A stretch of 64,000 bases of DNA from the NCBI GenBank assembly GCA_964036045.1, contig OZ038378.1, forward strand, positions 196,788,001 through 196,852,000. The letters run 5' to 3'. Shown here in pieces: positions 1 to 64,000 of this stretch. How positions within the stretch are numbered: position 1 is the first letter of the stretch; every line of letters starts with the position of its first letter. Source of the stretch: Eutreptiella sp. 'Long Island Sound 2002'. Lineage: Eukaryota > Protista > Euglenida. Both the position numbers and the translations under genes were made by a program. Under the pieces are notes generated by a model. That model was not told the origin of the DNA and searched no databases. It saw only the letters and a program-made list of their open reading frames with translations.

Positions 1-1047
1 GACGGGGCAGGGTGGTTGATTTTGGTAAAAAGCTCTGACCAGAGCGGGGGGGGGGGGGGGCAGGCTGGCGGGTAGGCGAATGTGAACCATCCATTAGGTG
101 CGTTTGGAATCGTTGTCATGTCAAGCGCTTGGGTATCCCATGGACGGGTGAGGGGCCGAGGGCTTGACATACTCGTAAATATAAGTATACGGCACGTGAG
201 TGGGAGGGAGAGAAAGCGAGAGAGATATATATAGAATAGTGTACAAACGTGCGCGAGAGCCTTCGGATTACAGCAAAATGGAGGGAGCAAGGAACACGCC
301 ATTTATGCACACGGGGACAGGGGTTCTGCACGACCCCTATCCGGAGCCCATAGAATCTCAGGTACTCCAAAAACAGAGCACTGGGGTTATTTTTGGGGGG
401 GGGGGGCGGTGTTGAACGCTGCTGAAGATAGGGAAAGCCCCACAAACACCCGGTGGGGACTTTGGTTGCGGTTACGAAGGTAAATTGTCCCCGTGTGGAC
501 TCGGAACCCACCGCCCCTGGGGCAGGTCAATGCTGTACCCCCCACCCCCACCCCACCACCACCACCACCAATGTCAATGGCATTCATCGACGCGCATCAG
601 TCAGCAGCAAGGACCATGCAGTCAGCAGCACGGCCACGAAACACACCGTATGACCTCGCCAGGTCGCAGTGACCCCCAAATCCCTGCTGAGGTGCGGACG
701 GGAAGCCGATGGTTCGCACTCACTGTGGGGTGTGCCCAGAAGGGGTGCTACGAAGGGGGTGTTTCTGCACAGCGCGCGCACAGCGCCCAATAGTAAATCA
801 CCCTAAAAACCAACCCAGCCTCCAAATTGGCGAAGAAATCCCAACAAATCGGCGAACAAATCGGCGGACCGATTTTTCGCCAAAACAGGCTCCCAGTGCC
901 CTGGATCTCAGTCCCAGGCCCCAAACACACCTTCGTTTTGGTTGCTCTGTCGTTGGAGTCATGTGGAAACCCAAAATATCTCGTAATTTTCGAAAATAAA
1001 TTTGTCTCTCGGTCTGTACATGGTCCCTGAGCCATATGACAGTTTCA

Positions 1048-1115
1048 GGGGGTGGTCCAGTGGTGTATGCACTGGTCTATAAATTGGCTGACGTGGGTTC
1101 AATTCCCAAACCGAT
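1048..1115 (+). repeat. tRNA-derived (SINE-head-like) sequence
   Basis: TGGTCCAGTGG A-box and GGTTCAATTCC B-box at tRNA spacing. Stems are degenerate. Confidence 0.45.
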
Positions 1116-1464
1116 TTTTTTTGCATTTTTTGTCGCTTGTCTTGATGAGAAAATTGGTTTTCTATGCACAAACAACGCCTGCCGAAAGAAGATGAATGCA
1201 CACAGGCTTCCCATTTCCATCTCACTGTGTGCTGGGTGGGTGTGCAACCAACCAACTCTGATCTGCAACCAAAGCTGTCCTGCAGTAGTCAATCTGATGG
1301 GTCTTTTTGTGGGCAGTAAAAACACTTCATGGTGCCAATCTGAACAACCAATATAGAAAGAAAAGGTATTATCCAGTGTCCCAAAGGAAGTGATGCACAT
1401 CTTAGAGTGACGCCTCCAAATCAGGTGTCCTAGAATCTCAAGCCCCAACAAGTCAGCAGAACGA

Positions 1465-1615
1465 ATCGGCCAAATCACAGAAACCCCACAAATCGGCAGA
1501 ACAACTCGGCGGAATTCAGAAACCAAACAAATCGGCAGATCAAATCGGCGGAATTCAGAAACCCAACAAATCGGCAGAACAAATCGGCGAAATCGGCCGA
1601 ATTCGGCCGCCGATT
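1465..1615. repeat. Degenerate AAATCGGC(A/G)G tandem repeat; related copies at 825-875
   Basis: Repeated ACAAATCGGCAGA / AATCGGCGGA motifs. Confidence 0.7.
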
Positions 1616-2184
1616 TGGGGGCTGGGTTAAAAAACCACCCACCACCGGGGGAGCTGCGTCCACGGGGCAAAAACAGCAGATTTAGACAGCACACTGGCAT
1701 TTTTAGTGAGAAACATAGTTCGTTTTAACTCATTATCTGAAGTTTTGGACTGAGTAAGAGTCTGAGTATTTCCCTGTATGGGAACACGGTAGTTACTGCG
1801 GTCACCTTGGCCATCAGGGGAAATGAATCCAAAGTAGCCTACTTTTCGCACAGCGCGGGCACAGCGCACACAAGGGGCTGCTCCTGACGAAAGTGAGGTC
1901 CCACTGCCGGGCACTAGTGACATGTCCGATAGATCGCTGGTGCAGAACCATCAGCGCCTGCGTGAAGCACTGACACAGGTCCCCAGGGACGCCGAGGGGC
2001 TTGCGTACAGCACACTTCAGCCCTGATGATCAGTCATGCGCCACACAAAATGATACCCTCGATGGAGAGAGAGCCATGAAGGCAGGAGGACCCACCCGGC
2101 ATGGTCGTCCCCAAACAACATAGGGGATCCCCCGCTGCCGATACTGGCAGTGAGAGGGGGTTGGGGCCCAGGAAGAAGGTCAAC

Positions 2185-2322
2185 CTGCCCTGCAATGCCC
2201 TGCCCTGCCCTGCAATGCCCTGCCCTGCCCTGCAATGCCCCGCCCTGCGCCCTGCCCTGCCCTGCCCTGCCCTGCCCTGCCCTGCCCTGCCCTGCCCTGC
2301 CCTGCCCTGCAATGCCCTGCCC
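2185..2322. repeat. (CCCTG)n / CCCTGCAATG minisatellite
   Basis: Tandem pentamer. Confidence 0.9.
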
Positions 2323-2460
2323 TTCCCCCGGTTGGGACGTTGAAAAAAAGGACTGCAGTTGGTCGCTGTGAGGGGGGGGGGGGGCTGAAATTAGCACCGC
2401 TGCACTTGGGAACTGAATGCAGCAGCAGCGCCCGTGAGGAACAGGCGTAGACGGTCAAAG

Positions 2461-2890
2461 CAGGGGTGTCCTTAACGGAAAAAAAGAAAAAAAAAGTGTT
2501 CCGGTACCAGTTTTCCCAAAAAAGCCCGCAGGCACTCCATGTGCTCAACCATGGTTGGTGGCAGTGGGCGGTTGGCGGTTGGCGGTTGGCGGCGGTTGGC
2601 GGTTGGCAGTTGGCAACTGGCGGTTGGTGGCGGTTGGTGGTGGTTGCCCGCGGTTGGTGGCTGGCGGTTGGTGGTTGGAGGCGGTTGGCAGTGGTTGGCA
2701 GTTGGCGGTTGGTCGCCGCTGGCGGTTGGCGGCGGTTGGTGGCTGGCGGTTGGTGGCGGTTGGTGGTTGGCGGTTGGTGGCGGTTGGCAGTTGATGGGAG
2801 TTGGCGGTTGGCGGTTGGTGGTCCCTTGGGGCGGTCCTTAAGGGCTGTCCTTAGCCAAAAAAAAATTTCTCGTCCCTTAAGGACCCCCCT
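2461..2890. mobile_element. MITE-like element with GGTTGGC-rich core and GTCCTTAA-GG inverted ends; related pieces at 3170-3330 and 12340-12480
   Basis: CAGGGGTGTCCTTAACGGA versus reverse complement AGGGGGGTCCTTAAGGGA. Shared GGGCTGTCC(T/G)T motif between copies. Confidence 0.55.
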
Positions 2891-2977
2891 GGGTCAAAGA
2901 GCTGGTGCTGGTGCCTTGATACGGCAGGAGGGCCTTTGGAGCGTTTGGGGCACGAGAGCTGGGGGTAGCCACGGCGT

Positions 2978-3148
2978 TCACTCCTCCAAGTTCCCGTTCT
3001 CGTCGAGATCCCCGACCATGGGACTGGGAATGCGGTCCTCCCACTCCTCAGGGGTCTCTGCTCCCCGAGACGCCGCTCCTGGTTCCTTTTCCTCCAAATT
3101 GATGTCCGCGAGATCCCGGTCCTCACTGGTACCACGTGACCGCATGAC
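2978..3148 (-). CDS. Putative terminal exon 8 of the WD40 gene (VMRSRGTSEDRDLADINLEE...GNLEE*)
   Basis: Acceptor TTCGTGCAG|GTC, phase 0. Acidic composition continues exon 7. Ends in TGA. Confidence 0.6.
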   Translation of the reverse strand, partial: VMRSRGTSEDRDLADINLEEKEPGAASRGAETPEEWEDRIPSPMVGDLDENGNLEE

Positions 3149-3990
3149 CTGCACGAAGCCCGGATACCATGGTGTCAGGGCTGTCCGTAAAGGAAAAAAA
3201 TGCTCACGATTACTCTCCAACCAGCACCGCTTGCCTGTGAAGCGCCGTTGGTTACCACCCAATGTTGGCTACAATAGACTGCTGTCGGTTAGCCCCCCGA
3301 CCGTCGTCGGTTACCCCCCAAACATTGCGCCGTCCATGATCCACTGGCTCCTATGTCGGGCCACCCCGCTCCACCCTGTCCCCTCCCTGCTCCACCCTGC
3401 CCGTTCCTGCAACCCTTCTCTGTCCAACCACGCCCCACTCGCCGTGCTTCGCCCTGCCCCTGCCCCTGCCTGTCCTGCCATCCCCTGCCCTTATCCTGGC
3501 CTCCTATCTCTGATCCTCTCCGGCCCTGCCCTGCCTTGCTCTGCCTTGCCGTCGCCTCCCCTGCCCACCCTGCCCTTCCGAGATGTCCCACACCAACACC
3601 CTTCCGGACCACACACACACACTCTCTCTCTCTCTCTCTCTCTTGTAGTATACCATGTACTACAATGCAAACAGTGGGTGTACACTTGGACACACAGACA
3701 CACACACACACACACCACATGAAGGGGATCAAGAGCACCAACCCACTGAGGATCGCAGACGGGCAGGCACTGGTCAAAACAACTCGTCAGGCCACAATCA
3801 TACAAAAATCACACACACACATGCACAAACACACATGCACGTGCACGCACACACATGCGTGCATGCCCCGCCCCGCATCACACCGCCCAATCTCTACAGA
3901 ATGTGGCTGAGCATTGCAACTGTACCAGCTCCCGTATTCCGTGTACACGGCTTCTACCTACAAGTCTGGTCTGGTAAACGCTACAAATAG

Positions 3991-4160
3991 GGTATGACAT
4001 CACTGCAAACAAGATCTCGCAGAACCAAAAAAAAATAGGTTTTGGGTCAAAATAGAACCATGAGAGCTCACTGCAGTCCCAACACTGCATTTCCCATTGT
4101 AAAGTAAAATGGCAATTCTTGGTAGCTCTGTGAGGATCTTGTCTGCAGCGATGTCATACC
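3991..4160. mobile_element. 170-bp MITE-like element with ~30-bp terminal inverted repeats
   Basis: GGTATGACATCACTGCAAACAAGATC versus reverse complement of GATCTTGTCTGCAGCGATGTCATACC. Confidence 0.7.
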
Positions 4161-5282
4161 ATATTTCTAGCTCCTACCCCTTGGTGCGCCCCAACACTCA
4201 CCCCCACCCATCCAAATATACCTTCTGAAATCTGTTTTTGAGTTCCCCAGCCTCAAATTAGGGGGGGGGGGGGTGTGACCTAATTAAAAAACAGACAAAT
4301 GCAAACCAGAGGTAATGCACTCCACAGTCAGGGGGGGGGGGTTCCCCATTTGCCACCCAAAGCCCAGCCGGTGATCCTGCACCTTGGTAGATACACTGGC
4401 AAAGATATGTGGGGGTGTCACAAACAAGCACCAGCACGGCGTCTTTCCAGAGCGGGAGCCACAATGGGTCAGGTTTGCTTCACCGCAATTAGCTCCAACC
4501 GCGCCTGCCCCACGGTCTTCATTGCTCTCAGTTCAATGTTCCAGATCGTTGTTCTCTGTGCTTGCTGTCCAAGTGTTCAATGGCTGGGGTTGAGGGCCAA
4601 GGTCCCTTCCTCCCTGCGGCACTGTACCAGGTCAGCTGTCGCCTGTTGGGCTGTAGGTTGGCAAACATGCAGCCAGGCTCACGCCCGTACGCCTGGCCGT
4701 TTTCTATAGGATCAGGGGCGTACATGCAGGTCAGGGGGCGGGCACTTGCTTCTGCTGGCCCCACTCGGCCATGCCCTCCCCCTGTTTGCTGTTGTTGGAC
4801 CTTGGGCCTAAAGGCCTAGTGGTTTCTGGATAACATACAGAGTTACCCGGCACATACATGTGTTTGTTGGGGTGTGTAAGACGCAGGTCGTTGCTGTGTC
4901 CGTGAACACAGGGGAGCGAGATTCAGTGCGGGGGGGTACCACTTGCCGTTCATTGGGGTGGGGTATTTTCCATCTGGTGGCGGCCGCTGTCCGAGCGGTG
5001 GCGCACTTGGCGCCAGCCGCGGTGGCGCCAGTTCGAGCCCCGTTGCCGTCCGTCGATGGGTGGGACCTCCGATCGATCCGTTCGAGTACCGGTGGCGGCG
5101 CGCGCTGCTACAACTGTGTGGTGCCACGAGGTGTTTTCTTTTTGGGGCGGGGGTGTTCCTAGGTGCAAAAATAGACGAGACCTCCACCCGATCCGCCGGT
5201 ACCGGCGGTGGCGCGGGCTGTTGTAGGGGTGGGTGGTTCCAACGATGCCCACTAGAGAGCTCTACGTGCAGGGGACCCAGGA

Positions 5283-5352
5283 GCCGCAGCCCCCGGGTAT
5301 CGAACCCCCGCCTTGGACGACTGAAGACTACTGCTCTCGCTATTGGGCCGTC
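5283..5352 (-). repeat. tRNA-derived (SINE-head-like) sequence
   Basis: Minus strand GGCCCAATAGC...GGGGTTCGATACCC. Arms do not pair as in a functional tRNA. Confidence 0.4.
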
Positions 5353-6009
5353 TATGTCTCTTACCATATACCTAGCTCTGCCACTTGGTGGGGGGTGTTC
5401 CCGGGGTGGGGTTGTACTTGCGGCCGTGGTATATCCCGTGGGGGTGTGTGTATGGGTGTGTTAGAACAGGGGAGACATCTTTATCGGTGTGACAGACCGA
5501 GATCCTTCTGTGCTGCAGGTCGATGCTGTGTCCGTGGAGAGCGAGAGAGTGTCAGGGGAGAAAAATTCAATCCGTGTAGGCGATCTCATTGGAGGGGAGT
5601 GGGGAGCTGGTGCCCGAGATGGGGCCCAAGATCTCCAGTGGGAGGGTGGGGTGGAGCGGCCCGTGGATGGACACGGCGCCCGTGAAGGGGGGGTGCAAAT
5701 TTCGATGTCCACGAGACCACCGCGTGGCCCATGGATTTGTGGCGTGACATACTCTGTGTGGCGACAGCTGCGTTTGGGTTGTGGTGTGGTCGCTGGCTCC
5801 GGGGGGGGGGGGGGGTTGAGCAAGGGTTGCCCCCTCCTCCCCTCCCTTTCCTCACTGCTCGCCGCCTGCCATGCGGGGAGGGGGGTGCCGTGGTCCCCCA
5901 CCCCCTCCATAGCTGTCCACAGAACTGGAGCTTCAAGGTCGGACTCCGGTTCCGATTCCGACTCGTCCAGTGATTCCCCGCCCGCCAGTGACACCGTGAC
6001 TTGCCCCTT

Positions 6010-7610
6010 CAGCAGGGGGGAGCGCCGGCGTCCTATGTCAGCCAGCCGGTCCGCGTGCGTGTTACCATCAACGCCTATGTGCGAGGGGACATGCAGTCAT
6101 TGAATGGCTGTCCCTTGAGACTCAGTTTCGTGTAGCAGTTGGGTCCAGAGATCCACGTGTCCCATGGGCCCTGCCGATCCTTGCCAGTCATGGCGGCGCC
6201 ACTTCTGGGCTTTCCCCGTGATGCCCTAGACGACTAACAAGGTTTGGACTTATTCCTGTGCTGGACCGCATGCAGCGCCGCCCTGAGCTCGCCTCGGTTA
6301 TTCGTCTGCCTTTCCTCACGGGGAATGTGTATTGCGGTGTCCCGGGAATCCCCGAAGTACACCCCATAGCCCCCCACCCGTGCCACCATGGGATGGTCCT
6401 CTGATGATCCGTCTGTATATATGATTTCCCATCCTGCCTGCCTGTACTTGTCCACCAGCACCTTGTGTGACTCTGCCATTTGTGCGGCATATAGGTCCTT
6501 TTTCCGTTTTTTGCGTTGTGGCCGGTGGAGCTTGGGGGGTGACCTGCTGCCCACTTAATGTACCCGCGGGTGCGGGAGGTGTCCTGTGTCCTTGAGTTGT
6601 TTGATTGCCTGGTGCAGGAGTTGTGTTTCTTCGGCTATGAGGGTGGGCTGAGGGTGACTGGACCATCTCTGAAGTACTTGGAGCCATATGGAGAGGAACA
6701 AATCCCGGGAGGGGGGGGGGGGGACTTGAATTTGACCAAATTGCGCAGGCCCCACGAGGCTCTGACTACAGACTAGTAAACAAGACCCAAGGGGGTTTGG
6801 AGTGAGAGGGCCGGCTGCTCGACTAGGAGCTCTGTGGGGTCCGTTTCCTGGGTGTCCCCAAGTATGGCAGGGCCCATACATTGCACAGCGATGTGAAATG
6901 CCGCCGCCAAAAAGCAACAAGAAATCGGCGCATGAACTATGGTCTCCACATGCCCGTCCAAAGGAAATTGGGTGGCATGAGGGAGCCAATTTTTTAGCCT
7001 GTCTCCTACTGGTAGCTTCCTCCACAACGCCATCTGCATGAACGTGAGATCGCCCTGTGGCAGTCGCAGCTTGAGGAGTGCTTCCCAGGTTTCCTGTGTT
7101 TGCCGAGGGGGGAGGGGGGGTTGTGGGACATGAGATACCGGAGCATGACTCGGTTGTTCCACTGGGACCAAAACGTCGGCAGTGTCTCTTGGGGGGGGCG
7201 GCCATTCGACGGTTCCCAGGGGGTTGCCAAGCGCACTTGGTAGACTGGTACCCATGTGGGGGGGAGTGTGGCTCGCAGCTCCTCTGTGAGCTGCTCCAAT
7301 TTGCGGATGCCCTTTTTGATGAGGCGGGGGCAAAAGTAGGTATTGCCGTTTGTGTCCTTGAACACTGCAGAATGCCATGGTGACAGGGAACTGGCCTGTT
7401 GCGCCGTGGGGGGCAGTACAGGGGCTTGCTTGCGCAATAAGGAGTATGCTTTGCAGCTGGTGCCTAGGAAGGGGTAGCTGGCCCAGGGAACTGGTCCGAG
7501 CTGGAGCCAGGGGAGGTTGGACGCATCCAGTGGGATTCCATACCTCTCTGCCCAGAGCCGGGGGGGGGGGGGGTGAAGAGTGAGGGAGGAAGGGAGATTG
7601 GCTAGCCACC
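6010..7610 (-). mobile_element. 5'-truncated non-LTR retrotransposon relic (zf-RVT-like region followed by RNase H)
   Basis: WEALLKLRLP...FMQMALWRKLPVG...ETIVH..SC, then IYTDGS, GYGVYFG, TNNRGELRA and HVPSHIGVDGNTHADRLA. Frameshifted. Confidence 0.8.
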
Positions 7611-8523
7611 CCACCCCCCTCTTTGCGTACCAAAATGTATCACAATACTGTTTTTTCCCCCTTTTTGTGCATTTTTTTGTAAAAATGGATGATTCCTATT
7701 CAATGGAAGGATGCCTGCAATTAATTCCTGGGTGCTTGCTGTTGATTGGCGGATGCTTGTTGTTATTCCTGGATGGTTCAAAAAAAATCTTGGGTCGTTT
7801 CTATTTAGTCTGCATGGCCGCTGTTAATCCCTGGATGCCACAAGGGGGGGAAAAAATTAAACTCAACTCCAAACCGAACTTTTGCTGAATTGGAATTGGC
7901 AGGGGGGTCGGGGTCCCCCCCCTTGTTTTTGATTATTCTAAAGATGCCCTGGGCACCAGTGATGGACATGGCTGAGACGTCTTGCCATTGTGGGCACGAG
8001 ATGTGCGTAAAATGGCAGGTATTGCATCCGCTCCTGTGGTAGCTGGAGCAAACATCCAATATTTCTATTCCTGCGACAACCCTGGCCAGCAATTGGGGTC
8101 GCACCAACCTGTACCGCGCACGAGCATGCAGGTGCGCGCGCGCACACACACACACACACCAACACACAGGTACACACGTATGCATACATAGGTAAACATT
8201 TGGGGCACCCCTGCGCAGCGGAGAGGCTGCCCTGCCTCAGGAAGGGAAGGGGCAAAAGAATTGTTGTAGGAGTAAAATCCTCAAAACGCATTGCCTCTCA
8301 CTGCCTCTTCATTGACCAAATGCCCTTCTTCAGCAGGCCTTCTCACACCGATGTCACAATGGTGTGGCATGACCCACCTTCAGTAAACATATCCGCCGCG
8401 TGTTCCGCCAACTGGGAGATCCGGTCAGAGCCAATTCGATGACCAGCCCCTCCTGCAGTCAGACCATGTAAATAGTGCACAGCAGCAAGACAAAAAAACG
8501 TGCAAACTAAAAGCAAATACGAC

Positions 8524-9156
8524 CTCATCATCCGCCTCCTCCAAATCGTCTTCGTCCTCATCATCATCCTCGTCCTCGTCCTCATCCTCATTGGACTCGT
8601 CATCGTCGTCTTGCATAATAACTTCAACGTCAGTGTCATCGTCCTCGTCATCCCCGGACCCGAGCCCCTCTAGAAGGTCGCCCCGAGCCCCGAGCATCTC
8701 CAGCAGCTCGCGGCCCCCGGCACCGCGCATCAAAAACAGTTGCAGCACCTGCCGATACGTGATACGAGGCGCCGTATGCTCCGTGCGGTGCCTGCGGTTT
8801 TCGGAGCACAGGCGGGTGATCTCGTCCTCGTCCACCCTGTTGTCCCGCATCCCGTCAGGCTTCCAGATCTTGATGTCGTTGTCAATGCCACAGGTCGCGA
8901 CGGTCGTCACGTCGTGGGGGTTGGCCGCGATGCAATTGATGGTGTGGCTGTCGGCGTCCTTCAGGACCGTCACGATGTCCCCGGTGTTTGCGTCCCAAAT
9001 GAATATGTTGCTGCAGTCGGACCCGCTCGCGACGAACTCGCTGTCCACGCCGTAGAACGTCACCTCCTTGACGGTCTCCTCATTGCGGTGCCCCGTCAAC
9101 TGCTGAAGCACGGGGCTGCAGACCGCACCCTCGTTCTTGCGCGTCTTGAGGTCGTC
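8524..9156 (-). CDS. DCAF8-family WD40 protein, exon 7 (GHRNEETVKEVTFYG...SGSDCSNIFIWD...TCGIDNDIKIW plus acidic tail)
   Basis: Close to the DCAF8/DCAF6 C-terminal motifs GHRN-x-T-VK and SGSDCGHIF(L/I)W. Acceptor TGTCCAG|GAC, donor GAG|GTCGTA. Confidence 0.9.
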
Positions 9157-10355
9157 CTGGACACTGTCAGCCAGAGACAGGGACACAGGACTGAGAAGGG
9201 GAGGAGTGAGGAGGGCAGGAATATGGGGGGGGGGGGGGTTTGAGATCCAAGGGTTTGTGCACCGAAAATGGCCCAACAATGGCCTTCCTGTTGCAAAATT
9301 TTGTTTGTCCTGTGAGGAATTTTTCGTTGGACCCGGGGGGGGGGGGGGGGCGGGTGACCCGCCTCCTTACATTTTTCGGATTCTAAAACATCCCGGGGGG
9401 GGGGGGGGGTGCGGGGTATCAACAGGAGAGCGAAGCGGGGGTTGCTCCATGAAGGCTGGGAGGTGGCCGTGTAGTATAGCCGGTGTCCAGAAGATACGAA
9501 ACAGTCGATGACACACAGGCTTTGTGTGACGTGCTCCGTGGCATCAGCAGAGCTGGAGCTACCCAGTACACCACTGTGCGTGGGGAATGGAAGCACTCAA
9601 GACATGTTTCAATCAAAGCATGTTTAATGTACAACAACATTCCAACAAAAGCGCACAGGTTGGATGCATAAGTCAGCCCTTTGTGCCGAGAAACGCTGGA
9701 CCGCCAGCTTGTTTTTTGAATTTGCACGTGCGTGCGATTGAATAACTCAGGTGCAAAGACAGAGGAATGCTGGCCCACAGACTCTGTTCCTGAGTTTGCG
9801 CGCGCATACTTAGCTGTGCCCCATTTGTGCACACAGGCGTGCGGGAACCAGCAGAGGGCAATCACATACAAATGAAACTGGAAACAATGAGGTTCGAGCG
9901 CTTCGAGGAGTGCAACTGTGTGGGTGACCACTGCGGCTGTAACTTGCCACCGTTGGGCACCGTTACTCACACATCAGGCGTCATATCAGGCTGAACTTGC
10001 CCAACTTTCAGAATCAGGCCTATGCTGTGGGTCAGAGTACTCTCTCTTCCTCTTCTATCCAACCGCCCATCTACTACTGGCACACGCCGGGGCACACGTT
10101 GCCCCCCCTCCCCGTCAGACCTCCCGGAAGGTGTCCGCCACTAAGAAAAGGGCCTGATGAGAACAGGGCAGGGGGGGGGGGGAGGGGTCTTGTGGATAAA
10201 AGTGTAATGTCCGTCCCACCGCTCAGTATCGCAGCATCAACGTCCTCGTGGCGCCCACTGCCCTACCCGCGCTGCCGGTTCAGTCAGCCGTTTAACAACA
10301 CGCTGCACCCCCCCCCCCCCAAGCCCCCGCCGCCCCCTCTGCCCCTGGCACTCAC

Positions 10356-10484
10356 AACTCCGCACTCGGGCTCCAGGGTCCCCCATCCCAGATCGAGCAC
10401 AGAACCATCAGGAGGCGCCTGGCGTGTGTCGCGCCGCCACGAGCGAAATGCCTGGTACCGTAGCGCGCCGCTGATGCGCAATCC
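10356..10484 (-). CDS. Putative exon 6 of the WD40 gene (GLRISGALRYQAF...EPECGV)
   Basis: Open 43-codon stretch between CCCCAG| and a consensus |GTGAGT donor, phase 0 to phase 0. No recognisable homology. Confidence 0.5.
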
Positions 10485-10620
10485 CTGGGGGTCCGCAACC
10501 CTCTGGCCCGGTCAACATCGGCGGGTGAGAGCACCCCGCACGCACTGCCGCGGGTTGGTTTTCCTGAGCCCGTGCCCCTTCCCTAGTCTGCCCGTCACCT
10601 CGGTCCTATCCTGAACTGTG

Positions 10621-11099
10621 CATGACCCCCGGGGGGGGCGACTACAATCGGTCCCGATGCGACACCCCCCCCCCAGCTATCTGCCAAAACTTGCGGGGGG
10701 GGGGGGGGGGACAGTTGGGGCCGGGGGGGGGAGGTTCAGCGGGAGGGTGGGGTGGGTGGGGGGGTATTGGCAGCTCGGCCGGGGGGGGGGGCTGCGCGCA
10801 ACCCACTACCACCACATGCATACCTCAAGGGGGGGTGTGTGTCTGGGGGGCATGGGGGTACAGAGGTATGTATGCGATAACAGCGATTTCTCGTCTTTGG
10901 CGGGAAGAAAGTCTTAAGGGTCTTAAGGACCAAAGGCATAGTACCCCCTTCAACTAAGCATGGGACAAAAAAATTGGCGCCGTTGGCGCCACGGCCCCTG
11001 CACCGCTATGTTTCAAAACTCGGGGGGGGGAGGGGGGGGCTGGGGGGTGTCGCATACAAGGACCGGGCGCGGCCGCCCCCCCCCCCCCCCCGGGGCATG
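10621..11099. mobile_element. G/C-run-rich MITE-like element with ~55-bp imperfect inverted ends
   Basis: CATGA-C/G runs-...ATGCGACACCCCCC..CAGC mirrored at 11039-11099. Confidence 0.55.
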
Positions 11100-11862
11100 A
11101 CCACCGCCTGCCGGGTGCCTGCCCATCGCATGCCCAGCGCAACTCTTCTTGCCCAATGGCAATGGGGCCAAAATGGCCCTTGGTTGGAACTGATTTTGGC
11201 AGCACCAGCGCGTGGTGCGACGCAGAAAAATGTTCCCGTTTTCGCCGGCAACAGATTTGGGTGGATTCGGCTAGCTGAAAAATGGTGGGGGGATAGTTTC
11301 TGAAATTATGGGTCAAGCTGGGGGCTCCATTCCCCATTCCCATCCACATCTGCATCTCTATCCCCATCGGCATCAGCATTGCCATCACCATCGGAAGTGG
11401 CATCCGCATCTACATCCACATCCACCCATACGTTCCCATCTCCATCCTCAACTCACCAGAGGCCCCGCCTGGTGAGCAGCACGCTCAGTCCCACCAAAGG
11501 GGGGGGGGGGGGCTACCCGCTCCCCTCTCCCCATGCACCCCTGGAGAGGGCGCCATGCAACCTCCCCATCAGCGTCCGCCACATCAGACATCATTGAACT
11601 TCTAATATCCGCCCTGAATCCACCGATCCTCATCACCGTGCGATTCCGATGAATGCGGCGCCTGCGGCGCGCAATATCAATAATTGTCCTGGAACAGGGG
11701 CAAGTGTACCCTTTATGAACCATATTGTTGAATGGGGAAGGATCATCGCAACATTTTGTCCGTTTTGAGTATTGTGCCTCGGGATTGTGCCCGTTTGACC
11801 TACTTCCTTCACACAAAATTAAGGGAAATTAATGCGGTGCTAATCACCCCACAGCCAAGTAC

Positions 11863-11878
11863 CTGTCCCCTGCGGCGC
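11863..11878 (-). CDS. Putative 16-nt micro-exon 5 of the WD40 gene
   Basis: CTGCAG|GCGCCGCAGGGGACAG|GTACTT. Converts phase 2 to the phase 0 needed by the next exon. Confidence 0.4.
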
Positions 11879-12023
11879 CTGCAGCGCACCTCCGGCGCAC
11901 AGTAAGCGCTCCCTATGCCCCCCCCCCGAAAGCCGGTCTGCCTCCCAGGCACCAGCGGCACGGCGGTTGAAGGCAGGGGGTGAGGGAGGGAATGAAGGGG
12001 GAGCGCACGTGCGGGGGCTGCAC

Positions 12024-12220
12024 CTGTCGTCCTTCTCGTCGCTCGGGCCACAGAAGAACAGGCGCCGGGGCGAGTCCTTCTCCTCCTCCTCCCGGTCGCC
12101 CGGGTCGTCTTCCCGCCACGCCCGCTTCGCGCACGGCGACGCCCGCGGGGCCTGCGACACATCCACGCCCCGGTTCAGCGGCAGTGCGGGCGTGACCCCG
12201 GTGGCGTCGAACACGAAGAT
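12024..12220 (-). CDS. DCAF8-family WD40 protein, exon 4 (IFVFDATG...DEKDD)
   Basis: Acceptor CCGCAG|ATC completes TYSNDD|IFVFD. Donor AG|GTGCAG, phase 2. Confidence 0.75.
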
Positions 12221-13499
12221 CTGCGGTGCGCAGGAGTGGGAGGGGGACGCATCGTCGAATGGTCCCTGGGGGACGGGCACCGCGTGTCCGTGGGTGTGTG
12301 GAGGGCGGCTGGAAAGAGCAAGGCAGGGGCACAAAACAGTATTGAACAATGGTTGGCGGTTAGTGATTGGCGGTTGGCAGTTGCTGGCGGTTTGCAGTTG
12401 GTGGTTGGCTGGTGGCCCTTGGGGGCTGTCCTTAAGGGCTGTCCTTTACAAAGAATTGGATTCTTAAGGACAGCTCCACTCAGGAGGGGGCTTTCCGCGG
12501 GGACCGGGGGAGGGGGGGCACCGTTCTGGACATAGTGCTGTTGCCTGGCATTGTAGAGGCGTGCACCCCACGTACACACACACACACACACCATGCGCCC
12601 ATTGAGTCCCTTGTTGTCCGGCGCGGGGCCCTTTGTGCCGCAGCACCCCCCCCCCCCCAGAGGTGGGGGTGGGGGGGTAGCCCTGCTGACGATGCTGACG
12701 GTGCTTACGGTGACCACTTCATTCCAGTCGTGTGCGCACTTGCCAAAGTGCCTTTCTGCCATTATCCACAGCACCATCACGTGATCATTCACAGCACCCT
12801 TCGCATGTCTGTCCCTCTTCCCCTGTACACTCCCCTTTCCCATCTGTGGGTTGGGGGGGGGCGGGGTCCAGCCAAGGAGGCAGGAGCCCAGGCACCAACT
12901 GCCCTGCATGGGAAAATGGGAAGAACATATCAATGCGCTATGCGCTGTGCACATCAAAGATGCAATGATGTTCATCCTCAATGGAGGTGGCGTGCAAACC
13001 ATCAGGCAAAAGTGTTTAAGAATTTGTTGGGTGCACGTATCCACTGAGCTGAGAGAGGCTTGGCGGCCCGCTGGCGAGAAGACAACCCTTGGGCAGAAGA
13101 GAGGAAGAGCGAAAATCGCATGCAATAGCAAACATCTGAAGTGCTCCAGCAAATCAGCGATGTTTATGTTACAGCCAGTGCACGTGCAAAGACAGAGAGA
13201 CCCACGGTTGGGAGGGTTGGCAATGGAGGTAAACAACAAGACAAAAATAATTTGAATCTGTTGATCTGTTGCTGTTGCTGAGTTAAGATAGGGCTGCTCA
13301 TGAAACAGCCCTTTCAGCAGAGCATCAAAGGTCGGTCTCGAACAAACATAAGCAAACACAAATCAAATCTCATGCAACAGCAAACATCCGAAGTGCTCAC
13401 CCCTTTACGTCCCCACACTCGACACAAATGGCCCTGAAAGAAACCCAAGAAAATCAGCAACAAAAACAATAGCTCGGGAAGGAAGGTTACGCAGACACA

Positions 13500-16400
13500 A
13501 AGGAAACTCCTTTATACTTAAGATATGACATATTCTAAGGCATATCTTCCTAGATAGCAGTAGCGGACACAAAGGCGGACTAACTGGGCCCTAGAAAAAT
13601 AGGCAATACGAGAAAGCGGATCAGCAGGTCGATGCGTACTTGGCACCCAAGCAGAGTGCAGAATGAGACCCGTGTTACGCAAGTGGACAATGATTGCTTT
13701 CAAGATCATAATCATGTGCCCTAGATTTCAAGCTTACCATGGCCCATATGGCTTGGAGGTTATCCTGCAACATGACTACCTGCGGGATCCGATGCTTGAC
13801 AATATTCTTTGACAAACATCCATACCTTGTACAGTTCCGCTACCAACTAGGTGTTGACCCACTGCAGCCCCAGGGTCATAAATTCCGAGGGGGTATCGCT
13901 TCAAATCTGCTCTCGTATGGAACTCTGTAGCGTCCACCGCAATTCATTTTAGGAACCGCCATTTAGAGATTAAATTCTATTGCCTTCGGCAGTGCACCTC
14001 GAAGAGAGGCTGACAGTCAGCCAATCAGTCAGTTAGCCACGCCAGTAGTCAGTCAGTCAGACAGACAGAAACACACAGTTTGGGTTTGTTGTCAGTGGTA
14101 GACTCGGCCATAAGCAGTGGGGAAGAAGAGGGTCTGCAGTGCAAGTAGTGGATGAACGGTAATGCAGCGGGCCGCAGACTTTTTGGTCGGCGGTTCGAAC
14201 CCCGGTCGGGTGTACATGTCGGCGGCGCCGCCGACGACAGTCCACCCAGCAGGATTCGAACCGCTGATCTAAAAATATGTGCCGGGCTGTGTTACCATTC
14301 GACCAAGCTTGGTTGTTACAGTACTATGTCTCCCCACTGTTTGGAGCCTTCTGAGCGAAAACTTTTGACCCCCCCCCACCCCCCACCACCCCCCCCCCCC
14401 CCCCCCTCAAAAAAGTGATATCCCGTTTTAGGGGATAGAGGCCTCAGAATCAAAAAATCCATTGGGGGATTGTCTTATTGGGCAAAATAATGATTCAACA
14501 AGGGGTTGGACATCAAATATCATGCCTTGGGGTATGCTACGCGAATGACCCCCAAAAGGGGGGGTATACGACGCCCGCGCCTGCGCTTGATCTAACAACC
14601 TCTCTTCGAGGTGATTTGATGGGACAGCCAAAGGTGGGGAGGCAATGAAGGCGGCCGTGGCAAGAGAAATCCAGAGGCGGGGGGTCACTTTCAACCAATC
14701 GGACCTACTCCAAAACAATGCACACTAGACCCCCCCCTCGAATCGGCAAGTGGCCAGTTGCCGGCACAGCAAGCCAGCCAATCAAACCTGGGATGCACAT
14801 CAAGTCCTTGGCACTAATGTGTTTACCCGAGATACCCAGCAGGCAACGAGCTAGGTAAGGACAGAGATCGTATTAGATATTGACAAAACATCTAGATCCA
14901 CCTCTTTACTCAACCACTTCACATACGTCGTGGGGCTCAACACACTTTTATTAGAGACCAGATAACCTTTAGCAACCATGACTTGACTAACCAATTGCAT
15001 GCAGGCACGGAGCCCCTCACAACTATTTTCCATAACCACGAGGACATCATCCAAATAATGGTCATAATTTGGTCTGTAGCCTGAGGGCACCTCTAGTGGG
15101 GGGGGCATACAGTCAAAAGCCTCCTTCATGTGTCTTGGAAGTACTTCCTGCAAACAAGCAGTGAAAGCTTCCAGCCAAAGGGCACGGTGCGGAGATCGCA
15201 TACCCGATGTGTCAATTGAACACGGAATGTACCCTAAGCTTCCCGAGGGAGATGGAGAGAGGAGAAGCAATTCTTGACATCAAAAGTACAAGCATGTGGA
15301 GGGACAAAACAAGTTTTTACATTCGCGGACCACTTTATAACTTTTTTTTGGTGCAAACTGCACATAGTGGGCAAATGCATCTTGGGTTGGGGCATGGGAT
15401 CCCTCCGGTTTCCCACCTTGTGGTTGATAACAAAAGAACATTTTTCATCAGATCAGGGGATCATAAACATAGGGGCACGGGGTGGCAACCCCCCCCCCCT
15501 TCCCCGCATACCATCACAGATCATATGGAGATGGCCCTGTTGAATTAAAGTTGTGGCCATCACCTTGACCTCCTTGGACAGACGGGGCTGTCCGGATGGA
15601 CTAGATATCTTCAAATGTCAAGGGGTATAGGAACCTTGCCGGCCCTCCCCAAAGGCTTCTCAGTAATGTTAACCGGGACCCTCTGTTTACCTAAAATTGT
15701 TAGATCACTGGATGAGGTAACCCGTGGTCCTTGGGTTTTGGGCCGGTAGGGGAAAGGACAAGTGGCTGTAAGGAAATCCGCCTCATGCATGTGTTCTACC
15801 ATCAAAAACAAGGTGTGCAGGACATCAACCGGACGAGGCTTGGGCCAAAGAGAATAAGGAAATTTCTATAAAGAGTAACCAAAAAGCCTGAAAGGATAGT
15901 GACCAGGGTAGGGGGACCTTCTGGGCTTTGCGCCACAGGACCGATCTCTAGGTCCGCCTTTGCCCAAGCGAAATTGGATCGGGGCGGTAGGAAATGTGAT
16001 CATTGATCTCATCTGACACCCCCCCCCCCTTAGGCCGCCTGTTTGGCCTTGGATGCCTAGGCTCTCATTCTGTCTTCCATGGACGTTCGGATTGCCCCTT
16101 GACCCTGGCACCGATCAAAATGTGGCCTTTGTTCTCTTGACTTGACGCTAGGGAGTTGTGGCTAGGATTTTTTTTTGGCGGCGGGGGGGGGGGGGGCGAC
16201 CATTTCGGGCTGCGGGCTGGGACTAGTCGGGCATATGCTTGTGGCTCATTGGCAGATCGGGGACATTTGACCCGGGATGGGGTGGGTGGGTCGGGCACGA
16301 TCTCAGAATCATTGGCTAATATGCGATCAAGGTTAGGGTTATGAGATCCATTCGATTCCCATGTATGGCGGCGGGATAAAATTGAGGTGGGCCATAAGGA

Positions 16401-18060
16401 ACACGATGTGTGGGTACCTTGCTCAAATCTCCAGTCACCCCAAAGTGCAGTGAGGAGTGTGGGGCGGGGGAGGTTGGTATCTTCCCAAAGACATTCATCC
16501 CAAGACGCCGCATATCAGTGGGTGACAATGACAGATCTCCCGTCCCCGGGACATAAGCTCCTGCATGGTGGCACCGTTGCGGATGAACATGGTAGCGCCC
16601 ATACATCGCCATGCGGGCCATTTGAGGTGTTGGAATTTTGCGTGAGCCAAGAGCCAGACCATGTTTGATTGGATGCTCTTAGCTCCTCCCTTGACGAGTT
16701 TTGGCTTGCCCTTCTTCCGAGACACAGGGCAATCGCCGTGATGAAACTGAGGAGTCTCCAAATATAGGTACTCCCGGGACATACAATCCATGTGCGGCGT
16801 GTTTTACCATAAATAAAAAACGCAGTACCTTCGGCTTGGTTGACATCTTGGACGCAGAGGTTGTCTCCCCAATGCAGCTGCAAAATGCAAATGGCCAAGA
16901 CTGCGAAGGTTGTGACCAGCAGGTCCTCATCATTCTCAGCGTTCTTGGCCATTAACCATAGCGCTGCGTGTGTGCCCCAACCTCATGCTAAAAGGTTCGA
17001 GACCTTATCTTTTGTGTGCACAATTCTCCAAAGGGATCCGGGCACGAAGGTGGGAGCGATTTTGGTTTCCTTGAGGAGCTTGCAGGCCAATAACGCTTGC
17101 TGCATGTCGGATGAGGTCTATTGGGTGCGGTAGAGGGCAAGAGGTATTCGTTGAGGACTTGCATTAGCGAAGCGGATGGGGTGTGGAAGTGTCTCGAAAG
17201 GAGAATCTTGAGGTGTCTCTCATACGCGTCGATGGTGTTTGACGCCCAGAACTCGATGAAGAAAAACTCCCACGACGCCTGTTCGGAGTCTTCACGGTAC
17301 CGCTGGAACTGGATGAACCACTCCTAAAACGGTATCTTTTTCAGCGGAGTGGGAGTTGCCATAGCGGCTTGTAGGACAAATCACCTTGACCTCTTGCACA
17401 ACCACTCCCAATGGCATCCGCCACAATGATCACACTCCCCCCGGCGGCCTCTTGTCAGTGTCGAACTCGCGGCCACCCGGGGTTACCATGTGCTTGATAC
17501 CATCGCGCTGGATACCGTTATATTTACCCTTCCAGTAGAATTCGGGCACAAAATAGCATTGGGACTGCACACTAGGGACGATCTCGAAGTGGAGGAGGAT
17601 CCAGACTCAGAACGACGGCGAGACCATTTGCGGCTCTTGGAAAACTTTTTGGATTTGCTTACGGGAGGACATTGATGGAGACTTCTTGTATCGCTCATAT
17701 TTCTTGGCATACGCTCGGTGGGTAGTCGTGAGGAGGCGCCACAAGTCAGAACCGGGGACAACTAGATCATCCAGGATGTCACGCTCAATAGACTTTTTGA
17801 TGAGGCCTGCCAATTCATGCATCCACTCAGCCACATCAGATTCCTCAAGAAATTCCCCAACGACCTCCTCCGTGTTAGGCTTGTCCTTGTACTGAACTGA
17901 CTTTTGCTTGGAATTCTGCTTGGAGCCCTTTTTGATCCGCCAATGGGCGGGTTCAAATGTCCTAGAGCTCACTAGGTGCATGGCCGCCCTTCTCCAGTCA
18001 TCGGTTACCCCAGATAGGGTCCTGGATCTTGTCATTGGGTGGGAGGATGTCAACAAGCAC
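13500..18060 (-). mobile_element. Degenerate tyrosine-recombinase retrotransposon, order gag-like / YR / RT / RNase H (VIPER/TATE-like)
   Basis: YR: FIYGKTRRTW, WPAWRCMGATMF, GR...YAASW (16480-16950). RT: ACTFDVKNCFSSL, PFGWK, YLDDVLVV (14850-15530). RH: QDN, WVPSTHRPADPLSR (13600-13960). Gag-like ORF 17607-18056. Confidence 0.75.
14115..14339. repeat. Palindromic element made of two tail-to-tail tRNA-derived arms
   Basis: B-box GGTTCGAACCC on the plus strand and GGTTCGAATCC on the minus strand. Shared CAGTGGGGA ends. Perfect central palindrome GTCGGCGGCGCCGCCGAC. Confidence 0.65.
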
Positions 18061-20451
18061 TCTCATGACCCGACCCAAACTAGATTCATTCCAAATCTAG
18101 AGCCCACACTAGCCAACAGCGCCCCACAGCAAGGGCACTATATGAGCTCTCCTCCCCCCAACACGACATCAATTCGCCGCACATCGGGCCAAGTAATCCC
18201 CCAGAACTCGTTGCAGCCAAGCCGGGAATCTATTTTCCGCCAACGCCCTTCAAACAGTAACCTCCGGCTCAACACGTTCAACTGGTCGCTTGTTGCCATT
18301 CATACTAGAGTTAGGTGTGTTAATTGCAATGGATGTAAACAACAAACAAAAATAATTTGAATTTGTTGATGAATGAGTGAAATTAGGGTTGCCCATGAAA
18401 CAACCCTTCCAAAGGGGCATGAAAGGTCGGTTTTAGGACTTTCGACTTTGGAGCTGTTGAGGCTGAAAATTGCTGAAGAAATTGTGCAAAAAGACACTGT
18501 GGGGCTGCAACGCATGCACTCTCATCTACAAAACTATTATTGTGCTCACTCCAAACACACAAACCAAAAAACGAACGGAAATCGCCCAATATCCCGTGCA
18601 TAGTTTGCCATCGGCCACTACAGACTGGCAGGGACTCTCCAAGCGGCTTCACCTAGTGGCGAAATCACACCTTGCAACTGAGCAGCTTGTGGTGGTTTCC
18701 ATGTACCAACTTATGAGCCGCTGTGCGATGTGCTAGCCCTTCCCAAACCATGCTCTGGACCCAACATGCAAGATCCAAAATTTCGCAGAACATGCGCCCA
18801 GTTTGCTGCCCTGGGATTGGTGATCCCTGATCCCTGTTGGCAACCCGCTAGGTGGGGATCGCTGCCATTTTTTGTCATGCTCTTCGTCTTTGACAGGAAG
18901 CACTCCAATTTGTCCCTTCTTGTGCACCACCGGGTCACAAAGATTGTCTACCGTCTACCTTAATACTCCTCGTGACCACCTCACAGAGGGGCAGGGTGTG
19001 TTCCACGTAGGCTACCGCAAATTCAAGGAACCACGGGTTCACTCTAGCCATATTGCATTCTTCATGCAATTCCTCCAATTGCAACTCGGTTCCAAGCCTC
19101 CTTGCCTCACCCCGCAGCCATCGCGAGTCACGCAAAAGCATGCACTACTTGCACACCATCAAGGGCACACGGCCCGATGCCATTTCCTTCATAACGCGAC
19201 CGTCTTAACAGAGCCCGTTGGTGCAATTCATCCACTAGGGACCACCAAGGGACCACCAAACACATTGTGCACAAGTTAGAAAATATATTTCCAAAACACA
19301 CCACCACAAGAGCAGGTGAATAAAGAGAACTATAAGTAGGTGAGTTTAGAGGACTGTACAATTCAACCACGCATCCCACCGGGGCCTCGTGCCACAGCCG
19401 AGGCGGTGGTGATTGCTATGGATGATTGCAGGCGCCCTCTAGTGGGCACATCATCATCCAGTGGGCGCGGTAACAGATGTTGCCGGTCAATGGAAAGGTA
19501 GGGGAAGGGGTGCAGCAGGGAGAAAGGGGCAGAAGCACGTGAACGAAGTGCAGGACTGTGGAGGATGACAGTGTGTTGTTTGGTCGGACAGACCCCAAAG
19601 TGCACCACAGGCAGGGGCTCCCTAACAACAAGAAACTAAGAACACTGTCACAGTATAGCCCCCCACCGACGCCTCAATGGAAGAGACTTCCATTGAAGAC
19701 AAGTCCGCTTCAAACCGTTCGATTATTCTCCCTTCAAATGCTGTCGGTCAACAACCGCCGGCAATAAATGTCCAATTGCCATCGGCCACTTATCGATCAC
19801 TGTCCGCCGGTTTCTTGGGACTGTCCAATCACCGTGAGGCATTGATTGCCCCACACGTGCCCTGCACGCCCTGCCCTGCCCTGCACGCGTGCTTTTGACC
19901 CTGTAACCTCCCCTCACAAGATGCTCCCCAATGGCTCACCACAGGAATGCATGCATAGGCACAAACAACACCACCATCAACAACACACTTCAATTCAACG
20001 ACACGGCCTAATAGCCCAAGTGGCAATAGCTCCAAGCTAAAGTTTTCCAATGCCACGCAAGTATGTTTGGAGAAAATATGAGTGGTCTGCAATACAAAGT
20101 ACACCAACTGTGCAACAAAAGGCAGCAGATTGTCGGTCCCTTCCGTCAACACAGCAACACAGCAACACAGCAACATGCCCTGGGGTGCAGATAAGGCCAA
20201 AAAGATGCCCCGTGTGCCCCACATGTGCCCCGCGCAGCAGGTTTCCCTCCACAGGTGTTTCTTAAGTTGCCTTGCACTCACCCCATCGCAGTTGCCTTCC
20301 AAGTGCAATCATCTTATCTCCATTCAGCATGCCCTCTTCTTACGACACCCTCGCGCCCCTCTCCATACTCAAGCCCCTGGAGGCGCGGATCATGCAACCC
20401 CCACCAATGTCACATCCGTCCCGGACCCTCAGGGTCAGAGGAGGGACACAC

Positions 20452-20784
20452 GTCGTCGTTGCTGTACGTGGCCACGATGCGGCTGCCAAACACGTTGTAC
20501 TGGCAGCCAGTGATGTGCGGCGAGTTTGCGAGCAGGGACCGCTCCCCACCGCCGAGCAGGTGCTCCGGGCAGAACCGAGCGACACATGTCGCGGTGAGCG
20601 GCATGGACCCTGCCCCGGACTGGGCGCCGGCTCTGCGCAAGTCCGCCACCCGGAGGAACTCATCGCCGCCCCCCACGGTCAAGAGATGGCCGTGCAGCGG
20701 GTGGATGGACAGGGCATTGAGGTCAATGCTGTTGCGCTTGAGGTGCGCCCGGAGGTCAATCACGATGTTGCTGGGGTCTGAGCG
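20452..20784 (-). CDS. DCAF8-family WD40 protein, exon 3 (RSDPSNIVIDL...GGGDEFLRVADLRR...IVATYSNDD)
   Basis: Acceptor CCACAG|CGC, donor GAC|GTGTGT, phase 0. Matches the DCAF8-type AVGGxDxFVRIYD and LASYNDEDIYLF repeats. Confidence 0.85.
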
Positions 20785-20953
20785 CTGTGGTGTGGGCAGT
20801 GGTGTGGGCAGGGCATATGGACAGGGCATATTGACAGGGCATATGGACAGGGCATATGGACAGGGCATATCTCTCAGTATGGTTGGGGATTGTGCAAACA
20901 CGGACGGTTTTTTGGGGGTCGGAGGTGGGGGTATCTGGGATATGTTCGAAAAA

Positions 20954-20954
<1 letters not shown>

Positions 20955-21045
<91 letters not shown>
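20955..21045. repeat. (TA)n microsatellite
   Basis: Pure TA tract. Confidence 0.95.
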
Positions 21046-21047
<2 letters not shown>

Positions 21048-21576
21048 ATTTTTTTTCGATTTCTTGCAGGTACCTTTGATGGATCCCCCCCGGCGACCAG
21101 GCGCCGCGGGGGGTACAATGAAACCCTGGCCGGGGGGCAGCCGGGGCCTGCCAGGGCCGCGCCCCCCGCGACATTTGGACAGGCCACCCGCGGCAGCAGC
21201 TCCTACGGGGGCTGTGGTGGCGGCGGGTGGCCGCAGCGTGCTGCCCCAGTGAAGCCCCGGGGAGCAGTATATCAAGCGGTACGGTGTCATGAGTAATACA
21301 AGAGATGGCCCAAAAGGTGAAACGGGCAAGGTGCATGTAGTGTACAATGCATGCAAATTGTTGTGCAAAGTGCTTGCATGGTGCGCGTGTACCAGTGCGT
21401 GCATGGACAGAGGGGGCAGGAGGAGGACGGGGGGGTGGGGTCAGGGCGCAAGGAGGCAGGACCCCGAGCAGCCGGGCACAGAGGTAGAAAGGTGAAGGGT
21501 GGGGCAGGGCAGAGTATGCCCCGTAAAGTGTTGTGCATAGTGTCCTCGCGTAGTGTTGTGCATCATGCACGTCAGT

Positions 21577-22900
21577 ATCTCCTCCACCCTGGAGAAGCCT
21601 TCAACCCTCTGGTTTTGGCTGACGATCCTGACACTTTCGCTGAGCTGAAGGTGAAGGAGATCAAGAACGGCTGCTTGGTTATATTCTCTGTGTTCGGCTA
21701 CTACGTGCAGGCCATCGCGACAGGAGAGGGTCCTGTTGAGAGCTGGGCCCCTCACATCGCCGACCCATTCGCCGTGAAAGGTATGACCAATGCCAATGTT
21801 ACCCTGTTCGCTTTTTCTCCTGTGGCCATGTTCGCCACCGCTGCCTGGTATGGCCCTAAGCGCAACAAGTGGTTGGGCCCATTTTCTGATGCCTCCTCCC
21901 CTGACTGCCTCACTGGTGAGTACCCTGGTGACTACAGTTGGGACGCCGCCGGTTTGGCTGCTGACCCTACCACCTTCGCCGCCGCGTACCATGAGGCCGA
22001 GTTGACCCACGCTCGTTGGGCTATGTTGGGCACTTTGGGCTGCTTGACCCCTGAGTTGTTGGCCAAGTACGCTGGTGTGCAGATCGATGAGCCTGTGTGG
22101 TTCAAGGCTGGTGCTCATATCTTCCCTGAGAGCGGTCTGGACTACCTTGGCAGCTCAAGCCTGGTGCACGCCCACTCCATCCTTGCTGGCAGGCCTTTTG
22201 TGTGCAGGGTGGTCCGCTGCACGAGCATCTACATCTGCTCCACCCTGGCGAGGCCTTCAACCCTCTGGTTTTGGCTGACGATCCTGACACTTTCGCTGAG
22301 CTGAAGGTGAAGGAGATCAAGAACGGCTGCTTGGTTATATTCTCTGTGTTCGGCTACTACGTGCAGGCCATCGCGACTGGAGAAGGTCCTGTTGAGAGCT
22401 GGGCCCCCCACATCGCCGACCCATTCGCCGTGAAAGGTATGACCAATGCCAATGTTACCCTGTTCGCTTTTTCTCCTGTGGCCATGTTCGCCACCGCTGC
22501 CTGGTATGGCCCTAAGCGCAACAAGTGGTTGGGCCCATTTTCTGATGCCTCCTCCCCTGACTGCCTCACTGGTGAGTACCCTGGTGACTACAGTTGGGAC
22601 GCCGCCGGTTTGGCTGCTGACCCTACCACCTTCGCCGCCGCGTACCATGAGGCCGAGTTGACCCACGCTCGTTGGGCTATGTTGGGCACTTTGGGCTGCT
22701 TGACCCCTGAGTTGTTGGCCAAGTACGCTGGTGTGCAGATCGATGAGCCTGTGTGGTTCAAGGCTGGTGCTCATATCTTCCCTTAGGGCGGTCTGGGCTA
22801 CCTTGGCAGCTCCAACCTGGTGCACGCCCACTCCATCCTTGCTGTCGCGGCCCGCCAGTTTGTCCTGATGGGTGCCTTTGAGGCCTACCGTGTGAAGGGT
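21577..22900 (+). repeat. Near-identical 656-bp tandem duplication of LHC type-A unit
   Basis: TTCAACCCTCTGG at 21600 and 22256. Identical ORFs at 21790 and 22446. Confidence 0.9.
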
Positions 22901-23429
22901 GGTCCTCTGCGCGTTGATCTGTATCTGCTCCACCATGGTGAAGCCTTCGACCCTCTAGTTTTGGCTGACGACCCTGACACTTTCGCTGAGCTGAAGTTGA
23001 CGGAGATCAAGAACGGCCGTTTGGCTATATTCTCTGTGTTCGGCTACTACGTGCAGGCCATCGCGACTGGTGAGGGTCCCGTTGAGAGCTGGGCCTCCCA
23101 CATCGCCGACCCATTCGCCGTGAAAGGTATGACTGGCGCCAATGTTACCCTGTTCGCTCCTACCCCTATGGCCATGTACGCCACCGCGGCCTGGTATGGC
23201 CCTGAGCGCCACAAGTGGTAGGGCCCAAACTCTGATGCCTCCACCCCTGACTACCTCACTGGTGAGTACCCTGGTGACTACGGTTGGGACTTCGCCGCAT
23301 ACCGTGAGGCCGAGTTGATCCACGCATGTTGGGCTATGTTTGGCACTTTGGGCTGCTTGACCCCTGAGTTGTTGGCCAAGTACGCAGGTGTGCAGTTCGA
23401 TGTGTCTGCATGGTTCCAGGCCTACTGAG

Positions 23430-24540
23430 TGTTTAACAGTGTTTAACAGGTGGCCAAGGTGCGTGTTGTGCGACGTGCTTCGCAACCTGTAATGCATCGT
23501 GCTTCGCATAGAGCGCGAGAACCACCGGAGGGGGCAGAAGCAGGGCAACCAGAAGGCAGGAGAAACAGCAACACAGGTGCCCAAACAACGGGCGCGGAGA
23601 GGGAGAGGGAGGGGCGAGGGGACGGGTTTAGCTATGCACATTGCTCGCACAGTGCGTGCGTAGACAGAGGGGGCAGGAGAAGGACGGAGGGGCGGGGACA
23701 GAGTGCCAGGAGGTAGGACGCCGCACGGCCAGGTGCAGGGTTGAAGGGTGGGGCAGGGCAGGGTGTGCCTCGTATGGTGTCACGCGTAGTACCTGTAGTA
23801 ATGCACTGGCCTGAGGTGCAGCACGGCCGCTGGGCTATGTTGGGTACACACTGGTGCCTGACCTCCGAGCTGCTGCAGAAGTACAGTGCAATCGGCAATG
23901 GAGCCAGCAAAGGTGTGTGGATCAAGGCTGGTGCCTCCACCCCTGACTACCTTACTGGTGAGTACCCTGGTGACTACGGCTGGGACGCCGCCGGTATGGC
24001 CGCAGACCCAACCACCTTCGCCGCATACCGTGAGGCCGAGTAGATCCACACTCGTTGGGCTATGTAGGGCACTATGGGCCGCTTGACCCCAGAGCTGTTG
24101 GCCAAGTACGCTGGTATGCTATTCGATGCGTCTGCGTGGTTCTAGGCTTCAAGGTGTTTAACAGGTGGCCAAGGTGCGTGTCGTACGACGTGCTTCGCAA
24201 CCTGTCATGCATAGTGCTTCGCGTAATGCGCGAGAACCACCGGAGGGGGCAGAAGCAGGGCAACCAGAAGGCAGGAGAAGGTGAGGGCAACAGCAACACA
24301 GGTGCCCAAACAACGGGCGCGGAGAGGGAGAGGGAGGGGCGAGGGGACGGGTTTGCAACGCACATTGCACGCACAGTGCGTGCACAGACAGAGGGGGCAA
24401 GAGAAGGACGGAGGGGCGGGGACAGAGTGCCAGGAGGTAGGACGCCGCACGGCCAGGTGCAAGGGTGAAGAGTGGGGCAGGGCAGGGTGTGCCTCGTATA
24501 GTGTCACGCGTAGTGCCTGTAGTAATGAACTGGCCTGAGG
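23430..24540. repeat. ~720-bp duplication of non-LHC GA-rich spacer interleaved with LHC fragments; a related spacer is at 21385-21570
   Basis: GACAGAGGGGGCA blocks at ~21405, 23663 and 24386. GTGTTTAACAGGTGGCCAAGG at ~23440 and ~24155. Confidence 0.8.
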
Positions 24541-26720
24541 TGCTGCACGGCCGCAGGGCATACTCTGGTGCTTGACCCCTGAGCTGCTACAGAAGTACAC
24601 TGCCATCGACAATGGTGCCAATAAAGGTGTGTGGTTCAAGGCTGGTGCCATGGTCTTCGAGTTTTATGCCTTGAACTACATGGGTCCCCCCGTGTTGGTG
24701 CGCGCCCAGTCCATCCTTGCCGTGTTGGCCCGCCAACTTGTCGTGATGGGTGCCATCGAGGCTTGCCGTGTGATCGGTGATCCATTCGGTGGACGAGACC
24801 TTGATCTGGTGTGCCCTAGTGGCAAGTGATTTAACCCTCTGGGTTTGGCCGACGACCCTGATGTGGCTGCCGAGCTGAAGGTGAAAGAGATCAGGAGTGG
24901 CCGTTTGGCGATGCTCTCCAAGTTCGGCTACTATGTGCAGGCTGCCGTCACCGGCCAGGGCCCTGTTGAGAACTGGGCCTCCCACATTGCTGATCCATTT
25001 GCGGTGAACAGGTTGACCCTTGAGATTGCCACCCAGTCCACGCCATCAGCTGCCATGTTCGCAGCTGCTGGGAAGAAGCAGGAGGCCGCCCCCAAGGTGG
25101 ATTTGTCTGGCTGGTATGGCCCTGACTGCAAGAAGTGGTTGGGCCCTAACACTGCAGGCAGCAGCGTCCCAGGCTACTTGACCGGTGAGTACCCTGGTGA
25201 CTACGGTTGGGACAGCGCTGGGCCTGCAGCAGACCCTAAGGCCATCAAGCGCCTCCACAAGGTTGAGGTGCTGCACGATCGCTGGGCTATGTTGGGTACT
25301 CTCTGGTGCCTAACCCGCGAGCTGCTACATAAGTACACTGCCATCGACAATGGTGCCAATAAAGGTGTGTGGTTCAAGGTTGCTGCCATGATCTTCGAGT
25401 TTTATGGCTTGAACAACATGGGTGCCCCCGTGTTGGTGCGCACCCAGTCCATCCTTGCCGTGTTGGCCTGCCAGCTTGTCCTGATGGGTGCCATCGAGGC
25501 TTGCCGTGTGATCGGTGATCCATTCGGTGGACGAGACCTTGATCTGGTGTGCCCTAGTGGCAAGTGATTTAACCCTCTGGGTTTGGCCGACGACCCTGAT
25601 GTGGCTGCCGAGCTGAAGGTGAAAGAGATCAGGAGTGGCCGTTTGGCGATGCTCTCCAAGTTCGGCTACTATGTGCAGGCTGCCGTCACCGGCCAGGGCC
25701 CTGTTGAGAACTGGGCCTCCCACATTGCTGATCCATTTGCGGTGAACAGGTTGACCCTTGAGATTGCCACCCAGTCCACGCCATCAGCTGCCATGTTCGC
25801 AGCTGCTGGGAAGAAGCAGGAGGCCGCCCCCAAGGTGGATTTGTCTGGCTGGTATGGCCCTGACTGCAAGAAGTGGTTGGGCCCTAACACTGCAGGCAGC
25901 AGCGTCCCAGGCTACTTGACCGGTGAGTACCCTGGTGACTACGGTTGGGACAGCGCTGGGCCTGCAGCAGACCCCAAGGCCATCAAGAGCCTCCGCAAGG
26001 TTGAGGTGCTGCACGATCGCTGGGCTATGTTGGGTACTCTCTGGTGCCTAACCCGCGAGCTGCTACAGAAGTACACTGCCATCGACAATGGTGCCAATAA
26101 AGGTGTGTGGTTCAAGGTTGCTGCCATGATCTTCGAGTTTTATGGCTTGAACAACATGGGTGCCCCCGCGTTGGTGCGCGCCCAGTCCATCCTTGCCGTG
26201 TTGGCCTGCCAGCTTGTCCTGATGGGTGCCATCGAGGCTTGCCGTGTGATCGGTGATCCATTCGGTGGACGAGACCTTGATCTGGTGTGCCCTAGTGGCA
26301 AGTGATTTAACCCTCTGGGTTTGGCCGACGACCCTGATGTGGCTGCCGAGCTGAAGGTGAAGGAGATCAGGAGTGGCAGTTTGGCGGTGCTCTCCAAGTT
26401 CGGCTACTATGTGCAGGCTGCCGTCACCGGCCAAGGCCCTGTTGAGAACTGGGCCTCCCACATTGCTGATCCATTTGCGGTGAACAGGTTGACCCATGAG
26501 ATTGCCACCCAGTCCACGCCATCAGCTGCCATGTTCGCAGCTGCCGGGAAGAAGCAGGAGGCCGCCCCCAAGGTGGGTTTGTCTGGCTGGTATGGTCTTG
26601 ACCGCAAGAAGTGGTTGGACCCCAACATTGCGGACCGCTATGTTTTTGATTACTTGACTGGTGAGTACCCTGGTGACTACGGTTGGGTCGGCGCTGGGCC
26701 TGCAGCAGGCCCCAAGACAT
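24540..26720 (+). repeat. Three near-identical 738-bp tandem copies of LHC type-B unit
   Basis: GAGCTGCTAC at 24581, 25319 and 26057. Shared TGA at 24827, 25565 and 26303. Confidence 0.95.
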
Positions 26721-27109
26721 ACGGGCCAGCACGTGGGTTGCATCACCATCTTCAATCTCGTCTTGTGCCCATGCTTGCTGCTTTGTTTCTTGGTTGCTGC
26801 AGTGCTGCCCCCCTAGGCATCGTGCTTGCTTGTTGCAGTGCTGCTGCTCTGCCATGCCTTGCCCCTTACCCCCGGCGAACAAACGGACCAGCGTCCGTCG
26901 CCGTTGCTAATGCTAATGCTCTGCAGTTGCCACTGCCCCCAAAGCCTGGTTGGCCGGTATCCCCGGTCCTCTGGGTCCTCCGTCATGCTGTGGGCCACCT
27001 CAGGCAGCCCTGGGACCCACTGGATCGAGCAAGGCAGGAACCACCTGTCGGTGCAAGATGCCCGGTAACTCCAGTAGACGGCATGATAAGTGGTTATGAC
27101 TATGACTAT

Positions 27110-27245
<136 letters not shown>

Positions 27246-30031
27246 ATGTTTGAAATATGTCCTCAAAAAGGGCTTTTGGAGATGTATGGATTCAGAGGGG
27301 GGGGGGGGATCCGGAGTCATATCTTTTAGAAAATTGGCCGTTATGGATGGCGGTTTGGGGTGGGTTTTTTTGCCTAATCTGGTCAGGCTTCGGAGAGACT
27401 GCACTGCACCACAGGTATGTGGCCCATGATTGTTTTTGAACCACTTGTTTTGATATCCTAGGATTTTTGGAAACATTTGCGCACACACAAAAGAGCAGCA
27501 AAGCACCAACACCGCCAGAAATTGACCTCACTTGGCCCTGATTGCCACTTTTTCCCACTTGCCACACCAGTGTGTCAATCTCCAGGCACCCACAGCACGC
27601 ATCCGGCCTGAAAACCAGAAATTCCCAAATCATACCATCAAACCACAACCCAACACTCTGAAAATGGATTCCCCACCCCAAAAATAGGGGGGAGGGGGTG
27701 GGTGCCCAACTAAACAAGAAAAAGCGGTACCAGTGACCACCATGTTGCCATGTCACCATTTCTTCCCCTGCCAGCAGTCTGCCAGCAGCAGCCAAAAATG
27801 GCCAAAATTTCAACCAAAACAAGAAAATGTCAAACACATCATCAAATGGTGAGCTGAAACCTTCCGAAATAAATTCCCCACCCTCAAAATAGGGGGGGGG
27901 GGGGCAGGGAAGTAGTAGAAGGGGGGGGGGGGTCTGAAGGGGGCGAGGGTTGGCTGGGACCCCCCTCCTCCTAGGGTGCCCAACGCAAAAACGGAAAAAA
28001 GTACTTTTTTTATTCTGCAAAAGGGGAACTGCCCTTTCTTTTTTCTGCAGCACACCGAGTTCGTAATACATTGCAAGAGGCAGCATGCTCATTTAGCGTC
28101 ATTCGGGTTTATTCAGGTTCATGCACTTCCATTCAGGGTCCACTCAGGTTCATTCAGCGTCGTGTCAATTGTCATCGGAACTCTCCTCGGAAGACATATC
28201 GCATTGTCCATCAAATGAGCTAGAGAAATCTGTGCCACTGGTGTCCACACCGCTGACATCCTCATCACTAGACTGAGAGTCTGGTTCTGAGTAATATGCA
28301 GGGCTATCACACCTCGCAGCTATGCACAAAACAGTCTGCTGCAATGCCAGAACCCGCCTTTGCAAAAAAAAAACGAGCAGTCATTTACGCCTGATTGTAG
28401 GCTGTGCCTCTCGCCGCGTCTCACTGAAAATGTCACACTGAACTGCTGCAATCAGGTCCTGAACTGTGACAGTTTCCACTGCCTTCTTAACAGGGAAGAA
28501 AAATCCATGTTGTGTCCTGCGATGCAATGGGACACAGCAGGGAACACAGTGCCAGTCGGCCTGCAGACAGCCCCCACATTTATCATGTACAATTACACAT
28601 TAGAAGGGGGGGAGGGGGCAGGGGGGTGTACCCTGCCCTCCTCCTACGGTGTATGGTCATTCTAATACTTTCCTTGGGGGACCCTCATCACCCCAGAACT
28701 CCCAAACTTGCAAAACTTCCCAGCCAAACCCCTCCGCCTTGGCACATTCTGAATGAGGCCAAGAGATATGGACGGGGGATATGGACAGGGCATACGGACC
28801 GGGCATATGGGGAGGCCCATCTGTGCCAATGCTGTCTCAGAATGCACAAAAGGGTTTAGGATGCTTCAACAATGGCTTGGACCGGCACATGTGTCACCGC
28901 AGAGGGGACTGAGGAATGGGCAGGCCCCATGCCCGTTCAACTGCGGCAAACACACATTCTCGTGAGTGACCCCTTGTGTGCCACATTGCACACGGGCTCC
29001 AGCAGCGCTTGAGACAGCACCACGGTAAGCGTCCATGAGATGGGGGTCGGGCTACGGCCAACGTCGGAGGGCTACCACGCTTGTACACAGGGGCTAGTAC
29101 GGTTGAGGGGACTGGCAGGGGACTATTATAAGGGGGCGGGGAGGGCATCAACAGGTCGATCGGCTGAACTGGGTTTTCCAACCTAAGGCCCACGTAACGT
29201 TCCAAGGAATACTGGCCGAATGGGGCCAGCAAACAGCAGGTACACCGAGGGACTGACCTCTGACCGGTATGTACGCCACTCACCCGGTAGAGTCCAAGCC
29301 CAATCGTAAAACCCAACGAGAACAGTCCATGACAAGTGTACATATGGAAGGTAGGGCAAAGCAAACATCGGCGGAAGCACCAGGACAGTCGCCTGGTAAA
29401 AAACCGGGGTGAGAACGATGAACAATGGCTGGAAGTGTCAATGGCGGACATCCCAGTGGGTTCAGCACTGGTGAAGGTCACCGACACATGACACACAGCC
29501 ATTCAGGGACAGAGGTATTCTCTTGGGGGGGGGGGGGGGAGCCCTCTGTATCACACGAGATCGTGGACGCAGTATCCACTTCACTCCGGGGTCGACTGGA
29601 CTGGTCGCTCGTTGCCACACTGAGTGGGCTGGCTCGTCCTCCATCGGGACCAATGTGTCCAATAGCCAACAGAAGCGCCCGGTGACATTGATGATGTCTG
29701 GATTGGCGTCTGAAATTTGTGGCGCATGGCACCCACCACTCTGGGCGCTGTGTATTCGCTGACCCCTCTCTGGGGTGTATCACTGGTCGACCTGCCCATC
29801 CTCTTGCGTATGCTGGCGGAGGGGGGTCTGGGATCCAAAAGTTTGTGTACCAAAAATGGCCTGACCAGATTCCAGGCCAGGGATGGGGTTAGGACCAGAT
29901 TCCCGATTGTAAATTTCCTTCTTTCCCACGATGGTCACTTTGGTCTGGGGGGGGGGGGGGTCCAGGGGGGGGTCCTCCTTTCGTGTACAGCCATTCTAAC
30001 ACTTCCCTGGGGACCGGGCGTCAGGCAGTAC

Positions 30032-30316
30032 CTTGACGTGCCGGTTCGAGTCCCGGCGCAGGTCAAACAGGCGCACCGTCCCGTCGCTGCCGGCCGTCAG
30101 GAACACGTTCGGGGACTGGGGCAGGAACGCCACCTTGTGCACGCGCTGCTCGTACCGGACGATGCAGTGGACGACGTGCCGCTGCACGTCCGTCAGACGC
30201 ACGCAGCCGTCCAGCGCACAGGACACGATGAGGCTGTTGTTCGCGCAGGGCACGAACTTCCCGCAGAAGATGTTGCCGGTGTGCCCACTGACGATGTTAC
30301 TGACGAGGCGCAGGTT
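30032..30316 (-). CDS. DCAF8-family WD40 protein, exon 2 (NLRLVSNIVSGHTGNIFCGKFVP...TAGSDGTVRLFDLRRDSNRHVK)
   Basis: Two WD40 repeats. Acceptor CTTCTGCAG|AAC, donor AAG|GTACTG. Joins exon 1 in frame. Confidence 0.85.
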
Positions 30317-30551
30317 CTGCAGAAGTGGGGGTTCCGGGTCCGGGAAGGGGTCTGGAGACGGGAGGGGCGAGGCAGGCCCAGGCAGGCCACACAAGCCACA
30401 AGGGGCGACAGAGACGGCAGGGGGGCGCGCCTGCCAGGGGCGCGGTAAGCCCCGGCGCAGGAGCCCAGAGAGGCCCACGCCGGGCCCGGGGGAGGCGACA
30501 GGGGCGACTGCGAGTAGCCAGCGGAGGGGGGGAGGGGAGCACACGAGGGCT

Positions 30552-30869
30552 TTTATGTGATATTTCATAGTCAAACTAAATTTAAGAGGATGTTAAATTC
30601 TTTTGAAAGACCTTGTGGGATGATCGATAAAATTCTAGTCATGATAACTTAGTTTAAAAGAATTTTAAGGCTAGAGGGTCCAATTTGACACTTTTCTCGA
30701 TTTTCATGGTGAAAAGATCTACACTAAAAATTGAACTGTTTTTCCAAATTACGAAATTTGGTCAATATTTTCTTATGATGAAAAAAAATTCCTTATCAAA
30801 ATTAGCTATGTGATATGAAAGTATCCTTGATAGATAGAGGATGGTGATTTTGCATTTTCAGATCAATTT
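30552..30869 (+). other. AT-rich plastid-like DNA ending in a group II intron domain V-like hairpin
   Basis: AGC-TATGT-GATA-TGAAAG-TATC-CT-TGATAGAT at 30804-30837, directly before psbB codon ~8. Confidence 0.5.
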
Positions 30870-31430
30870 AGTTCACATACTTCTGCTTTAAATTATGCAA
30901 GCCGTTTGATTGCAGTTCATTTAATTACTGCACTTGTTGCAGGTTGGGCAGGTACTATGGCTCCTTATGAAATAGCCTTTTTTCTCGTCCATCAGATCCT
31001 GTTTAAATCCTTTGTGGCATCAAGGCACGTTTGCTTGACTATTTTGACACCTTTACGTGCAACTAAACCTTGGTAAGGTTGGAAGCGTTGGTGGGGCGAA
31101 TGTAGGAAATCTTGGTTTTTAGAGTTTGAGGGAGCTGCTGCAGCTCATATTGTTCTTTCTGGTTTATGTTTTCTTTGCCGCAAGGCATGAGGTTTAATGG
31201 GATTTACAATTGTGCCATGATCCTTCGGAACCCGTTTATTTTCATCTTGTTTAATTTGTTTTGGTTTGGTGTGTTTCACTTAAGTGGCTTATTTGGTCCA
31301 GGCATTTGGGTTTCTGATCCTTGTGAGACTACTGGACATGTCCAACCTGTTACTCCGGCTTGGGTGCTGAAGGTTTTGATCCTTCTCATCCCGGTGGCAT
31401 TGCTTTGCATCATATTGCTGCAGCTGTTAT
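30870..31430 (+). pseudogene. psbB: Nuclear copy of plastid psbB (CP47) 5' region, decayed (NUPT)
   Basis: AT-rich island. Translates with frameshifts to [49 protein letters not shown] and GAEGFDP-HPGGIA-HHIAA. Confidence 0.9.
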
Positions 31431-32335
31431 TGCAGATTGTATGAAATTTTACGTTTGGGTGCTGGTGGCAGTACAGCAGAGGTCGCCACATGTGTGAGGA
31501 GGGGGGGGGCAGCAACCGGGTGCTGGAGTCGGAACAGTTGTGCCAGGGAAGGGGTGGGAGAGCAAGGCGTCCTTCAAATCCGCAGAGGGACAACAGAGTG
31601 GAGTAGGCGGCACAGGATGGGGGGGTGGAGTGATCAAGAGGGACGGGCGAGTGACTGGGCAGGGCAGACGGGCGGCGGCGGGAGGGAGGAGAGGCGAAGG
31701 GTAGCGCAGCCCGGAGGCCATCAGCCCCCCAGCCTTTCCCAGGCATTGCACCACACGCCACACTCAGAATTTTGGAGGGGGCCGATCGGCTGGTCACAAC
31801 CACATTTCAAACCCGCTTATTGCACAATGGGGCGCCATTCCCCACCACACGCACTGTACATGACTGCACAAACTGGGACTCAAAATACGGCTCCGCCACC
31901 GATGCCACCCAGTGGACCCCCTTGGCCCCCAAAAGGTCGTGACCCAGGGTCGCTCCAGCGTCACCACCGAACAGTGTTCCGGAGGTCGCCTCCCTTCCAT
32001 TGGGTGAGAGGGCCACATTACCCTTGAAACACATTGGGAGCGTTGCTATCACGAGTTGTTCTAATGTCCAATGAGTTTAAAATCAGCAAAAAGGTCTTGC
32101 CGCGATAAACTGTCGGCAGTGTCTCATTTCGCTTCAACAATACGTAGACGTGGGCACCCCTTCTGACTTGGTTGTTGGTCATGGTCGGGGGACCAATAGA
32201 AACCAACTGCAGCACCCCCATCGCCGATGTGTTGAAGGTGTTTTCGTTCACGGTACAGCCGCTTGCCCTCAGTCGGCCTCCTACACAGCAGGCACTGCAG
32301 CTCCCAGACCCATTTGATTGATGCCGGAGAACAAC

Positions 32336-32596
32336 CTGCTCCCATTTCCAAATGTTAAGGTCACAGTCGTCGCTCCCGCTCACAAGGAGGCTGCCATCCT
32401 CCGACCAGCTGACGGTGTTTACGCATCCCGAGTGTTTGTACAGGCGCTTGTGCAGCCGCAAGGACTTGACGAAGGCTTTGCTCTGCTGCAGCTTTCGGGT
32501 GTGCTGCGTATTCGTGATTGCTAGGGTCCCGTCGACTTGGGTGCGCCGTTCCCTGCTCGTCAACAAATTGCTGAATGCCGGTAAAGGGGGGCCCAT
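32336..32596 (-). CDS. DCAF8-family WD40 protein, exon 1 (MGPPLPAF...HSGCVNTVSWSEDGSLLVSGSDDCDLNIWKWEQ)
   Basis: WD40 motif GCVNTVSW...SGSDD...IW. ATG at 32596 follows a pyrimidine-rich CAG. Donor CAG|GTTGTT at 32335, phase 0. Confidence 0.8.
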
Positions 32597-34249
32597 TCTG
32601 ATTTCCTGAAAATGAGATTGAATGAGCAGTGAAGGGGATGCCCTTCGGAAACCCCAGCTGCAGGGGACTGGCGCCGCCCCACAGGTTGGTGTTTGGTGTC
32701 GAGGCAGTGTTTGGATGGCGCGGGCCCGGCGGACTTCTTTTTGCCACATGTCCTCGCATTCAGCCCCCAAATCTGACTGCCAAAAGGAAGCCCAAAAGGA
32801 GCCAAAAAAAAAGGCTTCCATGCCCTGAAAAGACCCTGGAATCAACGGCCAGAATCCGCTGTGGGAGAGTTTGCGCGCAGCGCACGCATGGCGCCCATTA
32901 CTGGGGTGAGGATACGGGATCCCATCTCAATACCACCCACCACCCAAACCCTCACATGCATGGCCCCGCAAAGCTGCGAGAAAATGATGCATTTGGGGCT
33001 GGCCACTCGAAAAAGTTCTCAAGGCTGGCTTGCCTGGCCATGGGAATGATTGCAACCCTCGGGCAGGCGCCCTTTGATAGGGGTGTGGGCTGTGCTGGTG
33101 GCAGGACACAAGGCTGCACCCTTGCTGGTGATGAGGAGGGTGGTGACGGAGATGATGGCAGAGGTGATGGACTACAGATGGGAGCCTCGATGGGGGCACA
33201 GGGGTGCTCGCCATTTCGGGGGATCACTTCCACGAAGTCATCACTGCACTCTGATGGACCCTCGATGGTAGCAGGTACACGTTACCCCATTTTGGTGCAC
33301 ATTCCCGGGTTGTGCATGTGTAGCACACTTGTCATGTTGTAGTCAAATCCTGGCCACAGGATGCACAGACAGGTCATAGCTCAGACTGCTTCCGCTTCTC
33401 ACGTATACACACTGCTGGGGGGTCAATTTGTGTCTTGACCCTTTCTGCAGGGGGGACCAGTGAATATGAGGGGCGGGGGGTAGGGGGGAGCACAATGGGG
33501 GCACGCATATGGCAGGGCATATTGGGCAGTACAATGGGGGCAGGGATATGGGAATGGATGCAGTCAACAGTGTGGAGGAAGGCATGCGGGCAAGCATATG
33601 GGCAGCGTGGGGCACGCGGGGGGGGGGGGGGGGCACGGTTATTAGCCGCAAGCAATATACAGGGGGGGGGGGGGGCTTCGCCAGGGGACAACTTCCCGGG
33701 GAAAACTTCGCCTTTCCAATTGGTGAGGAAATTTTTCCTGCGGAATGTTTTTGCGCAATTTGACAATGACAGTTGGTTGACAGTGACAGTGATAGGTTGT
33801 CTTGCTTGTCCCATCTCGGGCTCTCTCTGATGCGCCAAATGGTTTGCTTCCCTGAATTTCTCAAGTGTTACCTGCCTATGGCTTCTGTGTTTTAGGGACA
33901 GAGCTATGGCACTATGCTATTTGTTTTTTGTCCCAGCCATTGCATGTTGGGCAGCTGTACGTTATGACATGTGCACCAGCGATGAAATGAAAAAAATGGG
34001 GGACCACCGCAAAAAATACCCCACTGCACACCTGAAAAGATAAAGAGCAAGGCCCAGGAACTCCAAATTGTCCACAAGGAACCAAGGGTTGGGGGTGTGA
34101 CGAAATTTTCCCCGAACGAAATGTTCCCCTCCGGTGTCTGATGGCCCTGCATCAAAATTGGAGGTGTGATGAAGTTTTCCCCTGACGAAGTTGTCCCCAG
34201 GCGAAACCCCCCCCCCCCCCGTGTAGGCAGCGCAGAACGGCAGGAGGAT

Positions 34250-34410
34250 GGGGGGCAGGGAGATAGGCAGGGATATGGGCAGGGCACGTGGGAAGGGATA
34301 TGGACAGAGACATGGACAGGGGACATAGGTAGGGGATGTGGGCAGGGGATATGGGCAAGGATATGGGTATGCGTATGGGCAGGGCTTGGGGCAAGGATAT
34401 ACGCAGGGAT
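34250..34410. repeat. GGGCA(G)GG(A/C)ATAT-type minisatellite family; also 20815-20870, 28765-28810 and 33500-33600
   Basis: Recurrent GGCAGGGCATATGG / GGACAGGG units. Confidence 0.65.
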
Positions 34411-37400
34411 GTCAGGTAAGGTCCGGGCATGATAGGTTCCATTCCTCAGGATTATTGCAATTCACATAGCCCGGGATAAGTGATGGTTGTTCCACGCTGG
34501 TGACTCAAACCTTTGAGGAAGAACTTGTTTCTTTTCTGTTTGTGCCTAACTGTCATTTAGGCACGTTTTGTACATTTCAAAGCGTTTGCCTTACAATAGC
34601 TATATTGTATGTATTGTAGGCATGGTGAACCAATGATGGCAGACTCTAAATTTTGAGTAGTGTTATGCCGTGCCGTGCTCAGACAACTAATAAAGGGGCG
34701 TCTTTGCACTGCACATGCACTGCTACTTTTAGACCAGGTTCCCCCCCGAAGAGCCCCAGGCACACCCCTTCCAAACACCCTTAACACTAGGTGATCCAAA
34801 CTACCCTAGCTCTAGACAGTTGCAAGCTACCTTCAGTCAGCTACCTCAGTGGCTGCTATACTTAGGCTTTGGGGGCGCACCTAGCGTAGTGTGCGCGCGC
34901 AGTGTGCGCGCAGTGCAACTATTTGGGTGTCTAGCCGTACTAGAGACCCATACTTTGTGATACTAGGGGCATCAATGTTGTTTGAGAGTAGGTTTTGATG
35001 CTTCTTCCACATTGGGGATATGGTATTTTTGGATTTTAACACAATTTCACCCATTTCCACCCTTTTGCACACTTTTTTGCTCATTTCCACCACATCCCCT
35101 CTTTTCTAGGCGGATATCTCCCCACCATGGGGTCCCCAAAAGGCAAGGGTTCAGTGGCACACACTCGTTTCTATGCCCTACGTTGTATCTGTGCAGAGTG
35201 GCGAAGAACCATTTCGTCTCGGGAGGACAAGCACACATAAGGCGGCTAAGGATTCCATTGGGAAGTGGAAGCATTGAAGCAAGTCCCATTATTCGATACA
35301 AGGACGCCATTAAGGCTCGTGTGATAGGGTGTACGTTAGGGAAAGGGCGTTCATGGATCAAGTAACATGCAAAATTGCCCCGTGATGTCTTATGTGAAGG
35401 GACCGACAGCTGTGTGCCCATTTTAACCTCAAAGATTAGTGCTATGATGAAGGGAGCTCCAAAGAGAAATTGCTTTTGCAAACACCACTGCCTAAAAAGG
35501 ATGTAAGGCGAGGGAGGGGATACTATTAGCACAGGCCAGCAGTCTGCAACTGAACATTCCTCGGCCCTTTCTCCAGTGGGGTTAGGGGACATGTGTTCTG
35601 TGCAACGATGTCTTATTGGCCCATCGGACACCCGCATCACCCTGTGCACCATACACAGCCCGACGACCCTATGACAGATGCCGCTACCCTTAATCCTTGT
35701 GCGCAGATGGCGCATGAAATTGCGATGCCTGCCATTCACACACACACTAGGAGTGCAACACAATTATACCGCAGGTTGGCCAGCCTTGTAGCAACAACTC
35801 GAGGCTCCGGCAGCCGTGTACCTGACCGATTGTATCGTCCTATCCGACATGCTCTCAAAGCCCCGCACACAAATAGTCTTCGGGGGTGCCGGTTGCATCG
35901 TGTGCGCAGCGCGGAAACCTTTTGAATTGTCCATCGACCAAGAGGCCAATTTACTACCTCCCATTGGCAATTATTAAGCACCTGAGCCCCGACACGCATC
36001 ACATTGTTTGACTCAAGACAGCATGAACCATTTCAGAGGGCCCAAACACAGATTGTTGTGTCAAAACATGGTGCAGTGCCCAGATTTCGCCTGCCATGAC
36101 CCCCATACTTTCCGACACAACAATCACACTTTTTGTGCACCGCCCCAAGCTGCCCCTGCAGGGACGCAATCCGGCCATATATGCCACACTAGAAAATCGG
36201 CATGCCCAAAGGCTGATTGCATCACCTGTTGTCTTGCCATGAGATATCGGCAAAACGTTTTGCGAAAAATTGTGAAAGCATAACAGTTGGTCGACGCAAG
36301 CCGTCCTTCCCACCAGGATGACTGCCAGGCCTGTGCTGGAAAGGGGGGAGGGGTAACGCCACTTTTCGCCAGTTCCGCCCCAACAGTAGGCCTCCCAACC
36401 GCTTTGTAACTGCCAGAACTTGTCCCCCAACTGCTTCTGCGATCAGCGGTAACCACCTGTGCATCCTCTTCAGCCTCCCCACCCTCATGCGCAAAAACAG
36501 ATGTAGATACAACAAGCAATCAAAAGCATGGCACATCATCTGCTGGTAATCAGACAAATTGTGTGTTGCCCGAAAAAAGTTTATGAGCGCTCCAGAAAAT
36601 AGGCAAATCCGTCGAATGCTGATCATGGTAGGCCCAAACGTGCGAAATGCAACACAAATTGACGGACAGCCCCTTAGCCCCGGGAACCCTAAGCAATCAC
36701 TTGTTCCGGACTTAATGCCATTTCAACTTGTTGTCTTTCACTTGATGTCTGCTAGTGGTGGCAGTTCGGCGGCTCCGTACTATGGCAGCATTCGGACTTT
36801 GCCTGCTCCCCTTGCTTCAGCGGGAAGGGAGGGGGGTCTGGGGGCTGCAAAAATTTGCCCCCAATGCCCAGTTCCTTTCCCCACTTCACGTCCTCAAACT
36901 CTTCGGAGGGAGGGAGGTCCGGGGGGCAGAGCATCCCCCCACACCCCACCCACACGCCAATGCACAAACAGCGGGGAAAGGCCAAAAAATGGAAGCAGCA
37001 TCTCTGTGCTGTTTGGACATGCCGCCATCGAACGCGCCTTCCTTGGAGCCCACGGACAACAACACAATCGCAAACTCTTAGCGCCTGCATGCAACTCCAC
37101 TGGCGGAGGGGCTGCAGGTGTACCACGGGCGGAGTTGGCAGACGTCGTGTTTTCAAAAATGCACCATCGCCACCTCAACAGAAAAGGAGCTGTCAATGCC
37201 ATGGTTCCACAATGTGTCACACAGCATCTCATGCTTTTTCATACAGGGAAGAATACCTGGCAATCATTTTGAGGAGCAGGGAACCTCTACCCTTGGTGTA
37301 CTCAGCCCTATCCAGACTACATGGAACCCCTCACCAATGGCTTTTGTCCTGGTCCTATTTGCAGACACCCCCTGACCTATGGGCCACGCCGGCATGGGGT

Positions 37401-39949
37401 GGCTGAAACATTACAGTTCTGCGGCGAGGCATGCGGACCCCTTGGAGAGCCTGGAACAAGTATGGTTGATCGTTAGGTGCAATCTGAGTACATATAAATC
37501 CCTGCGGACCCACCCAGCATCAAGAGGGACACTCCTGGTTGAAAGACCCTTGTGTGGTCATTTCTGCAAGGATGGCCAAACACTTGGTTTGCCCGTTTGC
37601 GGCCATCATGCGTCGATCCACATCCAAATTGCAATGCGCACCCGCCAACCTGAAGGAGTCGGCAACAGAAGCACCCGCCCCCCTCGGCCAGCACCCTGCA
37701 CGCAGCCCGTTTCTCATCACTTCCAGTATGCAGTGGCCAGTGCACTCATTGAATTACGCCTGAGACACAAACACCGCCTGCCATATATTTCACCACCATG
37801 AAGCGGTGTGTCTTGATGTATGTTGTGCAGGGGGCGAATGGGGTGCCAAGTGTCGCAGTCTGCAAGGGGCAAAGGGCGCCCGGTGTACTGTTGCGTAACG
37901 GGAACGGGGCATGGCACGGCTATGGGTGCCACGCCGTCATATACACGATTCGGGTGACCTGCCCCCTGCAAATGGGGGCTGGTGAACGATTCCGCAGGCG
38001 GAAAAGAGTTCACCGGCCCCTTCCAGGCACCGAAAACGGGCAGGTCAGCCAAATGCTCTAAACCCGTCAGCTGCGCGTTTCCGTCAATAATTCCTCATGC
38101 ATGCCCTACGCCCTACGCCCCAAGCGTTTCCTTCTATTCTCCTGGCCCACGACCAGAAAGTGGAACTGCGTCAAAGGTGATGCTTCACAGTCAACCATTC
38201 TGCATTGAATGGAATCATTTGTCGTCCATTTCCTCGAGCTGCGGTTGGGCAGAACGATCGCAGCGCCGACAGAAGCTCACTGCATGCAAGATTCACTGCT
38301 GGCAATACGACATGACACTACAACGCTCTGCGTTCCGAAAAGTGTTGCACCTGCCATAACAGCGCCATCGTTATTGGATGGAACTGCATCAGTCACGCAG
38401 CACCCTAGCAATGCCATTCCGCTTACATTCAGGCACTTCTGTTTACAGCATTACCGTGTGGCAGGACGATACAAAGTCTTAGGCCACACCAGGACCCCAC
38501 ATGTCTTTCTTTGCCAGAATCATTTGCCTGCAGAATGTTCTGACAACCCTGTTCGATGGACAACTACCGCTACCAGACGGTGTTGAGCGATCGAAGCCAG
38601 CCCTCACTCCCATCGAAACCCGCACATCGCTGAGGAACCCTCACCAAGTGACGATCCCCGGCCCACCGGAAAGTCATAAAATTTTGTGCTACATTAGGGA
38701 CAGTTGCGGGGTGTACTCCAGGGCATGGGGGCATGAGGGGGAACTCTTTGAAATAATCTTGTTTGATGCGACCACTTTGCTGTCAACTGAGGAGTTCAGA
38801 TGGAAAAACAGGTGCTCATTGGTACCTGATGGGCGTGGGTCGGTGCATATTGGTACGCAGTTGTGACAGAGTGGAGTAGAATGTCCTCGGTATACGTGTG
38901 GTTTTGCTCTTTGGTACGGGCCCCCAGTCTCCCCCCCTCGCCCCCTCCGTTGGACCCCCTGCCTAGCCCCCCCCCCCAGATTGTTTGTAGGCTTTGTAAG
39001 CGGCCTTGGGTTTGTGTGTAATTGGTACAGAGGGGTTTGTACATTGCTGTGCATTTAGCGCAGAGGCGGTGACATATTGAAATGTCGTGAGTCAGGAGGG
39101 GGTGGTGACTACAGCGATAGCACTGCAACATGGGAGGAGGACTCAGGGTGGTGCATTTCAGTATGTAGTCCGGACTGAGGGGCGGGTAAAATAACATGGG
39201 CGAACAATACTGCAATATGGGACAAAATTGGACAACACGGGGGTGAAATAAATCAAACTGGAAACCCTGCACCAAATTCTGATTGCAAGGTAATGCGCAC
39301 AAAATCGCAAGTGGTCCTGACAAGCCTTTGAGCGATTGCTGCAGTGGTCCAGAGAGACGGGCCCGAAATTGTCATCGACCTGGTGGAATCCGCAACATGA
39401 CCGCCCCGGTGCACCCCCAATTTGTACAGGTTGACTGGGAGCAGTCATGCTCATCACCTTAAGTTCCCGCACCCCCAAATATTATGCTCGTCATGAACGT
39501 GATGCTTGGATTCTTCAAGTACAGCCAAGCGGTCAACAGTTGCAGCCAAGCTGTCACGGGTGCAGCTGCCAGCTGCACAGATCCGTGCAACGCCATCGTA
39601 GAATTTGGGAAACATCTCCGAAAGCAAGGGATTTGCATGGGGTGTTTTCATCCTGGCTGCGATGGCTGCTGCATCCTGTCGGTCTCAACCCCGCTTGGCA
39701 GTGACAAGCACCTGCACATACAGGCATCACTACGCCAAAGGCACCATCAATCACCCAAGCGACAACTACCTTAGTTTGCCAAAGTTAGGAGGATGGCTGT
39801 GTGAGCAGTGAGCCATGCAAAAATTCTATTGCTCTCGGCAAGCTCCATCGTAGAAAGTTGCTTTGAACAATGGAGCTAAAAGTAGGGCAAAATGCTCAAA
39901 ATGCTTTGAGAGATCCGTGGGCACCAAAGGGGGTAGAGCACCAATACCA

Positions 39950-41260
39950 GAACGCCCCCATTGATGTGCCTAGGAAGACGAAGCGGAGTGATCAATGATC
40001 CTTGGTTGCCGCTTCCTCGCACCGCAACATGCATCCCGGGACAAGAATCAGTGCTAATGCAAACATGTCTGTGACAACAAAACTGCAATACTGTCAACGT
40101 GGGCACACGGCTCCTCTAGAAAACGGCACAATTGCAACAAACAACGTGCCCTCATCGAGCAAGCAGCCCAATTGCCAAAAGACCTCCATGGCATACTTTG
40201 TGACATCTTGGTTCACGCTTCAGCCCTCCAATCCTCGTTCTTACATACAAACGCCACTTCTCGTGCAACGTTAGTTGCAGAGCTTTGCGCTGGGATGAAG
40301 GTAAAAACAGCCGTTTGCATCTCATCTCCCTTGATGGACTCCACCCCCATCCCTGTGCAACATTGTTGAAGCTCACCGCTCAAGGACTCCAGCCACGTAT
40401 CATCGTCCAACAAGCCCTAGAGAGACATGCACAAGCACCTCAAAATCACCACAAAACAGCCATTATTCAAGTGGCAAGTGAGGGTGTGAACAACGCACAA
40501 CGCGTTCGATTGGTACTTAGAGATGCCTATCCTCGAACCACGCGCGCTTACGAGCTCAACGATTTTCTCCGCCGGAAATATTTGAAAAAGAAAAGCATGT
40601 AGCCCCGGGAAATCGCGACTTATTACATTTTTCGGCCTCCGCAGCCCAAAAAATTTTACAAGCGCACGGCTTGCACCCTTTCCCAGCCAGGCTAGGGTGA
40701 AAAAAAAAAGAGTTGAAAAAGGCAGGGCGCGCGCGCGCCATTGTCCTCTACATGTCGGCGGACCCATTGAGAGAACTTGAGGTTGCGATGGACGGCAGTG
40801 GGTGTTACAAACCCACCACCACTACATTGGCCAAAATAGAAGATTCAACGGATCAAAGTCAAACATCTAGGGCAAGCAATCCACACCTTCCAAAAGTGTA
40901 GATAATCCTCTTTGTCGATGTCTGTGGGAAGAAAGCAATCGCAAAATGCCTTCAAAGCCACACCTTTCTCCATCTTGACCTTCGTTGTACGGGCAGAATT
41001 CAATTGCTCACACCACTTGTTCAATTTCTCTTGCAAATGTTGGTTCATGGTTTGTTTGCCTTGTGTTCCTTGCGCCATCTTTTTTCTTATAAATAAAAAT
41101 TTCTCAAGCAAACGACAATAATGATAAAAGGCGAGACCCGCTCATACACGGCAACAACACCCAACTTGCTTACCCTACTTGCTTGCCCACAACACCATCA
41201 TCCTCCAGCACGGTGAATGTTCCAACTGTGTTGGTGCACCATGAGCAAATACCCAACACC
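39950..41260 (-). mobile_element. Possible ancient hAT-like transposase relic
   Basis: Fragments GVVAVYERVSPFIIIVVC and ALALILVPG...RGS...LITPLR loosely resemble the hAT catalytic-core and dimerisation motifs. Heavily broken. Confidence 0.3.
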
Positions 41261-42311
41261 ACAACCGCAAAACTTTTGGGGACTGCACCCAGCGGACTTC
41301 CTCATCATTGGGGACAAGGGTGGCTATCACGTCTTTAGCATTGGGGGCAGAGGGGTCAATGAGTTTGGACAGCAGTGATCAGCCGGAAACACTCGGAAAC
41401 CAGTGCCACTAGGTTGTCTCAATCCGGAAGGGGTGGGCATCAAACACTTTGTGTGGTAGGCTAGCCGATCTGTTGGGGTCCAGCACCCCCCCCCCCCAGC
41501 CCCCCAACTTTGAGCCACAGATCACAGACCACCAACCCCGTTTCCCCCCGCCCCTCAATTCCTACCTTGATCCATGGATCAGCTTGTAACCAATCCCTCA
41601 CTTGTCTTACTTATCTTGTTGCTGAATCCCTCTTCAGGTACCGTAGAGCAAGGCAGGGCACAATGCGCAATGTAGGTGAATCTGTAACATCGTTCTTTCA
41701 CCCCTGGGGCTGTGTGCCCCAGTTTGGTTCCCCATGCATGCGCTGGGTTTTTCGGTGGTGACATGTTGTGCTGGGGGAAGGGGGGGGGCTGTGGGCTTTC
41801 CTGTATTCCGGTCCTTGGTACTTGTTTCTCAGTACGCTGGTGTGGGGCTCTGGCCTCATGGGGTGAATACCCTAGTGTCCATTGTGGTGGTGGTGTCACT
41901 TTGCTCACAGGTCTCAAGGCTATGGAAGGGCCGGTGCGAAATGCGCAGCATGAGTGGGCCCTGGAGTAGGCCTGAGAATCTCCATCAGCCGGTAAGTGCT
42001 GTAGCTGTGTGCCGTTGTCGTGTACTCCTTTTGTTGGTGGTGTGTGGGTGGTGGGGGGTCTTTGGGTAATTGCTGCTCGATGCCCCATTTTTCACAATAC
42101 AGGTACAGCAAACGTTTCCACAATACCCCTGGATATCCTTTGGTGTTGTCGTCTTTATGTATGAGTTACAGATTGTGCTTAACAGACTGGTCATCGAGGA
42201 GGTACAGCGATGCGTTTTTGGAAAGGGTTGGTGTCATATGAGCAACCGTGTCGGCCATGCCGAGGACCAATACACACACATACACACACACACACATTGC
42301 ACACAGACACA

Positions 42312-42353
<42 letters not shown>

Positions 42354-44257
42354 ACGATGCATGGTCGCTGAGGCGTCTCAGCCAGTGACACTGACAGATG
42401 ACTCGCCTGCTGTGCTATTCACACATTATATGGATAACACAAAACTTGCCTTCTGCAACATCCCCTGCCATACACATTCATATGTCCGCTTATTCGTTGA
42501 AAAACTGCAAAAGACTTTCTCTACTGGGTCCCTTGCACATGGGAACCTGAGGGCCAGTTTTTACACTGGGGCGAATGTACTGTGACGTGTACCGCAGCTA
42601 GGGGACGCAAGTGCACACACACAAAGGAGCAAGATTTGAATCGCCGCTTTTCCATGTTCATACGTCTCATGATGTTGCACTCTTCCAACAACATTCCCAA
42701 TGTGTACACAATGCAAAGCAAAAGAGCAAGGGCTCAACAGTGTCAATAGGACATCAGAATCTGTGTGACAAGCAGGCTATGAGAATTCACAGCTCAGGTT
42801 CACTTGATTTTGATTTTGGATTGCAGGTTATGTCTTTTTGACACCGTGGAGCTTTTGCTCGTTGCCTTTGGCATTGCGTTGCACACACACACCTTGCGCG
42901 CAATGGTGCTTTGGGACTCACACCCCAAAGCGCGCCTCGGTCGTATTCTGCGCCCAAGAGGTAACTATTTTTTGGACGTCAACCCACTGTGTTGCATGGT
43001 TGCTAAGACTTCTCAGCATGTGGCATTGACGGATGACTCGCCAGCGATCCTCTTCACCCATTATATGGACAACACATACTAAGCGTTTTGCAACCTGCCT
43101 GCCCATGTGTATAAGTATGTCCGTGACTTTGTTGTTCTTTTACAAGACATTCTTTACCAGGCCCATTCAAGTGGGAGCCCGAGGGCCAGTTTTTACAATC
43201 GGGCGAATGTGCTGCGATGAGCACCCCCACTAACCTCACCCTCACCTTGAAAGGGGTTCCCCCCACAATAGAAGTTAGTAGGGCCGTTTTTTAGCACGGC
43301 CATGTGGGACCGTTGGCCTGACCGTGGTATTGCAATCCATGTTGTCAGCGCTTGGACATAAGTCCATTTCTGTGCTATGCCGCGAACATAATATTCAACC
43401 ATTGCCATGGGCCCTGGGTACAAGCGCTACAGGTGGGAGTGGTGGAATCGATTGCTCAAGTGTCGGCTTGAGGGACTGGGGCTAGGCGCGTTGTGCGAGT
43501 ACCGGTTGTCTAGGTCAAGTACAAGGCAAACGAAACCCTTCAAATGATCATGAGACTAAAAAGAAAGCATGACAGCACATGAAGTATTTCTTGATCTCTG
43601 TAAATACACACACTATGTTTGTCCTTGTCTTTCATTTGCTCGCTACCCCTGATCTTCCCCATGTCCACAATATCAAAACTACACTCAGGCACATTTAGGT
43701 TAGGCGTGTATGCACAACACCAATACTCATATCGTACATGTTGGCACCTTCACTGGAAAAAAAATTGTCCGCCCTCCCCTCCCTTCATGTGTGTACTAAC
43801 TGTAGATCCGGTGTAGTAGCCGCATCAGAGTGCATCTGTGGACCTGCCCAGGTCCCTTCCTTTGCCCAGCCAAGGAGCTGGGCCATAGATACAACCGTCT
43901 GAACACGAAAGCGAGCTAAAAACTTGATGAGTGTAGGCCCCCCATAGGCCCCCCATAGGCTAGGTTCGGATGCCCAGCCCCCACACAAGGGAATGCAAAT
44001 TTGTGATGAGGTCAGAGGGGCAGAGGGCTCACCAGATGCATGCTTTTACACAACAAGGAGGGAAACTGAGACCTCCAAACTTTTCTAGCATGCAGCAATG
44101 CCCAATCCACCCATCACTCCATTCACCCGCCTTAGCTCGTGAGATCCATCTGTCTAGTTCCTGCAACACACTCATGTGTCAAAGAAAACTCAGCGCCTCA
44201 AGGCGTGGGCCCGTGACGGTGCCCACGTGGCGAACATATTGGGTAGGGGAGGAGGGT

Positions 44258-44300
<43 letters not shown>

Positions 44301-46222
44301 TGATTACTCTCTTGAGGACCATTGTGCTACTGATTTGTAGGTGTGCCGTGGGTCATGATATTAGATCTTGCTAACGGTGAAAGAAAAAGCCCTAGAAACC
44401 GGCCTTTTGAACACCTTGGTTTGCAAGAAGTGTACGGAAAGGTGCGTGTGTGTGGGTGTGTGGGTGTGTGGGTGTGTGTGCGCAACGCCATGCCAACGGC
44501 AACGAGCAGGGAGAGAAATTGGGAGCGGCCGCGAAGGTTTCTGGCAGTGCTCAGGGGCCTTAAAGGTGCCATTTTTTGGAGCTCTCTCTACTTGTGCTAG
44601 TATCCAAACCGCAAAATGACCAACCAACCACACCGTGCCCATGGGGGCACAATCCCCATGGTCTGTCACGGTGTATTCCGCTACGTCCCGGTAGACTGAC
44701 CATCTTTTGCATGTGCTGCAACCCGTGTTATGTTGTTCCTATGCCACAGTGTGACAAATGGTGCCATGCCCCAAACCCACAAGCAGGCCAGTATTTTGGG
44801 ACATGACTAATGTTGCTTCGTCGTGTCACTAAAGGTCACATGGTTGTCCCCTCGACATACTTTCCATTTTTCCACTGGAATTTTTGCCGCGGAAATCTCG
44901 CACATGGCATCCATGCGACGTGGGCATCCAGAAGCCTTATTACCACATGGCATCATGCATAGCCACCTCAGGTTGCACAATTGGTCCATGTTCATGGTGC
45001 GGTTTGATTTTTCATGGACTTGTCATCATCACCCCTAGTATGTCCCAAATTAAATGGTCCATGCTCACTATACTACATGGAACATATAGCCGGTGACGAC
45101 TAACGCCTGCAGGCAAGTTCGACAAAGTATGTTGAACCACAAGAGGATAAGGCACAACAATCCCTTGCATCAAAGTTCGGGTAGTGCAACGGCACGTAGG
45201 CAAGGTTAGGCCGAGACCAAAAGAGCAACAACTTGAAAAGGGGCCATGCTCTCGAGACCCCCCCCCAAAGAAATTGACCGGGTGCTACTACCACTAGCAA
45301 GACTAGAGGATCAGGATAATTCCCAATCTCAATCAAAGCATGATGATGGCATCAGGTGCTATTCCGCTTACGTGCCAAGCATTTAGTGTGTTTTCAACAC
45401 ACCAATAGCACGGATCGAGATTCCAATTGTAAAACTTGGTGCATAATTGAAGCTTAGTGCATTTCAAATGTGTGGCGATGGTATTTGGACTGAAAATCTT
45501 GGCAAAAAGTTACTTAGAAAAACACTATCAACAGAGAACAGGTAGATTTGTTTCGGTTTTTTTTCTCGTGAGCGTTCAAAACAACTTTCGCACCACCTAA
45601 GCGTAGTTGGGAAGCCGGGTTATGCACCCAAACGTTGTGTCCCCCACTTGTAGCCCTGGCAAGGTCCAAATGTGGCAATTGCAATGGGGGAACATTGCCA
45701 TCGATGCGGTAGTCGCTAAGGTACCTTAGAACACATTTTGACTCGAAGGGACAAAATGTCATGGACCCTGGCCACCCGAGAATGAATCGGGCACAAACTT
45801 GGGGGGTGCCTCGTCGCCCATGACCCAAGGAAAGGCCCACAAACCATACTGAAAAGCGAAATAACACGGGGATTTCACCATGATGAGACAAGACAGGCAG
45901 GGAATGTTGGATTACTTACACAAAATCGCACATTCCGAGAAATCACATATGGGGCCAATTATGACCCATGAAAATGTTCCTTTCTCATTCCTGTGAATCT
46001 TCGTGAAAATTCGGTGTTCCAGTGGTCCAATTTCGATTTTGCTTTATGTGTCTGAGTCGCGAAAGTGTTGCGGCGCGGCTACAGGCTATCTGGCCCGGCG
46101 AGATAGAACCCGGTACAACAAAAACTCAAATTAGAACACCAGGTTGTTGTATTCTTGTGTTGCAGGCCAAGTATTTTTTAATTTCTTCACTTCAACAAGC
46201 CCTTGTCTGATTGTAGGTGAAG

Positions 46223-49200
46223 ATGGACGCGAAAGAGAAAGCAAGAATTGAAGGGGAGGCGATGGAAAAGGAAGTTGAGAAGTGGAAAATCAAGCAGTTG
46301 ATCAAAAACTTGCAATCAGCACGCGGTAATGGAACCAGTATGATCACGCTCATGCTTACTCCAAAGGATCAAATTGCACTAATGACGAAGAAGCTGAACG
46401 AAGAGCATGGAACGGCTCAGAACATTAAGTCGCACGTGAACAAGTATGACTGAACTCAGCCTGCTTCCTTGCCACGGCTGCGACAGAGGTCCGCGGTTGA
46501 GGGTTGTCTCCATCTTCCTTCAGACTTTCAGTGTTGACTGCAATCACCTCGGTACTTCAACGACTGAAACTGTACAACAGAGTTCCTCCAAACGGCCTCA
46601 TCATTTATTCTGGTATGCTTTTTCCCAGTGCGTGCGAAGCGGGTGGTCTGCTGAAGTTTTCGCAGTTAGCTCCTTCGCTGATCAATATCGTTTCTTGCGA
46701 ATATACCGAACCCAGGTACCGTGATGACGGACGACAACAAAGAAAAGAAAATCACCATGGACATGGAGCCGTTCAAGCCAGTTCCTCGGACTATGTACAT
46801 GTGTGACAATAAGTTCCACACAGAGGTTTGCCCAACAGAACTGAATTTTAGTGTCAGCTGTGGGAATACTCGGGTTGTGCCTCCGCAAGTTACCTGTTTT
46901 TTCAGGCACTGGCAGAGATGCTCGAAAGCGACGACAAGTTCGGTTTCATTGTCATGGACGGGAACGGTGCGTTGTTTGGAACTTTGTCAGGAAGTACCAG
47001 AGAAATTCTCCACAAATTCAGCGTCGAACTGCCAAAGAAGCACGGTCGCGGTGGGCAATCTGCTTTGCGTTTCGCTCGACTCCGTCTCGAAAAGCGTCAC
47101 AACTACGTTCGTAAGGTGGCAGAGCTGGCAACGCAATGTTTCATCAACGTGGACAGGGTATGAAGAACTTCGTTGGGAACTTGTCGGAAACAGGGTCCGA
47201 AGTGCCCTAGGCAGTTGCGCTGCACATGTTCTATTGTGTACAGCCAAATGTGACGGGACTTGTGCTTGCCGGTTCCGCTGACTTCAAGAACGACCTCGCA
47301 TCCTCCGACCTGTTCGACCAGCGTCTCCAACCCATCATCATGAAGGTGGTGGATGTTGCCTACGGTGGAGAGAATGGCTTCAATCAGGTGTGGCCAGCGT
47401 TGTAGCAGTTGACTTGGCCTGAACCTACGCGTTGCACTTCGTTTGCTGTACGCCACCTGCCATAGGCCGTGGAGCTCAGCGCAGACTGTTTGGCTGGCGT
47501 GCGCTTCATCCAAGAGAAGAAGCTGATTAACAAGTATTTCGATGAAATTTCAAAAGGTAATTTTGGCCGTCTGGTTGCTGACACTCTGTTGCCAACGTTT
47601 GCGTGCGCACGCCCGCGCTTCTTGTTGTGTCACAGACACAAATCTTTACTGCTTTGGCACGACCGACACGTTAAAGTGCTTGGAAATGGGTGCCGTCGAG
47701 AAGCTAATTGTCTGGGAAGAGTTGGATACCATGCGGTTGGTTGCCAGAAATCCTGCTACTGGAGGTATGTGCTCGAAATTCTTCGCAAGTTGCTTTCACT
47801 ATTTGTGCGCTGCTAGCCGAACTGCCTCGACCTGGTGCACGTTGGACCCCGAGGTGAGTTGCGCTGCCTTTTGCAGAGGAAACCCCGCACTTCCTGACTC
47901 CAAAGCAAACCGAGGACCGGAAGTATTATGTGGACCAAGAAACAGGTGCGTGCGCACAGTTTGCTGACAGCTTGCTGCCAAGATCTTCTCTCGCCAGCTC
48001 ACGCGGGCAGTCGGACGGGGCCTGGGCCAACTGTCTGTCACTGAGCTTGAACTAGTTTGAATCGAAGAATTGAAGCAACTTTTTTGAGACTGTGGAGTGC
48101 ATCACCTCTTTGTTTCTGAAGTTTTCACGTGTCATTGCCCCAGCCCCTTGCCCCCGTCCAAACACCCTTGTAGGGTGAAAAACCCATAAATAAGGTCTAG
48201 AACATGCTTTACATGGGATATTTTATCATTGTGAATGGTCAGAATACACAAGAAACGGTTTCAGAAAGTTGCATTTTTGTAATGTAGAGGGTGGAAAACT
48301 GCATGAGCAGGTGTTACCCCAGCCCCCTTGGGTGGTTGTCATCTCTCAAACATTCAGCCCCCCCCCCCCAGGTTTGGCATAGAGAATAAAGATGCACTTA
48401 TGCCTGACTGTGGAGTGCATTACCTCTGGTTTGCATTTGTCTGTTTTTTAATTAGGTCACACCCCCGGCTTTGCTAGAGGAAGGTCACAGGGTGGTGAGA
48501 AGCCGATGGGCACCACCGCCTATTGAGGGAAAAGGTCCAAGGGAAGGGCAGCGAATGGCGATCGGCCAGTAGGCGCCGCCAGCTGCAGACGAGATCATCA
48601 CACCATGGCGTCATGCCAAAACGCCCCTGGCTTTGCTGTCGTGTTGTTTTTTTTTGCTTGATGTTTGTTGTTGTCATTCCTCTTCGTCCATGTTTCTTTG
48701 GTTGACTTGTCATATGCGGATTGCATTTTTTGTTTTTTTCTGTTCTTTTATGTCTGTTGTTGTCCTCAGCTTGTTGTTCTTGGTATTTGTTTCGCCGGTT
48801 AGATGTCTTTTGTCTTGCGTTGTTGTTGGCCGGCTTGGGATGGCCGCTTGGACGCACCTGGCCAACGGCGAAGGCATTTGCCTTCCTCTGCGTGGACTCG
48901 ACGCGGAGAAGTGAAACAGGGCAAATCCGGTGGCTCCGTTGGCACAACCGACCAAGGGAATGGAAAGGGAAGGAGTGGTGAGAGGCTGATGGGCACCACG
49001 GCCTACGGAGGGAAAGGCCAAGGAAAGGGAAAGGGAAGTAGAGAGGGAAGGTTAGGGCAAGGAGGAAGAGGAAGGTCACAGGGTGGTGAGAGGCCGATGG
49101 GCACCACCGCCTGTGGAGGGAAAGGGTCCAAGGGTCCCCTCTGTCCCCCTGTACTGGAGAACACAAAAGGAGACTGCAGGTTAAGGAGTGCAATACCTCA

Positions 49201-49970
49201 ATCTAATCCTTTTGCTGGATGTGTCATCTCTATCAATATTTCAAGCATCTAAATTAGGTAGGTACTATTCCCCCCGTCCTCCTCGCTCCCGTATGCCCCC
49301 CAGATCTAATTTCCTTTTTTACATGCCCCCATTTTGATTGTCTGTCTGGAATCGGTATTTTGCATGATTCAACATAGGTGCTGCATTGGAGGTGGAATCG
49401 CAGCAGGTCATTGAGTGGTTTGCGGAGAATTACAAGAAGTTCGGATGCTCACTGGAATTCGTCACCAATAAGTCTCCCGAAGGCAGCCAGTTTGTGAAGG
49501 GCTTTGGTGGAATCGGAGGTGTGCAGCAGTAAAGTGGGCCAAGTTTCCATCTGCGACACTCTGCATGCACCTGCTGCTTCAGTGCCAACGCTTGTGCTAT
49601 CTTTTGATTTTTGCATTTTTTTGTTGTGTCTGTGTCCAGGTACATTGCGTTATCCTGTGGATTTGGTGCAGCTGCAGGAGTTGGAGGAGGGTAAAGGAGG
49701 TGGAATGTATGCAGATGACACTGAGATCAACGAGCAAGACGATTTTGACGAAGACGATTTTATGGTGCCCCCAGTCTTTGCTAGTGTCGCCTGTGCAACC
49801 CTGCCATGGACCCTAAATTCGGGGTGATCTGATGTGTTCATCAGAGATGCGCTTGCAAAATTCCTTGCTCGTCACGCATGGGTGTTGTGTGGGTTGTGTG
49901 TGTTTCACGGGTGTGCTGCATGCCAGGCACTGAACATGGGTCGGGTGTATCCATTTGTGGTCCACAGTGA
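46223..49970 (+). CDS. ETF1: Eukaryotic peptide chain release factor 1, 457 aa. Exons 46223-46443, 46524-46612, 46716-46825, 46906-47157, 47244-47387, 47466-47556, 47636-47764, 47877-47945, 49378-49518, 49640-49764 (plus putative stop exon 49968-49970)
   Basis: [38 protein letters not shown] and GFGGIGG motifs. All junctions are GT-AG and the exons sum to 1371 nt in frame. Confidence 0.95.
48385..48625. repeat. Dispersed composite repeat: GACTGTGGAGTGCAT block plus GAGGGAAAGGGTCCAAGGGAAGGGCAGCGAATGGCGATCGG block; copies at 50560-50970, 48960-49130 and inverted at 4257-4335
   Basis: Direct sequence identity between copies. Confidence 0.8.
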
Positions 49971-52900
49971 CTAGTGCCCAATCCGGTTCCATCGATGGAG
50001 GGTGTTCAAGTTGTACCGCGACCTTTGGACTCCGCAGCTGAGGCCTCTCAGGTATGTGCCGCCTGCTTAACAGAGGGGGTTGGTTGAAGACTGTCCGCAA
50101 AGGGGTGGCTAGCATCGTTGGCGTGGAGGTCGCAGTGTGGCATGGAGGTTCATGGAGCTCTGAAGAACAGTTGAGAACACCTGCGACGCACAGTGGACTT
50201 CTCAGCAGGAATGCGTTGAGGACATTTATTTACGTGCTGCTCACAGGTGCAGAAGGACGCTGACAGCTTGTGGCCTCCGTCAGACGTTTCAGCACCTCAG
50301 ATCAGCCTCTCTCGCCGTTTTTAGCTTTGGGGCCCAGAATTGCACCATGTCGACAAAACCAAGTGTGTCCCATCACCAGCACCCGATTGCAGCACTCTAT
50401 TGTTTATAATTGTTCGGTTGGAGGATAGGGCTCTGGTCTATGCTCACCCCCTTGGGGTTTTGCCCCATTTCTGCTCCTTATTGTTTTGTTTACTGTTTGT
50501 CATGTCGGTTTTTCAGTCAATTTCCAAATTAGGTTGCACCCCCCCCCCCCCGTTCCGGCGCAGATGCACTTATGCCTGACTGTGGAGTGCATTTCCTCAA
50601 GTGTGCAATTTTTGCTGCACTGTCTGTTTTTCAATCTCATTCAATCTAATTAGGTCTCAGCCCCCCCCCCCCCCCCTCCGGCGCTTTGTAAGTATGCTCC
50701 AGTAGCTCTTGGTAGGTGACTGTGTTAAACAAGGTTAGTGTACCAAAAGCCGCTAGTTTCAGAGAGCAATTCGCCCCCCCCCCCCCCCTCTCCCGAGAGG
50801 AAGGTCACAGGGTGGTGAGAGGCCGATGGGCACCACGGCCCATGGAGGGAAAGGGTCGATGGGCACCACGGCCTACGGAGGGAAAGGGTCCAAGGGAAGG
50901 GCAGCGAATGGCGATCGGCCAGTAGGCGCCGCCAGCTGCAGACGAGAACAACACACCATGACGTCATGGCAAATCCCCCTCCCCAATTGCGGGGAAGTCA
51001 CCCCTCAAGCGGACATCCTAGTGACCCCCCAAGCGGACATCCTGGGGCCCGCCGTTGAGGAGGGTTCCCCCACCACCGGTATGGGATGTTCACTTGGACG
51101 TACCTGGCCAACAGCGCGGTTGGTTGCCCTCCTCTGTTTGGACCCGACATAGAGCAGTAAAACAGGGACAGTCCGGGGGTTCTGTTCGCACAACCCACCA
51201 AGGTAAAGGAGGGTGAGTAGGGAGAAGAGGATAGGCCAGGCAGAGGGAGGGCACAAGGTGGTGAGAGATCGATGGGTGTCGCCAAATGCCCTATCATTTG
51301 GTTCTCTCGGTTGTACGTGTCCTCTTGCGGTTTAGCATGCTCTCATGTGTCAGGATTCTGAAAAACCTACGTTGGCCATGATCCTCCAGATGATGAGTCG
51401 GAAGAGTGTGGGCAGCATATTGCGTGTGCTGCAACATCACTGGGTGATCAAGAGCTTCTTTTTGTTTGCTGGTGGTGGTGGATATGGGAGGGGGGGGGGC
51501 ATAACCCGCCAGTGTTTGCAGCAGATACCTGATGACCACAGTGCAAGATGCAAGTTGTGCGGCCCTTCACATTCCTAATTCTCCAAGCCCAAACACAGAA
51601 TCGGTCTGGTGCACAGCTGTGCGTATGTACTGGGGTCAGCTCTTGGCTGACAGGACGGCTGAGGACCCTCCAGGCAGTACTGACACAATCTTTCACTTGC
51701 ATATGAACATCGTTACATATTGTGGGGTGTGTGGTTAGCTGTGTGTGTGTGTGTGTGTGTGCGTGCGTGGTCCATGGCAAAGTAGCAGGCTGGTAGTGGC
51801 TCTTCACACCTAACGTGCAGACAGGCCTTGGGCCCTTGGATGCTGCACCTGTGCACGCGGCGCTCCTTTGGGGACGGTGGACTGCGTGTGAATGGGCATG
51901 GTAATGTTTGCACATTTGCACAACTGTGATTGAAGCCATGACCCATCCCCAGCAAGACATTTCTATCTTTCCAGTTGTTGTGTTTTTTTTTATCTTTCCA
52001 TCATTTTGAGATCTACTGTTGCATTCTGCTGCCACATGAGTATCGCAGGATGCCCAAAATCTCCAGTGCAAAATGCCTGTTTCAGGGACGGTGGACTTTG
52101 TGTGAATTGATTTGCACATTTGTACAAGTCATGACCCATCCCCAGCAAGACATTGACATCTTTCCAGTTGTTATGTTCAAATTTTTTTGTTTTTTGAGAT
52201 GCACTATAACATTCTGCTGCCAGAGCACCAGTCAGAGCACCTGCATATTGCAGGATGCGTAGCATCTCCAGCACGTGGTTTGGTATCCAGTAGGCCAGCG
52301 GGGTAAAGGATACCTCAGACCCCCCCCCCCCCCGCATTTTCAATCTGCTAAATCTAGGTCTCACCTTCCCTGCAATCACATTTCACAGGAGTTACTTCAT
52401 CTTTTCATTTGAACTTCGTACATTGGGTTTCATGCCCCCTTCAATTTCACGGTTATGGTTTCCAGCCCAGCATTTTGTCCACAGGCCACCAAGTGAACGA
52501 AAGGCTCAAGGAAGCTCTTGAATGTTCAACTGTGGACACGTCGCTGACAAAAGCGTTGCTGGTGTTTCAGAAATGCAGTCTGTAGTGCATGGCAGCCCCA
52601 TACACTGCATACCATTTGCGAGTCTTCACAAGAAGACAAAACCTGTTTTCATTTTGTAGCAGCCCATTTCACAAGGTCACCTTTTGTTGCAGAATGGAAT
52701 CGAGTGGGCACCTAATTTTGGTGCCAACGTGTGCATTTTGACACCCATCCACGTGTTCATGGGGCCATTCAATTTACAGCACTGGGTGAACAGAGTTGCC
52801 CTCCAATTGGACACCATGAAGGCCGGAGATGCATCTAAGAAATTAAGCGCCATCCCGTCGAGCTCAAACGTTCGACGGCTACAGTTTGTTCTGTTATCCT

Positions 52901-55900
52901 GCATGGCAGATTTCTCTGTGTTTGGGCATTTTGTGTGTGTGTGTGTGTGTGGGTGGGTGGGTGTGGGTGTGGGTGTGGGTGTGTGTTGCGTTGCCTGGTG
53001 ATCCTCGCCTATGGCCAATTCTAAGAATGTTGGTTTTGGGGAACAGAGAGGTTGTGGATTTGGTCAATCTGGATGGTGTCAGATAGGATTATGGATTTTC
53101 TGCGCTGTTTGTTTGCCTGTTCATTTCCACAGAAACTGTCAGATTTCTTCATTTTGATGGTTTCATGAGCCCTGATGATTGTGTTTGAGAAGCGCCACAA
53201 TGGAGTTTGGGATGTGGCAGGTGGTGGACAGTTGTTTCCTTCAGCAAACCACTGCTCACCAAACACGTGAATGCCTTGTTACAATTTATTTCCAAAGAGC
53301 CCCCCCCCCCCCCTTTTGTAGAGGTTACGCCCTTGTCCAAGCTACAGTCACAGTAGGCGTAGGGGTCGTAATAATTTTGTACGTAATTTACACATACAAC
53401 TGCCGCACGCATGTGCCCTGGCCACATGTGCTGAAATTGGCAATTCAGGACCTATGGGATGCATCAGACAAAAAAACTTCCTGGTGCACCTGGTGCACCA
53501 GCAGGGGGCCACATGTGCTGAAATTGGCAAATGTGACGACAAACCCATGTCTTATGTGGCCGCACAACATTTCGTGCGTTGTGCGCAAGCCACACCTTTG
53601 TCCAAGTAGGCGTAGGGACCGTAATAATTGTAAACATTGGCGAAAAAATTGTGAACATTGGCATAGCTAGGGGTGGGGGGGGGCAAATTGCTTATTGCAT
53701 ATTTGACTGTTTTCTACTCCAAGAAGCAGTCCCCACTTTTTATTTGCAAATTGATGGATGTGACGGAACGGTCACTGTGCATTTGGGAATTAACTCCAGG
53801 AGTACAAAGATTTCATGGTACAAAACTACATCGCAATAGGATAAACATTGAATTGAATTCCACAAAAAGAAAAAGGGGCGAAAGGCATCAAAATGACAAA
53901 ATAGAAACAACACAGAGGCGTGTGACACAATTTTACTGTGCAATGGTTGGTTGCATCGGTATTGAATTTTGATGAGAATTCATAGAAAACACAACCCTAT
54001 CACAAACAACACAACAGCTTCATGAACTCAACCACCCAAGCCAATCAAGTGCACTGTCTGTGGTAGGAAACAAGCAGCAAGCACCTAAACCTCTAGCTAT
54101 CACAAATGCATAGTTTTTATCAAAAGTCAATACTTTTGCCACAACATATTGTGGAGCTATAAAAGACAACCATGAACATTTGCAGGCAATAGTCGCACAT
54201 CGGGTACGTAGCAAGATGGCATATTATGGTTTTCTTAATTATTAATTGAAGCAAAGGAAAAATAGGGGTCTTCGGGAGTCGGAGCCCTAACTAGGCTGAC
54301 AATTACACAACAAGCCAAACCGGCTGCCCCCCCCCCTTCTTTTTTTCTTTTTTTTCCAAACTGCCAATATTAAAATTTGCCGTGTCGGGTTGGCCAAGAT
54401 GTATTATGCTATCGGGATTGTATCCATCCGTGTGTTTTGCAAGTGTTGTGGTCCTGAGATCCTGCATCTCGACCACGGCCGAGTGCAGAAAGTCTTCCGA
54501 GGTGTTCCTCTCCTATGTGAGGAGAATTGGCTCCACTAGGTTGCGCGTCAACATGGAAACAACATCGAAAATTCTTTTGCTATTTCGGTGTTGACACAGC
54601 TGCCGCTAGAAATGACCGGGCCTAGCCGGCATCCACAGACATGCCTAGTCGAAGCTGCTTTGAGATGTAAATCACATGTGTCGCCAAGGTAATCCATCGC
54701 CATAGCAAGTTTGGGCTAGCCTCAACGGCATCACCTGCTCACCTGTTCCTCGCGCGCAACGCGCCTCAACATCCAAGAACACCAGAGGGACGTCGCCAGC
54801 AGCGCGAAGAGGCCAAGTGTCTCATCCGGCAGCATATACCGCAGGCACCAGAAGCCTCAATCTCTGGATTGGACGCTAGCGGTCACTAATTGTAAAAATC
54901 ACTTCGTACAGGTTGTTAGATCAAAACTAGGCACAAATGAAAAGAAACAATAAAAAAACAGATACGAAAAGCCGCAGGGGCAAATGAAAAGAAAAACATT
55001 CATAAAGTAAAAGCATAGCTAAAAAAACATGTTTGCACTTTACAAAAAAAATAGGTAAAAAATGGTTGCACTTTACAAAAAAAACTAAAGGGTGTCGCAT
55101 CGTACTGCCAAATGTGGTGCAGTTCAGAACATTTTATCAAAGAAGAAGGAAGCATTGCAAATGGTTGTCAGAAGTAGAAAACATTTTCTAAAAAATGGAG
55201 AAAAATTTTGAAAAGTTTTGGTAATTTTCAAAGTATTTGGTAATATTTTCTGTTTCGAAACTAAGCTAAGAGCATTCTGATGTCTTTTAAAAAAAGAAGC
55301 CTGGTGTCTGAAAAAGAAATGGAGGCACGCCAATGAACCATGCATGCAAAATAGGCTTCACCACAAGCGCAGTTCGAAATACATGAACGACGGGTCTCGG
55401 TAAGACATCAAGAAGAGTTAAGATGGACAAACTAACGGCCTTCAAGCATCTCTACACGCCACCATAGAACTGACATGTCTTGAGTGCAAATTCTAGCCGC
55501 AAGCACGGAAAAAAAATCCTCGTTCATGAAACCCAGAATGCATGCAAACAATAGGTTTATGATTAATTCCCAGCACCATAGGATTGATCAGGCGGTAAAA
55601 TATTTCGAAACCCACAGAACTGTAAAACTTCTGCGTGCTACACTATAGTAGCAAGATAGTTTGAGAGCCGCGAAAAGTGTACAATGTGGCAACAATATGT
55701 CGATATCTCGACAACAAATCTCAAACACAACACCGCTACCAAATAGCAAGCAACAACGCACAAAATATGAACTTCACGAATAGTGGGATAAAAGCCAAAT
55801 TGTCCATGTCCACTTTGTCGTTCATGGGCTGATTATACTTAGGACATGGCTCTTTTTGTACAAAACCATGACAATATTATAATACATGTAACGTATACCT

Positions 55901-58900
55901 TAGACGAGTATGTTGCAAATGAAAAAAAATGAAATGTAATTAAGCAACGGAAACAACGATAATAACAGATCAAAATGGAAAACAACAAATCCAGAGTGCA
56001 GATCCGGAGTGCAACGGCGACGTTGGTACATGCATGCCTGTCGGCCCCGGACATGCCAAAATGCCATTGTTGCAAACCTGGGTCCGCAAAAGCTGCGTGA
56101 GAAATGCACAACATATTGCCATGTGTATAAATCACGTTGTGTGAAAAAATAGGCTTAATAGTTGCTCAGCCTTAACCCGCCTTCCCACCAATGATGAAAC
56201 AGAAGAATAGTCTGGCCTGGCCAACCAAACACGCATCATCTAAAGATGTACAGCGTAAATTGCACCATCTGTAAAACATAACAATCGCAACAAAGCATGG
56301 TTGTGGCATAGTCCTACTAGAAGTTAGTGGATCTGGCAGTGTAGCGCGATAGAAACATGCCATCTGGTGCGGCCACATGCACCCCCGTGGACCCCCTGGC
56401 ACAACCTTAAACAGACCAACGGCAGTGCTTACCTGTTCCGTCTCCAACAGGTCAACGAGCAACAATACCCAACTGCTGCTACCCAACAATATGGGTAGCA
56501 GCAGTGTAGGTCCGAGCCCGAAAAGCTCGCCGCAAAGTCAGGTAGAGCAAGCCATGTGCACCCCCACCATGGTCTCACAGTAGTTGTCCGCCACAGTCAC
56601 ATGAAAGACTCCTTATAGTATGCATACCGAACCTACACCATATACAAAATGCCGGCGTCCACCCACGATACAGCAGCATCAATGAAATCTTGTCAACTCG
56701 ACTGGGTAATGTTGAAGCAGCCACATCAACCAACGGATTAATTCAGCCGCATTGGAAACAAAAGCTGGCGGCCAAATATGCAAACACAATCGCAATAGCC
56801 GTGAAGAAACACAAGAAAATATTGGTTGCCATACAACACTCGACTGAAGGCGCTGATATAACTGCAGCCCAAGCAAAGGCAATACGGGTACTGCGAGGGC
56901 TAGAGCCAAAGGAGCGTTACCAACTTTAGGCTGCGGAAAGGGCCGCCGCCATCATAATTTTCTCACCAAGGCCAAGTGTGACGAGGGTCTCTCCAGGGTA
57001 ACCTGTCCCGGTTCTTCATCTTGGTATATTTTTTGCTGTTGTGCCAACACCCCAGAACTCTCCCTGTTTTTTGAACGACTCCTAGGGACCTCCCCGGTGC
57101 CCTAATGAAAAGCAACTTCACCACCAACACCCATCTAAAACCTGGTCCCCAAAACCGTCCAATTACCTCCAAGCCCCTAATGGTACCCTTGCGGCACGTT
57201 CGGTGCCCCAAGGAGTACCGCTAGGTAGAAAACATTGTACATAATCTCGCATGTGTGATGTCTGAAATTGTATCTCATTGAAAAACTTTGTGACGTGTTA
57301 AAAAAACTGAGTTTTCTGAGAGTTTTGGGTATTCGCAAACATCTGCAGCCTTGTGCCCCTTCTTCACATGTAGCGGTCCACGTACATGGGTTTGGGAAGA
57401 GAAACAGAGCTGGTGGCAGCACAAGATGAGGCACACACAAAACAGCAAAAGATGAGGAGCACACAAAACTGTAAAAAGCGAAACACACCTCAGCAGTTAC
57501 CTACGCTCGGGGTGGGGCCGCCACCGGCCTGTAGCCCAGTTGAAAAATCGAACCAGGGTCCCCGGTTGATGGGTCTATGCGTTTGACAATTGTAGTGGAT
57601 CCCGCCTCTTGATACGGCTGGGGTTTCACGGCACATATGCGGTGCACGATCCATCTTTTTCAGCCGAAACCCCGTCTAGTTACCGGAGCACGAAGTCGGC
57701 GTGCTGCCAATTTGGCATACGCTGTTTTTTTTTTTTTTTGCTTGATGAAGGTCGACAATCATTCTTTGAGACACTATGCTAACAAAAGGTTCAGTAGGAC
57801 CTTTTGTGCACCTTTTTTCCTCTCAAAGCTTCGAGCTGGGTCCTTCTAAAACTTGTAAGCATCCTCTTGCCTGTCATGCTGGCTCGCTGGTGCCCGCATT
57901 ATTCTGTGTTAGGAATCGCCATGCAGAAGAATGATAGGCCCTTGGAACGCCGGATCCCTGTCCGACAGCAGATGTAAGGCTGAAGTGTGCCGAAATCGGT
58001 GTGCACCATGCCGAGTTAGGCCGTTTTCGGCGTGCCCCCAAAAGTCCGGTTTGCACCCCCAAGTAGGAGAAAGACAGTGGCGTTATCCATAATCCTGCAC
58101 CATGTGCAGAATGGAGCCCATGTGGACGCTCAGTGTTAGGGTGAAACAATACAAGTAAAGACAGTTGCAGATGTCTTGCTCAGGAAAGTGGGCTGCACTG
58201 TTGCACATAATGGGTGCAGTCTTGCGACGATGCATCAATGAAGGGATCAACATGTGAATTGGCGTCGCCGCCAGATAGGGCTGTCGCGCTCCTCCTTTAC
58301 CAGGTACATCTGTTGCAAGAGTTGAGTCGTACAACAGGCCAAGGAGATGGGGTTTGGATCCAGGGTATTGGACATTAGTTGTGAGATAACGTGCGGGGCA
58401 CCAATCTGGGAATGGGTTGAAGAGAATGCTGCTGCATCTCTTTGCACAGATTTGGACACAATGTGGGGCAGAATTGGGTGCAGCAGGTCGAGGGGTGGAG
58501 TTGTGGTTCAGGGTTTTTGACACTGCCTTTCGATGGGGTTTGGGACAAAGGTGAAGGGCACCGCTTTGAGGAGAGGTTTAAGAGATTGCTGATAGCCATG
58601 AAACTATTTGTTGTAGTCAGTTTGGGTGGTGTCATACATTCAAGACAGATGCAGACAGACAGAAACCCAATCCCAGGATGGTGCCCTAAAGCTTGTCCCA
58701 ACCCCATCTGAGACTCAACCATATGCCTCTTGTGCCGAACTCATGATGCTCCACAGGGAAAGAAAGAAGGACTACAGGTACTGACTGTTCATATGCATGA
58801 AATGCAAGATTTTTCAGCATATCATAAATAGTTAAAAAAAAAAGTCAAAAATTGACGTACCGTATGTGAGAGTGGTCTCACAACCCATAATATTATGCAT

Positions 58901-60381
58901 CACACATGAGATGACCCATGATGAAGGAATGCCAAGTGGCACGGGTCAACTCACCAAGGAAAAAGAGATATAAAAGAATTGCAGAGTTAAAATCTGACCA
59001 TGTTGGGGATTGGATATCTCAATGCTCACGGATGAAACGCATATGAATCATTTGTGGATCTGTGGTGGGCTCCAAATGACATGAACTCAGGCACAAAATG
59101 GGAGAGGCTCCTGGCCAGTGTATGGCCTTGGAATACAGGTCAGGATTTGGGATTTGGGCTCGTACTTGGCCAAGGTTCGAAGGGAAGGGGACTGTGCTGG
59201 GACCTGGTCTGGGACACAGCTAAGGCTTCCACTTACTCTTTGGGAGAAGGGTTGGGACCAAGTTTTGCAGAGGATTGGAAACGGTGACAGGGAAACCCGG
59301 ATGGAACTTAGTGTACAGTTGGGAATGGGTTCACTGAAGATTTTGGGAGGGTTTGGCAACAGGGCAGGATTGGGCTCTGCGTAGGACACCCTGCGACTGC
59401 ATTCGGGACCAAGATTTGGTCCAGGTTTGGCTCAGGCTTTGGTAACGATTGCGCACTATGTTAAAACACCAAAAAAATAAGTTTGTTTCAAAGAACGAGG
59501 TCTGTCAGGCTGGCAGAAATCCTGTTCATTGTGTATAAGTATTGCTACAGAAGAAACCTACTATGTAGATCCTGTAGGGACACACTGTGGTAGTCCTAAT
59601 GTTTGTTCCTTTGAAGCACGAATTGGGTGAGGGGGAGCACTAGATTTTCATGCGACTTTGTTTTTCTTCGTGTGAATGGTTTTCTTTCGGAAGAACCATA
59701 TAAAAAAGTGTGAGGGCTAAAGCTGTGGGACTTTGTGAGATTGCGATACAATCTAAAGCTTTGTTGCCAATATGTCTGGACTTTTGGTGCACACACGTTG
59801 CAGGGAGGTTGTGGCACTAAGTGTGCCTCACATTACTTGTTCCGAAGTGCCAACAATCCAATGTGTATTATCTCCCAGCAATCCTCTTCATAGCAGGATA
59901 CCATCAGTCTACTGTCTTGTGCTCTTCCTCTTGGATGGGCAGTTACATAGTGGACTGGTTTGTTGCTTTGATGGGTGGGGAGTCGGGGGATTTATGCCCT
60001 TGAAGCGGTGGATACCTTGGAGGCATATCCCCCCAGGTGGGGGGGGGGGGGGGCTAAGTGGGGTTTATCACCCGTTTGGGGAGTTTGCATCGAACACGGC
60101 TTCAGATACGTCGCAAGCACACCATCTCCAGTCCAGACTTATAATGACATGACGATTTACGGAATGCGCTGAGATCGGCGTTTCAGCCATCGTCGTACAT
60201 GTGTTCCTCAGTCGGAAGCAATCAAATGGAAAGCCTCCAAAATGATTCTCATGGACTGCTCGTTAATTGAGTCAAGAAACGCAAGTTGGAACTATGTCCC
60301 CAGCTTCTGGAGAAGAATCGGCGCAGCATCGGGCTTAGCTGGTGTTGGTACAGCCTTGGCGGCGTGCCCCTCCACTTTCGT

Positions 60382-61603
60382 TTACCAGTCCACCGGTTGG
60401 AAATTGCGCAACAGGCACCCGGTGACGGGAGGTGCCCCATTGAGGGCGCTCAGAATGGGGTCCAGCACCCGAGCCGCCCCGTCCTCCGCTGTGAGGGGGG
60501 GGGTGACCTGCAGGTGGGGCTGGGCCTCCGCCAGCGCCTCGGGCTTCATGCGCGAGATCCAGCCCGTGTCCACCGACACCACCGCGACGCCGTCCCGCGC
60601 GAGGGCGTCGGCCACGGAGCACGTCATCATGTTCAGCGAGGCCTTGGCCATGTTCGTGTGCGGGTGGGCGGGCCCCTTGGCCCCGGGCCCCCGGAACGAG
60701 CCCTCCTGCGACGTCACGTTCACCACGAACCGCATCTGCCGCGCGAGCCCGCGACGCCACTCGGGGCTGTTCTTGTGCGGCGGGACGCGGGCCGGCGCTC
60801 CGGACAGCACTTCCGCCGGCGTGGCCGGGATCGGGGGGCGGCCGGGCGACGGGGCCCCCGCGGGCGGTGGCGCGGGACCGGCCAGCAAACAGGGCTTGAG
60901 GGCGCTGAGCAGCGTAAAGGGGGCCATGGCATTGACCAGCTGCACCTCGAGGCCCTCCACCCACGAGATCTCCCCGAGTTGCGCGGTCCAGCTCGTGGCA
61001 GCCCGCCGATCCGGCGGTTCCTCCGTCGGCGCCTGCAGCGCCTCCGTGCCACCTCCCGCGGAGGCGGAGACGGACGCCACCTCGGCACAGGAGTTTCCGT
61101 TGCCTGTCGGTGCCCTCCCAATTCCTGCCCCTGCCCCCGTCTCTGTCTCTGTCTCCGCCCCCGTCTCTGGGACAGCGTCTGTAGATGCGCCGACAGACTC
61201 GGCACTCGCCTGAGGCAGCGCAGGCGTCAGCCCCGGAAGGTCATCAGACGCGATGCGCTGCAGAGCCACCGCGTCGGTGGCCTGCAGCAGCCGCCCCTGC
61301 AGACTCGGCGGCAGCGCCGTCTCCTCCGCTGCCACAAGCCCCGCGTAATGGGCCGCCGGGCGCCGCACGGTCTGCGCCGCGTTGTTGATGATGATGTCGA
61401 TCCGCGGGAAGCGCGCGGCCAGCGTCTCCCCCAGGGCTACCACCGCCGGGACGGCCCGGAAGTCCACACCGCAGACCCAAAGCCGCCCCACCCACTCGCC
61501 CGCGTCCGGCTCTCGTGCGTAGCGGCGGAGGCAGTCCTTCGGAAACCGCGTTGTAACGACCACCTCAGCCCCGAGCCGCAGCAGCCGCAGGGCTGTGGCA
61601 TAC
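60382..61603 (-). CDS. Terminal exon: atypical short-chain dehydrogenase/reductase (NNAAQT, VNVTSQEG, HPHTNMAKASLNMM, VDTGW)
   Basis: Acceptor GTGTTAG|G completes the Gly codon (NIG-YATALRLL). SDR fold motifs present. Stop TAA at 60382-60384. Confidence 0.9.
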
Positions 61604-61705
61604 CTAACACGAAAGTGGGCCATGCAGCCCGTGGCCCAAGGGGCATCGTACCCCCGGCCTCATTCCAAACACACCACTATTTCGCCCCCCCCCCCCCCCT
61701 GTCAT

Positions 61706-61781
61706 CCTCCCTCCCTCCCTCCCTCCCTCCCTCCCTCCCTCCCTCCCTCCCTCCCTCCCTCCCTCCCTCCCTCCCTCCCTC
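61706..61781. repeat. (CCCT)n microsatellite
   Basis: Tandem tetramer next to the fold-back element. Confidence 0.95.
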
Positions 61782-61794
61782 CGTCTCCCTCACC

Positions 61795-62760
61795 CCTTTG
61801 CCCCCCCTGCCACCGGTCCCCCTCGTAGAAACGTGGTCAGAAAACAGGCCTCAAGTGGACAACGCGCTCAGGCACAGCACGGCTGCGCCATTGGCGTCGG
61901 CCTACAGAGAGACAGTCTGCGAATTCCCGGGTGTCTCTCGATGGGTGCGGCCATCAGACGTGCCACTCGCGTCCGCCAACCCAGACACAATCAGACGGAG
62001 CTGGGCCCTACTGAGCCACGCATTGAGTGCGACCAAGCCCTGATAAGTTCTGGACGTGAGTGGGGCGAGTCCTACTGAGTGGCGCATTGGACAAGGCCGA
62101 TTCCTAACGAGATCCGCAGCCCCTGCCAGGCGTTAGTGGCACGGCTGGCTGCGGATTCTTGGACGCGACTGGACGGACGATGCTCGGTCGATGAGGGGGG
62201 CTCGGGACGGAGGCTGTTAGGTCCTCGAGGTCTCGGGGTGGATGCGGCCTCCCTCCCTCACAAGATGGACCCCCAAGAAGATGGATTTCAGAACACCCCC
62301 CTCGCCAACGAACAGATCGCAGATATGCCGTTCGGGTCCGTTTCCCCGTCTCCGCACAGAGCACCCCCCTGTCCCCAGGGGGCAGCTGGTAGAGGCCTAC
62401 CAGAGCCATCCATGACAGGCTGCTGCACGACGGCAGGGCGCATGGGCACGTCGCTACTCGTGCAGGTCAGGTCAGGTATTGCCAGCCACCGCCGTCCGTC
62501 AGCCCCGCTATCAAGCGTCCGACGGCCGGGCGTCTGGCCGAAACACACGCACTCAGAGGCCCTGAGAAGGCACCAGCCGGTAGAGAAGGCACCTGCCCCA
62601 GACGGCCGCACCCATCGAGAGACACCCGGGAATTCGCAGACTGTCTCTCTGTAGGCCGACGCCAATGGCGCAGCCGTGCTGTGCCTGAGCGCGTTGTCCA
62701 CTTGAGGCCTGTTTTCTGACCACGTTTCTACGAGGGGGACCGGTGGGAGGGGGGCAAAGG
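61795..62760. mobile_element. Fold-back/MITE-like element with ~160-bp near-perfect terminal inverted repeats inside the SDR-gene intron
   Basis: 61795-61955 is the reverse complement of 62601-62760. Confidence 0.85.
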
Positions 62761-62988
62761 CTTGATCTGGGGAACTTGGGATGGCAGTGGTACCTCTACC
62801 TCATCCGGATCGCACCGTCCCCCGGGGGGAGCGCCCCGGATTGGCTGGTCCCGGGGCTGGGGGGCCCGCTCCGGCCCATCCGACGCAACAGTGCCACTAG
62901 TGCAGTCCACTGCCAAGAGGAGACTCGGGCCCGGTCTCGGGTCCCCAAGAGCGAACACCTCCGCGCGCAAACACACACCCCCACACAC

Positions 62989-63794
62989 CCGATGTTCACT
63001 CGGCCCCCGGTCACAACCGCGGTCTTCCCCCGGAGGTCTGCCGTCTGCCCCTTCTTCTCCGCATTGAGTGCCTCGCAGGCGGCGCACACGCGCGGCCGCT
63101 CCGCCACCGTCGCCGCCGGGTCGATGCGGCCCTGGCACATGTAGCACCGCGGCAGGAACTCGTTGCCGCGCCGGGACACCCACAAGTCCGTGGTCTTCCA
63201 CCGGACGCCCGGCAGCCCGTCCGCCTCGACGTTGAGCCCGAGCAGCACGTCGATCGACGCGTCGGACGCGGACTGCCGCCCGGCGATGTAGCGGTACCGC
63301 CCGGCCACAAGGTCCGTGTCCGAGGGATTCCACAGGCCAAGGCCCTGCGCGTCCACGCGCGCCCGCAGCCGCTCCCGGTTGGCCTCGTGCAGGGCCATGT
63401 ATTGGTCCAGATGACGCCCGGACTGCAGCCGTTTGGAAAACGGGAGCTCCACTTCGCCGTAGCCGAAATCATCGCCGGCGGTGATGCACGCCTCAAGGGC
63501 CGCGATGCGCCGGGCCGTCTCCTCGTCCAGGGTCTCCGGCAGGTCGCAGCGGGGGCTGTGCCGGCACACTTCGAAGAAGACGGTGCCAAAGCCCCGACGG
63601 CGGTACTTGAGGATCCGAGGGCCGGTCGACCACCGGCGGAGCTTTGCAGGCTCCACGAAGTTGTAGCCCGTTTGCAGGGCGCGGAGCGTGCGGGGGAGAC
63701 CCCAGAGCATGCGCCCGTCATAGCCCAGACAGACACAGTCGAGGTCAAAGAAGTTCAGTACTTCATCCATCCGCTGGTACAGGATGACCATGAC
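62989..63794 (-). CDS. Internal exon of a fusion protein: NTase-like domain (FDLDCVCLGYDG...RILKYRRRGF), CxxC-CxxC knuckle and start of the SDR (TGGRVNIG)
   Basis: Long GC-rich ORF. Acceptor CCCGTAG|GTC at 63794, donor GG|GTGTGT at 62988. The gene start lies beyond the window. Confidence 0.8.
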
Positions 63795-64000
63795 CTACGG
63801 GGCACAGGATGCATCATGTGCGAGACGAGGAGGACTGTTTGATGGACACTGGTGCGTGTGCATGGGTGACGGCAGAAAATTTTCAATCCATGCTCAAACT
63901 GTGAGGTACAACTCCTACTTCCTACTGAATGACTGCCGAACCATATGTTCTGAAGTTCCGATGCCCCGCCGGCGGGCTCGCTACTGGCTGGCCCAGAACT

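Follow-up and report, generated by a model that had tools for sequence, protein, structure and literature searches.

The window, by which we mean the whole 64,000-nucleotide stretch analysed here, carries at 21577-26720 on its + strand some seven incomplete LHC units, which belong to two types and have euglenid polyprotein linkers between them, and it raises the question of how such an array came to lie within a host intron and whether it has a role there. A first-pass annotation had read it as a one-off pseudogenic retrocopy of an LHC polyprotein mRNA and as a possible source of regulatory antisense RNA. Our analysis points elsewhere: the segment 20955-27247 is very probably one intronic copy of a non-autonomous non-LTR retrotransposon of the RIME/NARTc kind, made up of LINE ends and a dead LHC cargo.

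Content and decay of the LHC array

The two unit types and their linkers were borne out by Pfam, tblastn and repeat periods, and the linker sequences quoted in the first-pass annotation are present in the translations of the array. Six of the eight + strand ORFs in 21351-27253 match PF00504 (Chloroa_b-bind; Pfam E-values from 1e-13 to 4e-29), the domain matches in the array being partial. Using an intact LHC polyprotein of the same genome as tblastn query, the intervals 21579-23422, 23813-24142 and 24473-26734 were matched with 57-74% identity. About 2.8 type-1 pseudo-units occupy 21577-23422 (+) with periods of 656 and 690 bp, as seen by repeat analysis, Pfam and tblastn, and are ~78% identical at the nucleotide level to an array at C17:48.99 Mb that is intact. 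The type-2 pseudo-units at 24526-26769 (+), identified by the same three approaches, follow a 738-bp period that is repeated three times within 24526-26720, the last unit being truncated.

The array is not seamless and is interrupted by two non-LHC inserts of ~375-390 bp and a rearranged fragment, all on the + strand. Insert 1 (23423-23812) was found in all family copies by repeat and copy comparison, and insert 2 (24154-24525) is its duplicate at a spacing of 715-724 bp (repeat families D9, D11 and D13). Between them, at 23813-24153, a type-2 helix-1 fragment is joined to a type-1 N-terminal fragment (tblastn; repeat families D5-D7). A reading of these inserts as introns or UTRs of LHC genes was rejected, as they are unmatched in 30 intact LHC loci and helix 1 is duplicated across each of them.

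The proposed pseudogene status is confirmed by a frame change near 22190-22244 and by in-frame stops at 22784-22786, 23219-23221, 24041-24043, 24827-24829, 25565-25567 and 26303-26305. These lesions lie inside conserved LHC segments, 15 nt from the next conserved motif, and conserved residues have been lost as well (for example NGRLAM to NGCLVI). Each + strand frame of the element contains 35-100 stops, and no targeting presequence precedes the array, in agreement with the first-pass annotation. Neither the intact PF00504 frame nor the presequence expected of a functional LHC gene is present, and the array is dead. The type-1 frameshift is found family-wide and the TAG at 22784-22786 is private to the window copy, whereas every type-2 unit carries the same in-frame TGA after ...GGK, which is common to nearly all copies and units. 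The copies have the same internal order. As the frameshift and the principal stops recur throughout the family, the source RNA was already non-coding.

Element ends, partner LINE and dispersal

The array is the cargo of a dispersed 6.3-kb element, 20955-27247, bounded by (TA)47 and (TA)67. The left tract (20955-21049, identified by TRF) forms the 5' boundary, where homology between copies starts in a six-copy alignment. A motif search revealed a spliced-leader relic at 21045-21058 (+), TCTATTTTTTTTCG, corresponding to the 3'-terminal 14 nt of the spliced leader of Euglena gracilis (PMC4778363, PMC5654406); TATTTTTTTTCG occurs once in the window against 0.13 expected occurrences. It is followed by a 182-bp 5' leader (21059-21240, +), which alignment showed to be common to an autonomous LINE of ~21 kb, and by a leader remainder (21241-21576, +; repeat families D10 and D12) that is neither LHC nor LINE, having no match in the 30 intact LHC loci or the sampled LINE copy; its part 21393-21542 repeats the 3' part of both inserts. 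Downstream of the array a 343-bp 3' module (26770-27112, +), also aligned with the autonomous LINE, ends in ...GGTTATGACTATGACTATGAC and is 98-99% identical to 39 other copies. The right (TA)67 tract (27113-27247, TRF), where homology between copies stops, represents the tail of the element and/or a split target microsatellite. One old copy has the (TA)n tail and lacks the 5' (TA)n, and it is conceivable that the 5' tract was copied along with the element and does not derive from the target. With (TA)n on both flanks target-site duplications are unreadable, and none is evident at L063, another copy. No LTRs or flanking direct repeats of the element were found apart from a shared 13-bp minisatellite, the end alignments contain no TIRs or Helitron termini (5'-TC...CTRR-3', 3' hairpin), and Rfam gave only sub-threshold noise, located in the (TA)n tracts.

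The relationship to the LINE holds at both ends: 21045-21240 is 88% identical over 196 bp, relic included, to positions 176-371 of the LINE copy C1:34609800, and 26770-27112 is 90.5% identical over 343 bp to its positions 20623-20970, with (TA)n following in both, although these identities rest on one sampled copy that may not belong to the true partner subfamily. This ~21-kb LINE matches PF03372 (APE-type endonuclease) and PF00078 (reverse transcriptase) in Pfam, its reverse transcriptase is similar to those of R2Bm and human L1 ORF2p (E 1e-13 to 1e-16), and the sampled copy has a stop between the two domains. Like the LHC element, it has a remnant of the host spliced leader encoded in the DNA at its start and a (TA)n tail at its end. 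The element itself lacks both enzymes, its scanned + strand ORFs matching only PF00504 in Pfam. Of the partner LINE it has ~200 bp from the start and ~340 bp from the end, and in place of the coding interior stands ~5.5 kb of LHCII polyprotein sequence that is scrambled and was already dead.

Exact markers, which replaced first-look candidate counts (265 to 6945) that are not mutually comparable, were then counted in the 2.28-Gb genome. They gave 2543 LINE 3' ends (terminal 36-mer of the 3' module), 617 occurrences of the 5' leader marker and 195 of the LHC-to-tail junction (26727-26766), so that at least 195 copies of the LHC element exist, which contradicts a one-off event. Seven of eight sampled 3'-marker sites are 3' parts of the LINE, and at least seven loci have their 5' and 3' markers 20.3-21.2 kb apart. 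An apparent head-to-tail tandem at L053 was rejected, being really an adjacent LINE 3' end, and a SINE-like 'family B' was likewise discarded after it had resolved into 5'-truncated LINE copies.

The copies have sharp ends at both (TA)n tracts and unrelated flanks, and each retains between 5 and 24 nt of the spliced leader (14 nt for the window copy, 24 nt at L063 and 5-16 nt in others, with different flanks), which argues for separate RNA-mediated insertions. At 86 genome sites the element leader directly follows 19 nt or more of the spliced leader, against none in a reversed control, and at least seven of the 86 are LHC copies. Rare copies keep unspliced upstream sequence: L078 and L079 read ...TTGTCCCCAGAG followed by ATCTCTTACAGG, with the AG acceptor exactly at the junction, and in outron-bearing copies ...CCCCAGAG stands directly before the leader. 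Thus what marks a non-autonomous non-LTR element (LINE 5' end, 3' end and tail, endonuclease and reverse transcriptase only in the partner, dispersed independent junctions) and what marks a leader-bearing retrocopy (a DNA-encoded 5' remnant and an AG acceptor at the junction in unspliced copies) are both present in this family.

We infer that a master locus is transcribed and its RNA trans-spliced, and that the endonuclease and reverse transcriptase of the LINE copy this RNA at a chromosomal nick by target-primed reverse transcription. The (UA)n tail of the RNA may pair with chromosomal (TA)n tracts, which would explain why such tracts are found on both sides. Acquisition of the LHC cargo was probably a single event, either a template switch to abundant LHC mRNA or a rearrangement at the master locus, and the window copy would then have inserted antisense into the DCAF8-like intron.

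Spread at the DNA level, by segmental duplication, by recombination of circles via (TA)n or by a TA-targeting DNA transposon or Helitron with captured fragments, is the alternative to which we give the most credence, and we still regard it as unlikely. It would fit the (TA)n on both sides without a readable target-site duplication, the mostly full-length state of the observed copies, the arrangement of some of them tail-to-tail across one (TA)n tract and the TIR-bearing repeat that often adjoins such tracts. However, TIRs, LTRs and Helitron termini are all missing from the element body, leader length and flanks vary between copies, some of the old copies lack a 5' (TA)n, and both ends are those of a LINE encoding endonuclease and reverse transcriptase. 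Two specific versions were rejected: capture by a Helitron or TIR element, as the 3' end is not CTRR, there are no TIRs and the 'TC' after the left (TA)n belongs to the leader relic, and circle integration by (TA)n recombination, as copies with a full leader and without 5' (TA)n exist.

The host intron and the source of the RNA

The antisense position within a host intron, as claimed by the first-pass annotation, was upheld. The element lies in a ~9.3-kb intron of a - strand DCAF8-like gene, and its two flanking exons, each searched singly, correspond to successive stretches of DCAF8. The downstream exon (20446-20739, -), encoding part of a DCAF8-like WD40 protein, has 9u7t_B (DCAF8) as its sole significant phmmer match (residues 370-454, E 2.6e-5). 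The upstream exon (30044-30301, -) with DCAF8-like WD40 repeats corresponds to residues 271-360 of the same protein (E 8e-13) and reaches 34.6 bits for WD40 in Pfam, and a further upstream exon (32348-32449, -) encodes the first WD40 repeat with 33.8 bits, both Pfam scores being above the cut-off.

This position raises the possibility of an exapted regulator, in which intron-borne antisense LHC RNA from several copies would form dsRNA or siRNA against LHC mRNAs. The element is indeed antisense in a transcribed-looking gene and shares 44 exact matches of at least 21 nt, the longest of 61 nt, with the 30 intact LHC loci. Nevertheless, overall identity to intact LHC sequences is 60-78%, the copies decay neutrally, as the private TAG illustrates, and the orientation in the intron is as expected of any LINE insertion, so that such a function appears highly improbable. 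Any dsRNA or siRNA potential of these matches would belong to the family at large and not to this locus. In its broadest form, to which we give an equally low probability, the ~200 LHC copies, many of them presumably intronic and in either orientation, would jointly give antisense LHC-like RNA and from it small RNAs tuning the LHC polyprotein mRNAs. If true, the light regulation of LHC in Euglena would partly work via a domesticated retrotransposon cargo. The locus itself is an ordinary intronic repeat insertion and not a bespoke antisense regulator, and no function is needed to explain it.

As to the source of the copied RNA, the spliced-leader relic at the 5' end upholds the RNA-mediated origin proposed by the first-pass annotation, but not an LHC mRNA as template. 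A single processed pseudogene, derived from one LHC polyprotein mRNA that was reverse-transcribed into the intron, would account for contiguous LHC units with linkers and no recognisable introns, and the relic would indicate its RNA intermediate. The relic leads into the LINE leader, however, instead of the 5' UTR or presequence of an LHC gene, the 5' regions of the intact LHC loci being unmatched; the 3' end is the LINE module with (TA)n instead of an LHC 3' UTR with poly(A); and at least 195 copies are alike in internal order and lesions. The missing introns are a weak argument alone because open frames as long as 4424 aa, free of introns, occur in intact LHC arrays of the same genome. Taken together, we find the processed pseudogene barely credible. 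A working LHC gene with its stops and inserts hidden in unconventional introns deserves the least credence: a passage in PMC2920757, citing Muchhal and Schwartzbach 1994, describes non-canonical introns in Euglena Lhcb genes and the two inserts do sit at equivalent places, but the stops and the frameshift so close to conserved motifs, the helix 1 duplications, the lost residues, the missing presequence and the stops in every frame all speak against it.

Relation to known elements and significance

The favoured reading, a LINE-end element with LHC cargo, has its closest counterparts in RIME/ingi of Trypanosoma brucei and NARTc/L1Tc of T. cruzi, likewise euglenozoan non-LTR pairs: the short member has both of its ends in common with an autonomous LINE, which encodes the reverse transcriptase and an APE endonuclease. 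The shared 5' part of the trypanosome pairs is Pr77 (PMC1874656, PMC8190864). In comparison to RIME and NARTc, the LHC element shares 196 bp (5') and 343 bp (3') with its LINE, is 6 kb long with ~5.5 kb of captured host-gene sequence, and has a (TA)n tail instead of poly(A). Its shared 5' end starts with a spliced-leader relic, whereas L1Tc transcripts are unspliced. A leader remnant encoded in the DNA is also known from dinoflagellate retrogenes with relict DinoSL, where this 5' remnant of the trans-spliced leader marks retroposition of processed RNA (PMC6050394, PMC5585692). Each dinoflagellate case is a lone retrocopy of an ordinary gene, and many are functional, whereas the euglenid element is non-coding, has LINE ends and reaches ~200 copies.

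Host gene fragments are also amplified as passengers of mobile elements in L1 transduction and template-switch chimeras, in SVA and in Pack-MULE-type capture. The LHC cargo differs from all of these in being a multi-unit polyprotein array between LINE ends, which is neither 3' transduction nor capture by a DNA transposon. With the Euglena LHCII polyprotein genes (Koziol and Durnford 2008; Muchhal and Schwartzbach 1992/1994) the array has the unit structure, the linkers and the PF00504 matches in common, but it has no presequence, its units are partial and scrambled, and stops and a frameshift are shared between copies. We found no published description of an LHC-carrying LINE-end element in the literature.

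In summary, the outcome is deflationary for the locus itself, yet the family indicates that trans-spliced RNAs have been copied back into a euglenid genome on a large scale. The host leader has become a heritable 5' tag on the LINE and its derivatives and may serve as a marker of retroposition comparable to DinoSL in dinoflagellates, and the (TA)n tracts are indicated as tails and/or landing sites of the 21-kb LINE. Furthermore, a LINE-end element has amplified a photosynthesis gene array to ~200 copies, which probably explains a large part of the LHC-domain matches in the genome, of which there are more than 2600. As many such matches are thus probably supplied by the element, gene-family counts and the annotation of LHC 'genes' in Euglena assemblies should be treated with caution.

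Dispersal of the element and its LINE-derived ends

The first-pass annotation had proposed a single retrocopy of an LHC polyprotein mRNA, a reading we had to abandon since the array (21577-26720) lies in a dispersed 6.3-kb element (20955-27247) with dozens of same-order copies and with both ends derived from a LINE. Using an insert of the array, the type-2 LHC units and both boundary regions as queries against the 2.28-Gb assembly (2317 contigs), in which the window spans C1:196788001-196852000, we found these copies on many chromosomes and with 90-99% identity. Homology begins where (TA)47 opens, at about 20955, and stops where (TA)67 closes, at about 27247, and alignments of six left and six right ends showed sharp borders with unrelated outer flanks. 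Neither TIRs nor LTRs were detected in the element body by repeat comparison and end alignments. Across the right arm, 39 other copies match the window copy at 98-99% identity, and across the left arm identity is 97% with one copy and about 90% with most of the rest, which places the window copy in a minor subfamily.

Seven of eight sampled sites with the 3'-terminal 36-mer have only the last ~345 bp in common with the window, the upstream sequence being different, and the eighth has ~190 bp in common. At seven or more loci 5' and 3' markers are paired 20.3-21.2 kb apart, and one such unit (C1:34609800-34631000; L080-L082) proved to be a non-LTR retrotransposon of ~21 kb that has a leader relic and is tailed by (TA)n. 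It starts with (TA)n followed by TGTCTATTTTTTTTCG and the leader, carries an ORF1 of 2373 aa containing a zinc finger of the CCCH type, then an APE-type endonuclease (PF03372) and an RT ORF of 1857 aa (reverse transcriptase, PF00078), and ends with the 3' module of the window element and (TA)n; a single in-frame stop is located between endonuclease and RT. For the RT, matches to R2Bm and human L1 ORF2p have E values of 1e-13 to 1e-16, and the seven sampled 3'-marker sites align with the 3'-terminal 1.2-1.7 kb of the LINE copy. The window element is 88% identical to the LINE 5' end over 21045-21240 and 90.5% identical to its 3' end over 26770-27112, and between 21240 and 26770 no match to the sampled LINE copy was found. 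Allowing up to 2 mismatches, we counted 2543 3' ends, 617 5' leaders and 195 LHC-to-3'-module junctions genome-wide (0 in the reversed controls), and the surplus of 3' ends over 5' leaders fits a loss of 5' parts by truncation in LINE copies.

The (TA)n tracts of many element copies are adjoined in either orientation by a ~1.4-kb repeat 'X' (L052:1-1500, L055:1-1500 and right flanks of L059-L062, all stretches of the same genome). Its ends are inverted (...GGGGAGAGGGGTGTAGTAA / TCCTCTAATCTACA...) and its interior holds tandem repeats of 162 bp; its position suggests another element with a preference for (TA)n. Another abundant repeat of the GGGCCAAAACGCGT... type lies beside old copies in both orientations (L063:7700-8001, L065:1-290).

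Spliced-leader relics at the 5' end

The spliced leader seen in this genome is identical to that published for Euglena gracilis, ACACTTTCTGAGTGTCTATTTTTTTTCG (PMC5654406), of which the 3' 12 nt TATTTTTTTTCG are conserved (PMC4778363). The element body starts with TCTATTTTTTTTCG (21045-58), the last 14 nt of this leader, which has one exact match in the window vs 0.13 expected. Genome-wide, at least 19 nt of the spliced leader are fused to the element's own leader, the 5' sequence directly after the relic, at 86 sites vs 0 in the reversed control, and at least seven of them can be assigned to LHC copies because an LHC-junction marker follows 4.5-5 kb downstream. The older copy L063 (C1:126.05 Mb) retains 24 nt of the spliced leader with no (TA)n upstream and a 3' tail still of the (TA)n type, and six other old copies with differing flanks kept about 5-15 nt. 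Such variable 5' ends within one family would mean repeated, independent copying of trans-spliced RNA. At two further loci, L078 (C1:31564300-31564700) and L079 (C2:48979600-48980000), the spliced leader is absent and the outron, unspliced upstream sequence ...TTGTCCCCAGAG, behind (TA)n, directly precedes the element's leader; the AG acceptor therefore sits exactly at the spliced-leader joining point. Both may represent master-type loci or else derive from RNA that was not trans-spliced.

The LHC cargo

Six of eight + strand ORFs within 21351-27253 match PF00504 (Pfam, E 1e-13 to 4e-29), and 21579-23422, 23813-24142 and 24473-26734 align to an intact LHC polyprotein of the same genome with 57-74% identity. 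Type-1 units have periods of 656 and 690 bp and type-2 units a 738-bp period, three times, and the linkers that the first-pass annotation quoted are present in the translations, so that the proposed two unit types with euglenid linkers were confirmed. The proposed pseudogene status also holds, as the reading frame changes near 22190-22244 and the array is interrupted by six in-frame stops; across the element body every one of the three frames contains 35 to 100 stops. The array is not seamless, being broken by two non-LHC inserts (23423-23812, 24154-24525) and a rearranged piece (23813-24153). A TGA after ...GGK in type-2 units and a type-1 frameshift are common to nearly all copies including L063, and only the window copy carries the TAG at 22784-22786. 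Given the shared lesions, the cargo was dead before the element spread.

Unit number differs greatly among copies. Elsewhere in the genome, about ten type-2 pseudo-units in tandem, repeating every 738 bp and 90% identical to the window, are found at C13:42227048-42234418, an intact LHC array with an open frame of 4424 aa at C9:43682042-43695781, and more than 30 LHC units (~1446-bp period, a 243-aa frame each, ~800-bp spacers) at C15:9198488-9250342.

Host intron and proposed mechanism

Host exons were searched one at a time. On the - strand, 30044-30301 scores above the Pfam cut-off for WD40 and matches DCAF8 (9u7t_B) residues 271-360, the only significant match of 20446-20739 is to DCAF8 residues 370-454, and WD40 is matched again by an exon at 32348-32449. 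These exons belong to a DCAF8-like WD40 gene whose introns are long (regions 20413-20802, 29999-30328 and 32021-32926). The flanking exons agree with the antisense position claimed before and place the element in a predicted intron of about 9.3 kb. A 13-bp tandem repeat TGGACAGGGCATA occurs inside this intron on both sides of the element (20805-20870 and 28766-28810). Between the element and 30 intact LHC loci there are 44 exact matches of at least 21 nt (longest 61 nt), and thus pairing with intact LHC sequence is possible. The window copy is decaying and nothing distinguishes it from roughly 200 others; the regulatory dsRNA role suggested for it is very improbable.

No paper on an LHC-carrying element or on leader-headed LINEs in Euglena was found in the literature. 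The closest known cases for the LINE-end element are RIME/ingi and NARTc/L1Tc, together with dinoflagellate DinoSL-relic retrogenes. Anatomy, shared ends, the endonuclease/RT partner, variable leader relics and copy numbers are direct observations, to which we add a model in which a master locus would be transcribed, its RNA trans-spliced and LINE proteins would perform target-primed reverse transcription, with the (UA)n tail pairing with (TA)n tracts. The LHC sequence was probably captured once, via template switching or rearrangement at the master. In every relic-bearing copy that was inspected in detail the relic is followed by ATNTCTT, and none of them starts at the next downstream CAG|G, a pattern that a few outron-bearing masters fit better than re-splicing of daughter copies.
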